From Candidatus Scalindua sp. (GTDB taxonomy: Bacteria > Planctomycetota > Brocadiia > Brocadiales > Scalinduaceae), in contig JALDRA010000001.1 in assembly GCA_031316235.1 (NCBI GenBank), positions 210,001-242,000 on the forward strand: a stretch of 32,000 nt of DNA. Reading direction: 5' to 3'. Below the pieces are notes generated by a model, which had not been told where the DNA came from, did not search any database, and saw only the letters and a program-made list of their open reading frames with translations. The position numbers were made by a program, and so were the translations under genes. Position 1 is the first letter of the stretch, and each line of letters begins with the position of its first letter. Below are positions 1 through 32,000 of this stretch, piece after piece.

Positions 1-2
1 TG

Positions 3-1667
3 CATGTAGTAGAAAACAAATCATCATCAAAGAAGAAGATCTACCGCTCTACTCTTTTGAGAGAGTCTTATCGTGAAAATGGAAAAGTCAAAAAACGCAC
101 CATTGCTAATATTTCCCACTGTACACCGGGAGAAATTGCTGCAATAAAACTTGCACTGAAACACAAAGACGATTTATCCGAACTCGGTTCTCTCAAAGAG
201 TCCGTTGCATTGCAGGAAGGATTGTCGGTGGGAGCGGTTTGGGCGGTATACCAGACGGCAAAAAAGTTGGGAATAGAAAAGGCATTAGGGACAAGTTTTG
301 CCGGGAAGTTAGCGCTTTGGCAGGTTATTGCGCGGGTTATAGATCAAGGTTCACGTCTCTCAGCAGTGCGGCTTGCGCAAAGCCATGCGGCATGTGATGT
401 TCTGACACTCTTGCGTGGATTTGATGAAAATAATCTCTACGAAAACCTTGAATGGTTGTCGATAAATCAAGATGAAATAGAGAAAGCCCTGTTTGTTTCA
501 AGACGGGGAAAAGCTCTTCCACAATTATTCCTCTACGATGTGACGAGCAGTTATCTGGAAGGTGAGAAGAATTTCTTTGGTGATTATGGCTATGGCAGAG
601 ATGGGAAGAAGGGGAAAAAGCAAATAGTTATCGGGTTATTGTGTGACGAGTATGGAGACGCTGTTTCCACAGAGGTATTCCATGGTAACACTCAAGACCC
701 GAAAACCTTTCTCTCACAGGTAGAAAAAGCAGGAGAGCTTTTTGGCTGTAAGAGTGTGACATTTGTCGGTGATCGGGGAATGATTAAAAAGGCACAAGTA
801 GACAATCTTCCCGAGCACTTTCACTACATAACAGCAATAACAAAACCCCAGATCAGGTCACTCATCAAGACAGGGGTAATCCAGATGGAGCTGTTCGATA
901 AGGAGGTATGCGAGGTTGAGGAAGACGGTATCCGGTATGTCTTAAGGCGTAATCCAGTACGTGCAGATGAAATGGCACAGACTCGATTGTCAAAACTCCA
1001 CTGTATCGAAAACTTCCTTCAAAACAAAAATGAGTATCTCAGCAAACACCCGAAGGCACGAGTAACAACAGCACAGAAAGAGGTAGAGAAAAAGATAAGT
1101 AGATTAAAGCTGGATAAATGGCTATCTGTCCAATCAAAGGAACAAGGAAGGGAGTTGTTTTTAGAACAGGACGACAAGGTGCTCAAAGAAATGTCGCTGC
1201 TTGATGGGTGTTATGTCATTAAGACTGATCTTTCGGCAGAAGAATTGGATAAAGAAGGAGTTCATGACCGCTACAAAGATTTGACAGAAGTAGAAAGAGC
1301 GTTCCGTGATTGCAAGACAGTACATTTAGAGGTACGGCCAATCCATGTCAGATTAGAATCAAGCACTCGGGGCCATGTGTTGGTAGTAATGTTGTCATAT
1401 ATGATTATCCGGCATCTACGCCGTGCATGGGAGAAATTTGACATGACAGTCCCTGAGGGGATAGCTCAACTGAGCACACTTTGTTCTGGAGAAATGAAAG
1501 TCAAAGACCAGGGAGCATGCATAAAAATACCAAGACCAAGGGAGAATAGCCAAAAGCAAAGATTGTTCCGGAGACCCTCCAGAACTATCTTTGCTTTTGT
1601 CTTTGGATCCCATTTGCGATATTTCATTGCGCCCCCCTTTCTTAAGTATGGCGTTATTATAGAGTAA
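3..1667 (+). CDS. IS1634-group (IS4-related) DDE transposase, N-terminus off the left edge of the window
   Basis: The frame stays open back to nt 3 (HVVENKSSSKKKIYRSTLLRESYRENGKVKKRTIANIS), so the TTG at 57 is not the real start. Family-typical blocks are present: LYDVTSSYLEGE, GYGRDGKKGKKQIVIGLL, VFHGNTQDPKTF, FVGDRGMIK, YKDLTEVERAFRDCK. The last ~35 aa (RLFRRPSRTIFAFVFGSHLRY) look unlike the family tail, so a 3' frameshift is possible. Confidence 0.8.
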   Translation, partial: HVVENKSSSKKKIYRSTLLRESYRENGKVKKRTIANISHCTPGEIAAIKLALKHKDDLSELGSLKESVALQEGLSVGAVWAVYQTAKKLGIEKALGTSFAGKLALWQVIARVIDQGSRLSAVRLAQSHAACDVLTLLRGFDENNLYENLEWLSINQDEIEKALFVSRRGKALPQLFLYDVTSSYLEGEKNFFGDYGYGRDGKKGKKQIVIGLLCDEYGDAVSTEVFHGNTQDPKTFLSQVEKAGELFGCKSVTFVGDRGMIKKAQVDNLPEHFHYITAITKPQIRSLIKTGVIQMELFDKEVCEVEEDGIRYVLRRNPVRADEMAQTRLSKLHCIENFLQNKNEYLSKHPKARVTTAQKEVEKKISRLKLDKWLSVQSKEQGRELFLEQDDKVLKEMSLLDGCYVIKTDLSAEELDKEGVHDRYKDLTEVERAFRDCKTVHLEVRPIHVRLESSTRGHVLVVMLSYMIIRHLRRAWEKFDMTVPEGIAQLSTLCSGEMKVKDQGACIKIPRPRENSQKQRLFRRPSRTIFAFVFGSHLRYFIAPPFLKYGVIIE

Positions 1668-1731
1668 ATTACTCCACAATTACATCTGCTTACTTAATGG
1701 GGTGCAGTACACTCCTTAAATCATCACTAAA

Positions 1732-2730
1732 ATGCGCAAACCGATTTTCCGAGCAATTGGATGTTTGATAATTTCCCAATTAGTGTTAATGGGATGCCAG
1801 ACTCCCATCTCCCAAATTAACAAATCCAGCCATGATGATCTAACACGCAAAGAACACATCCTTCAAATGGATACCTTTTGGCGTATCGATGTGGTGGATG
1901 AAAAACGAATGGACCTATCCGGACTGGTCATTGTGAATGACGAGAGATTCCTCACCATTGATGACAAGCAGTTCAATCTATACGAACTCCGTCTTCAAAA
2001 GGGTTCATCCCGGGCATACATTGTCGCTTCGGATTTGATCCGCATTGAAGACCTGAAAGAATTGCGAGAAACGAAAACAGGCCAATTGGACTGCGAAGGA
2101 TTAGCAGTTGATGCGGACGGAAACATTTATATTTGCGAGGAGAAACACCGTTGGATATTAAAAATAAATTCAAATGGGAAGTTCTTAAATCGTTTGAAAA
2201 TCGACTGGTCGCCGGTGGAGCAATACTTCAATGCCCTCGATAAAAATGCATCCTTTGAAGGAATCGCAGTGAGCAAAAATAATCTTTACGTGATCAACGA
2301 GCGCGATAAAGCGCTAATTATCGTTGTGGATCTAAATTCTCTGAAAGTAATTGATCATTTTAAGGTTTACTCAAAGATGCACCCAAGCCTGTTTGTACAT
2401 TACTCCGGGTTATCATGGTTTGATGGAAAGCTCTATATTCTTCTTCGACACAGTCAGGTAATCCTCGAAATCGACCCAGAATCTCACAACGTGATTGCCG
2501 AATACAGTTTCAGAAACACTGCACGACAGTCTGAATTCAATTACAGATCCAGATTCGGGACCGGTTGCATGGAAGGCCTTCATGTCTCAGACGACTTTTT
2601 CTGGATGTTGACAGACAACAATGGGTGTGCCCTGAAAAATAACAAAGATGAAAAACACCCCACACTGATTCGATTTAAACGGCCGGAACACTCAAACCCG
2701 ATTGCAACCTTGAGCGGACATAAAGATTAA
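1732..2730 (+). CDS. Secreted lipoprotein, probable beta-propeller of the SdiA-regulated / phytase-like type
   Basis: Signal peptide with lipobox (MRKPIFRAIGCLIISQLVLMGC|QTP). Repeated blade-like motifs DCEGLAVDADGNIYICEE and SFEGIAVSKNNLYVINERD. The family call is from motif memory only. Confidence 0.55.
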   Translation: MRKPIFRAIGCLIISQLVLMGCQTPISQINKSSHDDLTRKEHILQMDTFWRIDVVDEKRMDLSGLVIVNDERFLTIDDKQFNLYELRLQKGSSRAYIVASDLIRIEDLKELRETKTGQLDCEGLAVDADGNIYICEEKHRWILKINSNGKFLNRLKIDWSPVEQYFNALDKNASFEGIAVSKNNLYVINERDKALIIVVDLNSLKVIDHFKVYSKMHPSLFVHYSGLSWFDGKLYILLRHSQVILEIDPESHNVIAEYSFRNTARQSEFNYRSRFGTGCMEGLHVSDDFFWMLTDNNGCALKNNKDEKHPTLIRFKRPEHSNPIATLSGHKD

Positions 2731-3050
2731 TCACCGGTAGGGAAATAATAGAAAGATAATGATACTCCATAGGCTAAAGATCAGGGTAGCTCTATGTTCG
2801 GCATAATCTAGCCATCTTAATATCAGTGTATAGGTGGTCGGCCCGACCCCGGATGTCACCCGTGAGTTTACTTACAAAATGCGCAGGGTAACGCCTTTTG
2901 GCCCAAGATTCTCTCAGGTTCGCGAAAACAGATCTAGATGATCGACGGATTTGATCTGCCCGCCCTGTTTAATAGTAAAATATAGATAAGTATCTGCTTT
3001 TCCTGCACGCTGAAGTTTAAAGTTTGATTACAGAAGAAACTAATGTTCTT

Positions 3051-3173
3051 TTATTTAACAGGGTAAACATAACGCTCTTCCTTGGGAAATCCTTTCGATA
3101 GTTCAAATATCGCAACCGCAAGTGCATAGGTTTTCTGATATACTCGCAAATCCTTTGCAGATTCAATTTTCAT
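3051..3173 (-). pseudogene. N-terminal stub (40 codons) of a four-helix-bundle protein (23S rRNA intervening-sequence protein family)
   Basis: Hand translation gives MKIESAKDLRVYQKTYALAVAIFELSKGFPKEERYVYPVK*. This matches the conserved N-terminus of the ~120-aa family (DL.V.Q.A..L...I...T..FPKEE.Y) but stops after 40 aa. Not in the ORF track because it is under 60 aa. Confidence 0.6.
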
Positions 3174-3183
3174 ATCATGCTGT

Positions 3184-3246
3184 CCTCAGACCTCAGACTT
3201 CTGTCTTCCGTCCTTAATCCTCCGTGCCTTTGTGGCTCCGTGTGAA
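3184..3246. repeat. Nine phased heptanucleotide units
   Basis: Parsed by hand: CCTCAGA CCTCAGA CTTCTGT CTTCCGT CCTTAAT CCTCCGT GCCTTTG TGGCTCC GTGTGAA. The array lies directly upstream of the four-helix-bundle stub. Confidence 0.9.
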
Positions 3247-3304
3247 ATTATTTTCTTTTTTGCCAACTAAATAGGTATGGTGTCCCCCGATTCCCCTAAA
3301 TTAT

Positions 3305-3661
3305 TTACCACCTTCTAATTCTAATACCACTGGGAGTAACTATTGTAATTGTTCGATTTAATTCATTTAAATCACAGCTTCTAAGTACCTTTTCTAACAA
3401 ACTGAGAATTGGCTTAATACCATCCTTATCCGGTCGAAGAAGTAAAACTCCACAGTGGGTTCCCGGAGGGTATATGCGGATATCGGCAAAACCTTTATCT
3501 GCTGTAATTAGAAACCTTTGCTCGGCTTGAACTATGGGCCACAAATCAGCGTCTTTGAAACCACCCATTTCTTGTTCTATAACACTAACGGCTTGATAAC
3601 CTTGCTCTCTAAGTAACTCAACAACTTTATTGGGGAGATCCTCATCAACCTTGATCTTCAT
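3305..3661 (-). CDS. DUF5615-family (PIN-like) putative toxin
   Basis: MKIKVDEDLPNKVVELLREQGYQAVSVIE...FLITADKGFADIR is typical of DUF5615. It sits 15 nt downstream of a DUF433 gene, the usual pairing. Confidence 0.75.
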   Translation of the reverse strand: MKIKVDEDLPNKVVELLREQGYQAVSVIEQEMGGFKDADLWPIVQAEQRFLITADKGFADIRIYPPGTHCGVLLLRPDKDGIKPILSLLEKVLRSCDLNELNRTITIVTPSGIRIRRW

Positions 3662-3676
3662 TACCGTATCCTTATT

Positions 3677-3913
3677 TCATGGAAATGGTACCATTATTTC
3701 TTGATGGATTATATCGGCAGCATAAGATAATGCGGCATACATATCTTCTGAGGATAATTGGGGATATTCTTGTTGAATTTCTTCCGGGGTCATACCATCT
3801 GCAAAACTACCTACAATCATAGATATTGGTATGCGAGTACCTTTAATACAGGTAGTTCCATGGTGAATACTCGGGTCAGTGCTAATTCTGCCCTTCCAGT
3901 CTATACGTTTCAT
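3677..3913 (-). CDS. DUF433-family putative antitoxin
   Basis: RISTDPSIHHGTTCIKGTRIPISMIVGSFADGMTPEEIQQEYPQLSSEDMYAALSYA matches the DUF433 signature (G.P.I.GTRI.V..I......G.s.eEI...YP.L). It is upstream of the DUF5615 gene. Confidence 0.8.
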   Translation of the reverse strand: MKRIDWKGRISTDPSIHHGTTCIKGTRIPISMIVGSFADGMTPEEIQQEYPQLSSEDMYAALSYAADIIHQEIMVPFP

Positions 3914-4491
3914 TTAGATAACACCTATTTCTTAAGTTATTCGGCCTCTTTTATATTTATAATAATACGATTGTGAGTGAGGCATGTCAAGTGAGAATAG
4001 GAGAAAAGGAAAAAGACTTCTGGAAAAATAAAAAAAGGGGCAAGCAAATAAAGGATTCCACAAATCTGCAATCGTAAAACCCAAATAATTATGCATATAT
4101 CATTTGTAGACCCCAATGCCGGATTCAATGAAATTGAAAAAGACGAAAAAGGGTTCCATCGAAAATTTGCACACAGTAAGATACACTGGGCAGTAATGGT
4201 TAGTAGTGGTTGATTTGGTGATTAAGCCAAGCCATATCACAAAACCATATCAAGAAGAGCAAGTAAAAAGAGCCATTGAGGAGGATCAAACCTACATTGG
4301 TAAATGTCATTATTTGTTCATGGAGATGAACCTGTTCAGTTATATTCAGAGCTATGAGAAGTTGTTGAAAATGTGACCAGACACTTTAAAGCGGAAAGAC
4401 GGCCCTGCTAGACCTTACACAAACATGATTTTTTTATTAGGAAGTGTATAGGTGGTTATAGATTGGTCGGGCCACGCTAACTTGCTGAATA

Positions 4492-5233
4492 TCAATGAGT
4501 AATACACCAATAGTAGGTGTTTTGAGCCCCTATATTGTCGTTTTTGCCACCAGAAAGCGCGTTATAGGCCACACTCTCTTCTCGAAGCCGAAATTCTGTA
4601 TCTGTTTCAATAATTTCACGCCCTTTTGCCAATATGTCCAATTTATCCTTTATTGCATTGGTAAATCGTTCACTGCCAACTGCTATACTTTCGGTCCATT
4701 GTGGCTGTCTGCAATTATCTCCATTCGCCAGAGAGTCATTTATCAAATCGTAAGTTCAAACTGTTTTCAGAAAAATGTCATTCCCGCATGCTTTAAGCGG
4801 GAATCCAGCGGTGACGACAATTCTGGATGCCCGATAAAGTCATTCGGGCATGACAAAAGAGGGTATATAACCTAAAAAGTTTGATCACTGAAAACAGTTT
4901 GAACTTACCTTTGTGAGTTTTTCGGAATAGCTCGTAAGATTTAAAACCTGCTAACCGAGCGAGTTTTTCATACGCGATAAGGACACATTTTTTACGTGGG
5001 TTCTGAATCTCAATGTAGCCGCCATATTGCCATTGAGACGGGTGGGTTACTACACCATTACGGACCATATTCAAATCAATGTAGCTGAGACATCTGACGT
5101 CCTCGATTGCTGTCGCATGATAACGGTCTTCCCAGAAGGCACCTTTTCTCTTTTTTCTCAGGTTGTACTCCTGACCAGTTCGACCAGCAACTAAACGAAT
5201 TTTATTGTTCATCATGCCCTTTATGCTCTTCAA
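4492..5233 (-). pseudogene. RAYT-like / IS200-superfamily Y1 transposase, N-terminally truncated and split by a 160-bp insertion
   Basis: The upper ORF carries VAGRTGQEYNLRKKRKGAFWEDRYHATAIE...YIDLNMVRNGVVTHPSQWQYGGYIEIQNP. The lower ORF carries QWTESIAVGSERFTNAIKDKL...GREI. Both are conserved blocks of one protein family. The HUH-containing N-terminal ~100 aa are absent. The two ORFs become one frame if 4750-4909 is removed (verified codon by codon). Confidence 0.6.
4750..4908. mobile_element. 159-bp MITE-like insertion with 21-bp perfect terminal inverted repeats and a GTCATTCCCGC-type core
   Basis: GTAAGTTCAAACTGTTTTCAG (4750-4770) is the exact reverse complement of CTGAAAACAGTTTGAACTTAC (4888-4908). 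Inner inverted pair TGTCATTCCCG (4776-4786) / CGGGCATGACA (4845-4855). A C flanks both ends (4749 and 4909). Confidence 0.8.
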
Positions 5234-5538
5234 GGTTCCTTAACGGGCAAATTAATATTATCAAATGGTCTTGCACCATGATGAATTGTAAGGATTTCTA
5301 CTTCTTTTGTTATAATGCGATAAATAATTCGGTAATTTCCTACTATTATTTCACAAATATCTTTACGGCCTATTTCAGGAACAACTCTTCCAGATTTGGG
5401 AAATATTTCAAGTCGATCTGTCGCTTCAAATATTCTTATTGCAAATAATTTTGCATATTGAAAAGAATCACGAGCAATAAATAAACAAATTGAGTCCAAA
5501 TCATCAAGTGCTTGATCTGTCCAGGTTACTTTAACCAT
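5230..5538 (-). CDS. ParE/RelE-superfamily toxin
   Basis: WTDQALDDLDSICLFIARDSFQYAKLFAIRIFEATDRLEIFPKSGRVVPE...YRIIYRI...VEILTIHHGAR is the ParE (plasmid stabilisation) pattern. It overlaps the upstream small gene by 13 nt. Confidence 0.8.
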   Translation of the reverse strand: MVKVTWTDQALDDLDSICLFIARDSFQYAKLFAIRIFEATDRLEIFPKSGRVVPEIGRKDICEIIVGNYRIIYRIITKEVEILTIHHGARPFDNINLPVKEP

Positions 5539-5708
5539 CGTTCCATTCTCTTTTTTGCCTCTTGCTGGGATATTTTCTGTCCTTTATTTGCTTGTTTAAT
5601 ACCTCGGTCAACTTTGTAAAGGACGTATAATTTTTCCATTGCATCTTCTATAGTTGCATCTTGTGGAAGATCCTTAATAGCTTTAATTGCTTGTTCTTTT
5701 TCAATCAT
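5526..5708 (-). CDS. Putative cognate antitoxin of the ParE-like toxin
   Basis: 60-aa acidic/basic helical protein (LPQDATIEDAMEKLYVLYKVDRGIKQANKGQKISQQEAKKRMERW) directly upstream of the toxin and overlapping it. The call rests on context and size. Confidence 0.6.
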   Translation of the reverse strand: MIEKEQAIKAIKDLPQDATIEDAMEKLYVLYKVDRGIKQANKGQKISQQEAKKRMERWLK

Positions 5709-5832
5709 AATTATTCCTCCAATTTATTGATTTTTTATTTTGCCACATAACACGCTTACTGTACGGCAAAGACGTAACTAAGTTAAGTAAAATCTGCCAG
5801 GGCGTTTAAAAAAAATCACCGCCTGACTTTTT

Positions 5833-5970
5833 TTAACAAAGTAATGTTTCTTTATCCTGGGTCTTACAAATTTGACGGATCAAATCTCGTTCTCGTTCAG
5901 CAACTTCTCCCCGCAAAACTGGCTTGTGTTATTTGGTAATCCAAACAATATGGTACTTCAGGTCATAAAA
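5833..5970 (-). pseudogene. IS200/IS605-type TnpA (Y1 transposase) N-terminal remnant with an internal stop
   Basis: Hand translation gives FYDLKYHIVWITK*HKPVLRGEVAERERDLIRQICKTQDKETLLC*. It matches the TnpA N-terminus (Y.Y H.VW..KYR+.VL.G.VA.R...LIR.IC). TAA at 5929-5931 replaces the conserved Tyr codon, and the rest of the gene is missing. Confidence 0.65.
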
Positions 5971-6218
5971 TGGTAAAGAGCAGACGCATAAACTTACAAA
6001 GCTTTTGTCAGTAAATAAGTTATGTGAGATGTTAGTGGTGATTTTTTGTAAAAAGAGTGACAAGAAGAATGTACCAACGACTCAGGATGCCGTATTTTAA
6101 AGGGTTTTGCAAAACAATTTACAACATGCAAAAGTAAAATTACAAAATACGATGCCCAACTTGTATAATAGAAGTCACACAACAACACAAACTACTATAC
6201 AAGAAAGGGCACTCAAGA

Positions 6219-7262
6219 ATGCTACCATTATCACAAATTGAAAGCAACCAAAAACCACTTCTCATTCACACCGTTCACGAAGACGACAAGGTACTGCTTA
6301 ATACGCCAGATGCAGAGTGGTTTAGAGTCTTATATTATTTTCCCTGTAAAATAGAGAAAGAAGTAGTCGGAGATACAACCCACTATTATGCGTATTCAGG
6401 GTTTGAGACAGTAAAGTATAAAGACAAAGACGGCAAGGAGCAGAGGAAGTCGCAATCAAAGTTAACCAAGAAGTGTCGCTGTCAAGACAGAGACAAGTGT
6501 GAACATGACTGGGTACTGGCAGATGAAGGAGCGGGAACAATCGTGAAATCCATAACAAAGATGTATTGGGGCCACAAAGCAAGCATTGTCGGTTTTCCCC
6601 GTCAAGGGGTGCCTTTGGATGCAAGGGCGGTGTTGGATGGACCGACCCATGATGTAGAGACATTTCTTCCGCATATAGAAGAAGTATTTGATACCTATCC
6701 GGTAATTAAAGAATCGGTTAAAAGAGCATTGTATGATAGTGCGTGTGATAGCAAAGATTTGAAAGATAAGTTTATGGATAAACTTGGGATGGAATTAAAG
6801 GCATCTTTAACTCCAAGGCGTCAGAGGGAAGTAACAGTTGGGTTGCCGCGTGGTATGGAAAAGATAACGCCGTATGGTGCCGTTATTTGCAATGGGGGCC
6901 ATGAGATGGATTACAAAGGAATGCGTTATGAACGAGAGAAATTCATTTATCATGCCCCAACGGATACAGATGGTGGATCGGTGTGTTCAACATGCCGGCA
7001 TCAGGTAGAGTGTTGCCCCAATTCGCTAACCGGCAGGATGATTAATATATCATTTGGATTGTTACCCCACATAGACACAGAAGACCCTTCGATGGCAAAG
7101 AGATTTAAGGCGATAATGACACGTCGCCCTTCAGTTGAGCGGATGATAAAGCGGCTGAAGTGTGATATTGGTGATGATCGTTTAAGCAAGAGAGGGAATC
7201 TCTCATTTCAGGCATACCTGGATAAGACGATGATTGCTTTTCACCTCTTGTTACAGAATTAA
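6219..7262 (+). CDS. DDE transposase, IS4/IS5 superfamily (IS1182-like features)
   Basis: YWGHKASIVGF...GVPLDARAVLDGPTHDVETF, then ALYDSACDS, then RRPSVERMIKRLKCDIGDDRLSKRG follow the DDE_Tnp_1 order. There is a Cys-rich CSTCRHQVECCP block. The N-terminal region is atypical and short. No convincing terminal inverted repeats were found. Confidence 0.6.
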   Translation: MLPLSQIESNQKPLLIHTVHEDDKVLLNTPDAEWFRVLYYFPCKIEKEVVGDTTHYYAYSGFETVKYKDKDGKEQRKSQSKLTKKCRCQDRDKCEHDWVLADEGAGTIVKSITKMYWGHKASIVGFPRQGVPLDARAVLDGPTHDVETFLPHIEEVFDTYPVIKESVKRALYDSACDSKDLKDKFMDKLGMELKASLTPRRQREVTVGLPRGMEKITPYGAVICNGGHEMDYKGMRYEREKFIYHAPTDTDGGSVCSTCRHQVECCPNSLTGRMINISFGLLPHIDTEDPSMAKRFKAIMTRRPSVERMIKRLKCDIGDDRLSKRGNLSFQAYLDKTMIAFHLLLQN

Positions 7263-7657
7263 ATTGATGTTTCTGGAAGTAAAATAAAAGACCATAGGAG
7301 AGGTGTTTCCAAATTTGCAAATTACCTCCATTATTGGTGCTGTGTTATTTCTTTCTGGTTGCTTTTGACTTGATTTTGAAATACGATTAAAAAAAATTTG
7401 CGTTGAACACTTTTCGTTCGAGTTTATGCGGCGACTCTAAAGTCACCATTTAAACCCAAAAAAGGACAATATTGCCCTATATATGACCCCATTCTAATAA
7501 CCATCTCTTTACATATCAATATGTTAGCAGGTCCCTACCCTGGATACGCCCGTTCGTAGCACACCAAGGACTGAACCTTTTCTTTTGATGATCTTTGCGG
7601 CTTTGCGTGAAAACTTCCTCAATCAGAAATCTCAAATAATAGATGATGACACATTAA

Positions 7658-8326
7658 CTAAAATTCTCTTGTCGGTAAATCTTTGAGCACTTTGTTTGGC
7701 AAGTTACTGTCAGGAAATAAGATGACCCAAAAAGTGAGAAACACAATTTTCAAGTCAATGGTGAATGACATATTATTTTGATACCATATCTCTAATGCTC
7801 CTTTATATGGCATTACCAGCCTTTCATAACATTCAAGGGGCGGTAAATGAGAGTCTGTCACTAATTTCTCTTCGTCCCTAAACATGATCGATCCAATACC
7901 AGTTAATCCAGGTTTTATATTGTAAACAGATTCTTTAAGTATCCTGTTATATCTATTAAATCCTGCTTCCATTAGTGGTCTGGGACCAATTAGTGTCATA
8001 TCACCTTTTAAAACATTTATGATTTGTGGTAATTCGTTAATTTTTGTCTTTCTGAGATAACTCCCTACAAATGTTACCCTTGAATCATTTCGCAAGGTCA
8101 CATCACCAGTTCCCATATTGGGACTATCTTTCAGCATGGTGGCAAATTTCCAGATTTTGAAAATTTGATTATTGTAACCTACGCGTGGTTGTTTATAAAA
8201 CACATACCCTTCACCTGTTACTCGAAGTAAAAGGAAAATTGGGGCAAATAAAGGTAAGAATATTATTAATGCTAATAATGAAACTACTACATCAATAACT
8301 CTTCTTGATAAGAGATACATTTTCAT
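7658..8326 (-). CDS. Small monotopic phosphoglycosyl transferase (bacterial sugar transferase, PglC/WbaP C-terminal type)
   Basis: RVIDVVVSLLALIIFLPLFAPIFLLLRV...YKQPRVGYNNQIFKIWKFATM...DSRVTFVGSYLRKTKINELPQIINVLKGDMTLIGPRP is the PF02397 pattern. The start is moved to ATG 8326 (or 8320) because track residues 1-49 are translated from an intergenic repeat. Confidence 0.85.
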   Translation of the reverse strand: MKMYLLSRRVIDVVVSLLALIIFLPLFAPIFLLLRVTGEGYVFYKQPRVGYNNQIFKIWKFATMLKDSPNMGTGDVTLRNDSRVTFVGSYLRKTKINELPQIINVLKGDMTLIGPRPLMEAGFNRYNRILKESVYNIKPGLTGIGSIMFRDEEKLVTDSHLPPLECYERLVMPYKGALEIWYQNNMSFTIDLKIVFLTFWVILFPDSNLPNKVLKDLPTREF

Positions 8327-8328
8327 TT

Positions 8329-8519
8329 TATACTCATCTCGTAATGGTTTTCGGATAAAATCCGAGATAAAACGGAGCGAGTATACCTTCACCAAGATTT
8401 GGTTTTCAGCCCGCCCGGCCTGTAAGCCATTATCCAGCCCCCGTCCGTACCGGCACGGGCGGGCGATACTCATTCTGGCGGGGACGGGTAAATCCGAAAA
8501 CCAAAACGGTTTTAGTATA
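8329..8519 (+). repeat. Modular spacer element, copy I
   Basis: Shares left end TATACTCATCTCGTAATGG, block AAAATCCGAGATAAAA, block TACCTTCACCAAGATTTGGTTTTCAGCCCGCCCGGCCTGTAAGCC and right end AAAACCAAAACGGTTTTAGTAT with the copies at 17.0 and 18.0 kb. It has an extra GC-rich hairpin block (8409-8417 pairs with 8456-8464). Confidence 0.9.
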
Positions 8520-9663
8520 AGGCATTCTTAATTTCCACTACCACTCTTTCTAATTCATCATCCGTAATGCTCGTGGAACATGGAATTGCCAGACAGGTTT
8601 TAAGGAGTTCTTCGCAAGCATCAGAATCAGTGACAACATACAGACAATCATGATACATTGGTAATTTATTCATTGGCATCCAGAAAGGACGAGAAATGAT
8701 TTTATTATCATTTAAATGTTTTAATAATTTGGTTTGATGGTTGGTCTTTATTGTAAAAAGCCAATTATTGTGATCAACATCATCTAATACCGTTTGAAAT
8801 CCAATGTCTCCGACTCCACTGAGATGCTCTTTATAGAAAGCGCCAATTTCTTTTTTCCGTCTGACAAAAGAGTCTAAGACTTCCATTTGAGCCACTCCTA
8901 TTGCAGCAAGAACGTTAACCATCCGGTAATTATATCCAATTTCATCATGATAATAACTCATTGGATTAACCTTGGCCGTTGTCGTAATATGCTTTGCCTT
9001 TTTTGCCAACAACTCATCATCCGACACGATAACACCCCCACCACCGGTGGAGATTATTTTATTTCCATTAAAGCTGAAACAACCCATTAGACCAAATGTC
9101 CCGGAATGTTTACTTTTATACGTAGTGCCAAGAGCCTCAGCAGCATCTTCGATTATTAATAAATTATGTTGATCAGCAATTCTTATCAACCTATCCATGT
9201 CAGTCATGTTACCTTGTACATGCACCGGCATTATGACTCTTATGCACCTGCCATCATCCTTAAGAATACAATCTCCTTTTAGATTCCCATACGTTTCCTT
9301 CGTCAGAAACTCTTCTAACAGATCCAAATTCATTTGCCAGTTATTCAAATCAACATCGATCAAAATAGGGTCTGCGCCGGTATATTTAACAGAATTCGCC
9401 GTAGCAACAAAGGTGATATTTGGAATAATTACATAATCATTCCGTTTTACTCCTGACAGTTGTAAGGAAATATGAAGCGCACAAGTTCCATTAACCGTTG
9501 CAACACCAAATTTTGCGCCAACATAATCAGCTACCATTTCTTCAAATTTGCCGACAAAGCCTCCGGCCGATGATATCCATCCAGTATCAAGGCAATCTTT
9601 CACATATTCCCATTCATTTCCCGAAATATTAGGGACTGACAGCGGAATTAACTTATTATTCAT
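8512..9663 (-). CDS. DegT/DnrJ/EryC1/StrS-family PLP sugar aminotransferase (PglE/LegC-like)
   Basis: IPLSVPNISGNEWEYVKDCLDTGWISSAGGFVGKFEE at the N-terminus. The Lys-containing block is CFSFNGNKIISTGGGGVI. Length is 383 aa. Confidence 0.85.
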   Translation of the reverse strand: MNNKLIPLSVPNISGNEWEYVKDCLDTGWISSAGGFVGKFEEMVADYVGAKFGVATVNGTCALHISLQLSGVKRNDYVIIPNITFVATANSVKYTGADPILIDVDLNNWQMNLDLLEEFLTKETYGNLKGDCILKDDGRCIRVIMPVHVQGNMTDMDRLIRIADQHNLLIIEDAAEALGTTYKSKHSGTFGLMGCFSFNGNKIISTGGGGVIVSDDELLAKKAKHITTTAKVNPMSYYHDEIGYNYRMVNVLAAIGVAQMEVLDSFVRRKKEIGAFYKEHLSGVGDIGFQTVLDDVDHNNWLFTIKTNHQTKLLKHLNDNKIISRPFWMPMNKLPMYHDCLYVVTDSDACEELLKTCLAIPCSTSITDDELERVVVEIKNALY

Positions 9664-9750
9664 GCTTTCCTGTCAAAAAATGATTCTTCGTGTTGAAGTC
9701 CTGACTGAACAAACTTTATACAATTCAAGTATATTAAATATCAGCGTTTT

Positions 9751-9923
9751 CCAGTTAGGTTTTTGCGTGTTTTATTTATTGTCCCAAAGTTGTCATTCCC
9801 GCATGTTTTAAGCGGGAATCTAGGATGAACAATCCTCTGGATACCCGATAAGCTTGTCATCGAGTGATTATATCGAGGAAGCGTTCGGGTATGACAAAAA
9901 CGTATACGCAAAAACCTAACCGG
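9751..9923. mobile_element. Second GTCATTCCCGC-core element, with different outer inverted repeats
   Basis: The core at 9791-9899 shares three blocks with 4776-4858: a 30-mer with 1 mismatch, a 16-mer with 2, a 17-mer with 1. Outer IR is CCAGTTAGGTTTTTGCGT (9751-9768) vs ACGCAAAAACCTAACCGG (9906-9923), 17/18 complementary. Confidence 0.75.
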
Positions 9924-9985
9924 ACACTAATTATTAAATATGAGAAAAGTATTGATTTTACTAATTTCATAAGGCATTGTTGCAG

Positions 9986-10209
9986 TTAATCAATTACCCT
10001 CCCCGGATTACCGACTACTGTTTTACAATCCAGTATTCGTGTTCAACAATAACTCCTGAGTTTATAATTGCACAGCGTTGGATTGTAGCCAACGAGTTGA
10101 CTATAGCATTGGCACCTAGCATAACTCCACCATGTAGAATTTACTTCTCAGATATTGAACAAGCCACCGGTGGTAATAGAGCGTAGCAGAATATTCGTTC
10201 GGTGTAGCA
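9986..10209 (-). pseudogene. C-terminal left-handed-beta-helix (hexapeptide) remnant of a NeuD/PglD-type sugar N-acetyltransferase
   Basis: Hand translation gives FCYALLPPVACSISEK*ILHGGVMLGANAIVNSLATIQRCAIINSGVIVEHEYWIVKQ*, then after a 1-nt shift VVGNPGRVID*. It shows hexad periodicity, the CIINTGAIVEHD-like block and the terminal VVGNPARVI-like motif. There is an internal TAA at 10141-10143, and about 55-60 aa between the two blocks are missing. Confidence 0.6.
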
Positions 10210-10214
10210 TCATA

Positions 10215-10895
10215 CTAGACGATACTTTCGGTTTTCAGCTCAAACACATGGCCGCCAATCTTAATAGTTGGCTGGAAAACATCATAGCTAGTTGCTCTCA
10301 CACGCCTTTCTATTTCTTCTGAGGTCATAGTTGGTTTGATCTCACACAATTCGTGGAACTCTTTTCTAGAAAATGGCTTTCGAGTCCATTTTTCTTTCGA
10401 CGATGGTAAGGGTTCGTTTCTCAGTATGTGTCCTACGATTTCATAGAAAAGGACTAATTGATAGTCATAGGTTCGGATAAGAAGTGAGTTGACATCATCA
10501 TTTGGAAAAACCGAGAATCGTTTAACAGCAACAATGGTGCCCGTATCAACCTTGGTAGCAATATGATGACATGTAACCCCATATTCCTCTGAACACTCGT
10601 ACAAAGCAAAATTATTGCAACCGATACCTGGATACTCTGGTGAAGCAGGGTGAATATTTATTGCCGCAACTTTGGCTCTTTTAATTAGGTACTCCGGGAC
10701 GATCCACCTTGAGAGATACGAAATTATATAATCACCGTCCCAACATCCTATGTCTTTGGGTAACGGATCACCCCACACACCAAGATACGCTGAAACATCA
10801 GAAAAATTATTCTTAATGAATTTAAGGGCTTTTGAGCAATGTTCGTCCTTTTTCTTACCGAGAAACAAAATTGAGCAGTTCATTTTGTTTGTCAT
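10215..10895 (-). CDS. Formyltransferase-family protein, probable sugar N-formyltransferase
   Basis: Formyl_trans_N-like core: AAINIHPASPEYPGIG supplies the Asn/His and KVDTGTIVAVKRF supplies the Asp. At ~226 aa it is similar in size to stand-alone sugar N-formyltransferases. It sits between a dehydratase and an aminotransferase. Confidence 0.65.
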   Translation of the reverse strand: MTNKMNCSILFLGKKKDEHCSKALKFIKNNFSDVSAYLGVWGDPLPKDIGCWDGDYIISYLSRWIVPEYLIKRAKVAAINIHPASPEYPGIGCNNFALYECSEEYGVTCHHIATKVDTGTIVAVKRFSVFPNDDVNSLLIRTYDYQLVLFYEIVGHILRNEPLPSSKEKWTRKPFSRKEFHELCEIKPTMTSEEIERRVRATSYDVFQPTIKIGGHVFELKTESIV

Positions 10896-11324
10896 GAGTT
10901 ATCCTTTTTATAAGAGTTAGCCAGGCACTGGAGTGACAGGAATTTAACATATTTACAACATTATTATTCTTTAAAAAATTATATACATCCTCTCTTATAA
11001 GCCTGTTGCACAAACCCAAAACCAGCCGTTTTTCATGCTTCATATAGCAGGGAGTGCCAGTAGCACACACATCATATTGATCACATTTTGGTTTGTGCAA
11101 CAGGCTATTATATGATAATTTCCAATGTCGATAAAGTAATCACTGGTCTGTAAAATTTGATTTGATAATCCGTCTCTTTCTGATCCCAGGTATTTTAAAT
11201 TATACGGGTTTTCTTGTTTTTCCGTTTTATCAAAATATCCTGTTACCTTTAAACCCATTGATTTAAAAATATCGCATACTACATACGCATGACCTGAGTA
11301 ACCGATGAGAAAAATGTCTTTCAT
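10855..11324 (-). pseudogene. N-terminal domain of a NeuD/PglD-type acetyltransferase, interrupted by a MITE and lacking its hexapeptide domain
   Basis: MKDIFLIGYSGHAYVVCDIFKSMGLKVTGYFDK...YFIDIGNYH matches the NeuD-family N-domain (IIGAGGHAKVV.D......G...VGF.DD...IGNN.IR). The frame breaks at the 108-bp insert. After removing it the reading is IGNYHIREDVYNFLKNNN. The ORF then runs into the formyltransferase start. Confidence 0.6.
11000..11107. mobile_element. 108-bp MITE with 17-bp perfect TIRs and a 5-bp TTATA target-site duplication
   Basis: AGCCTGTTGCACAAACC (11000-11016) is the exact reverse complement of GGTTTGTGCAACAGGCT (11090-11106). TTATA lies at 10995-10999 and 11108-11112. Deleting 107 or 113 bp restores the acetyltransferase frame. 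Confidence 0.8.
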
Positions 11325-11511
11325 TTAAGTGGATCGAATTAGTGTTTTCTGGCGTGGACGGGTGCAACGTTGCATAAGAACTACTTTTTTTCCTCTCGCC
11401 AAGACGCCAGGAACGCAAAGAGTAATGACTTCTCTCTTTTAATTTACTTTTATGTTTTTCTTCGCGCTCTTAGCGGCTCTGCGTGAGACTATTCTTTTTC
11501 ACTGAATCGAA

Positions 11512-12714
11512 TCACATTTTCTGATCTAAATTCTTTCCTGTTTCAATGTGCTGTAAAGACAGCACGACCTTACAGAACTCATCAACAATATGATCTTTAT
11601 TTATATTCTTTTTGGTTTTTAAGCTTTTTGCAAATGAGATAAAGTTTAATAGGCAATCTTTATCCATTTCTGCTTGTAATGACTTAATTATCCCCACATT
11701 TTGAAAACGATCAAAATTAATTATGTCACTTGTAGTATAGAATTCTTCAAAATCCTTTTCACCCGAGGTATCTGTTTTAAAGAAATAACAAGGCCACTGT
11801 TTATTCTTAATAAGCTCAGGTGCTTTCCTTTTTGCTTCCCCTTCTGATTCACACTCAAAGGGATCGAAACCATTTTGTTTTAAAAAATTTCTCGCAATAT
11901 CTGCAAAAGTTTCTTCATTTAAGCCCTGCTCTAACTTTGGAAAAAAGATATCACCATTATCGCCTAATATACAGGACAAAAGACATAATTGAGATGCTTC
12001 CTTGTGGGAAATAAAATATCTTTTTACATCATAAGGGGCAGATATTGCCTGTTGTTTTTTTAAACGATTAATAAAGCCAAATGGAAGGCTTCCATCTGAA
12101 AATGCAACATTTGCGAATCTGGCAGTTGAATAACGGTGCAGTGTCGAATGATATCGCAACACCTCTTCCATAACCATTTTACTTGCTCCCATTAAATTTG
12201 CAGGATTAGCGGCTTTATCAGAGGAGACGGAAAAGAAATTTCTGATTTTATACGGTAGATTTTCTAAAAAATCGTGCAGGAATAAAACATTAGTATCGAG
12301 CATCCGAATCAGACAATAAATATCTTTCTCCGAGCGAACATGTTTAATGGCACAAAAGTTAAGAACATAATCAAAGGAGAGAGACTCTTCGAAGTATCTC
12401 ATAAATTCCTGACTTCCAAATCCAATAGGGAGCGTTGAAAAATCCTCCGGAACACGTAAACCAGCACATGAACGAATGTCTCTAACAACCTCAACCAGGT
12501 TATTCTCGCTTAGATCGATCAGGGCCAATCCTTTTGGATTGAACTCAAGTATCGTCTTCACAACAGCTGAGCCAATTGAACCCGCAGCGCCAATAATTGC
12601 AACTCTGGCGTTCTTCAGGTTATCATTAATTGCCTTGTAATTGTTGGCGATATCTTCTTCAAATAAAGAAGCGGCTCTGCCAGTCACCATTTCTTCGTAA
12701 TCAAATAAATTCAT
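11512..12714 (-). CDS. CapD/PglF-like polysaccharide biosynthesis protein (NDP-sugar 4,6-dehydratase family)
   Basis: Rossmann motif VAIIGAAGSIGSAVV. The SSDKAANPANLMGASKMVMEE block corresponds to the STDKAV.P.N.MGA.K..AE signature of Polysacc_synt_2. Confidence 0.75.
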   Translation of the reverse strand: MNLFDYEEMVTGRAASLFEEDIANNYKAINDNLKNARVAIIGAAGSIGSAVVKTILEFNPKGLALIDLSENNLVEVVRDIRSCAGLRVPEDFSTLPIGFGSQEFMRYFEESLSFDYVLNFCAIKHVRSEKDIYCLIRMLDTNVLFLHDFLENLPYKIRNFFSVSSDKAANPANLMGASKMVMEEVLRYHSTLHRYSTARFANVAFSDGSLPFGFINRLKKQQAISAPYDVKRYFISHKEASQLCLLSCILGDNGDIFFPKLEQGLNEETFADIARNFLKQNGFDPFECESEGEAKRKAPELIKNKQWPCYFFKTDTSGEKDFEEFYTTSDIINFDRFQNVGIIKSLQAEMDKDCLLNFISFAKSLKTKKNINKDHIVDEFCKVVLSLQHIETGKNLDQKM

Positions 12715-12920
12715 GCATCTAACTTTTTAAGGTTGCCACAGTGCACAGGGACGAAACAGGAAAAATAATATAGAAACAGATACTTAGCCACAGAGGATAG
12801 TAGAGTAGAGAACAGGCGTAGTAGCTACAGGCTGTAGTTTGTGTTCACTGTTTCTCACCCTTTCGTCTGTGAGTGCCACAATATTACAACCATACCATAT
12901 TACCAACTCCCCCTCGTCAA

Positions 12921-12952
12921 ACCGTGCATGCGGTTTTCCCGCACACGGCTTT
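12921..12952 (-). ncRNA. Group II intron domain V
   Basis: The minus strand reads AAGCCGTGTGCGGGAAAACCGCATGCACGGTTT. It has the AGC triad, a GAAA tetraloop and a 2-nt bulge in the 3' strand, which is the canonical catalytic hairpin. Confidence 0.85.
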
Positions 12953-12985
12953 CCGACAGTCTTCATCTCAAGTATTCACAGGTAG

Positions 12986-14317
12986 TCAAATAAGCGCGTA
13001 TTTTGAGGGGTCGATTAGTCCGTATCTACTTACTAAGACCTTACATGCTCCTTGATTATAGAGCTTGCACTTGCGTTGACTTTTCCTCTTATAATATCTC
13101 GCCAATTTCTCTCTGAGATAATACCGGAGGTTTCTCTTCGCCTTGCCTGGATACGTTACTCCTTTTATTGAGAAATAATTAATCCAGCCTCTTATTATTG
13201 TATTCAAATCATTAGCTACATCTTGCGGAGGTTTATGCCCATTGTGCCACAGATACTCTCTTATCTTTTCCCTAACTTTCTTTTGAGATTTACAGCTTGG
13301 CTCAACGTTCCAATACTTCCTAAGCTTTCTACCAAGCACATCATCGTCAAACCTGAAAGTATGGCCAAGAAAGTCAAAGCTCTCATCAAAGGCATTTACT
13401 ATATTACTCTTATCCTCGTTAAGCTTTAGCTTCATCCTCTTTAGCAGTTTATTAAGGTCGTCAAGTGCTCTCTGCGGAATTCGTTTTGCCATCAATACCC
13501 AATCATCGCAATAACGAATGATCTTGATTCCACTTTGATAGAATGCACCACCCTCTCTGTTCACTGCTTTATCGAGCAAATGAAGATAAATGTTTGCTAA
13601 TAATGGTGAAATTACTCCCCCCTGCGGTGTTCCGAGCTTGTTTTTCTTCCCACCTGTAAGTCTGCCGTTCTCCATCACTGGCGCTTTTAACCACATTTTT
13701 ATAAGGTGCAGTACATTTTTGTCGCTTATCCTCTTGCCTACCAGCGTTAACAGTTCCTTATGTGGAATCGTGTCGAAGTAGGCGCTCAGGTCAGCATCAA
13801 AAATATCACACTTTCCTAGCCTCAGATTCTTCTTGATTTCCGTTACAGCACCTTTGGCTGAACGTTTCGGTCGAAAACCATAAGAGCTGTCTTCAAAATC
13901 CGCCTCAAAGATCGGTTCTATTACAAGCTTTACCGCCATCTGTAGTATCCTGTCTTTTATCACAGGAATTCCCAATGGACGAGTTTTGCTGTTGGCTTTA
14001 GCTATATACACTCTTAGTACCGGCTGTGGTTTATAGGTTCTGTTTTCAAGTTCCTCTACTATTTCAGCAAGGAACTTGTCTACTCCATATATTTCCACAT
14101 CCTCAAATGTCTTCCCATCTACTCCGGCGCTTCCTCTATTGGCTTTACAGCGCTTGTAGGATTCTCTTAGAAAATGAGGCAGTCTCACCTTGTCATACAA
14201 TACATAAAAACGAAATGTTTCCTCCTGTTTGGCTTTTTGATATAGTTTACGCTGAAAATCTCGGACTTTTTCCTTATCGCTCATTTGCGATTTAGGTCTT
14301 GTTTGTAGGTCGCCCAA
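12986..14317 (-). CDS. Group II intron reverse transcriptase/maturase
   Basis: RGSAGVDGKTFEDV, RPLGIPVIKDRILQMAVKLVIEPIFEADF, SYGFRPKRSAKGAV, DADLSAYFDTIPH, GTPQGGVISPLLANIYL, and IIRYCDDWVLMA (a YCDD variant of YADD). Maturase X block RGWINYFS. No HNH/En domain after it. Confidence 0.9.
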   Translation of the reverse strand: MGDLQTRPKSQMSDKEKVRDFQRKLYQKAKQEETFRFYVLYDKVRLPHFLRESYKRCKANRGSAGVDGKTFEDVEIYGVDKFLAEIVEELENRTYKPQPVLRVYIAKANSKTRPLGIPVIKDRILQMAVKLVIEPIFEADFEDSSYGFRPKRSAKGAVTEIKKNLRLGKCDIFDADLSAYFDTIPHKELLTLVGKRISDKNVLHLIKMWLKAPVMENGRLTGGKKNKLGTPQGGVISPLLANIYLHLLDKAVNREGGAFYQSGIKIIRYCDDWVLMAKRIPQRALDDLNKLLKRMKLKLNEDKSNIVNAFDESFDFLGHTFRFDDDVLGRKLRKYWNVEPSCKSQKKVREKIREYLWHNGHKPPQDVANDLNTIIRGWINYFSIKGVTYPGKAKRNLRYYLREKLARYYKRKSQRKCKLYNQGACKVLVSRYGLIDPSKYALI

Positions 14318-14882
14318 TACAATATCCTCTTTTCTTTGTAAACACTAACTGAAGTAATGCCCCTTCGCTCCTGTGAAGTTATAGTGTCTTCACTATCATC
14401 ACTACTATGAGCATCTCCGACTTCTCATTATCCCACAATACTTTTCGGCTAGCCTTATAGTATTCCGTTACGGTCATCAGCCTGAATAATGAGACCTCCC
14501 ATGTTCATACATATACCGTTTACAAGCATACCATCACTCATAACTCCGACGATCCCACATACCTTTGTACCGTTTTATTTCGTATGCAGTTACAGGTTTC
14601 GCCATCTCCGGGAGGCTCACCAATCGCATTGGTGTAACGAAGCCAGCGTGTTCGCTTTCGCTACGGTCTGCCTGTTTGCTTACAGGGAACTTGGATGCAC
14701 TCATCGCTGATTACACCCTCCCACGAAACTTACCGTTTCTTTGGCTACCGTCCGAACGGTCAATTGACGGGTTGGAATTTCACCAACTGACATATGTACG
14801 CCTCATGGCGTACCAGAGAGCACAGAGAAATAAAACATAGTAACAAAAACTTAGCCACCGATTACAATAAACCAACCATGTG

Positions 14883-14996
14883 TTACGTCTTACGCCCTAT
14901 GGCTTACGTCTTACGTCTTACGTCTTAAGACATACAACTTACCACTTACCACTTAGGACCTACCACTTATAACTTATATGACTTACGGCCTACGGC
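14883..14996. repeat. Heptanucleotide tandem array, consensus TTAC(G/C)(T/A)C
   Basis: 14 units in unbroken phase at 14883-14980: TTACGTC TTACGCC CTATGGC TTACGTC TTACGTC TTACGTC TTAAGAC ATACAAC TTACCAC TTACCAC TTAGGAC CTACCAC TTATAAC TTATATG. After a 2-nt slip come TTACGGC CTACGGC. Confidence 0.95.
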
Positions 14997-15010
14997 TTAT
15001 AAAAGCAATT

Positions 15011-15051
15011 CTCTGTGTACTTTGTGGCAACGAAATAGTCCGCCGAAGGCG
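15011..15051 (+). repeat. 41-bp post-stop-codon repeat, copy A
   Basis: CTCTGTGTACTTTGTGGCAACGAAATAGTCCGCCGAAGGCG matches 15702-15742 at about 35/41 positions. It lies 6 nt 3' (in the minus-strand sense) of the stop at 15057. Confidence 0.85.
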
Positions 15052-15056
15052 CTACT

Positions 15057-15401
15057 TTAAAGCATTTCTTCAGTATTAATGGACGTTACAAACCTGCCTC
15101 CATGGATAGTTACTTCTATTGGAACATCAAGAATCAGATAGATCTCCGGAAAGTTCTTTTTTATGCCCGTCCACTGACCGAAAGATAAGTAAGTGGGCAT
15201 ATCCGGTGAGAGATAAGCCACATGATCATAATGGTCCGTATAGAGAAAAAAGAAATCTCCCTCTTCAACCTTTGGGTTTTCATAGGGGCATGCTTTCATA
15301 TATCGAACAGGACCGTTAGCGTGACAGAGCCCAATTACAATCAGTAATGCTAAACAGAAGACAACAAGAGCAATCTTTACATCATTAACAAAATGAGACA
15401 T
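15057..15401 (-). CDS. Hypothetical small membrane-anchored or secreted protein
   Basis: Start moved to ATG 15401 (MSHFVNDVKIALVVFCLALLIVIGLCHANG, a signal/anchor-like segment). No recognisable family. The gene is bracketed by the 41-bp repeats. Confidence 0.45.
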   Translation of the reverse strand: MSHFVNDVKIALVVFCLALLIVIGLCHANGPVRYMKACPYENPKVEEGDFFFLYTDHYDHVAYLSPDMPTYLSFGQWTGIKKNFPEIYLILDVPIEVTIHGGRFVTSINTEEML

Positions 15402-15701
15402 TTTAAAGAAGTTTATAAAATTTGATTTAACCAAATATGCTATGTACCAAAAAGACTTCATTAAATTTATTGTATAGGTAATTTCCATTCTAATCCGTGA
15501 CAACACATAGGTTATGCAAAAATAGTTTCTTTTTTTGCCACAGAGGATACAGAGATCTCAGAGAATTGCTTTTATATTGAAGTTTTCAGGCTTTGAAAAG
15601 GTCTTCAAATTATAACCATTTTTGGAATTTCTGAGACGTAAGTGTTCAGGATAAAATAACAAGTTGTTTCTTCCCGAAGCCTAACTCTTTTTCTCTGTGC
15701 T

Positions 15702-15742
15702 CTCTGTGTACTCTGTGGCTAAGAAATAGTCCGCTGAACGGG
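15702..15742 (+). repeat. 41-bp post-stop-codon repeat, copy B
   Basis: CTCTGTGTACTCTGTGGCTAAGAAATAGTCCGCTGAACGGG lies 12 nt 3' (in the minus-strand sense) of the glycosyltransferase stop at 15754. Confidence 0.85.
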
Positions 15743-15753
15743 AAGGCGGTAAT

Positions 15754-16980
15754 TTATTGACCAACTAAATCTGTAAGAAACTCCTCAAGTTTCAAATATT
15801 CTTTGTTTCTATCAAATCTTTCTTCTACTAACTTTCTGGCATTTTTCCCCATCTGTTTGCTTCTTTCCTTATCATTGATAATTATTCTAATTGCATTGAC
15901 TAAGCTATGGACATCTCCTGCCTTATACTGAAGCCCCGCCTGTTTTTCATCCAACAACCCTTGAAGTTCTCCCGGGATTGAGTTGATTACAGGGAGTGAA
16001 GCAGCAAAATAGTCAAAGACCTTATTAGGAAATGTTTGAGGTGCATCGGGCGCATAAGCATTGAGGCCAACTGTACTGAGACCAAGCACATGTACCATGT
16101 CTGAATAACCGAGCATTCCCGTAAATGCTATGTTGTGTATGCCTTCCTCTACAGCTTTCTTTTTAAGCCGAGGATATTCAGGGCCATCTCCAGCTATGAT
16201 GAACTTCACATTAGAGTTCTTCATAAAACAAACGGCGGCATCTAAAATCGTATCTAAATCATAAGTTCTACCGAAAGTCCCGATATACGTAATCCAAACA
16301 TCTTCTATCTCTTTTTTATGAAGAAAATTGTTAGGTGTTATTTTCTGGCTATCAAAAAAACATAAATCTATACCGAGATGCAAGACCTTACCTGGCTTTG
16401 AATTCCTGGAAGCGCTGAGACCTCTCTCAAAATAGTCTTTAGATACGGCCATCAGCGCATCTGCATTTCTATAAATAGAATCTACCTTTTGAAAAAGTCG
16501 CCATAAAACAATCTTGCCTATAGGTTTCAAATACCCTGGCAAAATAAAGAGGTATAAATCGGGCCATAAATCCTGAATGTCTATTACGATCTTTGAGTTA
16601 AACTTTTCTCCAACCCTTAATGCTGCATCAGCAGATTCCAATGGCGGAATACTGGCAAGGATAATATCTGGTCTTTCCTTTGCTTTCAGAGCCTCAGCTT
16701 CAAATCGTCTACCATAGAGGTAATGATTATACAATCTGGCAAAGCCTATATTCTTTTTATAAGCTGGTGTTGGTATCTGTTTTATCGTTAAATTTGCATT
16801 AATTTTCTCTGTCTTGGCTTTGGAAGATCTGTATTGTTTACTCATATGAAAGAAATTGGATGTCCACCAGGTAACCTTGTGTCCTTTTTCAGACAACATG
16901 TTGGCTATAAATGCGTATCGCCCGGGGCGAAAGGATTCACCTGGCAAAGGATCAAAAGGGTTAACAATCCAGATGCGCAT
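15754..16980 (-). CDS. GT4-family glycosyltransferase (WbuB-like)
   Basis: MRIWIVNPFDPLPGESFRPGRYAFIANMLSEKGHKVTWWTSNF is a WbuB-type N-terminus, and a C-terminal GT1/GT4 fold block is present. The start is set at ATG 16980 because the 25 upstream track residues are translated from spacer element copy II. Confidence 0.85.
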   Translation of the reverse strand: MRIWIVNPFDPLPGESFRPGRYAFIANMLSEKGHKVTWWTSNFFHMSKQYRSSKAKTEKINANLTIKQIPTPAYKKNIGFARLYNHYLYGRRFEAEALKAKERPDIILASIPPLESADAALRVGEKFNSKIVIDIQDLWPDLYLFILPGYLKPIGKIVLWRLFQKVDSIYRNADALMAVSKDYFERGLSASRNSKPGKVLHLGIDLCFFDSQKITPNNFLHKKEIEDVWITYIGTFGRTYDLDTILDAAVCFMKNSNVKFIIAGDGPEYPRLKKKAVEEGIHNIAFTGMLGYSDMVHVLGLSTVGLNAYAPDAPQTFPNKVFDYFAASLPVINSIPGELQGLLDEKQAGLQYKAGDVHSLVNAIRIIINDKERSKQMGKNARKLVEERFDRNKEYLKLEEFLTDLVGQ

Positions 16981-17004
16981 AAAAAAGGCTCCGATTAAAT
17001 GTGC

Positions 17005-17175
17005 TATACTAAAACCGATTTGGTTTTCTGGCCTGCCTGTGCGTAAGGAACGCACGTAGACAGGTAAAATCCGAGATAAAATTGAGCGAATAAAGTCCTC
17101 GGCGTTTTTTGTCCGGGGATAACTGCAACCAGGCTTCAGTTTTTGAAAAAACTAAAACCAAATCGGTTTTAGTAT
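17005..17175 (+). repeat. Modular spacer element, copy II (MITE-like, perfect 22-bp TIRs)
   Basis: ATACTAAAACCGATTTGGTTTT (17006-17027) is the exact reverse complement of AAAACCAAATCGGTTTTAGTAT (17154-17175). The internal block 17059-17115 is 54/57 identical to 18107-18163. Confidence 0.9.
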
Positions 17176-17252
17176 GCCATAAGCCCGTATTGTGTTATTA
17201 CAATAAGGCGATAGACTTCAAGATGGCATTTCCACCATTTTTTCAAATTCTT

Positions 17253-17987
17253 TTAAACTCGAACTGCTTGAAAAATGATATGACCACTAAATAAAAGCTT
17301 TATACATTCAAGAGTTTTTGGATCAATATTTTTAATTCTTCCCAATAACTTAATTATACGATTCAAAGGAGAACCTCGAGATGACCATATTATTTTATTC
17401 AATATGTTCGACAAACATTCTGGCAATAAATATGGAAACATACGAGAGCAGATAAGAGAAAAGCAATCAATTCCTGAGCAAATCCTTTCCAATCTAAAAC
17501 CTGCCTCTTCCATCATTCTTTCAAGACCATACGGCGTTATACTTCGGAGCGAATTACTATGGTAAGGTTCTAAGTGTGATGTACTGCCAATAAACTTTCC
17601 GCCGATTTTACAGACTCTTGCTAATTCCTCAAAAACAGTTTGCAAATTTTGAACATGTTCTAAAACCTGGCAACTGAATAGCACATCAAAACTTTGATTA
17701 TTGAAAGGCAGTCTATCACCATCATATACTACTCTATTGCCATAAGCTTGTTTGGTTCTATTAACTTCGGGAGAATGTAGTAAATCAACACCAAACCATT
17801 TGTGATTGCATTTATTTATGGTTTTTAAATATCGGCCGTCGCCGCAGCCAAAATCAAGAACTTTTTGAGCTTCTTGTTTTTTCAATTCTTCAAATGTCCA
17901 ATTTAGTGCACTAGTTTGAATATTGTCTTTACCAACATACACTAAATGATAATACTTTTTTACTATGTCGACATCACTAATACGCAT
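17253..17987 (-). CDS. Class I SAM-dependent methyltransferase
   Basis: Motif I VLDFGCGDGRYL. Post-I/II blocks FDVLFSCQVLEHV and ARVCKIGGKFIGST. Confidence 0.8.
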   Translation of the reverse strand: MRISDVDIVKKYYHLVYVGKDNIQTSALNWTFEELKKQEAQKVLDFGCGDGRYLKTINKCNHKWFGVDLLHSPEVNRTKQAYGNRVVYDGDRLPFNNQSFDVLFSCQVLEHVQNLQTVFEELARVCKIGGKFIGSTSHLEPYHSNSLRSITPYGLERMMEEAGFRLERICSGIDCFSLICSRMFPYLLPECLSNILNKIIWSSRGSPLNRIIKLLGRIKNIDPKTLECIKLLFSGHIIFQAVRV

Positions 17988-18031
17988 ATTGTCAATACTC
18001 CCAATCTACTTTTCTCACTCTTCACTGCTGC

Positions 18032-18282
18032 TATACTCATCTCATAATGGTATACTGGCCTGCCTGTGCGTCGCACCTGTCTGCGTGCATCGCACAGACA
18101 GGCATAGACAGGTAAAATCCGAGATAAAATTGAGCGAGTAAGGTCCTCGGCGATTTTTGTCCGTGGAAAGTCCTCGGCAAGCTTTTGTCCAGGGATACCT
18201 TCACCAGGATTTAGTTTTCAGCCCGCCCAGCCTGTCAGCCGTTCGGACGGGTAAAACCGAAAACCAAATCGGTTTTAGTATA
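18032..18282 (+). repeat. Modular spacer element, copy III (longest)
   Basis: Contains every module seen in copies I and II except the left TIR. It also has an internal tandem duplication (GTCCTCGGCGATTTTTGTCCGTGGA / GTCCTCGGCAAGCTTTTGTCCAGGGA) and a duplicated CTGTGCG...CAGACAGG block. Confidence 0.9.
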
Positions 18283-18294
18283 CTTTATATCATT

Positions 18295-20535
18295 TCACTC
18301 TGGAATCGGTTTAGTAAGATTTGAAATTTTTTCCAGGTGATGCATGATTGTGCTTCTGAATTGGTAAAAATCTTTACTCTCTCTAACAAAGGAATGTGCA
18401 TTGTCTACAACACCTGCGATTTTTAAGAGGCTCATGGCCTCATTAATGGCAATTTCCAGATCTATGGTATCATTACTTTTTTCCGTCCTTTCATTAAGCG
18501 CCTTTATCTTTTCATTCAGCATATAGAGATACTCATAGTCTTCAATCCCATCTCGCAAACATTCCAGCCTTACAGAGCTTAATGGCATACCATCAGGCCC
18601 TGGATAAATAAGCAAGCCTCCGCCTGCGTGCCTCCCAGATGAATAAACTGACCATAACTCAACGGGCCACCTGGTCTTTTTGTAAACGTTATTCAATCCC
18701 TTCTTTTTGAATTGTTCGCTTCTTATTATATGCCACCATGCATTGGCAGACCAATACATAAAACCACTTGCTCCATATTTCCAACCAACCCATGGAATGA
18801 TACGCTGAGATAGACAGGGATAATCAAGGTACATCTGAGGATAAGGAGAGAATGGATTCGCTCCTGCATACATCCAGATGATATCACCGTCTTTTTCGCG
18901 TTTAAGCCAATCATTGTAGTTTATCTCCAGAAACTGAATCTGTGGAATCCAGATGTCGACAAGCCCTGCCAGTTCTGGATGCACTTCTTTTATATCTGTT
19001 GCTAATTTGAGTTCTGGAAATTCCTTTTTAAAGAATCTGTGAGCATCTACCATATTTGTCAATATTTCTTTATACTTTTGCGGTTCATTCCAATGCAACT
19101 CATCAAATCCAAATAAAAAAGCTTTGTCCATTACTCCTTTCTTTTTTATTTTCTTGATGATAGGCTTCAACTCCGCAAGGGACAACTTCTTGTCTTTCTC
19201 TTTAAAATCTTTATCGTTGCCCCAACGCTCTTTATACCCTGCTAAATGGAAAAAGTTGAATTTCTTGTCCCATAGAGGAATAAGTTCCTTAATTTCCTCA
19301 AAATTTCTAATACCCCATATGGATAACGTATTGGCCCTCTTATCTGCCATAAATACCCGAAACTCTTTTACATAATCTGGTGACTTCCTGCCGTATATCT
19401 CATGGGTGGCATCTGGTTGAAGCGGTACAGTAAACTCAAAGTGACTCTTTTCTGGAAGCGCGAAATCAAACACCTTTACTATTAATCTCACAGGGTAATC
19501 GTGGGAATTTGAAGTGCTAATTATAATATCACCTTCATATATACCGGCTCTGACATCCTCAGGTATATATACATCCACCCAGATGGGTTGGAGTTGCCCC
19601 TTCTCTACACTGAAAGAGTTTAGTTTTAAGAGTATATCAGGAATCCACCCCTTGTACAAACTGGGGTGCAGCGAACCATCGCAATATACATAACCCAGTG
19701 GATATGCTTTAACATTATGTCTACTTAACTTGAAATCCTCACCTCTAAGCTTCAGATTCTTTATGTGAACTTTAACCTTTTTAAGGTCTTTCTTAATAGG
19801 AATCAGGACTATCTGGATAGCTTCATGTTCGTTTTTTCCTAACTCTAATTGAGCGATATTAGTAACATTTCCTTCAAGCGGCCTATCCAGCATGACCTTT
19901 TCCAGAGAGCTCACCACGCCTATCCCGTATTCCGGATCATCGATATAGAGTTTCTCTCGAGCAAACTTAAGGCTCTCTTCTTGAAATTGTTCCCAGGACT
20001 TATGGTACTCCACTTCCTTTAGACACACACTATCAATCCATGCCCTCATTCCTTTACGATTGATCAAGGTTATTTTAATATTGGTAGTACTCAGATCACC
20101 TGAATTATAGACCTCCTTTACTTCATGCCAGAAAGGATACGTTATATCGTAACTTACTTTGTCGAATACCGTATGTTTCAAATCCTGCATACTATTGGCT
20201 TTTGCCACAAAACTAAAAATATAATCTGTATGGGGTTTAACGGAAACTGATTGTATTATGTTAACTTCGTCACCCAGATTAAAATTCTCCATCATTAAAC
20301 TCTGTTTACCCTCATAGCCATCCTCTGTATTAGTATACTTGCCATTTTTTCCCACGCTGAAGCGCCATACAGTTGGATTTCCATTACGATCACACTGTTC
20401 AAAACCGGAGTTCTGTAAAAGGTTATCGCTGTAAGCCGCTTTGCTTGAGCAATCAAACAAAATTAAAAAAAACATACTGATCACTACTATTAAACTACTA
20501 TTACCATTCATAATGTACTCTTTTCTAGATTCCAT
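18295..20535 (-). CDS. Secreted DUF4091 / GH123-like protein with an N-terminal carbohydrate-binding-like domain
   Basis: N-terminal hydrophobic signal (IVVISMFFLILFDCSSKAAYS). CBM4/9-like opening NLLQNSGFE...PTVWRF. C-terminal GGGLLIYPGPDGMPLSSVRLECLRDGIEDYEYLYML matches the DUF4091 signature (G.G.L.YPG..GP..SIRLE..RDGIEDYEYL). Confidence 0.7.
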   Translation of the reverse strand: MESRKEYIMNGNSSLIVVISMFFLILFDCSSKAAYSDNLLQNSGFEQCDRNGNPTVWRFSVGKNGKYTNTEDGYEGKQSLMMENFNLGDEVNIIQSVSVKPHTDYIFSFVAKANSMQDLKHTVFDKVSYDITYPFWHEVKEVYNSGDLSTTNIKITLINRKGMRAWIDSVCLKEVEYHKSWEQFQEESLKFAREKLYIDDPEYGIGVVSSLEKVMLDRPLEGNVTNIAQLELGKNEHEAIQIVLIPIKKDLKKVKVHIKNLKLRGEDFKLSRHNVKAYPLGYVYCDGSLHPSLYKGWIPDILLKLNSFSVEKGQLQPIWVDVYIPEDVRAGIYEGDIIISTSNSHDYPVRLIVKVFDFALPEKSHFEFTVPLQPDATHEIYGRKSPDYVKEFRVFMADKRANTLSIWGIRNFEEIKELIPLWDKKFNFFHLAGYKERWGNDKDFKEKDKKLSLAELKPIIKKIKKKGVMDKAFLFGFDELHWNEPQKYKEILTNMVDAHRFFKKEFPELKLATDIKEVHPELAGLVDIWIPQIQFLEINYNDWLKREKDGDIIWMYAGANPFSPYPQMYLDYPCLSQRIIPWVGWKYGASGFMYWSANAWWHIIRSEQFKKKGLNNVYKKTRWPVELWSVYSSGRHAGGGLLIYPGPDGMPLSSVRLECLRDGIEDYEYLYMLNEKIKALNERTEKSNDTIDLEIAINEAMSLLKIAGVVDNAHSFVRESKDFYQFRSTIMHHLEKISNLTKPIPE

Positions 20536-20549
20536 GATAAATCATACCT

Positions 20550-21761
20550 TTATTCAACGCTGGAAATAAGCCGTTCCAGCTTTTTTGCTGTTGTACTCCA
20601 TGCATAATTGTCCTCCACGTATTTCCGACACTTGTTTCTGATATCTTCCAATCTGTCGGAGTGATCCAGAAAATATCGTATCTTCTCTGCCATCGCTGAT
20701 ATGCCTGAATCTTTAAAAAGAAGATTTTTGGACAACCCCTTTAAAATTTCAGCTGATCCGCCTTCAGGACAGCTTATCACAGGCAGCCCGCAGGACAAAG
20801 CCTCAAGGGCAACCAAACCGAATGGTTCTTGCCGCCATGTTGAGATATACAAATCAGCCATTTGATAATAAGATTTCATGTTTTCATGAGGAATATTCCC
20901 TAACAATCTTATCCATTTATTTAATCCCTTTTTTTGTATTCTCTGTTCTAAATCACTTTTTAGAGGACCCTCACCTGCATGGAAAAGGATTACATTTTTT
21001 CTTCCAGTATTTACTAACATTTCTATCGCATCTATTAAGTTTTCCAACCCCATTCCACCATATATCCGTTTTGCAGTAAATAGCACTAATACCTCTTTGG
21101 ATATTTTAAATTCTTCTCTTAGTCGGGTTATTTCATCGTCGTTTGCAGGAAATTGAAATGTATTTACGTCAACACCGCCTGGTATTACCTCAATTCTATC
21201 TTCTTTTTCGCTATGAATGTATACTACCTGGTCCTGCATATATTTACTTAAAGTTACAATTTTTTGGCTTTTTTTCAATGCAAAGCGTTCCACTTGATTC
21301 ATTATAAAAATTATCAGTCTGTCAAAAAGGTTGATGGAAGAATTTTTTAGATTCTTTGATGCCAGATATTCACCAACTGTTGAAGAATGAAGGATATATA
21401 TCTTCTTGACATTTCTACTCATTGAACATGACAAAACACCCAGGGCAGGAAATGGATGATTAAAGATAATGACATCAAAAGAAATAGCTTTATTCAGCTT
21501 AAGAAATAGCTTCCGTGCCCCCCAGATACTATAAAGGGGAAATAGTTTATGAAGAAAAGATCCTATACAGGGCGCTGAGTATCTATGCACATTGATAGTA
21601 TCGATAAGTTCATAAAATTTATCCGATTTCTTTGCCTTTCGAGTAACCGTATGAATGTTATGACCATGATCGGCTAAATGCTTCCCTAAGTGATGTATTA
21701 CAAGCCCAGATCCTCCTACAAAATCTGGGAAACGACCTTCAGCTACTATTAAGATATTCAC
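20550..21761 (-). CDS. GT4-family glycosyltransferase
   Basis: MNILIVAEGRFPDFVGGSGLVIHHL at the N-terminus. E-x7-E region EPFGLVALEALSCGLPVISCPEGGSAE. Confidence 0.85.
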   Translation of the reverse strand: MNILIVAEGRFPDFVGGSGLVIHHLGKHLADHGHNIHTVTRKAKKSDKFYELIDTINVHRYSAPCIGSFLHKLFPLYSIWGARKLFLKLNKAISFDVIIFNHPFPALGVLSCSMSRNVKKIYILHSSTVGEYLASKNLKNSSINLFDRLIIFIMNQVERFALKKSQKIVTLSKYMQDQVVYIHSEKEDRIEVIPGGVDVNTFQFPANDDEITRLREEFKISKEVLVLFTAKRIYGGMGLENLIDAIEMLVNTGRKNVILFHAGEGPLKSDLEQRIQKKGLNKWIRLLGNIPHENMKSYYQMADLYISTWRQEPFGLVALEALSCGLPVISCPEGGSAEILKGLSKNLLFKDSGISAMAEKIRYFLDHSDRLEDIRNKCRKYVEDNYAWSTTAKKLERLISSVE

Positions 21762-21851
21762 TATATTTCCTTATTTAATTTCTCATTTTCTCTGTATAAC
21801 AATCTATATTTACATTCAAATTCGATGAAACCATTGAAGATACTACTCATG

Positions 21852-22982
21852 CTAATTATTTTTTGGAATAAAATTTTTGTCAGCTAAAACCTTAAAAAAC
21901 TGTTCTCCCAGGTTTTGGTCAAAGTTTGCTTTTTTATTTATCAATGCTTTGCTATCCGCACCAAACTGCCTTCTTAGCTCTGCATCTTCATACAGCTTTG
22001 ATATGAACAAGGCAAGTGATTCATCGCTGCCGCTTTTAAAGAGAAAACCATTTATACCGCTTTCTATAAGCTCTTTTGAAGCCCCTTTGTCTGCGCCGAT
22101 TACCGGAAGACCAAAATACATCGCTTCGGCCAGCGCTCTCCCATACCCCTCTCCCCTTGAGGGAGAGACAAAGAGATCCGCTTTCTTTAACCAGATAGAT
22201 AATTCATTCCTTCCCATCCTCCCATGAAAAACTACCTTATCCTCAATTCCCAAATCCGTAATTAAACATTTGATCTTGTTCACATATTCAGGATCACATT
22301 GATAATCTCCTATTATATGCAAACAAAAAGGAATTTTGTTTAATTTTCCAACGGCCTTTATAAGTACATGGAGTTCTTTTAAAGGTTCACAATAGCCAAT
22401 AAAAAGAATATGAAAAAAGGCATCTTTTCCATTTTTTATAGGGGTATCATTAATTGGAGGCATGTCCAACCGGGGATAAATTACTTTAATCTTATTACCA
22501 CTAATACCCAAAGACATAAGTTCTTCTTTGGTTGAATTGCTATTGGCAATAATAATAGCCGCTGATCGAAGCAATACCCTAGAAATAAATCTATCCAGAT
22601 TATTTAAAAAAGCGCTCCTCAGAGAATAGTGATAGATCGCATTAACAAAAATTATTGGCTGACATCTTTTTATATATTTGGCATACAAGGCAAAAAACAG
22701 GAATCTGTGCCTCAGGTATGAATTTATAATAATAATTTCACCTTTCCCAATTTTTCCTAATTTTTTTATTCCCCAAATATTTGATTGAAATTGAGATACC
22801 AATGGCCGGAAATTGATTTTGTTAACTCTTGTTTCAAATATTCCAGATTCCTCAAGATCCCAGATTATAAGGTCTGCATGTTCTCTTAAATAATCAATTA
22901 CCTCATTCATATACTTTACCCCCCCAGTCTTTTCTTCACTGGGGCGAGAACCCAAGTAAAATATCCGTCTTTTGTTATTCAT
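21852..22982 (-). CDS. GT4/GT1-family glycosyltransferase
   Basis: SRGEGYGRALAEAMYFGLPVIGADKGASKELIESGINGFLF is the C-terminal nucleotide-sugar-binding block. Confidence 0.8.
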   Translation of the reverse strand: MNNKRRIFYLGSRPSEEKTGGVKYMNEVIDYLREHADLIIWDLEESGIFETRVNKINFRPLVSQFQSNIWGIKKLGKIGKGEIIIINSYLRHRFLFFALYAKYIKRCQPIIFVNAIYHYSLRSAFLNNLDRFISRVLLRSAAIIIANSNSTKEELMSLGISGNKIKVIYPRLDMPPINDTPIKNGKDAFFHILFIGYCEPLKELHVLIKAVGKLNKIPFCLHIIGDYQCDPEYVNKIKCLITDLGIEDKVVFHGRMGRNELSIWLKKADLFVSPSRGEGYGRALAEAMYFGLPVIGADKGASKELIESGINGFLFKSGSDESLALFISKLYEDAELRRQFGADSKALINKKANFDQNLGEQFFKVLADKNFIPKNN

Positions 22983-22988
22983 TACTCC

Positions 22989-24371
22989 TTACCTTCCGCA
23001 TTTCAATCCTTCGCTTCCTTCCTTCATTTGATATGTCGTGTAAGCAGCCCACATAAAACCAGAGCCAAAAAATAAAAGTTTATTGGACATCAAATCACCG
23101 CTGACCATTGAACCGCCGAACTCGAAGAGAAAAATAAGAGCGCCCCAGACACTGAGAAAATTAGCTTGGTTAATTCTGCGATTATTTTTAAAGATATGAA
23201 AGATAACTTTAAAATTTAAGCATATAAAGAATATAATTAAACCAATGCCCAGGATACCAAGTTCTGACCCCATCTCTAAAAACAGGTTATGAGGATAAAG
23301 TCTGGTATCATGTGAGCAATAGTGATAAGAAAAGCCACCGGTGCCCAGACCAAAAAATGGGTGTGAATAAAATGCAAGTAATGCTGAAGAGAAAAGAGGC
23401 ATTCTCCCTGTGCTATAATCGGTACCTTGCTCTGATTCAGAGAACGAAAATAAATTAAAGCGGTCTTGCGCCTCCTGAGGCATGAATATGAAGGCTGCAC
23501 AGATTATTATTCCCACAATGGCAATAATAACTACCTTTTGAATGAGAGGCCTTTTTAAAAAAAAAGCAAAGTAAAAAAGAAGGGTGAGAAATAGGGAAAA
23601 GGTAGGCCCTCTCGATCCAGTATTAAATATAAGAAATACCAAACAAAAAAGAAATACAAGAATAAATATTTTCATTACTTTCGAACGAGTAATCTCAAAT
23701 AACATAAGCAATGCAAGGAAAGACACCCCCATAGCCCTTGCCAGCCAGATCGGATCAAAACTTCCTATGGTCAAACGGCCCCATTCCTGTGAATCTCCTG
23801 CACTTATTGTATATAAACCCACGAAGGAAAATATTACACCCAAAAAGGCTGCTGTATATATTATTCTCACCAGTCTCTCGTTCTCGCCTGCAAACAAAGA
23901 TGTACTTAACAGGAGCAACAAGCTGTAAAGCATATATGCTTCAACCTTCCACAGACCATAGTTCGGAGAAGGCGTCCACAAAAAACCAATACATAAGATA
24001 GCACCAATACATAACCCAACATAATGCACACCACCTAATTTAATGCCTCTTTTCTCTCTTAATAGAAAAAATACAAGCATGGTGACCAATAGCAAGGCAA
24101 TTGGTAATGCTCTTAATCCAGAAGGCACACCCAAACTATTAAATATTGGTTCAATGAAACCAAGAGAAGTAGCGTAAAAAACTAATCCTATTTCGGGATA
24201 TTTGTAGAGAATAATTAAGGAAAAAGCTAATCCCCCAACTATAATAATCATAAAAGGAGGAAGAAAAGTAACCGCGCTGCCAATCAAGAATCCTGCCACT
24301 ATCAATACCAAGAAAAAAAATAAGGATTTTTGATTAGAATAGAAGCCTTTAACCTGATTAGAACTTATCAT
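22989..24371 (-). CDS. O-antigen polymerase/ligase-family membrane protein (Wzy-like)
   Basis: About 11-12 hydrophobic segments. A central loop after NTGSRGPTFSLFLTLLF is typical of the Wzy_C family. It sits inside the glycosyltransferase block. Confidence 0.7.
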   Translation of the reverse strand: MISSNQVKGFYSNQKSLFFFLVLIVAGFLIGSAVTFLPPFMIIIVGGLAFSLIILYKYPEIGLVFYATSLGFIEPIFNSLGVPSGLRALPIALLLVTMLVFFLLREKRGIKLGGVHYVGLCIGAILCIGFLWTPSPNYGLWKVEAYMLYSLLLLLSTSLFAGENERLVRIIYTAAFLGVIFSFVGLYTISAGDSQEWGRLTIGSFDPIWLARAMGVSFLALLMLFEITRSKVMKIFILVFLFCLVFLIFNTGSRGPTFSLFLTLLFYFAFFLKRPLIQKVVIIAIVGIIICAAFIFMPQEAQDRFNLFSFSESEQGTDYSTGRMPLFSSALLAFYSHPFFGLGTGGFSYHYCSHDTRLYPHNLFLEMGSELGILGIGLIIFFICLNFKVIFHIFKNNRRINQANFLSVWGALIFLFEFGGSMVSGDLMSNKLLFFGSGFMWAAYTTYQMKEGSEGLKCGR

Positions 24372-24534
24372 AGCAACTGCTGTAAACCATTTTTGTATCG
24401 TTCTATCTCCTTCTTTTTTTTAAAAAATAACTATTTGTACAAAATTTTGTTTTCAATTTACTTTTGAAAACCATCCATAACGATTCAAATGAAATTAAAA
24501 TACAATTTCCTAAATATTAAGGTTCTCAATATCT

Positions 24535-25707
24535 TTAATGACCTGCAACTTCCAAAAGTACCTTTTGCCATCTTTCTTCCCAAATCTCTAACACAAAGGC
24601 CTCTTTTGCCGTTTCATAAGCCCTCTTCATAAGGTGTATTCTTAAATCTGCGTTTTTCAAAACTAATTCTAATCCGGCTGTTAATGATGAAACATCCGGC
24701 ATTACTAAAATACCATTATAGCCATTGATGATCATATTAGTAATTCCGCCGACTGCAGCAGCCACCACTACGCAACCCGCTCCCATAGCCTCAGCCACAG
24801 ATAGAGATGTACCTTCAGATGCAACCGATGGGATAACTGCAATATCATGAACTAAATGAATATCTAAAACCTCATGAGGAAGATACTTGGTAAAAGTGAC
24901 TCTCTTCTCCTCAAAAAACTGTTCCTTTAACCATATCTCTTCCGGTCCTTCACCCGCAAAAGTGAAACTTACCTTATCGTAGCGCTGAAGAATCTCTTTG
25001 GCTGTTTCCGCCATAATATGTACTCCACGGTAAGACGTAAATCGTCGGGCAAAAAGTATCCGTACATTATCGGTGGTTCGCCTCCTGACTGTAATCTGTT
25101 CAGGACTTGCAATTGATGACGCAAAATTCGGTATTACCCATATTTTCCCCTTCGTCGCTACACCACTTGTGGTCCTGTACCAATTCAGGAAATTATAATC
25201 AACACATACTCGATTTTGACAATTTTCAAAGTCCCTTGTCGCCGAACGAATAAAAAACCATTTCCCCATCGTAGCGCCCCAACCGGATTCAAATACTTTC
25301 CTGTTGGTCATATATCGAGTCGGGAGATCCCAGGATATCCCATGCTGTATGGCAATACATCTTCGGTTGTCCGTTTTTACGCTGCACCAGTCAGCGCCAA
25401 AAATAATGATGTCTTTCGTTACATTTATTTCCCTCTTTGCTGCCATAAGCAGTTCGAGTTTCTTTGATTTAAACATGAGCGGGGCTAGGAGATGGGACCG
25501 ATTAATGCCAGCGACCGGTACACCAACGATTTCCAAAGCATTGATTGTCCTCCTGAATGGCCTGTTGGCAAATTGAAAGAGGACAGGATTCCATCCCATT
25601 TTTGAACAGAGCGCTCCGAGATGTAAAAGATACGTTTGAATCCCACCAGTACTTTGTTCTTTGCCATCATAATCTAACAATCTTTGGTAAATAATTGCAA
25701 CTTTCAT
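24535..25707 (-). CDS. GT4-family glycosyltransferase
   Basis: SEGTSLSVAEAMGAGCVVVAAAVGGITNMIINGYNGILV block. The track start at 25722 is a TTG, and ATG 25707 (MKVAIIYQRL) is preferred. Confidence 0.8.
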   Translation of the reverse strand: MKVAIIYQRLLDYDGKEQSTGGIQTYLLHLGALCSKMGWNPVLFQFANRPFRRTINALEIVGVPVAGINRSHLLAPLMFKSKKLELLMAAKREINVTKDIIIFGADWCSVKTDNRRCIAIQHGISWDLPTRYMTNRKVFESGWGATMGKWFFIRSATRDFENCQNRVCVDYNFLNWYRTTSGVATKGKIWVIPNFASSIASPEQITVRRRTTDNVRILFARRFTSYRGVHIMAETAKEILQRYDKVSFTFAGEGPEEIWLKEQFFEEKRVTFTKYLPHEVLDIHLVHDIAVIPSVASEGTSLSVAEAMGAGCVVVAAAVGGITNMIINGYNGILVMPDVSSLTAGLELVLKNADLRIHLMKRAYETAKEAFVLEIWEERWQKVLLEVAGH

Positions 25708-25825
25708 TGAGTTTTCAAGCAAAATTATGGTTCGAGTTAATCCCTCTTAGAAAAAGGAGATTGAGGGGGTTGTGTTTTTTTTGGCTATTCCCCATTATAC
25801 ATGAGGACAAGTTTACAACCCCGAG

Positions 25826-25851
25826 CCCCTTTTTTTAAAGGGGGATTTTTT
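25826..25851 (+). terminator. Intrinsic-terminator-like hairpin oriented on the plus strand
   Basis: CCCCTTT (25826-25832) pairs with AAAGGGG (25837-25843) around a TTTT loop, followed by GA and TTTTTT (25846-25851). On the minus strand no U-tract follows the hairpin. Confidence 0.4.
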
Positions 25852-25944
25852 GTCTGCTGCTACCGATAACCCGCACAAATAAAATAAAAATTCCTATACA
25901 ACTAAATTTTTGTAGCTCATTTATTCGTAATCTTAAAGTTGCAA

Positions 25945-27057
25945 TCATAAAAACAGTGCCTCTACAATACGAGCCGCCGCTTTCCCATCACCATAAGGGT
26001 TTTTGGCCTTCGACATTGTTTTATACATTTCTTCATTCCTTAAAAGGTTACTGACACTCTCAACTATTTTGTTTTTATCTGCTCCTACTAAAGCAACACA
26101 ACCAGCATCAATACCCTCTGGTCTTTCCGTTACTTCACGCATTACGAAAACTGGCTTGCCCAAAGATGGGGCTTCTTCCTGAATACCACCAGAATCAGTC
26201 AAGATTATATATGCATGATCCATCAACCAGACGAAAGGAGCATAGGGCAACGGTTCTATTAAATGTATTCTATCGGTATTTCCCAAAATTCTGTGTACGG
26301 GTTCTTTTACATTGGGGTTCAAATGCACAGGATACACAACGCAGATGTCAGAATGAAGGGAAACCAAATCACAAATGGCAAGGCATATCTGTTCAAAGGT
26401 ATTCCCAAAACTTTCCCTTCTGTGTCCGGTAACGAGAATCATTTTTTTATCATTCATAATATTTTTTAAATCAGCGGGAATATCGTGTGGAGTTTTGCCA
26501 ACTTCCTGCCTTACCCACAATAGGGCGTCGATAACGGTGTTGCCCGTAACAAAGATTTTAGTTTGCGGAACGCCTTCTGACAACAGCGCCTGCCGGGCTC
26601 TGTCTGTAGGCGCAAAATGCAGATCAGCAATTACGGAAGTTACACGGCGATTAATTTCTTCCGGGAAAGGGGCGTGTTTATTATTTGTCCTGAGACCGGC
26701 TTCGATATGACCCACATGTATGCCATGATAAAATGCTGCCAGGCTTGCGGCCATGGTTGTTGTGGTATCGCCCTGAACTAATATCCAGTCGGGTTTTACT
26801 TCACGTAACACAGGATCCAGTGATGTCAAAACTCTGGCAGTTAATTGTGATAAAGATTGATTCCCTTGCATAAGGTCTAAATCAAAATCCGGTGTTATAT
26901 TAAATAAATCGAGCGCCTGATCCAGCATCTGCCGATGCTGAGCAGTAACACAGACAAGAGAACGAAGCTTGTAACAATCTTTTTCTAATTCCTTTATAAC
27001 CGGCACCATTTTGATGGCCTCAGGCCGGGTACCAAATATAGACAAAATGGTGAACAT
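25945..27057 (-). CDS. wecB: UDP-N-acetylglucosamine 2-epimerase (non-hydrolysing)
   Basis: [56 protein letters not shown] and [18 protein letters not shown] match along the full length. Confidence 0.9.
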
Positions 27058-27100
27058 AGCTAAAATAAATTCCCCTTCATCTGATCAAGCCATAACTCAA

Positions 27101-28033
27101 TCATGTATTCTTGCGCAAAACAATGAAGAGATTGTGATGCGGCTCTCTTGACTGATAATTGTGCTTGTTCGGTAGTATATTTTTCCTGCATCTCCTCAGG
27201 AAATGTAATATGTGCAGAGCACTCAACATATTTTTTACAGCCAACTTAACGTTGCTTTCCTTGCTCTTCGCACCAGTAATACCTCTACCCCCACCATAGA
27301 GTGTGCAAACAACTTTCAGACCGTGTTTCTCGGCAAATTTCCCAACTGTGGAGGCAGAAAAGAAGTACAAATGCTCAAAACTAGTCGAGAACCCAATCCA
27401 GTTGTCAAAACCGACAGATTTACCACATTCAAAACTTGGCGTTGAAAGACAGAGAATGCCTTTCTACGCGAGAAGAAAAGATGCTTTCGCAAAGAACCTA
27501 TCAGGATTCGTCAGATGCTCGATCACCTCAAAGGCAAAAAGTGCATCATATTTCACTTCAGGGTCAACGTCCTCTATTGTCCCGACGTGAAAAGGAATCG
27601 CTTTGTAACGTGATCTTGCTTCCGTTATAGCAGACTCCGAAATATCAATTCCGGTGACACTAACTCCCATATTATGTATGACGTGACAGAATTCACCTGT
27701 CCCACAGCCAAACTCCATCGCTTTGGCAAAAGATTTTATGCCTGCTTCTCCTAAAACACGCAACCTCATTTTCGAAGTCCTAAGCATACCTTGTCTTGTT
27801 TCATCAGAAAAGTAGTTGTCAAAGCCAATAGAGGAAGGTGACATAAAATAATCCCTATCATAGAGTAACGGGATAAGGTCTTCTTTGGGCCTAGGATTTA
27901 GGTACACAAGACCGCAACTCTTACATTGAACTATTTGAAAACCATCCGGTCTTTGGAAGATGTCCTCGTGGTTTCTCAGACCACATAGATTGCAGTCGTA
28001 CTGAGCCAGTTGAGTATCGGTCCACTTAATCAT
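27101..28033 (-). pseudogene. Zn-ribbon plus class I SAM methyltransferase interrupted by a single in-frame TAG
   Basis: CNLCG...CKSCG ribbon and motif I AMEFGCGTGEF. Track ORFs 27464..28093 and 27101..27370 are in the same frame (both low coordinates are 2 mod 3). Reading through gives FFAKASFLLA*KGILCLSTPSFECGKSVGFDNWIGFSTSFEHLYFFSASTVGKFAEKHGLKVV, which is homologous-looking on both sides of the TAG at 27464-27466. Confidence 0.7.
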
Positions 28034-29001
28034 CCTGATTCTTTGGCTTCCATCTGAATGTTGTAGTAATCCTGATTCTTCAAGCGCCAACAACTCAGGT
28101 CTCTTCTTAGAAGCGTCTCAATATCCTTGATCTCTTGCTCGTAGTATGTAGCAAGCGCCATGAGCGTTTCAGTGGGAGCAGCGGTCCGACCCATCTTCAT
28201 ATTTACCTCCCAAAGGGTACGATAGACCCGCCAAAGCAGTTTCAAGAGCCTAACCGGGATAATTGGCCTTAGCTGCTGCCCAATCATGACTAATATAGGC
28301 GTCATTAGTTCATGAAGACAAAGCAACACAACACTACGCGGCGTCTGCGCTGGATTATGTATTTTCATATCTGGCTTGAACTCTGTAGAGATATCCAAGA
28401 AATGACACACTTTGGCAAACTCACTTGCGGGGTCTCTCTCGAAATCATCGAATATTATTACATGTACGTTCTCGCCGCCGAATTCCGATAAGTAGCGCGA
28501 CAGTTGTTCGGCGTACTTGCCGACCTCACGGTACAAGAGATACTCATTAGGAAACCTAAATCTCTTCGGAATGCACTTCCCCTGACTTCTGCCAGTTTCA
28601 GCTACCAGCGCATCCTGTAATCGAGTAATACTCTCAATACCCATTTTCAAATACTGAGCATGCAAAGAGACGACTAAATCAACAGGATTTCTAAGCATTG
28701 CTATAATTTTTGCACTAGGCGCATAATTATGTATTGCGCGAGCGGCCTTCTTGGAATACAAGTATGAAGTGGTTGATTCCCCGATTCGAATTTCGCCACT
28801 ATATCCCCGGAAACAAAGAAGATATTCCTCCTCAGTCTGCGGATAAGTGGGACATGAAAAATCCGGCGCCAAGAAGCAAGGTTCCTTAGTCTTTGACATG
28901 AATACATCTGGATGCTCGGATAAGTAATTGTGCAAGGACGTCGTACCCGACTTCGGTGCTCCAACGATAAAAAAATTAGGTTTGCAAGTGACGTCGGTCA
29001 T
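28030..29001 (-). CDS. PAPS-dependent sulfotransferase
   Basis: 5'-PSB loop FFIVGAPKSGTTSL and 3'-PB motif MLRNPVDLVVSLH. Start ATG 29001 forms ATGA with the flippase stop, and its own stop forms ATGA with the methyltransferase start at 28033. Confidence 0.85.
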   Translation of the reverse strand: MTDVTCKPNFFIVGAPKSGTTSLHNYLSEHPDVFMSKTKEPCFLAPDFSCPTYPQTEEEYLLCFRGYSGEIRIGESTTSYLYSKKAARAIHNYAPSAKIIAMLRNPVDLVVSLHAQYLKMGIESITRLQDALVAETGRSQGKCIPKRFRFPNEYLLYREVGKYAEQLSRYLSEFGGENVHVIIFDDFERDPASEFAKVCHFLDISTEFKPDMKIHNPAQTPRSVVLLCLHELMTPILVMIGQQLRPIIPVRLLKLLWRVYRTLWEVNMKMGRTAAPTETLMALATYYEQEIKDIETLLRRDLSCWRLKNQDYYNIQMEAKESG

Positions 29002-30374
29002 AGGGATCTTTCCATCCTTAACTTCGGGCTTGTACGAAAGACACAAAGAACATAGATTGTCGTAGTTGCGAAGTGAAAACAGTATGCGATAAAGAACGCC
29101 CACGCAAGACCCAATGCGCCATACCTGACAAGCGCAGAAGTCGCCAGCAGGATTGCGGTGGCCCAAAGAGCGTTTAGCAATACTCCCCACCAGATATTTC
29201 CTACACATTTATTAACTACTCCAACTATGCCTGCCAACTGCATGGGAATACATCCCAGCATTACGGTAATTAGAACTAACGTATTCCCGCTGAACTCTGG
29301 ACCGTAAGTAGTCATGATTGGCTTAGACAGAATGCTGATGACCACGGCGCCAGACAACACTATAGCGCCGTTCAAATAAATCTGGGTGAGCAACGTCTTC
29401 TTAAACAACTGCCTTTGACCATCACCGTAAAGCTGACTCAAAACAGGGAACGCGGCTTGGGCGATGATTCCGGAAGCAAAATAAACAAGTGCTTGCCAAT
29501 GTTCCGCAGCCGCATAAACCCCGAGTTCTGAGTATCCATCTTGTTGATTTGCCAACATGCTTTTGCATATCCAAAACACAGGACCAACCATCGTACCGCT
29601 GAGAACTGCCGGCAGACTGAATCTCCACAGAATGGACAATTCTCGGCTGCATTTCCTGAAGGTGAAAAGAACCCTGTATCGGTGTGCTTCTTTGCGCAGA
29701 GCTAAATGGTTAAAAAGCCAATTGAAGCCGAGATTTATCGCCAGTGCCCAGACCGCACCGGTGAGACCACCGAAATATGCCCCGCAAACGAGGATAGGGA
29801 ATGAGATCAGGCCAACAAAAAGGTTGACATAGGCGATGGTCTTGAAGGCCTCAAAACCGGACAACGCCCCGGTCTGGGCGCCATTGAGCGCGCTGATGAA
29901 GAGAATCACAGCGCCAATCCGCAGCACACCTGCCAAGTGCGGCGCGTTGATCGTATGTTCAGCCAGCCAGGGGGCGAAGACGAACAGGCCCATTGCCATC
30001 AAACCGCCGGTGACCATGGCGACCAGCCCGGAAAGGCCGATGATACGTCCGGCTCGCTCGGGATCGCTTCGGAAAAACTCAGCGACGTGTTTGGTGGCGG
30101 TCAGACCAAGGCCGAACCCGGCGAAGACCCCGAACATGCCGACCGTGGACTGGATCATTCCCAGTTCGCCATAGCCCGTCTTGCCCAGCATTCGGGCCAC
30201 GAGGACCGATGCGGCAAGCATCAGGCCGCGCGAGATTACCGCCCCGGCCATCGACCAGAACACGCCACGGGCCAAGCGCGACCCTACATCGGAAGCTTTG
30301 ATCCTGTTGAGAAAAGGATGAACCACCGAAGGGCAGCAGGTGAATATGGCCTTCTTGACGCCCATATTCACCAT
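28998..30374 (-). CDS. Wzx-type oligosaccharide flippase (MOP superfamily)
   Basis: 458 aa with about 12-14 TM segments. The N-terminal pattern FWSMAGAVISRGLMLAASVLVARMLGKTGYGELGMIQS is typical of polysaccharide-biosynthesis flippases. Confidence 0.8.
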   Translation of the reverse strand: MVNMGVKKAIFTCCPSVVHPFLNRIKASDVGSRLARGVFWSMAGAVISRGLMLAASVLVARMLGKTGYGELGMIQSTVGMFGVFAGFGLGLTATKHVAEFFRSDPERAGRIIGLSGLVAMVTGGLMAMGLFVFAPWLAEHTINAPHLAGVLRIGAVILFISALNGAQTGALSGFEAFKTIAYVNLFVGLISFPILVCGAYFGGLTGAVWALAINLGFNWLFNHLALRKEAHRYRVLFTFRKCSRELSILWRFSLPAVLSGTMVGPVFWICKSMLANQQDGYSELGVYAAAEHWQALVYFASGIIAQAAFPVLSQLYGDGQRQLFKKTLLTQIYLNGAIVLSGAVVISILSKPIMTTYGPEFSGNTLVLITVMLGCIPMQLAGIVGVVNKCVGNIWWGVLLNALWATAILLATSALVRYGALGLAWAFFIAYCFHFATTTIYVLCVFRTSPKLRMERSL

Positions 30375-30653
30375 GAATGACTGTCCCTGATAAAGTGTAA
30401 TGGGGTCAAACCTTCATTATTCAATTATTATTCCCTTCACTTTCTGACTATTTGTTTTTGCCACGAAGATGCTAAGACACAAAAGTTTCCTTACCACAGA
30501 GACAGACAAAAAACAAATTCCAAATGACAATATTACAGTGACTAAAGTTTTAAGTGAACTAAAGTAACTAAAGTTAATGGTCTACTTTGCTCCAATAGTT
30601 ACAACCTCTAGGGTCAACCTCTAGGGTCAGACCTTGAAAGCAGAATAAGGTAT

Positions 30654-30751
30654 TTGTCATTGGTCATGGCTCATAGTTGATACTCGATTCTGGATACTAA
30701 AGAAAACATGTCGATTCGAGGGTATTCGATAATTTGTTGATTCGAATTTAA
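30654..30751. repeat. Degenerate heptanucleotide array
   Basis: Parsed: TTGTCAT TGGTCAT GGCTCAT AGTTGAT ACTCGAT TCTGGAT ACTAAAG AAAACAT GTCGATT CGAGGGT ATTCGAT AATTTGT TGATTCG AATTTAA. Confidence 0.85.
30690..30719 (+). repeat. 30-bp direct repeat, left copy (partner 31764-31793)
   Basis: CTGGATACTAAAGAAAACATGTCGATTCGA vs CTGGATACTAAAGAAAACATGTTGATTCGA, 29/30 identical. A second pair, 30552-30578 / 31667-31693, is 25/27 identical. GGTCAGACCTTGA occurs at 30625 and 31623. Confidence 0.9.
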
Positions 30752-30951
30752 ATTTCTCTTGCCATAAAGAGGCGCGCCCAGTTACATATATCAAGCATTT
30801 CACGGAATAGGCTTAAGTGCAAAGCTCAAATCTACTCTAATCTATCAATTACAACAGTCTCAATTATATCAAGCACATCGGTAAGTTTAACTGGTTTATT
30901 TCCCTTCACACCCCCCTTTACAGGTCATCAGAAAAAAATATTTCAATGGCG

Positions 30952-31338
30952 TTAATCAAAAGGATTTGTAAATTCAAGTACTTCTATCGCTTTAAAATCA
31001 TTTACATTTCTTGTTTTCAGATTCAAATTATTGAGAACTGCTGTAGCTGCTATAATCGCATCTGCAAGCTTTATGTTTGTCCTTCTTTTTAATTCAATAG
31101 CTTTGTTGGCAATACCTTCATCTACAAGATAAGTATTTGCATATTCAAGCAGTCGTTTGCATTTTTCAATGCCATCAGGTGTGTGCTTATCCCATCCAAG
31201 AAATTCTATCTTTGTAATTACAGAAATATTAAAGGCTTTTTGAGAAATAATGCTGTCCATAAAAATTATACTCTTCTCTGATCCTTTGGTATGGTATATT
31301 AAAATATTCGTATCTATCAGATACTCAGTTGCAGGCAT
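30952..31338 (-). CDS. vapC: PIN-domain toxin
   Basis: YLIDTNILIY (first acidic residue), a mid-protein ITKIEF block and C-terminal LADAIIAATAV...LKTRNVNDF make a classic VapC layout. It overlaps the upstream small gene by 14 nt. Confidence 0.85.
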   Translation of the reverse strand: MPATEYLIDTNILIYHTKGSEKSIIFMDSIISQKAFNISVITKIEFLGWDKHTPDGIEKCKRLLEYANTYLVDEGIANKAIELKRRTNIKLADAIIAATAVLNNLNLKTRNVNDFKAIEVLEFTNPFD

Positions 31339-31567
31339 CTCGTTCCCAACTTTCTCTTAATTTTTTCGACTCCGCTTCAACATCTATATCTTTATATATT
31401 CCAGAAGTTTCTCTAACCATCTTTGTCACTTCTGCTTTTGAATAATATTGTTCTTCATTATCACAATCATAGATAAGATGAACCTTTATCATTCCGGCAG
31501 GCAGCGTATTATTAACATACTTTATCTGCCCGTTTTCTATTATTGCTTCAACAATTTTATGTCCCAT
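31325..31567 (-). CDS. vapB: AF2212/DUF104-like antitoxin
   Basis: The N-terminus IVEAIIENGQIKYVNNTLPAGMIKVHLIY resembles the DUF104 pattern (IEAIYENGVLKPLE...LPEG..V.I.I). Position and overlap with vapC support the call. Confidence 0.65.
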   Translation of the reverse strand: MGHKIVEAIIENGQIKYVNNTLPAGMIKVHLIYDCDNEEQYYSKAEVTKMVRETSGIYKDIDVEAESKKLRESWERDACN

Positions 31568-32000
31568 AGAATTCTCTCCTTTCCAGAAAGGGATCCGTTC
31601 TTGAGTAAAGCAAGCGCCTAAAGGTCAGACCTTGATTAGTGATTATATTAAGTGTGCTAAAGTGTAAAGTGAACTAAAGTACCTAAAGTTGATACTGGTT
31701 ACTTGATGCTGATTAAAGACCGTTAATTCGTTAATTAGTTGATTCGATAATTCGTGAAGCACGCTGGATACTAAAGAAAACATGTTGATTCGATGATTCG
31801 TGAAGCAAGCTTTCAAGTAACACACTTAATCTTTTTCTTTCTGCTTTTTTGACGCCAAATACCGGATATAACCATTAAGAAGAAAAAATGACTTTTCAAT
31901 TTCTTAAAAATGTTTAACCACGAAATAGGCGAAATACACTAAAGAAATTAAAAATACAAACAAATCTCTCAATATAGATTAGAAAAACCAATAAGAAATA

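Follow-up and report, generated by a model that had tools for sequence, protein, structure and literature searches.

Three related repeats stand in the same orientation in gene-gene spacers of one surface-polysaccharide cluster of Candidatus Scalindua, and the locus raises the question of whether they are RNA elements kept for the sake of the operon or mobile DNA that has come to rest between genes. An earlier note on the window (the whole 32 kb stretch of DNA analysed) described them as modular and MITE/BIME-like, and a motif scan, an alignment and an nhmmer search of the window bear out the presence of three related modular repeats in these spacers. They are very probably non-coding, non-autonomous cut-and-paste DNA transposons (MITEs) specific to Candidatus Scalindua. 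Because of their 26-nt terminal inverted repeats (TIRs) and TA target-site duplication they belong with the MITEs of the Correia/RUP type and not with BIME/REP elements, so that only the first half of the earlier label stands. The family appears to be new, but its kind is already known.

A family nhmmer profile run against the window returns copies I, II and III only (Table 1). The end motif AAAACCAAAWCGGTTTTAGTAT has four matches in the window, which are the three right ends and the inverted left end of copy II, where none are expected by chance (100 shuffles). Copies II and III are 94% identical over 63 nt (17057-17119 vs 18105-18167) and copies I and III 90% identical over 49 nt (8383-8431 vs 18195-18243), in agreement with the block identities noted earlier, and the perfect 22-nt inverted repeat of copy II was also recovered. 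The coordinates first given for copies I and III hold, but copy II ends at 17176 and not at 17175, its right TA being degenerate. The alignment of the three copies, from which presence and absence of modules were read, reproduces the described pattern of differing module sets with one correction: the 27-nt unit had been assigned to copy III alone, but copy II has one as well, and what sets copy III apart in this respect is only the duplication. Each copy had been said to fill its spacer; copy I does so, overlapping the stop codon of the DegT/DnrJ-type gene and ending 2 nt short of the following ATG, but unique spacer is left on both sides of copy II (24+77 nt) and copy III (44+12 nt).

Table 1. 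Coordinates of the three MITE copies, their parts and the flanking genes in the window
Feature	Position	Strand	Remarks
Bacterial sugar transferase gene	7658-8326	-	PF02397, 1.7e-51; true start ATG 8324-8326
MITE copy I	8329-8519	+	191 bp including TA duplications 8329-8330 and 8518-8519
Copy I, left TIR	8329-8354		
Copy I, hairpin block H1	8356-8383		
Copy I, block M	8384-8409		
Copy I, slot Y	8410-8488		Long GC-rich hairpin module
Copy I, right end	8489-8519		
DegT/DnrJ-type aminotransferase gene	8512-9663	-	PF01041, 1.3e-97
GT4-family glycosyltransferase gene	15754-16980	-	True start ATG 16978-16980; GGAG 10 nt upstream
MITE copy II	17005-17176	+	172 bp; right-end type at both ends
Copy II, TAs	17005-17006; 17175-17176		Right one degenerate (TG)
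Copy II, perfect 22-nt inverted repeat	17006-17027; 17154-17175		
Copy II, slot Z	17028-17064		GC hairpin
Copy II, H1	17065-17092		
Copy II, 27-nt unit	17093-17119		Single
Copy II, M	17120-17145		
SAM-dependent methyltransferase gene	17253-17987	-	Between copies II and III
MITE copy III	18032-18282	+	251 bp including TA 18032-18033 and 18281-18282
Copy III, left TIR	18032-18057		
Copy III, slot Z	18055-18112		Enlarged hairpin
Copy III, H1	18113-18140		
Copy III, tandem 27/28-nt units	18141-18167; 18168-18195		
Copy III, M	18196-18221		
Copy III, slot Y	18222-18251		Short GC hairpin
Copy III, right end	18252-18282		
GH123-like glycoside hydrolase gene	18295-20535	-	Stop codon 12 nt from copy III right end

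An exact scan of 185,579 species genomes for the end motif returned more than 119 stretches of 8 kb; among the matches listed nearly all are from Scalindua or Scalinduaceae MAGs, the exceptions being two short contigs binned outside the Scalindua lineage, and two assemblies hold at least 43-47 such stretches each. The copy census, taken on a sample of genomic loci (953 kb, at least ten assemblies) with simple ORF calls as genes, comprises 156 copies. Their TIRs are 26 nt long and imperfect, follow the pattern TATACT-N10-TGGTTTTCGG and lie at the exact tips of both ends. Copies fall into discrete size classes of 57, about 113, 140, 166-172, 194 and 220-251 nt, in which the minimal unit is that of 57 nt and the basic, commonest unit that of 113 nt. 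Larger forms, about 140 to 251 nt long, have hairpin modules at three internal slots of fixed position, namely the tandem 27-nt unit and two GC-rich hairpins. Modules are nearly always found within elements, in constant orientation relative to the ends and in most combinations, and may have been gained and lost by slippage, deletion or recombination between copies. At 57-251 bp the copies are too short for a transposase gene, and the ORFs that touch the window copies are false 5' extensions only. No Rfam family matches the elements at gathering or permissive thresholds, a group II intron being the sole match, and a literature search gave no report tying Scalindua or anammox to MITEs. The repeats, which the earlier note did not recognise as a described family either, appear to form an undescribed modular MITE family.

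Evidence of mobility comes from related sites with and without the element. The paralogous site ccttg-TA-cctggg is empty in loci L002, L043, L026, L033, L066 and L070 and filled in L010 and L016, locus L031 is filled where the paralogous sites of L055 and L033 are empty, and in L099 a family copy has been entered, with TA duplication, by a sister MITE whose TIR is nearly identical. The flanks show no duplication beyond the terminal TAs, and their base preference is symmetric. Judged from these comparisons the element inserts at TA and duplicates it, a behaviour formally indistinguishable from that of an element which bears a terminal TA and lands beside a TA. The family has what defines a MITE, namely small size (far below about 600 bp) without a transposase gene, TIRs at the tips, TA duplication and high copy number. 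Some features would also suit a REP/BIME or IS200/IS605-type palindromic element (REPIN/PATE) moved in single-stranded form by a Y1 (RAYT/TnpA) transposase: the architecture is a mosaic, each element end has a small hairpin of its own (AAAACC..GGTTTT), the 57-nt forms resemble two inverted hairpins, the long GC-rich module consists of a pair of inverted GC-rich palindromes, and strand-specific insertion could account for the common orientation in the window. However, the TIRs start exactly at the element tips, TA is duplicated on insertion with a symmetric target preference, orientation bias is absent across the family, and no Y1 transposase gene was seen adjoining any copy in the sampled loci, all of which makes such an origin highly improbable. 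Strand-specific insertion of the IS200/IS605 type was also considered as the cause of the common orientation and is ruled out by the TIRs and the TA duplication.

Several known systems invite comparison with these MITEs. Correia/NEMIS elements of Neisseria measure about 107 or 155 bp, have TIRs of about 24-26 bp, TA termini and a TA duplication, and occur in hundreds of intergenic copies whose size classes differ by an internal block; they are often co-transcribed and strongly folded, and their partner transposase is not known (PMC2229807). The Scalindua family is like them in small size, TIR length, TA termini and TA duplication, abundant intergenic copies, size classes, probable co-transcription and strong folding, and in that no partner transposase was found. 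The likeness is one of mechanism only, as the sequence is unrelated, the host phylum is Planctomycetota and there are three variable slots compared with one in Correia; an IHF site, a promoter and RNase III cleavage are not among the features shown for the Scalindua family. RUP of Streptococcus pneumoniae is about 107 bp long and intergenic, is present in about 100 copies, inserts at TA and often does so in other repeats or IS elements, and its mobilisation by IS630-Spn1 has been proposed (PMC2229807). Scalindua copies too occur inside other Scalindua repeats, but the TIRs of RUP are short and its sizes form no modular series, and RUP has a candidate partner with matching ends, of which none was found for the Scalindua family. 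The enterobacterial ERIC/IRU is an imperfect palindrome of about 127 bp with TA termini that is co-transcribed with its neighbours (PMC2229807). Its TIRs are far shorter (7 bp), its sequence is unrelated and its host range is another. Larger ERIC variants arise via insertions at fixed internal sites. The BIME/REP elements of E. coli and the REPINs resemble the Scalindua family as extragenic mosaics of hairpin motifs with GC-rich palindromic sub-modules. REP/BIME elements are tied to RAYT Y1 transposases and are not known to have TIRs bounding their mosaic or a target duplication, whereas the Scalindua unit moves whole as a TIR element with TA duplication.

The genes that flank the three copies are all on the minus strand, and the elements are therefore antisense to the mRNA. 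To the earlier note the fixed orientation and position had suggested an RNA-level role. In such an explanation, modelled on Correia elements, exapted copies would be kept in the operon for hairpins that would serve in RNase III processing, mRNA stabilisation, attenuation or internal promotion of transcription and so balance the expression of the polysaccharide genes against one another. All three copies do occupy gene-gene spacers within one co-directional cluster, where they would be part of the transcript, and they fold far better than shuffles: copy I on the mRNA-sense strand at -72.2 kcal/mol (z = -3.5), copy II at -60.3 kcal/mol (z = -6.9) and copy III at -94.4 kcal/mol (z = -5.0). Copy II could form a perfect duplex of 22-28 bp, and its mRNA strand contains a hairpin with UUUUUU behind it (minus strand, 17173-17151 plus T-run) which gives a terminator-like score, although this hairpin is weak and found in copy II only. 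Transcripts of Correia/NEMIS have been proposed as RNase III targets (PMC2229807).

The family as a whole argues against this role. Relative to co-directional flanking genes, sense and antisense copies number 13:11, 23:15 and 36:24 at three distance cut-offs (119 Scalindua loci), a mild sense excess of about 60% that is non-significant at every cut-off, and the antisense orientation of the window copies is the minority orientation family-wide. A 2:1 sense bias (38:19) had come from a crude gene call and gave way to the non-significant 23:15 with better handling of start codons. Neighbouring copies share their orientation in a non-significant ratio of 21:11 (p = 0.11), and the other loci with at least three copies have mixed orientations in all five cases. 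With a chance probability of about 0.25-0.3, the common orientation in the window looks like a coincidence without functional meaning. A search for conserved structure was no more favourable to the suggested role, as the consensus structure is weak (-12.8 kcal/mol) with a covariation term of -0.28 kcal/mol, so that covariation is essentially absent, and the two strands fold equally well (mean -45.5 kcal/mol sense vs -46.7 kcal/mol antisense). Promoter-like and terminator-like matches in the region show no excess over shuffles (43 vs 38.8 and 13 vs 9.6, respectively), the three copies carry different module sets, and copy I destroyed an overlapping stop/start junction. Location gives a divided answer, in that insertion sites are not conserved, which speaks against a role, but only 2 of the 156 copies are inside genes. 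Near-absence from genes is the usual pattern of bacterial MITEs and by itself indicates no function. On balance an exapted RNA element is quite unlikely. A GC-rich cassette, GCCCGCCCGGCCTnnCnGCCrTTCGGACnGG, is common to the MITE family and at least two Scalindua repeat families unrelated to it; it might be exchanged as a unit in its own right, either a REP-like mobile hairpin or a site that a host protein binds or cleaves, in which case the hairpin modules would not be mere passive cargo, or the operon MITEs might uncouple the expression of neighbouring polysaccharide genes as points of partial termination or of RNase III-type processing, and these two ideas are unlikely even when taken jointly.

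Most syntenic or orthologous sites of other Scalindua species lack the element, and the GT4-GH123-methyltransferase block of Ca. Brocadia pituitae has spacers of 65 and 59 nt without any element at 74-76% amino-acid identity (74% for the GH123-like protein); the window spacers minus their MITEs measure 58 and 102 nt. By this comparison the insertions in the cluster are evidently secondary. The same block bears on the proposal that copies II and III and the methyltransferase gene that they enclose (17005-18282) arrived as one composite transposon by means of the outer MITE ends. These outer ends do constitute an inverted repeat, perfect over 24 nt and at 80% over 44 nt, and copy II has an imperfect inner right TA (TG), but the gene order is kept in the MITE-free Brocadia block and therefore the methyltransferase is native and the MITEs inserted around it, which renders a composite origin very unlikely. 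The window methyltransferase is identical to a Ca. Scalindua sp. protein, and a search through identical proteins for empty alleles of the window's own sites met nothing but short contigs from the same strain, which break off at repeats. The elements are where the Logan contigs of this strain end. As to why three MITEs are clustered here, a surface-polysaccharide locus that is AT-rich and tolerates insertions would offer good targets at its intergenic TA sites.

The insertion of copy I can be reconstructed at the nucleotide level. The last codon and stop of the DegT/DnrJ gene (TAC TAA) now come from the end of the element, while the reconstructed pre-insertion end reads AAT GCC TTA AAA TGA, with the TGA overlapping the ATG of the following sugar transferase gene, which now starts, read along the transcript, 2 nt after copy I. 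Copy I thereby split an overlapping ATGA junction, and translational coupling at this junction would have been lost. Further side effects would be long structured inserts in the operon mRNA and, through copy II, the duplex and weak hairpin-plus-U-run described above. As had been suspected from the sequence, ORFs 7658-8473 and 15754-17055 are listed with false N-terminal extensions into copies I and II, respectively; the Pfam domains and sensible ATG starts (8326 and 16980) fall outside the elements.

A trans-acting transposase would move the MITEs. Neither the 953 kb of loci nor the window, a targeted metagenome scan or viral contigs yielded an autonomous element with matching ends, so the transposase family is deduced from the TA duplication alone, by which an IS630/Tc1-mariner-type DDE enzyme would be the likeliest mobiliser. 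TIR pairs spaced 0.6-4 kb apart in the 953 kb enclose only the sister MITE of L099, which carries a group II intron, and ordinary genes between separate copies; multi-copy ORF clusters at the loci, screened for transposases, proved to be housekeeping orthologues, and a generic screen for ORFs with inverted repeats gave one unrelated IS. The metagenome scan, with the TIR plus a base excluding the known subfamilies, uncovered no transposase but another MITE subfamily, and the viral contig scan for family ends was empty. No IS630-like gene was seen in the sampled loci, and an IS630 seed sequence sought on a Shigella plasmid gave no result. The transposase genes of the window are of the DDE_Tnp_1 and DDE_Tnp_1_6 types, without the ends of the MITE family.

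The main value of the family lies in annotation and assembly and it reveals no new regulatory mechanism: together with at least three accompanying repeat families it creates false N-terminal ORF extensions, and it breaks short-read contigs. It also marks recent genome plasticity in an uncultured and environmentally important anammox genus, where the presence or absence of copies supplies markers for typing Scalindua strains, and the TA duplication and defined TIRs provide a handle for finding the active transposase. Besides the three copies, the same surface-polysaccharide locus has further MITE-like repeats, a group II intron and a pair of transposase genes.

The three related elements of the earlier note (copies I, II and III) are confirmed by sequence reading and by alignment of the three stretches, and are the only matches in the window to a family profile of 43 members. 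They share the right end AAAACCAAA(A/T)CGGTTTTAGTAT, a motif with four matches in the window, one of which is inverted and forms the left end of copy II, and with none in any of 100 dinucleotide-preserving shuffles of the window. The repeat blocks noticed earlier were reproduced by a repeat finder. As the note said, the stretches by which two ORFs run into copies I and II are artefacts. Every neighbouring gene, in what is a surface-polysaccharide cluster, lies on the minus strand and the copies are therefore antisense to the mRNA.

Features of the window and repeats recovered by the repeat finder
Feature	Position	Strand	Remark
Copy I	8329-8519		
Copy II	17005-17176		
Copy III	18032-18282		
Repeat D2			63 nt at 94%
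Repeat D4			28-nt block in copies I, II and III
Repeat D6			49 nt at 90%
Repeat I6			perfect 22-nt inverted repeat within copy II
Sugar transferase	7658-8326	minus	
DegT aminotransferase	8512-9663	minus	
Formyltransferase	10215-10895	minus	
Polysacc_synt_2	11512-12714	minus	
GT4	15754-16980	minus	
Methyltransferase	17253-17987	minus	
GH123-like	18295-20535	minus	
GT4 (second)	20550-21761	minus	
Group II intron	12786-14860	minus	within polysaccharide cluster, between Polysacc_synt_2 gene and genes upstream
Intron domain V/VI	12800-12953		Rfam
Intron D1-D4	14656-14789		Rfam
Intron RT ORF	12986-14317		
Direct repeats flanking intron	12760-12794, 14827-14861		35 nt at 80%
Heptamer tandem array	14880-14942		CGTCTTA-like; just past 5' side of intron
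Two other MITE-like elements	4750-4908, 9750-9924		both with GTCATTCCCGCATGYTTTAAGCGGGAATC; inverted repeats 21-nt perfect and 19-nt (95%); one just upstream of DegT gene
Transposase-like ORF	57-1667	plus	DDE_Tnp_1, 536 aa; adjoins cluster; no MITE terminal repeats around it
Transposase-like ORF	6219-7262	plus	weak DDE_Tnp_1_6 match, 347 aa; adjoins cluster; no MITE terminal repeats around it
~580 bp unit	14998-15576		between 28-nt inverted repeats (86%)
ORF inside ~580 bp unit	15057-15506		149 aa; no Pfam match
Direct repeat of end of ~580 bp unit	15701-15738		38 nt
GC-rich island	29700-30300		56-64% G+C vs background ~40%
Direct repeats near window end	30525-30719, 31640-31811		~1.1 kb apart; 54 nt at 78%, 30 nt at 97%, 28 nt at 93%

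When one genome for each bacterial and archaeal species was scanned for exact matches, the end motif turned up in more than 119 8-kb stretches. Among the matches listed, Ca. Scalindua sp. SCAELEC01 accounts for 43 stretches, Scalindua RBC_AMX3 for 47 and one Scalinduaceae MAG for 17, the remainder belonging to Ca. S. arabica, Scalindua SI037 and unnamed Planctomycetota or uncultured MAGs, along with two short contigs from bins of other phyla. The window methyltransferase is identical to a protein from a 4.15-Mb Ca. Scalindua sp. contig. The collected loci (953 kb) contain 156 family copies, which fall into discrete length classes of 57, ~113, ~140, 166-172, ~194 and 220-251 nt. The commonest form, of 113 nt, is TATACTCATCTCATAATGGTTTTCGGATAAAATCCGAGATAAAATTGAGCGAGTATAACTGCAACCAAGATTTGGTTTCCAGTAAAACCGAAAACCAAATCGGTTTTAGTATA. 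Imperfect inverted repeats of 26 nt, TATACT-N10-TGGTTTTCGG, form the two ends, and a minority of copies, copy II included, carry the right-end version at both tips. In longer forms inserts occupy three fixed slots. One takes the 27-nt unit AAGTCCTCGGCGCCTTTTGTCCGGGGA, in 0-2 (rarely more) tandem copies; another takes a GC-rich hairpin that precedes the right end and comes in a short, a middle or a long version; and the third takes a second GC-rich hairpin directly inside the left terminal inverted repeat (TIR). These modules, seen in most combinations, are invariant in orientation relative to the element ends and almost never occur outside elements in the loci searched. Logan short-read contigs (L001, L121-L125; SRR28338161/62/69) that encode proteins identical to those of the window end inside or beside MITE copies, so assemblies of this strain are broken up by the family.

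Some copies are inserted in members of other repeat families, and the members without such an insertion provide the empty sites for comparison. The site ccttg-TA-cctggg is empty in six loci and filled in L010 and L016, with the sequence ccttg-TA[TACT...GAGTG]TA-cctggg. A different site is occupied in L031 but empty in both L055 and L033, and two more filled/empty comparisons are listed without a base-by-base reading. A sister MITE of ~190 nt, whose TIR, TATACCCATCACAAATTGGTTTTCGG, is nearly that of the family, lies within a family member at CCGGTA-TA-AAATTG, and here too the TA is duplicated. No duplication was found outside the terminal TAs in the flanks of family copies, where base preference is symmetric, C being nearly absent at -3/-2 and G at +2/+3. 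TA duplication is the hallmark of IS630/Tc1-mariner enzymes. Together with the TIRs it is the signature of cut-and-paste transposition, in which a DDE transposase supplied in trans would act on the TIRs and move the MITE; we infer this step, since the partner transposase was not found in several searches (loci, metagenome scan, viral contigs and window). A comparable pair is RUP and IS630-Spn1, the element proposed to mobilise it (PMC2229807).

The family is like Correia/NEMIS and RUP in mechanism and anatomy, combining TIRs and TA duplication with a length of ~100-250 bp, hundreds of intergenic copies and size variants. It lacks the features that define REP/BIME, so that of the "MITE/BIME-like" label only the first half stands. 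Family sequence and host are new, and the literature searched contained no paper on MITEs in Scalindua or anammox bacteria. The only mildly unusual feature is that hairpin modules assort freely and, linked to this, that a GC-rich cassette is shared across families.

The fixed orientation of the copies had been read as a sign of function. Among family loci outside the window with co-directional flanking genes, sense and antisense copies number 13:11 where both neighbours lie within 150 nt, 23:15 at a 300 nt cut-off and 36:24 at 600 nt, all non-significant, and the antisense orientation seen in the window is the minority. Orientations are mixed in all five other loci with at least three copies, neighbouring copies have the same or opposite orientation in 21:11 cases (p = 0.11), and three copies would share one orientation by chance with a probability of ~0.25-0.3. 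The copies avoid genes, as bacterial MITEs usually do: only 2/156 interrupt an open frame that continues for 40 or more codons to each side.

The window copies fold well (z = -3.5 to -6.9), which must be expected of any element built from TIRs and hairpins. The consensus of 43 copies retains only three small hairpins (-12.8 kcal/mol, with a covariation term of -0.28), and no Rfam family matches the elements. The sense and antisense strands are equally good at folding (-45.5 vs -46.7 kcal/mol), which fits DNA palindromes rather than strand-specific RNA. Position is not conserved: four or five unique syntenic comparisons between Scalindua species show a clearly empty site in the other species, and one has different element subfamilies within the same spacer. 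The interpretation of the earlier note is partly supported, as a MITE and not a BIME, and no evidence points to a selected RNA-level role.

On either side of the methyltransferase gene lie MITE ends, the left one of copy II and the right one of copy III, that together make a 24-nt perfect inverted repeat (44 nt at 80%). In principle this 1.28-kb unit (17005-18282) could move as one composite transposon. However, synteny with Ca. Brocadia pituitae indicates that the methyltransferase belongs to the block natively. The GT4-GH123-methyltransferase block recurs there at 74-76% amino-acid identity, and its spacers, 65 and 59 nt long, contain no element. In-silico removal of the MITEs leaves window spacers of 58 and 102 nt. 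The target of copy I was the TA of TTA/AAA in the reconstructed sequence ...AAT GCC TTA AAA TGA AAATG, where the TGA that ended DegT overlapped the sugar transferase ATG. Insertion altered the last DegT residue from K to Y, supplied a new stop codon and moved the two coupled genes 189 nt apart, which looks like tolerated damage rather than design.

When transcribed, the elements would add long structured inserts to the operon mRNA. Predicted folding of copy II allows a duplex of 22-28 bp, and on its mRNA strand UUUUUU comes after an AU-rich hairpin of 9-10 bp. Judging from Correia elements (PMC2229807), the inserts may be cut incidentally by RNase III or cause partial termination.

The GC-rich hairpin cassette GCCCGCCCGGCCTnnCnGCCrTTCGGACnGG is common to the family and two other, unrelated Scalindua repeat families (L020 ~1565, L096 ~2461, L039 ~3556, L047 ~4034, L048 ~970, L093 ~7546). 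One of these two is MITE-like and ~220 nt long; its ends are GGGTCCAGGAAAAAATAACTTGT, and it has 12 long matches in the loci. The sister MITE (L012 ~4155-4337, L013, L033, L047, L099; 14 long matches) has terminal repeats nearly those of the main family and an unrelated interior, its left end is joined to the body of the main family in L114 (3817-3929), and both families probably use the same transposase. A further short repeat of Scalindua genomes, ggttacgtaattatttcgcgccttgTAcctgggcagttttggttcaaacact, present at L002 ~338-389 and at 26 more positions across the loci, is host to several MITE insertions. In other Scalindua genomes group II introns lie within MITEs, at L099 428-2506 in the sister MITE and at L054 ~76-805 inside the 27-nt unit of a family member, which suggests that MITE repeats are frequent landing sites for these introns.

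Follow-up and report, generated by a model that had tools for sequence, protein, structure and literature searches.

Formyltransferase Gene Inserted in a NeuD/PglD-Family Acetyltransferase Pseudogene of Candidatus Scalindua: an Inferred Acetyl-to-Formyl Switch in a Surface Glycan Cluster

In the genome of the anammox bacterium Candidatus Scalindua, a stretch of 32 kb (the window, that is, the whole DNA analysed here) carries a minus-strand glycan cluster of the Wzx/Wzy type for a surface sugar, whose last module is arranged in the order of dehydratase, NeuD/PglD-family acetyltransferase, LegC-family aminotransferase and PglC-like initiating transferase. The acetyltransferase of this module is dead, and a formyltransferase (FT) gene is located inside it. 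The question raised by this locus is whether the insertion of FT only broke a gene or also changed one decoration of the sugar, and from the sequence it probably changed this decoration from N-acetyl to N-formyl. That is to say, the insertion can be read directly in the DNA, while the switch is only inferred, since most of the FT family lies outside glycan loci and an intact acetyltransferase is present on another contig of a near-identical MAG. The first-pass annotation had proposed a re-tooling of the acylation step from acetyl-CoA to N10-formyl-tetrahydrofolate chemistry; the structural half of this proposal, the split gene, is strongly supported, and the functional half is plausible.

First of all, the other steps of the pathway are intact, as had been claimed: the dehydratase (PF02719), the aminotransferase (TIGR04181) and the transferase (PF02397) are unbroken, and the native N-acetyltransferase is dead (Table 1). 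The dehydratase is the upstream step of the module and is 91% identical to P0362, which is encoded on the contig of the acetyltransferase P0121 described below, and the aminotransferase is 99% identical to P0241, a protein of a Ca. Scalindua MAG. The aminotransferase–transferase pair is kept in the closest aminotransferase loci, and the true start of the PglC-like transferase is probably near Met50. In addition, four GT4 glycosyltransferases, Wzy, Wzx and a 2-epimerase are full-length with strong family scores. The methyltransferase ORF at 27464-28093 has a truncated look. Mobile DNA is also found at the locus, namely a MITE-like element, a second inverted-repeat element, a group II intron (the sole Rfam match in the window) and transposases.

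The reference for the split gene is P0121, an intact 207-aa acetyltransferase of the NeuD/PglD family from a Ca. Scalindua MAG, recorded as MDR4499791/MEZ6177789, which scores 205 bits against TIGR03570 (NeuD/PglB/VioB; cut-off 160.8). In a tblastn comparison with the window, codons 1-72, 73-97, 98-137 and 192-207 of P0121 fall on four collinear pieces (A to D in Table 1) with zero overlap, at E = 3e-46 (codons 1-72 and 73-97), 2e-13 (98-137) and 5e-6 (192-207), and P0121 is by a wide margin the best match of all four. The FT is therefore placed, as annotated at first, between the two halves of a dead NeuD/PglD-type acetyltransferase, and the fragments, whose overlap had been named as the point to check, are complementary parts of one gene. 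Since the halves abut exactly at the W97/I98 junction with zero codons lost, one gene was split by a 765-nt insert; of the two events once suggested, landing in the acetyltransferase stands and replacement of its middle does not.

Four lesions are present in the acetyltransferase: the 765-nt FT insert, a 108-nt MITE-like element, a TAA stop in frame at 10143-10141 inside piece C, and a deletion of about 163 nt at the junction 10036/10035 (codons 138-191, that is, 54 codons, plus 1 nt). The TAA had been reported before; the frameshift and the deletion of ~55-60 aa reported with it are both real, but they are this single last lesion. Piece D aligns with P0121 as ILDCKTVVGNPGRVID versus IPDCKTVVGNPGRVID, and the terminal VVGNPGRVID, again as first described, ends with its stop codon at 9986. 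The downstream C-domain, formerly drawn at 10209-9986, is decayed and ends where it was said to end, but its acetyltransferase sequence starts at 10155, and 10214-10156 is the tail of the insert. Upstream, piece A corresponds to the first 72 codons of a 94-aa ORF (11040-11324, minus strand); the N-domain recognized there is supported by the PglD_N match in Table 1, but it is not continuous, being interrupted by the 108-nt element (11107-11000), which had been overlooked. The ORF thought to end inside the 5′ end of the FT stops inside this element instead; the FT 5′ end is reached by another ORF (11100-10855), which is frame-shifted. In terms of TIGR03570, the window contains domain remnants and no single frame of ~200 aa with PglD_N and a left-handed beta-helix. 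Judged from its sequence, the dead acetyltransferase is a pseudogene of the NeuD/PglB/VioB family, and its remnants flanking the insert are ~25% diverged from P0121. Because 9793-11366 is 100% identical in four independent Logan assemblies, the lesions are not assembly errors. Relatives of the acetyltransferase in a metagenome scan reach 29-48% only, and when FT loci from other genomes were searched by tblastn with the fragments, a split of this kind was seen only in the window's own copies (L085-L088).

Table 1. Coordinates of the split acetyltransferase, its insertions and the neighbouring pathway genes in the window.
Feature	Coordinates	Strand	Evidence
Initiating phosphoglycosyl transferase, intact, Bac_transf, PglC-like	7658..8473	(-)	PF02397, 173.8 bits
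LegC-family (DegT-type) aminotransferase, intact, 383 aa	8512..9663	(-)	TIGR04181, 449 bits vs cut-off 420
Piece D, codons 192-207 + stop, other frame than piece C	9986..10036	(-)	tblastn, 15/16 identical
Piece C, codons 98-137, first hexapeptide turns	10036..10155	(-)	tblastn E=2e-13; 30/40 identical to P0121
Insert, 765 nt: leader + FT ORF + tail	10156..10920	(-)	position between P0121 codons 97 and 98
FT gene, intact, 226 aa	10215..10895	(-)	PF00551, 58.9 bits vs cut-off 26.1, profile positions 90-171
Piece B, codons 73-97, last residue Trp97	10921..10994	(-)	tblastn vs P0121; 72% identity
MITE-like insertion, 108 nt	11000..11107	(-)	inverted repeat I1, 21-nt terminal inverted repeats, 95% complementary
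Piece A, codons 1-72, PglD_N domain	11109..11324	(-)	PF17836 E=1.6e-10; TIGR03570 positions 2-70; 69/72 identical to P0121
4,6-dehydratase-type gene, intact, 400 aa, Polysacc_synt_2	11512..12714	(-)	PF02719, 115 bits

The element between pieces A and B has the inverted repeats, the target-site duplication and the zero coding capacity of a MITE: its terminal repeats lie at 11106-11086 and 11020-11000, and TATAA is duplicated around it at 11112-11108 and 10999-10995. When 113 nt (the element and one TATAA) are taken out, the frame and sequence of P0121 are regained (NYHIREDVYN versus NYHIREEVYN in P0121). A second copy of the 108-nt element was not found in the 32-kb window.

The FT itself has the same orientation as the cluster and its own ribosome-binding site. 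Its best sequence match is WbkC (GDP-perosamine N-formyltransferase), whose N-x-H and D-T-G motifs line up with N80, H82 and D117 of FT; all 71 homologues compared keep these three residues. In the AlphaFold2 model (pLDDT 94.1, pTM 0.89), the best folds are those of WbkC, Rv3404c, VioF and WbtJ (TM 0.75-0.79), and the top 13 PDB matches, WbkC and Rv3404c among them, are all sugar N-formyltransferases (TMq 0.69-0.79), matched over the full length with the N-terminal part included. By this model, FT has the fold of the nucleotide-sugar 4-N-formyltransferases, with a core and a short C-terminal subdomain, and the Asn-His-Asp triad, on which the first reading had staked its functional claim, is in place by alignment. 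FT has 1520 homologues. Its closest copy, with 84% nucleotide identity, comes from an Acidobacteriota MAG, in which it stands out by a foreign composition; the FT of locus L001 has 45% GC within flanks of 57% GC, and its dS to the window FT is only 0.55. The window FT is judged to be horizontally acquired and, with a dN/dS of 0.14-0.20, to be under purifying selection.

In the insert, the ORF is preceded by a 25-nt leader (10920-10896) with the Shine-Dalgarno sequence AAGGA and followed by a 59-nt tail (10214-10156). DNA homology to the FT loci of other phyla is limited to 10912-10212, and that to the FT genes of the Acidobacteriota MAG (84%) and of L004 (77%) runs from 17 nt before the ATG to the stop codon. 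For the tail, zero homology and no attC-like site were found, and it folds at only -3.1 kcal/mol. As to the mechanism of insertion, no target-site duplication, terminal repeats or attC were found at the junctions; GCCTGG/CTAACT and TTGTTCA/ATATCT agree at only ~10/18 bases when best aligned, too few for a convincing duplication or microhomology. An integron cassette was also rejected as the vehicle: none of the 84 FT loci, with the window counted among them, has the attC pattern (RYYYAAC ... GTTRRRY) within 200 nt downstream.

The FT can be assigned to an uncharacterised family of ~225 aa, highly conserved and often horizontally moved, whose members are 55-80% identical across phyla and reach the cut-off of no NCBIfam equivalog. 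In about 70 of the 84 family loci examined, the neighbours are non-glycan genes, such as response regulators, RimJ-like GNAT, SAM synthetase and transporters, and association with amino-sugar genes is absent; such association is found in the window and in L001, L004, L019, L038, L054, L059 and L084. L004 is composed of transferase, aminotransferase and FT without acetyltransferase, L054 of transferase and FT, L059 of NeuB and FT, and L084 of aminotransferase, transferase, FT and acetyltransferase. L004, L054, L084, L019, L038 and L059 come from distant phyla, and the co-location of FT, aminotransferase and transferase is independent in at least five distant lineages. In L019 and L084, FT stands beside an intact NeuD-type acetyltransferase, which means that FT need not substitute for the acetyltransferase. 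The GNAT beside Chloroflexota FT genes was considered as PseH and is RimL/RimJ-like instead; as explanations for the long stretches upstream of orphan FT genes, a defence system and a riboswitch were both rejected, PADLOC having no match and Rfam giving only the group II intron of the window.

The best explanation, with moderate confidence, is that the FT insert split one acetyltransferase and brought a replacement 4-N-acylase, yielding a 4-formamido sugar. The window's dehydratase and aminotransferase would supply an NDP-4-amino sugar, with either UDP or GDP as its nucleotide carrier; FT, presumably transcribed together with the cluster, would take N10-formyl-tetrahydrofolate and formylate the 4-amino group of NDP-2-acetamido-4-amino-2,4,6-trideoxyhexose, and the initiating transferase would then load the 4-formamido sugar and not a 4-acetamido sugar of the di-N-acetylbacillosamine type. 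A single insertion may have both introduced the new acylase and knocked out its predecessor; the other three lesions (MITE-like element, TAA stop, deletion) would be later decay. Analogous enzyme replacement is usually inferred between genomes; here the incoming gene sits inside the gene that it would replace, and with the junction placed to the codon, the locus is a testable example of how surface-glycan chemistry may diversify, and a snapshot of evolution acting on an established type of chemistry. It also flags a large family (more than 1500 sequences) of sugar-formyltransferase-like proteins, for which NCBIfam and PDB matches name no function, and offers the 4-amino precursor of bacillosamine as a candidate substrate. 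In marine anammox bacteria, about whose cell-surface chemistry very little is known, a glycan is predicted to start at its reducing end with a 4-formamido sugar.

Among the closest known systems, PseJ reportedly acts on the 4-amino group of UDP-2-acetamido-4-amino-2,4,6-trideoxyhexose. PseJ (PDB 6ci2/6ci4) follows the same chemical logic as the proposed switch, but its sequence relation to the window FT is distant (36 bits over residues 43-142), and it feeds a nonulosonic-acid pathway, whereas the proposed product of the window is a lipid-linked initiating sugar. To our knowledge, there is no case of a PseJ gene inside the acetyltransferase gene that it displaced. In Anoxybacillus kamchatkensis, PseJ is credited with completing the Pse5Ac7Fo pathway, the standard form of which uses the acetyltransferase PseH (PMC11040635). 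WbkC (Brucella, GDP-perosamine), Rv3404c (dTDP-Qui4N), VioF and WbtJ share the fold and the short C-terminal subdomain with FT over ~230-250 aligned columns and are of similar size (~230-260 aa), but they are just 17-22% identical to it, their substrates carry no 2-acetamido group, and, unlike them, most of the FT family is found away from glycan loci. All four steps of PglF-PglE-PglD-PglC of Campylobacter jejuni (di-N-acetylbacillosamine) have a counterpart in the window, in the form of Polysacc_synt_2, DegT-type, PglD_N plus hexapeptide and Bac_transf genes; unlike in the Pgl module, four lesions have made the acetyltransferase a pseudogene, and the aminotransferase is of the LegC family. 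PglF, about 590 aa long, has a membrane domain at its N-terminus; the window dehydratase is shorter and scores only weakly against the FnlA and PseB equivalogs. In the N-formyl-legionaminic acid cluster of Halorubrum sp. PV6, the predicted formyltransferase HrrPV6_1050 adjoins the neuD gene HrrPV6_1051, the pathway passes through a bacillosamine-type intermediate, and the glycan carries N-formyl (PMC6137143). In this archaeon, however, both genes are intact, N5 of legionaminic acid is the position that bears the formyl group, and the formyltransferase activity is predicted.

A possible but rather unlikely alternative is that FT is a mobile gene whose role is unrelated to the glycan and which came to lie in an acetyltransferase that was dispensable or no longer functional, with the cluster sugar keeping a free 4-amino group (AAT-like, as in a zwitterionic glycan) or being acetylated in trans; the finding would then be a pseudogene with a passenger gene. 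This agrees with the non-glycan majority of the family loci, with the foreign composition and low dS of the L001 copy, and with a locus that draws mobile DNA, and FT could have entered an acetyltransferase gene that was already dead. Moreover, a near-identical MAG with the same locus (aminotransferase 99%) also has the intact P0121 and the 91% dehydratase, MDR4499795, on a separate 21.9-kb contig, so that acetylation could occur in trans or a second pathway could run in parallel. Against this, the exact P0121 sequence was not recorded on the 4.15-Mb contig carrying the window's genes, the insert runs in the sense direction, brings a ribosome-binding site and sits precisely in the gene for the module's acylation step, the fold class of FT is that of sugar 4-N-formyltransferases, and there are the independent co-locations in distant lineages.

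The replacement reading can be extended to the FT family as a self-sufficient mobile "acyl-switch", by which a single acquisition would turn an N-acetylated surface sugar into an N-formylated one, with a possible benefit such as escape from phages or grazers. It is doubtful that the family works in this way; if it does, the Scalindua locus would show the displacement under way, with the incoming gene physically interrupting the one being replaced. The ~65 acetyltransferase codons flanking the insert show excess divergence, which would then be a sign that homologous recombination carried the allele, already split, from one Scalindua lineage to another.

It is improbable that the whole cluster is decaying, with neither acylation of importance and FT intact merely through recent arrival: the many mobile elements, the long non-coding stretches of the window and the truncated-looking methyltransferase ORF would suit this, but the dehydratase, aminotransferase, transferase and the glycan genes listed above are full-length, the aminotransferase is 99% conserved in the sister MAG, and FT stayed intact while the flanking remnants diverged from P0121. 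Finally, that the fragments stem from two separate acetyltransferase genes, or were created by the assembly, can practically be discarded: a first visual reading, made before the intact homologue was known, gave an overlap of ~18 aa (LLPPVACSISEK versus CHSSAWLT), as the insert tail (…ALLPPVACSISEK) resembled a second "HPSA.IS" linker, but this overlap falls in the tail, and the P0121 alignment, the best match shared by every piece and the identical assemblies refute both.

The formyltransferase gene is inserted within a single NeuD/PglD-family acetyltransferase gene, and the insertion is resolved to the codon. The ORF upstream of it (11040–11324) matches PglD_N, the N-terminal domain of the acetyltransferase (E = 1.6e-10). 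When the conceptually repaired acetyltransferase fragments were used as the search query, P0121, an intact 207-aa NeuD/PglB/VioB acetyltransferase of a Ca. Scalindua MAG, was retrieved at 84% identity, the runner-up reaching 41–46%. In tblastn of P0121 against the window, four collinear pieces (A–D) were found, each with P0121 as its best database match. The first-pass annotation had placed the formyltransferase between two halves of one gene, extensive overlap being the sign of two separate genes; in the alignment to P0121 there is no overlap: piece B runs to Trp97 and piece C takes over at Ile98, with neither duplication nor loss, so the reading of one split gene stands. Four Logan assemblies, built from separate sequencing runs, agree at 100% identity over positions 9793–11366, and therefore the lesions of the acetyltransferase are real.

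There are four lesions: a MITE-like element (a small non-coding inverted-repeat insertion), the formyltransferase insert, a TAA codon and a deletion. The elements listed in the first-pass annotation are all present, but their coordinates had to be corrected and the MITE-like element had been overlooked; likewise, the "frameshift" and the "55–60-aa deletion" are real, yet they are one deletion of ~163 nt rather than two lesions. It is because of the MITE-like insertion that the upstream ORF stops after 94 aa: once the 108-nt element and one of the TATAA copies are taken out (113 nt in all), the frame is recovered and the translation is NYHIREDVYN, where P0121 has NYHIREEVYN. No other copy of this element (11000–11112) occurs within the window. 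The 765-nt insert consists of a 25-nt leader, the formyltransferase ORF and a 59-nt tail. Its DNA similarity to the formyltransferase genes of L001, a locus in an Acidobacteriota MAG (84% nt), and of locus L004 (77% nt) starts 17 nt before the ATG and stops at the stop codon; the stretch ahead of the ORF has the form CT(T)ATA(A/G)A(A/G)AGGA…ATG and includes the Shine-Dalgarno sequence. The transferred unit is therefore essentially a ribosome-binding site plus the ORF. Neither target-site duplication nor terminal repeats were found at the insert, and an attC-like site was absent both from the insert and downstream of all 84 homologous formyltransferase genes.

Features of the split acetyltransferase, the glycan cluster and its surroundings (window coordinates)
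Feature	Position	Strand	Remarks
Piece A	11324–11109		P0121 codons 1–72; 96% identity
Piece B	10994–10921		P0121 codons 73–97; 72% identity
Piece C	10155–10036		P0121 codons 98–137; 75% identity (77% with stop codon excluded)
Piece D	10036–9986		P0121 codons 192–207; 94% identity; different frame
MITE-like element, 108 nt	11107–11000	-	Codon 72/73; 21-nt terminal inverted repeats, TATAA on either side
Formyltransferase insert	10920–10156		765 nt
Formyltransferase ORF	10215–10895	-	226 aa; PF00551
TAA	10143–10141		Codon 102, in piece C
Deletion, ~163 nt			Codons 138–191 lost, frame shifted
Wzx-like flippase	28998–30374	-	
Sulfotransferase	28030–29208	-	
Methyltransferase ORF	27464–28093	-	
UDP-GlcNAc 2-epimerase	25945–27057	-	
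Four GT4 glycosyltransferases		-	
Wzy/O-antigen-ligase-like protein		-	
GH123-like protein		-	
Dehydratase	11512–12714	-	Polysacc_synt_2; terminal module
Aminotransferase	8512–9663		LegC family; TIGR04181, 449 bits (cut-off 420); terminal module
Initiating transferase	7658–8473		PglC-like, Bac_transf; terminal module
Group II intron	12800–14317 and beyond	-	Directly upstream of dehydratase gene
Intron RNA match	12800–12953		Rfam Intron_gpII
Reverse transcriptase/maturase ORF	12986–14317	-	RVT_1 + GIIM
Two DDE transposase ORFs, ParE toxin, PIN/DUF5615 and PIN-domain ORFs	57–1667, 6219–7262, 3305–3661, 5230–5538, 30952–31338		Mobile and addiction genes on the flanks of the cluster
Second inverted-repeat-bounded element	9750–9924		19-nt arms, 137 nt between

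According to the accession numbers, P0121 (MDR4499791) and a dehydratase sharing 91% identity with that of the window (MDR4499795) lie on a 21.9-kb contig, and on a 117-kb contig of the same MAG is a locus of the window's type, whose aminotransferase (MDR4499387) is 99% identical to the window's and whose 94-aa fragment ORF is identical. Since the two are on separate contigs of one MAG, P0121 marks either a paralogue of this locus or a strain variant binned together with it, and its placement at the window's position is not implied; the 4.15-Mb contig holding the window's genes has no record of its exact sequence. Differences from P0121 are spread unevenly over the dead gene: the ends are 94–96% identical to it (differences of 3/72 in piece A and 1/16 in piece D), whereas the 65 codons flanking the insert are 72–77% identical (17/65 in B and C; Fisher p = 2e-4 for A and D versus B and C). 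For comparison, the intact dehydratase pair differs at 35/400. It is possible that homologous recombination brought in an allele that was split beforehand and had short diverged arms, that the 94-aa PglD_N ORF stayed under constraint, or that a P0121-type locus acted by gene conversion.

The formyltransferase belongs to a family that comprises at least 1520 proteins of ~225 aa, 55–80% identical to it, in Acidobacteriota, Bacteroidota, Chloroflexota, Cyanobacteria, Firmicutes, Planctomycetota and Proteobacteria. No NCBIfam equivalog matched at cut-off, and the family is therefore uncharacterised. Across 71 aligned members Asn80, His82 and Asp117 never vary, and in alignment these residues fall on the catalytic motifs of WbkC. 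With a pLDDT of 94.1 the AlphaFold2 model is of high confidence, and its best PDB matches are the nucleotide-sugar 4-N-formyltransferases WbkC, Rv3404c, VioF, WbtJ and relatives (TM 0.75–0.79 over the whole length), above ArnA, Fmt, HypX and FDH. Together with a dN/dS of 0.14–0.20 against L001 and L004, sequence and model give evidence of a functional enzyme of the sugar-formyltransferase kind. The closest homologue is the L001 gene (8001–8681, CBDCMS010000003.1; 80% aa identity), at a dS of only 0.55. It has 45% GC against 57% in its flanks, with gene-free gaps of ~600 nt and ~425 nt on either side, and is evidently a recent single-gene transfer, homology stopping at the ORF ends. P0007 (JGI, 350 aa), a family member at 74% identity, carries a fused SnoaL_2 domain (PF12680).

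Neighbourhoods of the family elsewhere are mixed. Several distant lineages have it among amino-sugar genes: transferase-aminotransferase-formyltransferase in L004 (formyltransferase 76% identical to the window's; no acetyltransferase in 16.7 kb), transferase-formyltransferase in L054, aminotransferase…formyltransferase…dehydratase in L038, NeuB-formyltransferase in L059, and a 4,6-dehydratase-like gene upstream in L001. In two loci the formyltransferase directly adjoins an intact TIGR03570 (NeuD/PglB/VioB) acetyltransferase: L019 of the cyanobacterium Leptothoe spongobia (5206–6663; transferase-acetyltransferase-formyltransferase-ATP-grasp-HAD-aminotransferase) and L084 of an Oscillospiraceae MAG (5998–7246; aminotransferase-transferase-formyltransferase-acetyltransferase). 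Glycan genes are absent at about 70 of the 84 loci examined. The Chloroflexota loci (L011–L082), in Anaerolineae-type genomes, share a conserved non-glycan neighbourhood: response regulators of the OmpR type, a GNAT resembling RimJ/RimL that lies immediately upstream in 21 loci and, downstream, an AP-endonuclease-type TIM barrel; therefore the family may have a role besides, or instead of, glycan formylation. Other non-glycan neighbours include SAM synthetase, a DcuC transporter, OTCase and toxin-antitoxin genes.

As for the further proposal of the first-pass annotation, a switch from N-acetyl to N-formyl, the gene-in-gene insertion holds at codon resolution, but the switch itself is only plausible, its chances being about even. 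The proposed takeover of the acylation by the formyltransferase is the best single explanation. PseJ has a related 4-amino sugar as its substrate. It is the established case of a formyltransferase in a pathway where an acetyltransferase is the norm (PMC11040635; PDB 6ci2). In the Halorubrum N-formyl-legionaminic acid cluster, as in L019 and L084, a predicted formyltransferase is paired with a NeuD-type acetyltransferase gene, neuD (PMC6137143). The finding stays within known chemistry, that of sugar N-formyltransferases and PseH/PseJ-type acetyl/formyl alternation, and is no new kind of system.

The window (about 40% GC) carries a minus-strand Wzx/Wzy-type glycan cluster, at the end of which lies the amino-sugar module in the order dehydratase, split acetyltransferase/formyltransferase region, aminotransferase, initiating transferase. 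The organism is a Candidatus Scalindua: the aminotransferase and dehydratase are 99% and 91% identical to proteins labelled "Candidatus Scalindua sp." at NCBI. In other genomes, the nearest homologues of the aminotransferase, at about 70% identity, keep the aminotransferase-transferase pair, and the position of the acetyltransferase varies, none lying within ±6 kb in one case. The methyltransferase domain extends to the very end of its ORF, which is probably truncated or frameshifted. Its end runs into the sulfotransferase ORF, and the latter shares ~210 nt with the Wzx ORF; the cluster may hold further lesions or mis-set start codons. Positions 2730–6219 are mostly non-coding. The second inverted-repeat-bounded element has no further copy elsewhere in the window; it lies in the 323 nt, unusually long for a spacer, that separate the stop codon of the acetyltransferase (9986) from the start of the aminotransferase (9663), and may be another MITE.

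Follow-up and report, generated by a model that had tools for sequence, protein, structure and literature searches.

The window analyzed here, a stretch of 32,000 nucleotides from Candidatus Scalindua sp., carries an array of heptanucleotide repeats in which we recognize, with somewhat more confidence than doubt, a solitary and imperfect member of the widespread GTAAG-NN class, born by slippage and now a neutral spacer in a species-specific glycan cluster. The data establish that the array exists and lacks a partner, as well as its polarity and its relatives.

On the plus strand, the array starts with 14 heptamers in a single phase (14883-14980, 98 nt), followed by a 2-nt slip (AC) and by two more units that end at 14996. 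This parse had been given in an earlier note made from the letters alone, together with the division into two sub-blocks (TTACGTC-type, then TTACCAC-type), the nearly fixed TA...C columns and the placement of the array between a group II intron (5′ end at 14813) and an ORFan gene (stop codon 15057-15059), and all of it was confirmed. The first block consists of four exact TTACGTC units plus TTACGCC and CTATGGC. It is followed by the transition units TTAAGAC and ATACAAC, and then by the second block, with two TTACCAC units, TTAGGAC and CTACCAC, and by the decayed tail units TTATAAC and TTATATG. Past the slip, the units are TTACGGC and CTACGGC. The parts of the array are the following.

14883-14996, minus strand (coding strand): heptamer array of 16 units, from Tandem Repeats Finder and hand parse
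14883-14924, coordinates on the plus strand: TTACGTC block
14925-14938, coordinates on the plus strand: transition
14939-14966, coordinates on the plus strand: TTACCAC block
14967-14980, coordinates on the plus strand: TTATAAC/TTATATG part, after which comes the 2-nt slip
14983-14996, coordinates on the plus strand: two out-of-phase units

Tandem Repeats Finder reported period 7 at 14883-14927 (score 62) and at 14933-14969 (score 46). The array is far above chance, as its lag-7 identity over 98 nt was 0.736, compared with 0.271 ± 0.046 (maximum 0.46) in 20,000 shuffles. Columns 2 and 3 are T and A in 16 of 16 units, and column 7 is C in 15 of 16. Most of the variation is held by columns 4-6 (chi-square P = 0.013), a value that overstates the case, like the other column-variation P value given below, because units copied by slippage are not independent. 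On the coding (minus) strand the array takes the form (GTAAG-NN)n, and 15 of its 16 units contain TAA or TAG. Since each unit consists of GTAAG and two variable bases, these stop codons return every 7 nt and thus fall in all three frames. The array had also been described as prone to slippage, which is weakly true, the longest perfect run being 25 nt (3.6 units).

The minus strand carries every gene in this region, and together they constitute a glycan cluster, with glycosyltransferases, Wzy, a flippase, a methyltransferase, a GH123-like protein, a CapD-like protein, an aminotransferase and a sugar transferase. The genes closest to the array are listed here.

11512-12714, minus strand: CapD-like Polysacc_synt_2 gene, the next gene downstream of the array
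15057-15401, minus strand: ORFan with a hydrophobic N-terminus, 114 aa long from ATG or 149 aa from a GTG farther upstream
15754-17055, minus strand: GT4 glycosyltransferase gene, which precedes the ORFan

The array is non-coding. It lies between the stop of the ORFan (15057) and the start of the CapD-like gene (12714), and the frames that reach it are only 29-30 aa long. When the intron is left out, about 155 nt separate the array from the CapD-like start. Its polarity is sense; the ORFan stop is 60 nt before the array, with a module of another repeat (E, described below) between them, and, in contrast to typical members of the class, no stop codon abuts the array. The last codons of the ORFan, GAAATGCTTTAAAG (minus strand, 15057-15070), resemble GAATTGCTTTTATAAG just before the array (14997-15012), a weak likeness of 13/16 with two gaps. 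Were the intervening 58-nt E module an insertion, its removal would bring the ORFan stop next to the first heptamer, the arrangement typical of the class.

The ORFan gave no family match, its only counterpart among 5.8 billion proteins was itself, in a cluster of 2 contigs with the identical ORFan, and no relatives were found in public collections of genome contigs and metagenome contigs. Similarly, DNA and protein searches for an orthologous locus in 40 related genomes and four chosen ones returned only distant paralogues (≤29% identity).

Local alignment of the reverse-complemented array to its flanks and to the whole window gave no significant inverted partner; within 1.5 kb, the best inverted match was 9 nt long (P = 0.12). 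Folding was not significant either for the array (z = -1.4) or for the whole spacer (z = -0.9). The Rfam search found only the group II intron, to which a lenient threshold added a meaningless SmY match (E = 1.4). Consensus scans showed no terminator-like site tied to the array, no more promoter-like sites than in shuffles, and no promoter hexamer pair across the array. A role of the array as a ribosome landing pad was rejected, since the 3′ tail of the 16S rRNA, CACCUCCUUUCU, is not complementary to the unit. The fold, Rfam, promoter, terminator and 16S tail tests thus gave no evidence for a locus-specific function of the array. In a non-coding array that no promoter hexamer pair spans, gaining or losing units would have no obvious read-out.

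Three nonamers TCTCTGTGN make up the E repeat, and GGC(T/A)AAG often follows them. E occurs five times inside a 3-kb part of the window, and no copy was found elsewhere in this genome. In the order, 50 of 91 genomes contain it, the reversed control pattern giving 0 matches, and in two of them (G030 and G032) it brackets GxxExxY (TIGR04256) genes. The E copies of the window and the intron are placed as follows.

12732-12799, minus strand: 3′ half of an intron-cut E copy (12783-12799) and another partial E copy, located in the CapD-like gene leader
12800-14813, minus strand: group II intron, with an RT/maturase ORF at 12986-14317 and domains V-VI at 12800-12953
14814-14866, minus strand: 5′ half of the intron-cut E copy (14830-14814) and a partial GGTGGCTAAG piece
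14998-15056, plus strand: 3′ module after the ORFan stop, an E copy (TCTCTGTGN nonamers) with a short GC hairpin
15530-15576, minus strand: inverted E copy upstream of the ORFan
15690-15742, plus strand: E copy (15690-15723) and hairpin, just past the stop codon of the GT4 glycosyltransferase gene

Homologous E-plus-hairpin modules thus follow the stop codons of the ORFan and of the preceding glycosyltransferase, the former being 89% identical to the latter (15701-15738). The E copy at 15530-15576 pairs with 14998-15035 as an inverted repeat of 28-36 nt, which places the ORFan between inverted arms. The intron sits inside an E copy, as its joined flanks are identical to the E copy at 15690-15723 in 32 of 34 positions. 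Its ends, 12800 and 14813, are exact because a second copy, 99.7% identical, is present in the same genome (G000:C1:2099296-2101324). Both intron copies start with GTACG and not with the usual GTGYG. The second one lies outside any E repeat, and the two have in common TCTGTG at +6 to +11 of the 3′ exon. The array itself was rejected as an intron target, since heptamers are absent beside the second copy and the insertion site in the window is an E repeat, 69 nt off the array. The array is surrounded by other repeat debris, with E arms bracketing the ORFan and an intron in one E copy.

Period 7 dominates the long tandem repeats of this genome. Among tracts of at least 98 nt with at least the purity of the array, 13 had period 7, 3 had period 9 and 1 had period 11; none of that length and purity had period 5, 6, 8 or 10. 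Tandem Repeats Finder listed 45 period-7 rows in the genome, with GGTTCAG, ATGGCTG, CATTCAT, TTCTGCA and CTCGAAA among the other units. A genome-wide search for (TTACNNC)n had been proposed in the earlier note as part of a test of its reading, and the outcome is split: no other array of three TTACNNC units was found in this genome, the window locus being the only one, while arrays of the same units are common in other genomes. Most of the period-7 arrays lie 0.3-3 kb from one of the 21 matches of the genome to PF05635, a four-helix-bundle family. At intact PF05635 genes, the start of the array coincides with the stop codon, and an inverted array frequently lies upstream. The window array is one of about seven period-7 arrays situated far from PF05635, its nearest match being 11.7 kb away, and no PF05635 remnant was detected beside it, neither by the family search of the genome nor by tblastn of seven members against 14700-15800. 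Solitary GGTTCAG arrays, with the same unit as cassette arms, are found at C1:684 kb and C1:1255 kb.

Other heptamer arrays of the genome likewise combine a conserved core with variable columns beside it. In a GGTTC-NN array of 47 units (C1:100095-100438), variation is confined to two or three adjacent columns (chi-square P = 9e-9, inflated by the same dependence between units). This uneven variation hints at a constraint or a biased process and not at plain neutral decay. The conserved core of these other arrays does not contain the stop codon, so that stops in every frame are not the common constraint. A perfect (CTCGAAA)9.4 array was observed at G000:C1:1781975-1782040 (66 nt, 100% identity), 62 nt upstream of a small minus-strand gene, and it is the best candidate of the genome for a slippage-variable tract.

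Relatives of the window array are numerous in the order. Arrays of four TTACNNC units (≤2 mismatches) were detected in 29 of 91 genomes, where chance alone would give about 0.01 per genome, with units such as TTACTGC, TTACACC, TTACAAC and TTACTCC. Both TTACGTC and TTACCAC occur in one genome, G078, where the closest array was found (L020:4011-4125). The two arrays can be aligned in phase over ~100 nt; their sub-blocks follow in the same order, and one stretch agrees in 22 of 23 bases. When the unit order of the window array was shuffled, the score with G078 was matched in 3.8% of trials (P = 0.04), and common descent of the two arrays is thus suggested, not proven. A TIGR02436/PF05635 gene precedes the G078 array, which begins at the stop codon of the gene and forms its 3′ arm; an arm in direct orientation lies upstream, and an E copy follows 135 nt downstream.

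By our own tally of five genomes, most GTAAG-NN arrays of the order have no PF05635 gene (present at about 2 of 35 loci). Many of them are inverted pairs placed back to back, which form a hairpin between genes. GTAAGAC arrays are also present in three further Planctomycetota genomes belonging to other families, as inverted pairs with loops of 75-400 nt, one of which contains E-like and CGGACTATT motifs, as in the window. In a distant high-GC planctomycete (locus L128, G352:C69:28020-31040, at 1078-1521), inverted GACGTAA arrays surround a 365-nt loop with long GC-rich palindromes, in which the motifs GCCACAAGGACACAGAGA and CGGACTATTCG nearly match the E-plus-hairpin module of the window.

The class extends well beyond the order, as exact (GTAAGAC)3 was found in at least 120 metagenome contigs (GC 0.34-0.73), some of them perhaps not bacterial. 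At 41 of the 71 metagenome loci with enough flank, a frame of at least 100 aa enters the array on the GTAAGAC strand and is terminated by a TAA within it, compared with 10 of 61 on the opposite strand. These arrays yield protein tails such as RRKT, and none of the 41 upstream proteins ending in arrays is related to another. Between co-directional genes, the metagenome arrays were sense in 18 cases and antisense in 4. Likewise, among the array segments of the order, a frame of at least 100 aa enters the array on the sense side in 9 of 39 and on the antisense side in 0 of 39. Typically, GTAAG-NN arrays take up the spacer between two cistrons and stop about 20-70 nt short of the next start. The excess of sense-side frames and the strand bias make them polar elements located at gene ends, on the coding strand, and this polarity suggests a role or a mechanism at the level of RNA or transcription. 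A four-helix-bundle ORF, sought with a small home-made profile, was found beside 2 of 80 metagenome array loci, and an inverted partner at 16 of 80. Between convergent genes, two inverted arrays make a hairpin in which each gene ends in its own sense arm (metagenome L132-L211; order L253-L272).

The earlier note had drawn a parallel with the STRR repeats of heterocystous cyanobacteria, whose units CCCCAGT, TTGGTCA and CAACAGT are dispersed in many genomic copies. These are heptamer tandem arrays in non-coding DNA for which, to our knowledge, no function has been settled. The parallel holds insofar as the window array is likewise an intergenic heptamer array, in a genome dominated by period 7. 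Nevertheless, it is not a member of the STRR family, because both unit and lineage differ: its TTACGTC/TTACCAC unit is present once in the genome with no dispersed family, and the host is an anammox planctomycete, the best RecA matches being Ca. Scalinduaceae (88%) and Ca. Scalindua sediminis (86%).

TAACTGA direct repeats of marine Beggiatoaceae, Cyanobacteria and Bacteroidetes occur in sets of 2-6, a few nucleotides upstream of start codons (MacGregor, 2015; PMC4679880). Like these repeats, the array class is mixed with other heptamers and has a patchy phylogenetic spread; the window array differs from them in its unit, its number of units (16) and its position, 60 nt past a stop and about 155 nt before a start. 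With respect to the heptanucleotide class of long simple-sequence repeats (LSSRs; Mrazek et al., 2007), as far as it is summarised in PMC4679880, nothing essential differs. LSSRs have units of 1-11 nt, and the window array consists of head-to-tail 7-nt copies beyond chance length at a non-coding site, and it is tandem and intergenic in a genome that favors heptamers. Compared with that summary, its particular features are its imperfection, its two sub-blocks and its conserved core next to variable bases.

The cassettes of PF05635/TIGR02436, annotated as "23S rRNA intervening-sequence protein", are the remaining point of comparison, with examples in G078 (L020:3563-4125) and at six loci of the present genome. 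The units, the order of sub-blocks and the sense polarity of the window array match the 3′ arm of G078 (P = 0.04 for the order, as above), and an E repeat is near both. In contrast, the window array has no adjacent PF05635 gene, no partner arm and no start at a stop codon. No paper linking heptamer arrays to such gene families was found in the literature.

This comparison raises the possibility, which we consider unlikely, that the array is nothing but the functionless, orphaned downstream arm of a small-gene cassette, either of the PF05635 type or of the ORFan unit itself. The rest of the cassette would have been lost by recombination between its arms or displaced by insertion of the E-bracketed ORFan. 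The former route gains from the orientation of the G078 arms, which are direct repeats, so that recombining them could remove the gene and leave a single array behind. Such an origin is consistent with the location of most period-7 arrays of the genome near PF05635 matches, with the intact genes whose array starts at the stop codon, with the solitary GGTTCAG arrays bearing the cassette-arm unit, and with the fact that the closest array, that of G078, is itself such a 3′ arm, equal in units and order and followed by an E copy after 135 nt. However, there is no PF05635 remnant within 11 kb and no inverted partner, the conservation of order relative to the G078 arm reaches only P = 0.04, and GTAAG-NN arrays seldom accompany PF05635 genes elsewhere, as seen at about 2 of 35 loci in the five genomes and 2 of 80 in the metagenomes. 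It is quite unlikely that the array is a functional cis element of the operon transcript or of the DNA, whether as a putative platform of GUAAG cores at 7-nt spacing for a binding protein or as a putative insulator with stops in all frames between cistrons. By analogy, such an element might resemble the post-transcriptional role proposed for TAACTGA repeats, and a regulatory role has been proposed for comparable heptamers (MacGregor, 2015; PMC4679880). The TA..G core, kept in both the window array and the G078 arm while the neighboring bases vary, argues in favor of such an element, as do the strong sense polarity of the class with its abutment to stop codons and the typical filling of intercistronic spacers up to about 20-70 nt before the next start. 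Nevertheless, we know of no binding protein, the array has no significant structure, the 16S rRNA tail does not complement the unit, a unit found at one locus of its own genome fits a regulon poorly, and the conserved core of the other arrays of the genome is devoid of the stop codon. A cis-acting role is kept alive as a minority view by the conserved core and by the polarity of the class.

The proposal of the earlier note, that the array could act as a spacer of variable length upstream of the CapD-pglE-pglC part of the cluster, has the least support, given the impurity of the array and the lack of an evident read-out for changes in its unit number. A phase-variable contingency spacer, in which gain or loss of units would tune the expression of these genes, thus appears very improbable, even if surface-glycan clusters are a frequent setting of contingency loci, slippage may happen in heptamer tracts, and indels of 7 nt in such repeats distinguish closely related Cyanothece strains (PMC4679880). 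Contingency repeats are characterized by a long perfect tract, in frame or between promoter elements, and the array has none, its perfect run not exceeding 3.6 units. Moreover, about 155 nt and a 2-kb intron lie between the array and the next start codon, and the genome contains a far better candidate for slippage in the (CTCGAAA)9.4 tract.

We hence return to the reading of the array as a slippage-born, neutral member of the GTAAG-NN class. Arrays of this class are normally elements of the coding strand lying directly 3′ of a gene, whose stop codon they often supply, and they occur alone or as hairpin-forming inverted pairs, some of which enclose small selfish genes. The window array may go back to a small-gene cassette of the G078 kind, in which it would have been the downstream arm; its birth and the amplification of its two sub-blocks would have proceeded by replication slippage or unequal exchange between units. 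It would now persist as harmless spacer DNA, presumably neutral and with no role specific to the locus, in an operon stretch that has gathered other repeats and an intron. The spacer between the ORFan and the CapD-like gene is probably transcribed, and the sole built-in property of the array would be the stop codon that it places in all three frames of the operon transcript.

For the glycan cluster of this Scalindua strain, the array is ordinary and the reading of the cluster is unchanged. The polarity observed at the level of the class is the part worth following up. Tentatively, and with more doubt than conviction, we propose that GTAAG-NN arrays go beyond slippage debris and are polar elements of 3′ gene ends across many bacterial phyla. 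Such arrays would replace the stop codons of unrelated genes and keep a core of 4-5 nt while the flanking 2-3 bases vary, and inverted pairs would be hairpins between genes or around small selfish genes. If this were true, it would imply either that arrays insert or grow at gene ends by an undescribed mechanism, or that they share a role at transcript 3′ ends or between cistrons. Two regularities are at stake here, namely that arrays on the coding strand often supply the stop codons of unrelated genes, and that variation is limited to two or three adjacent positions. Should they be general, bacterial heptamer arrays would be structured elements of gene ends and not random microsatellites, and the old question of the role of STRR-like repeats would become testable.
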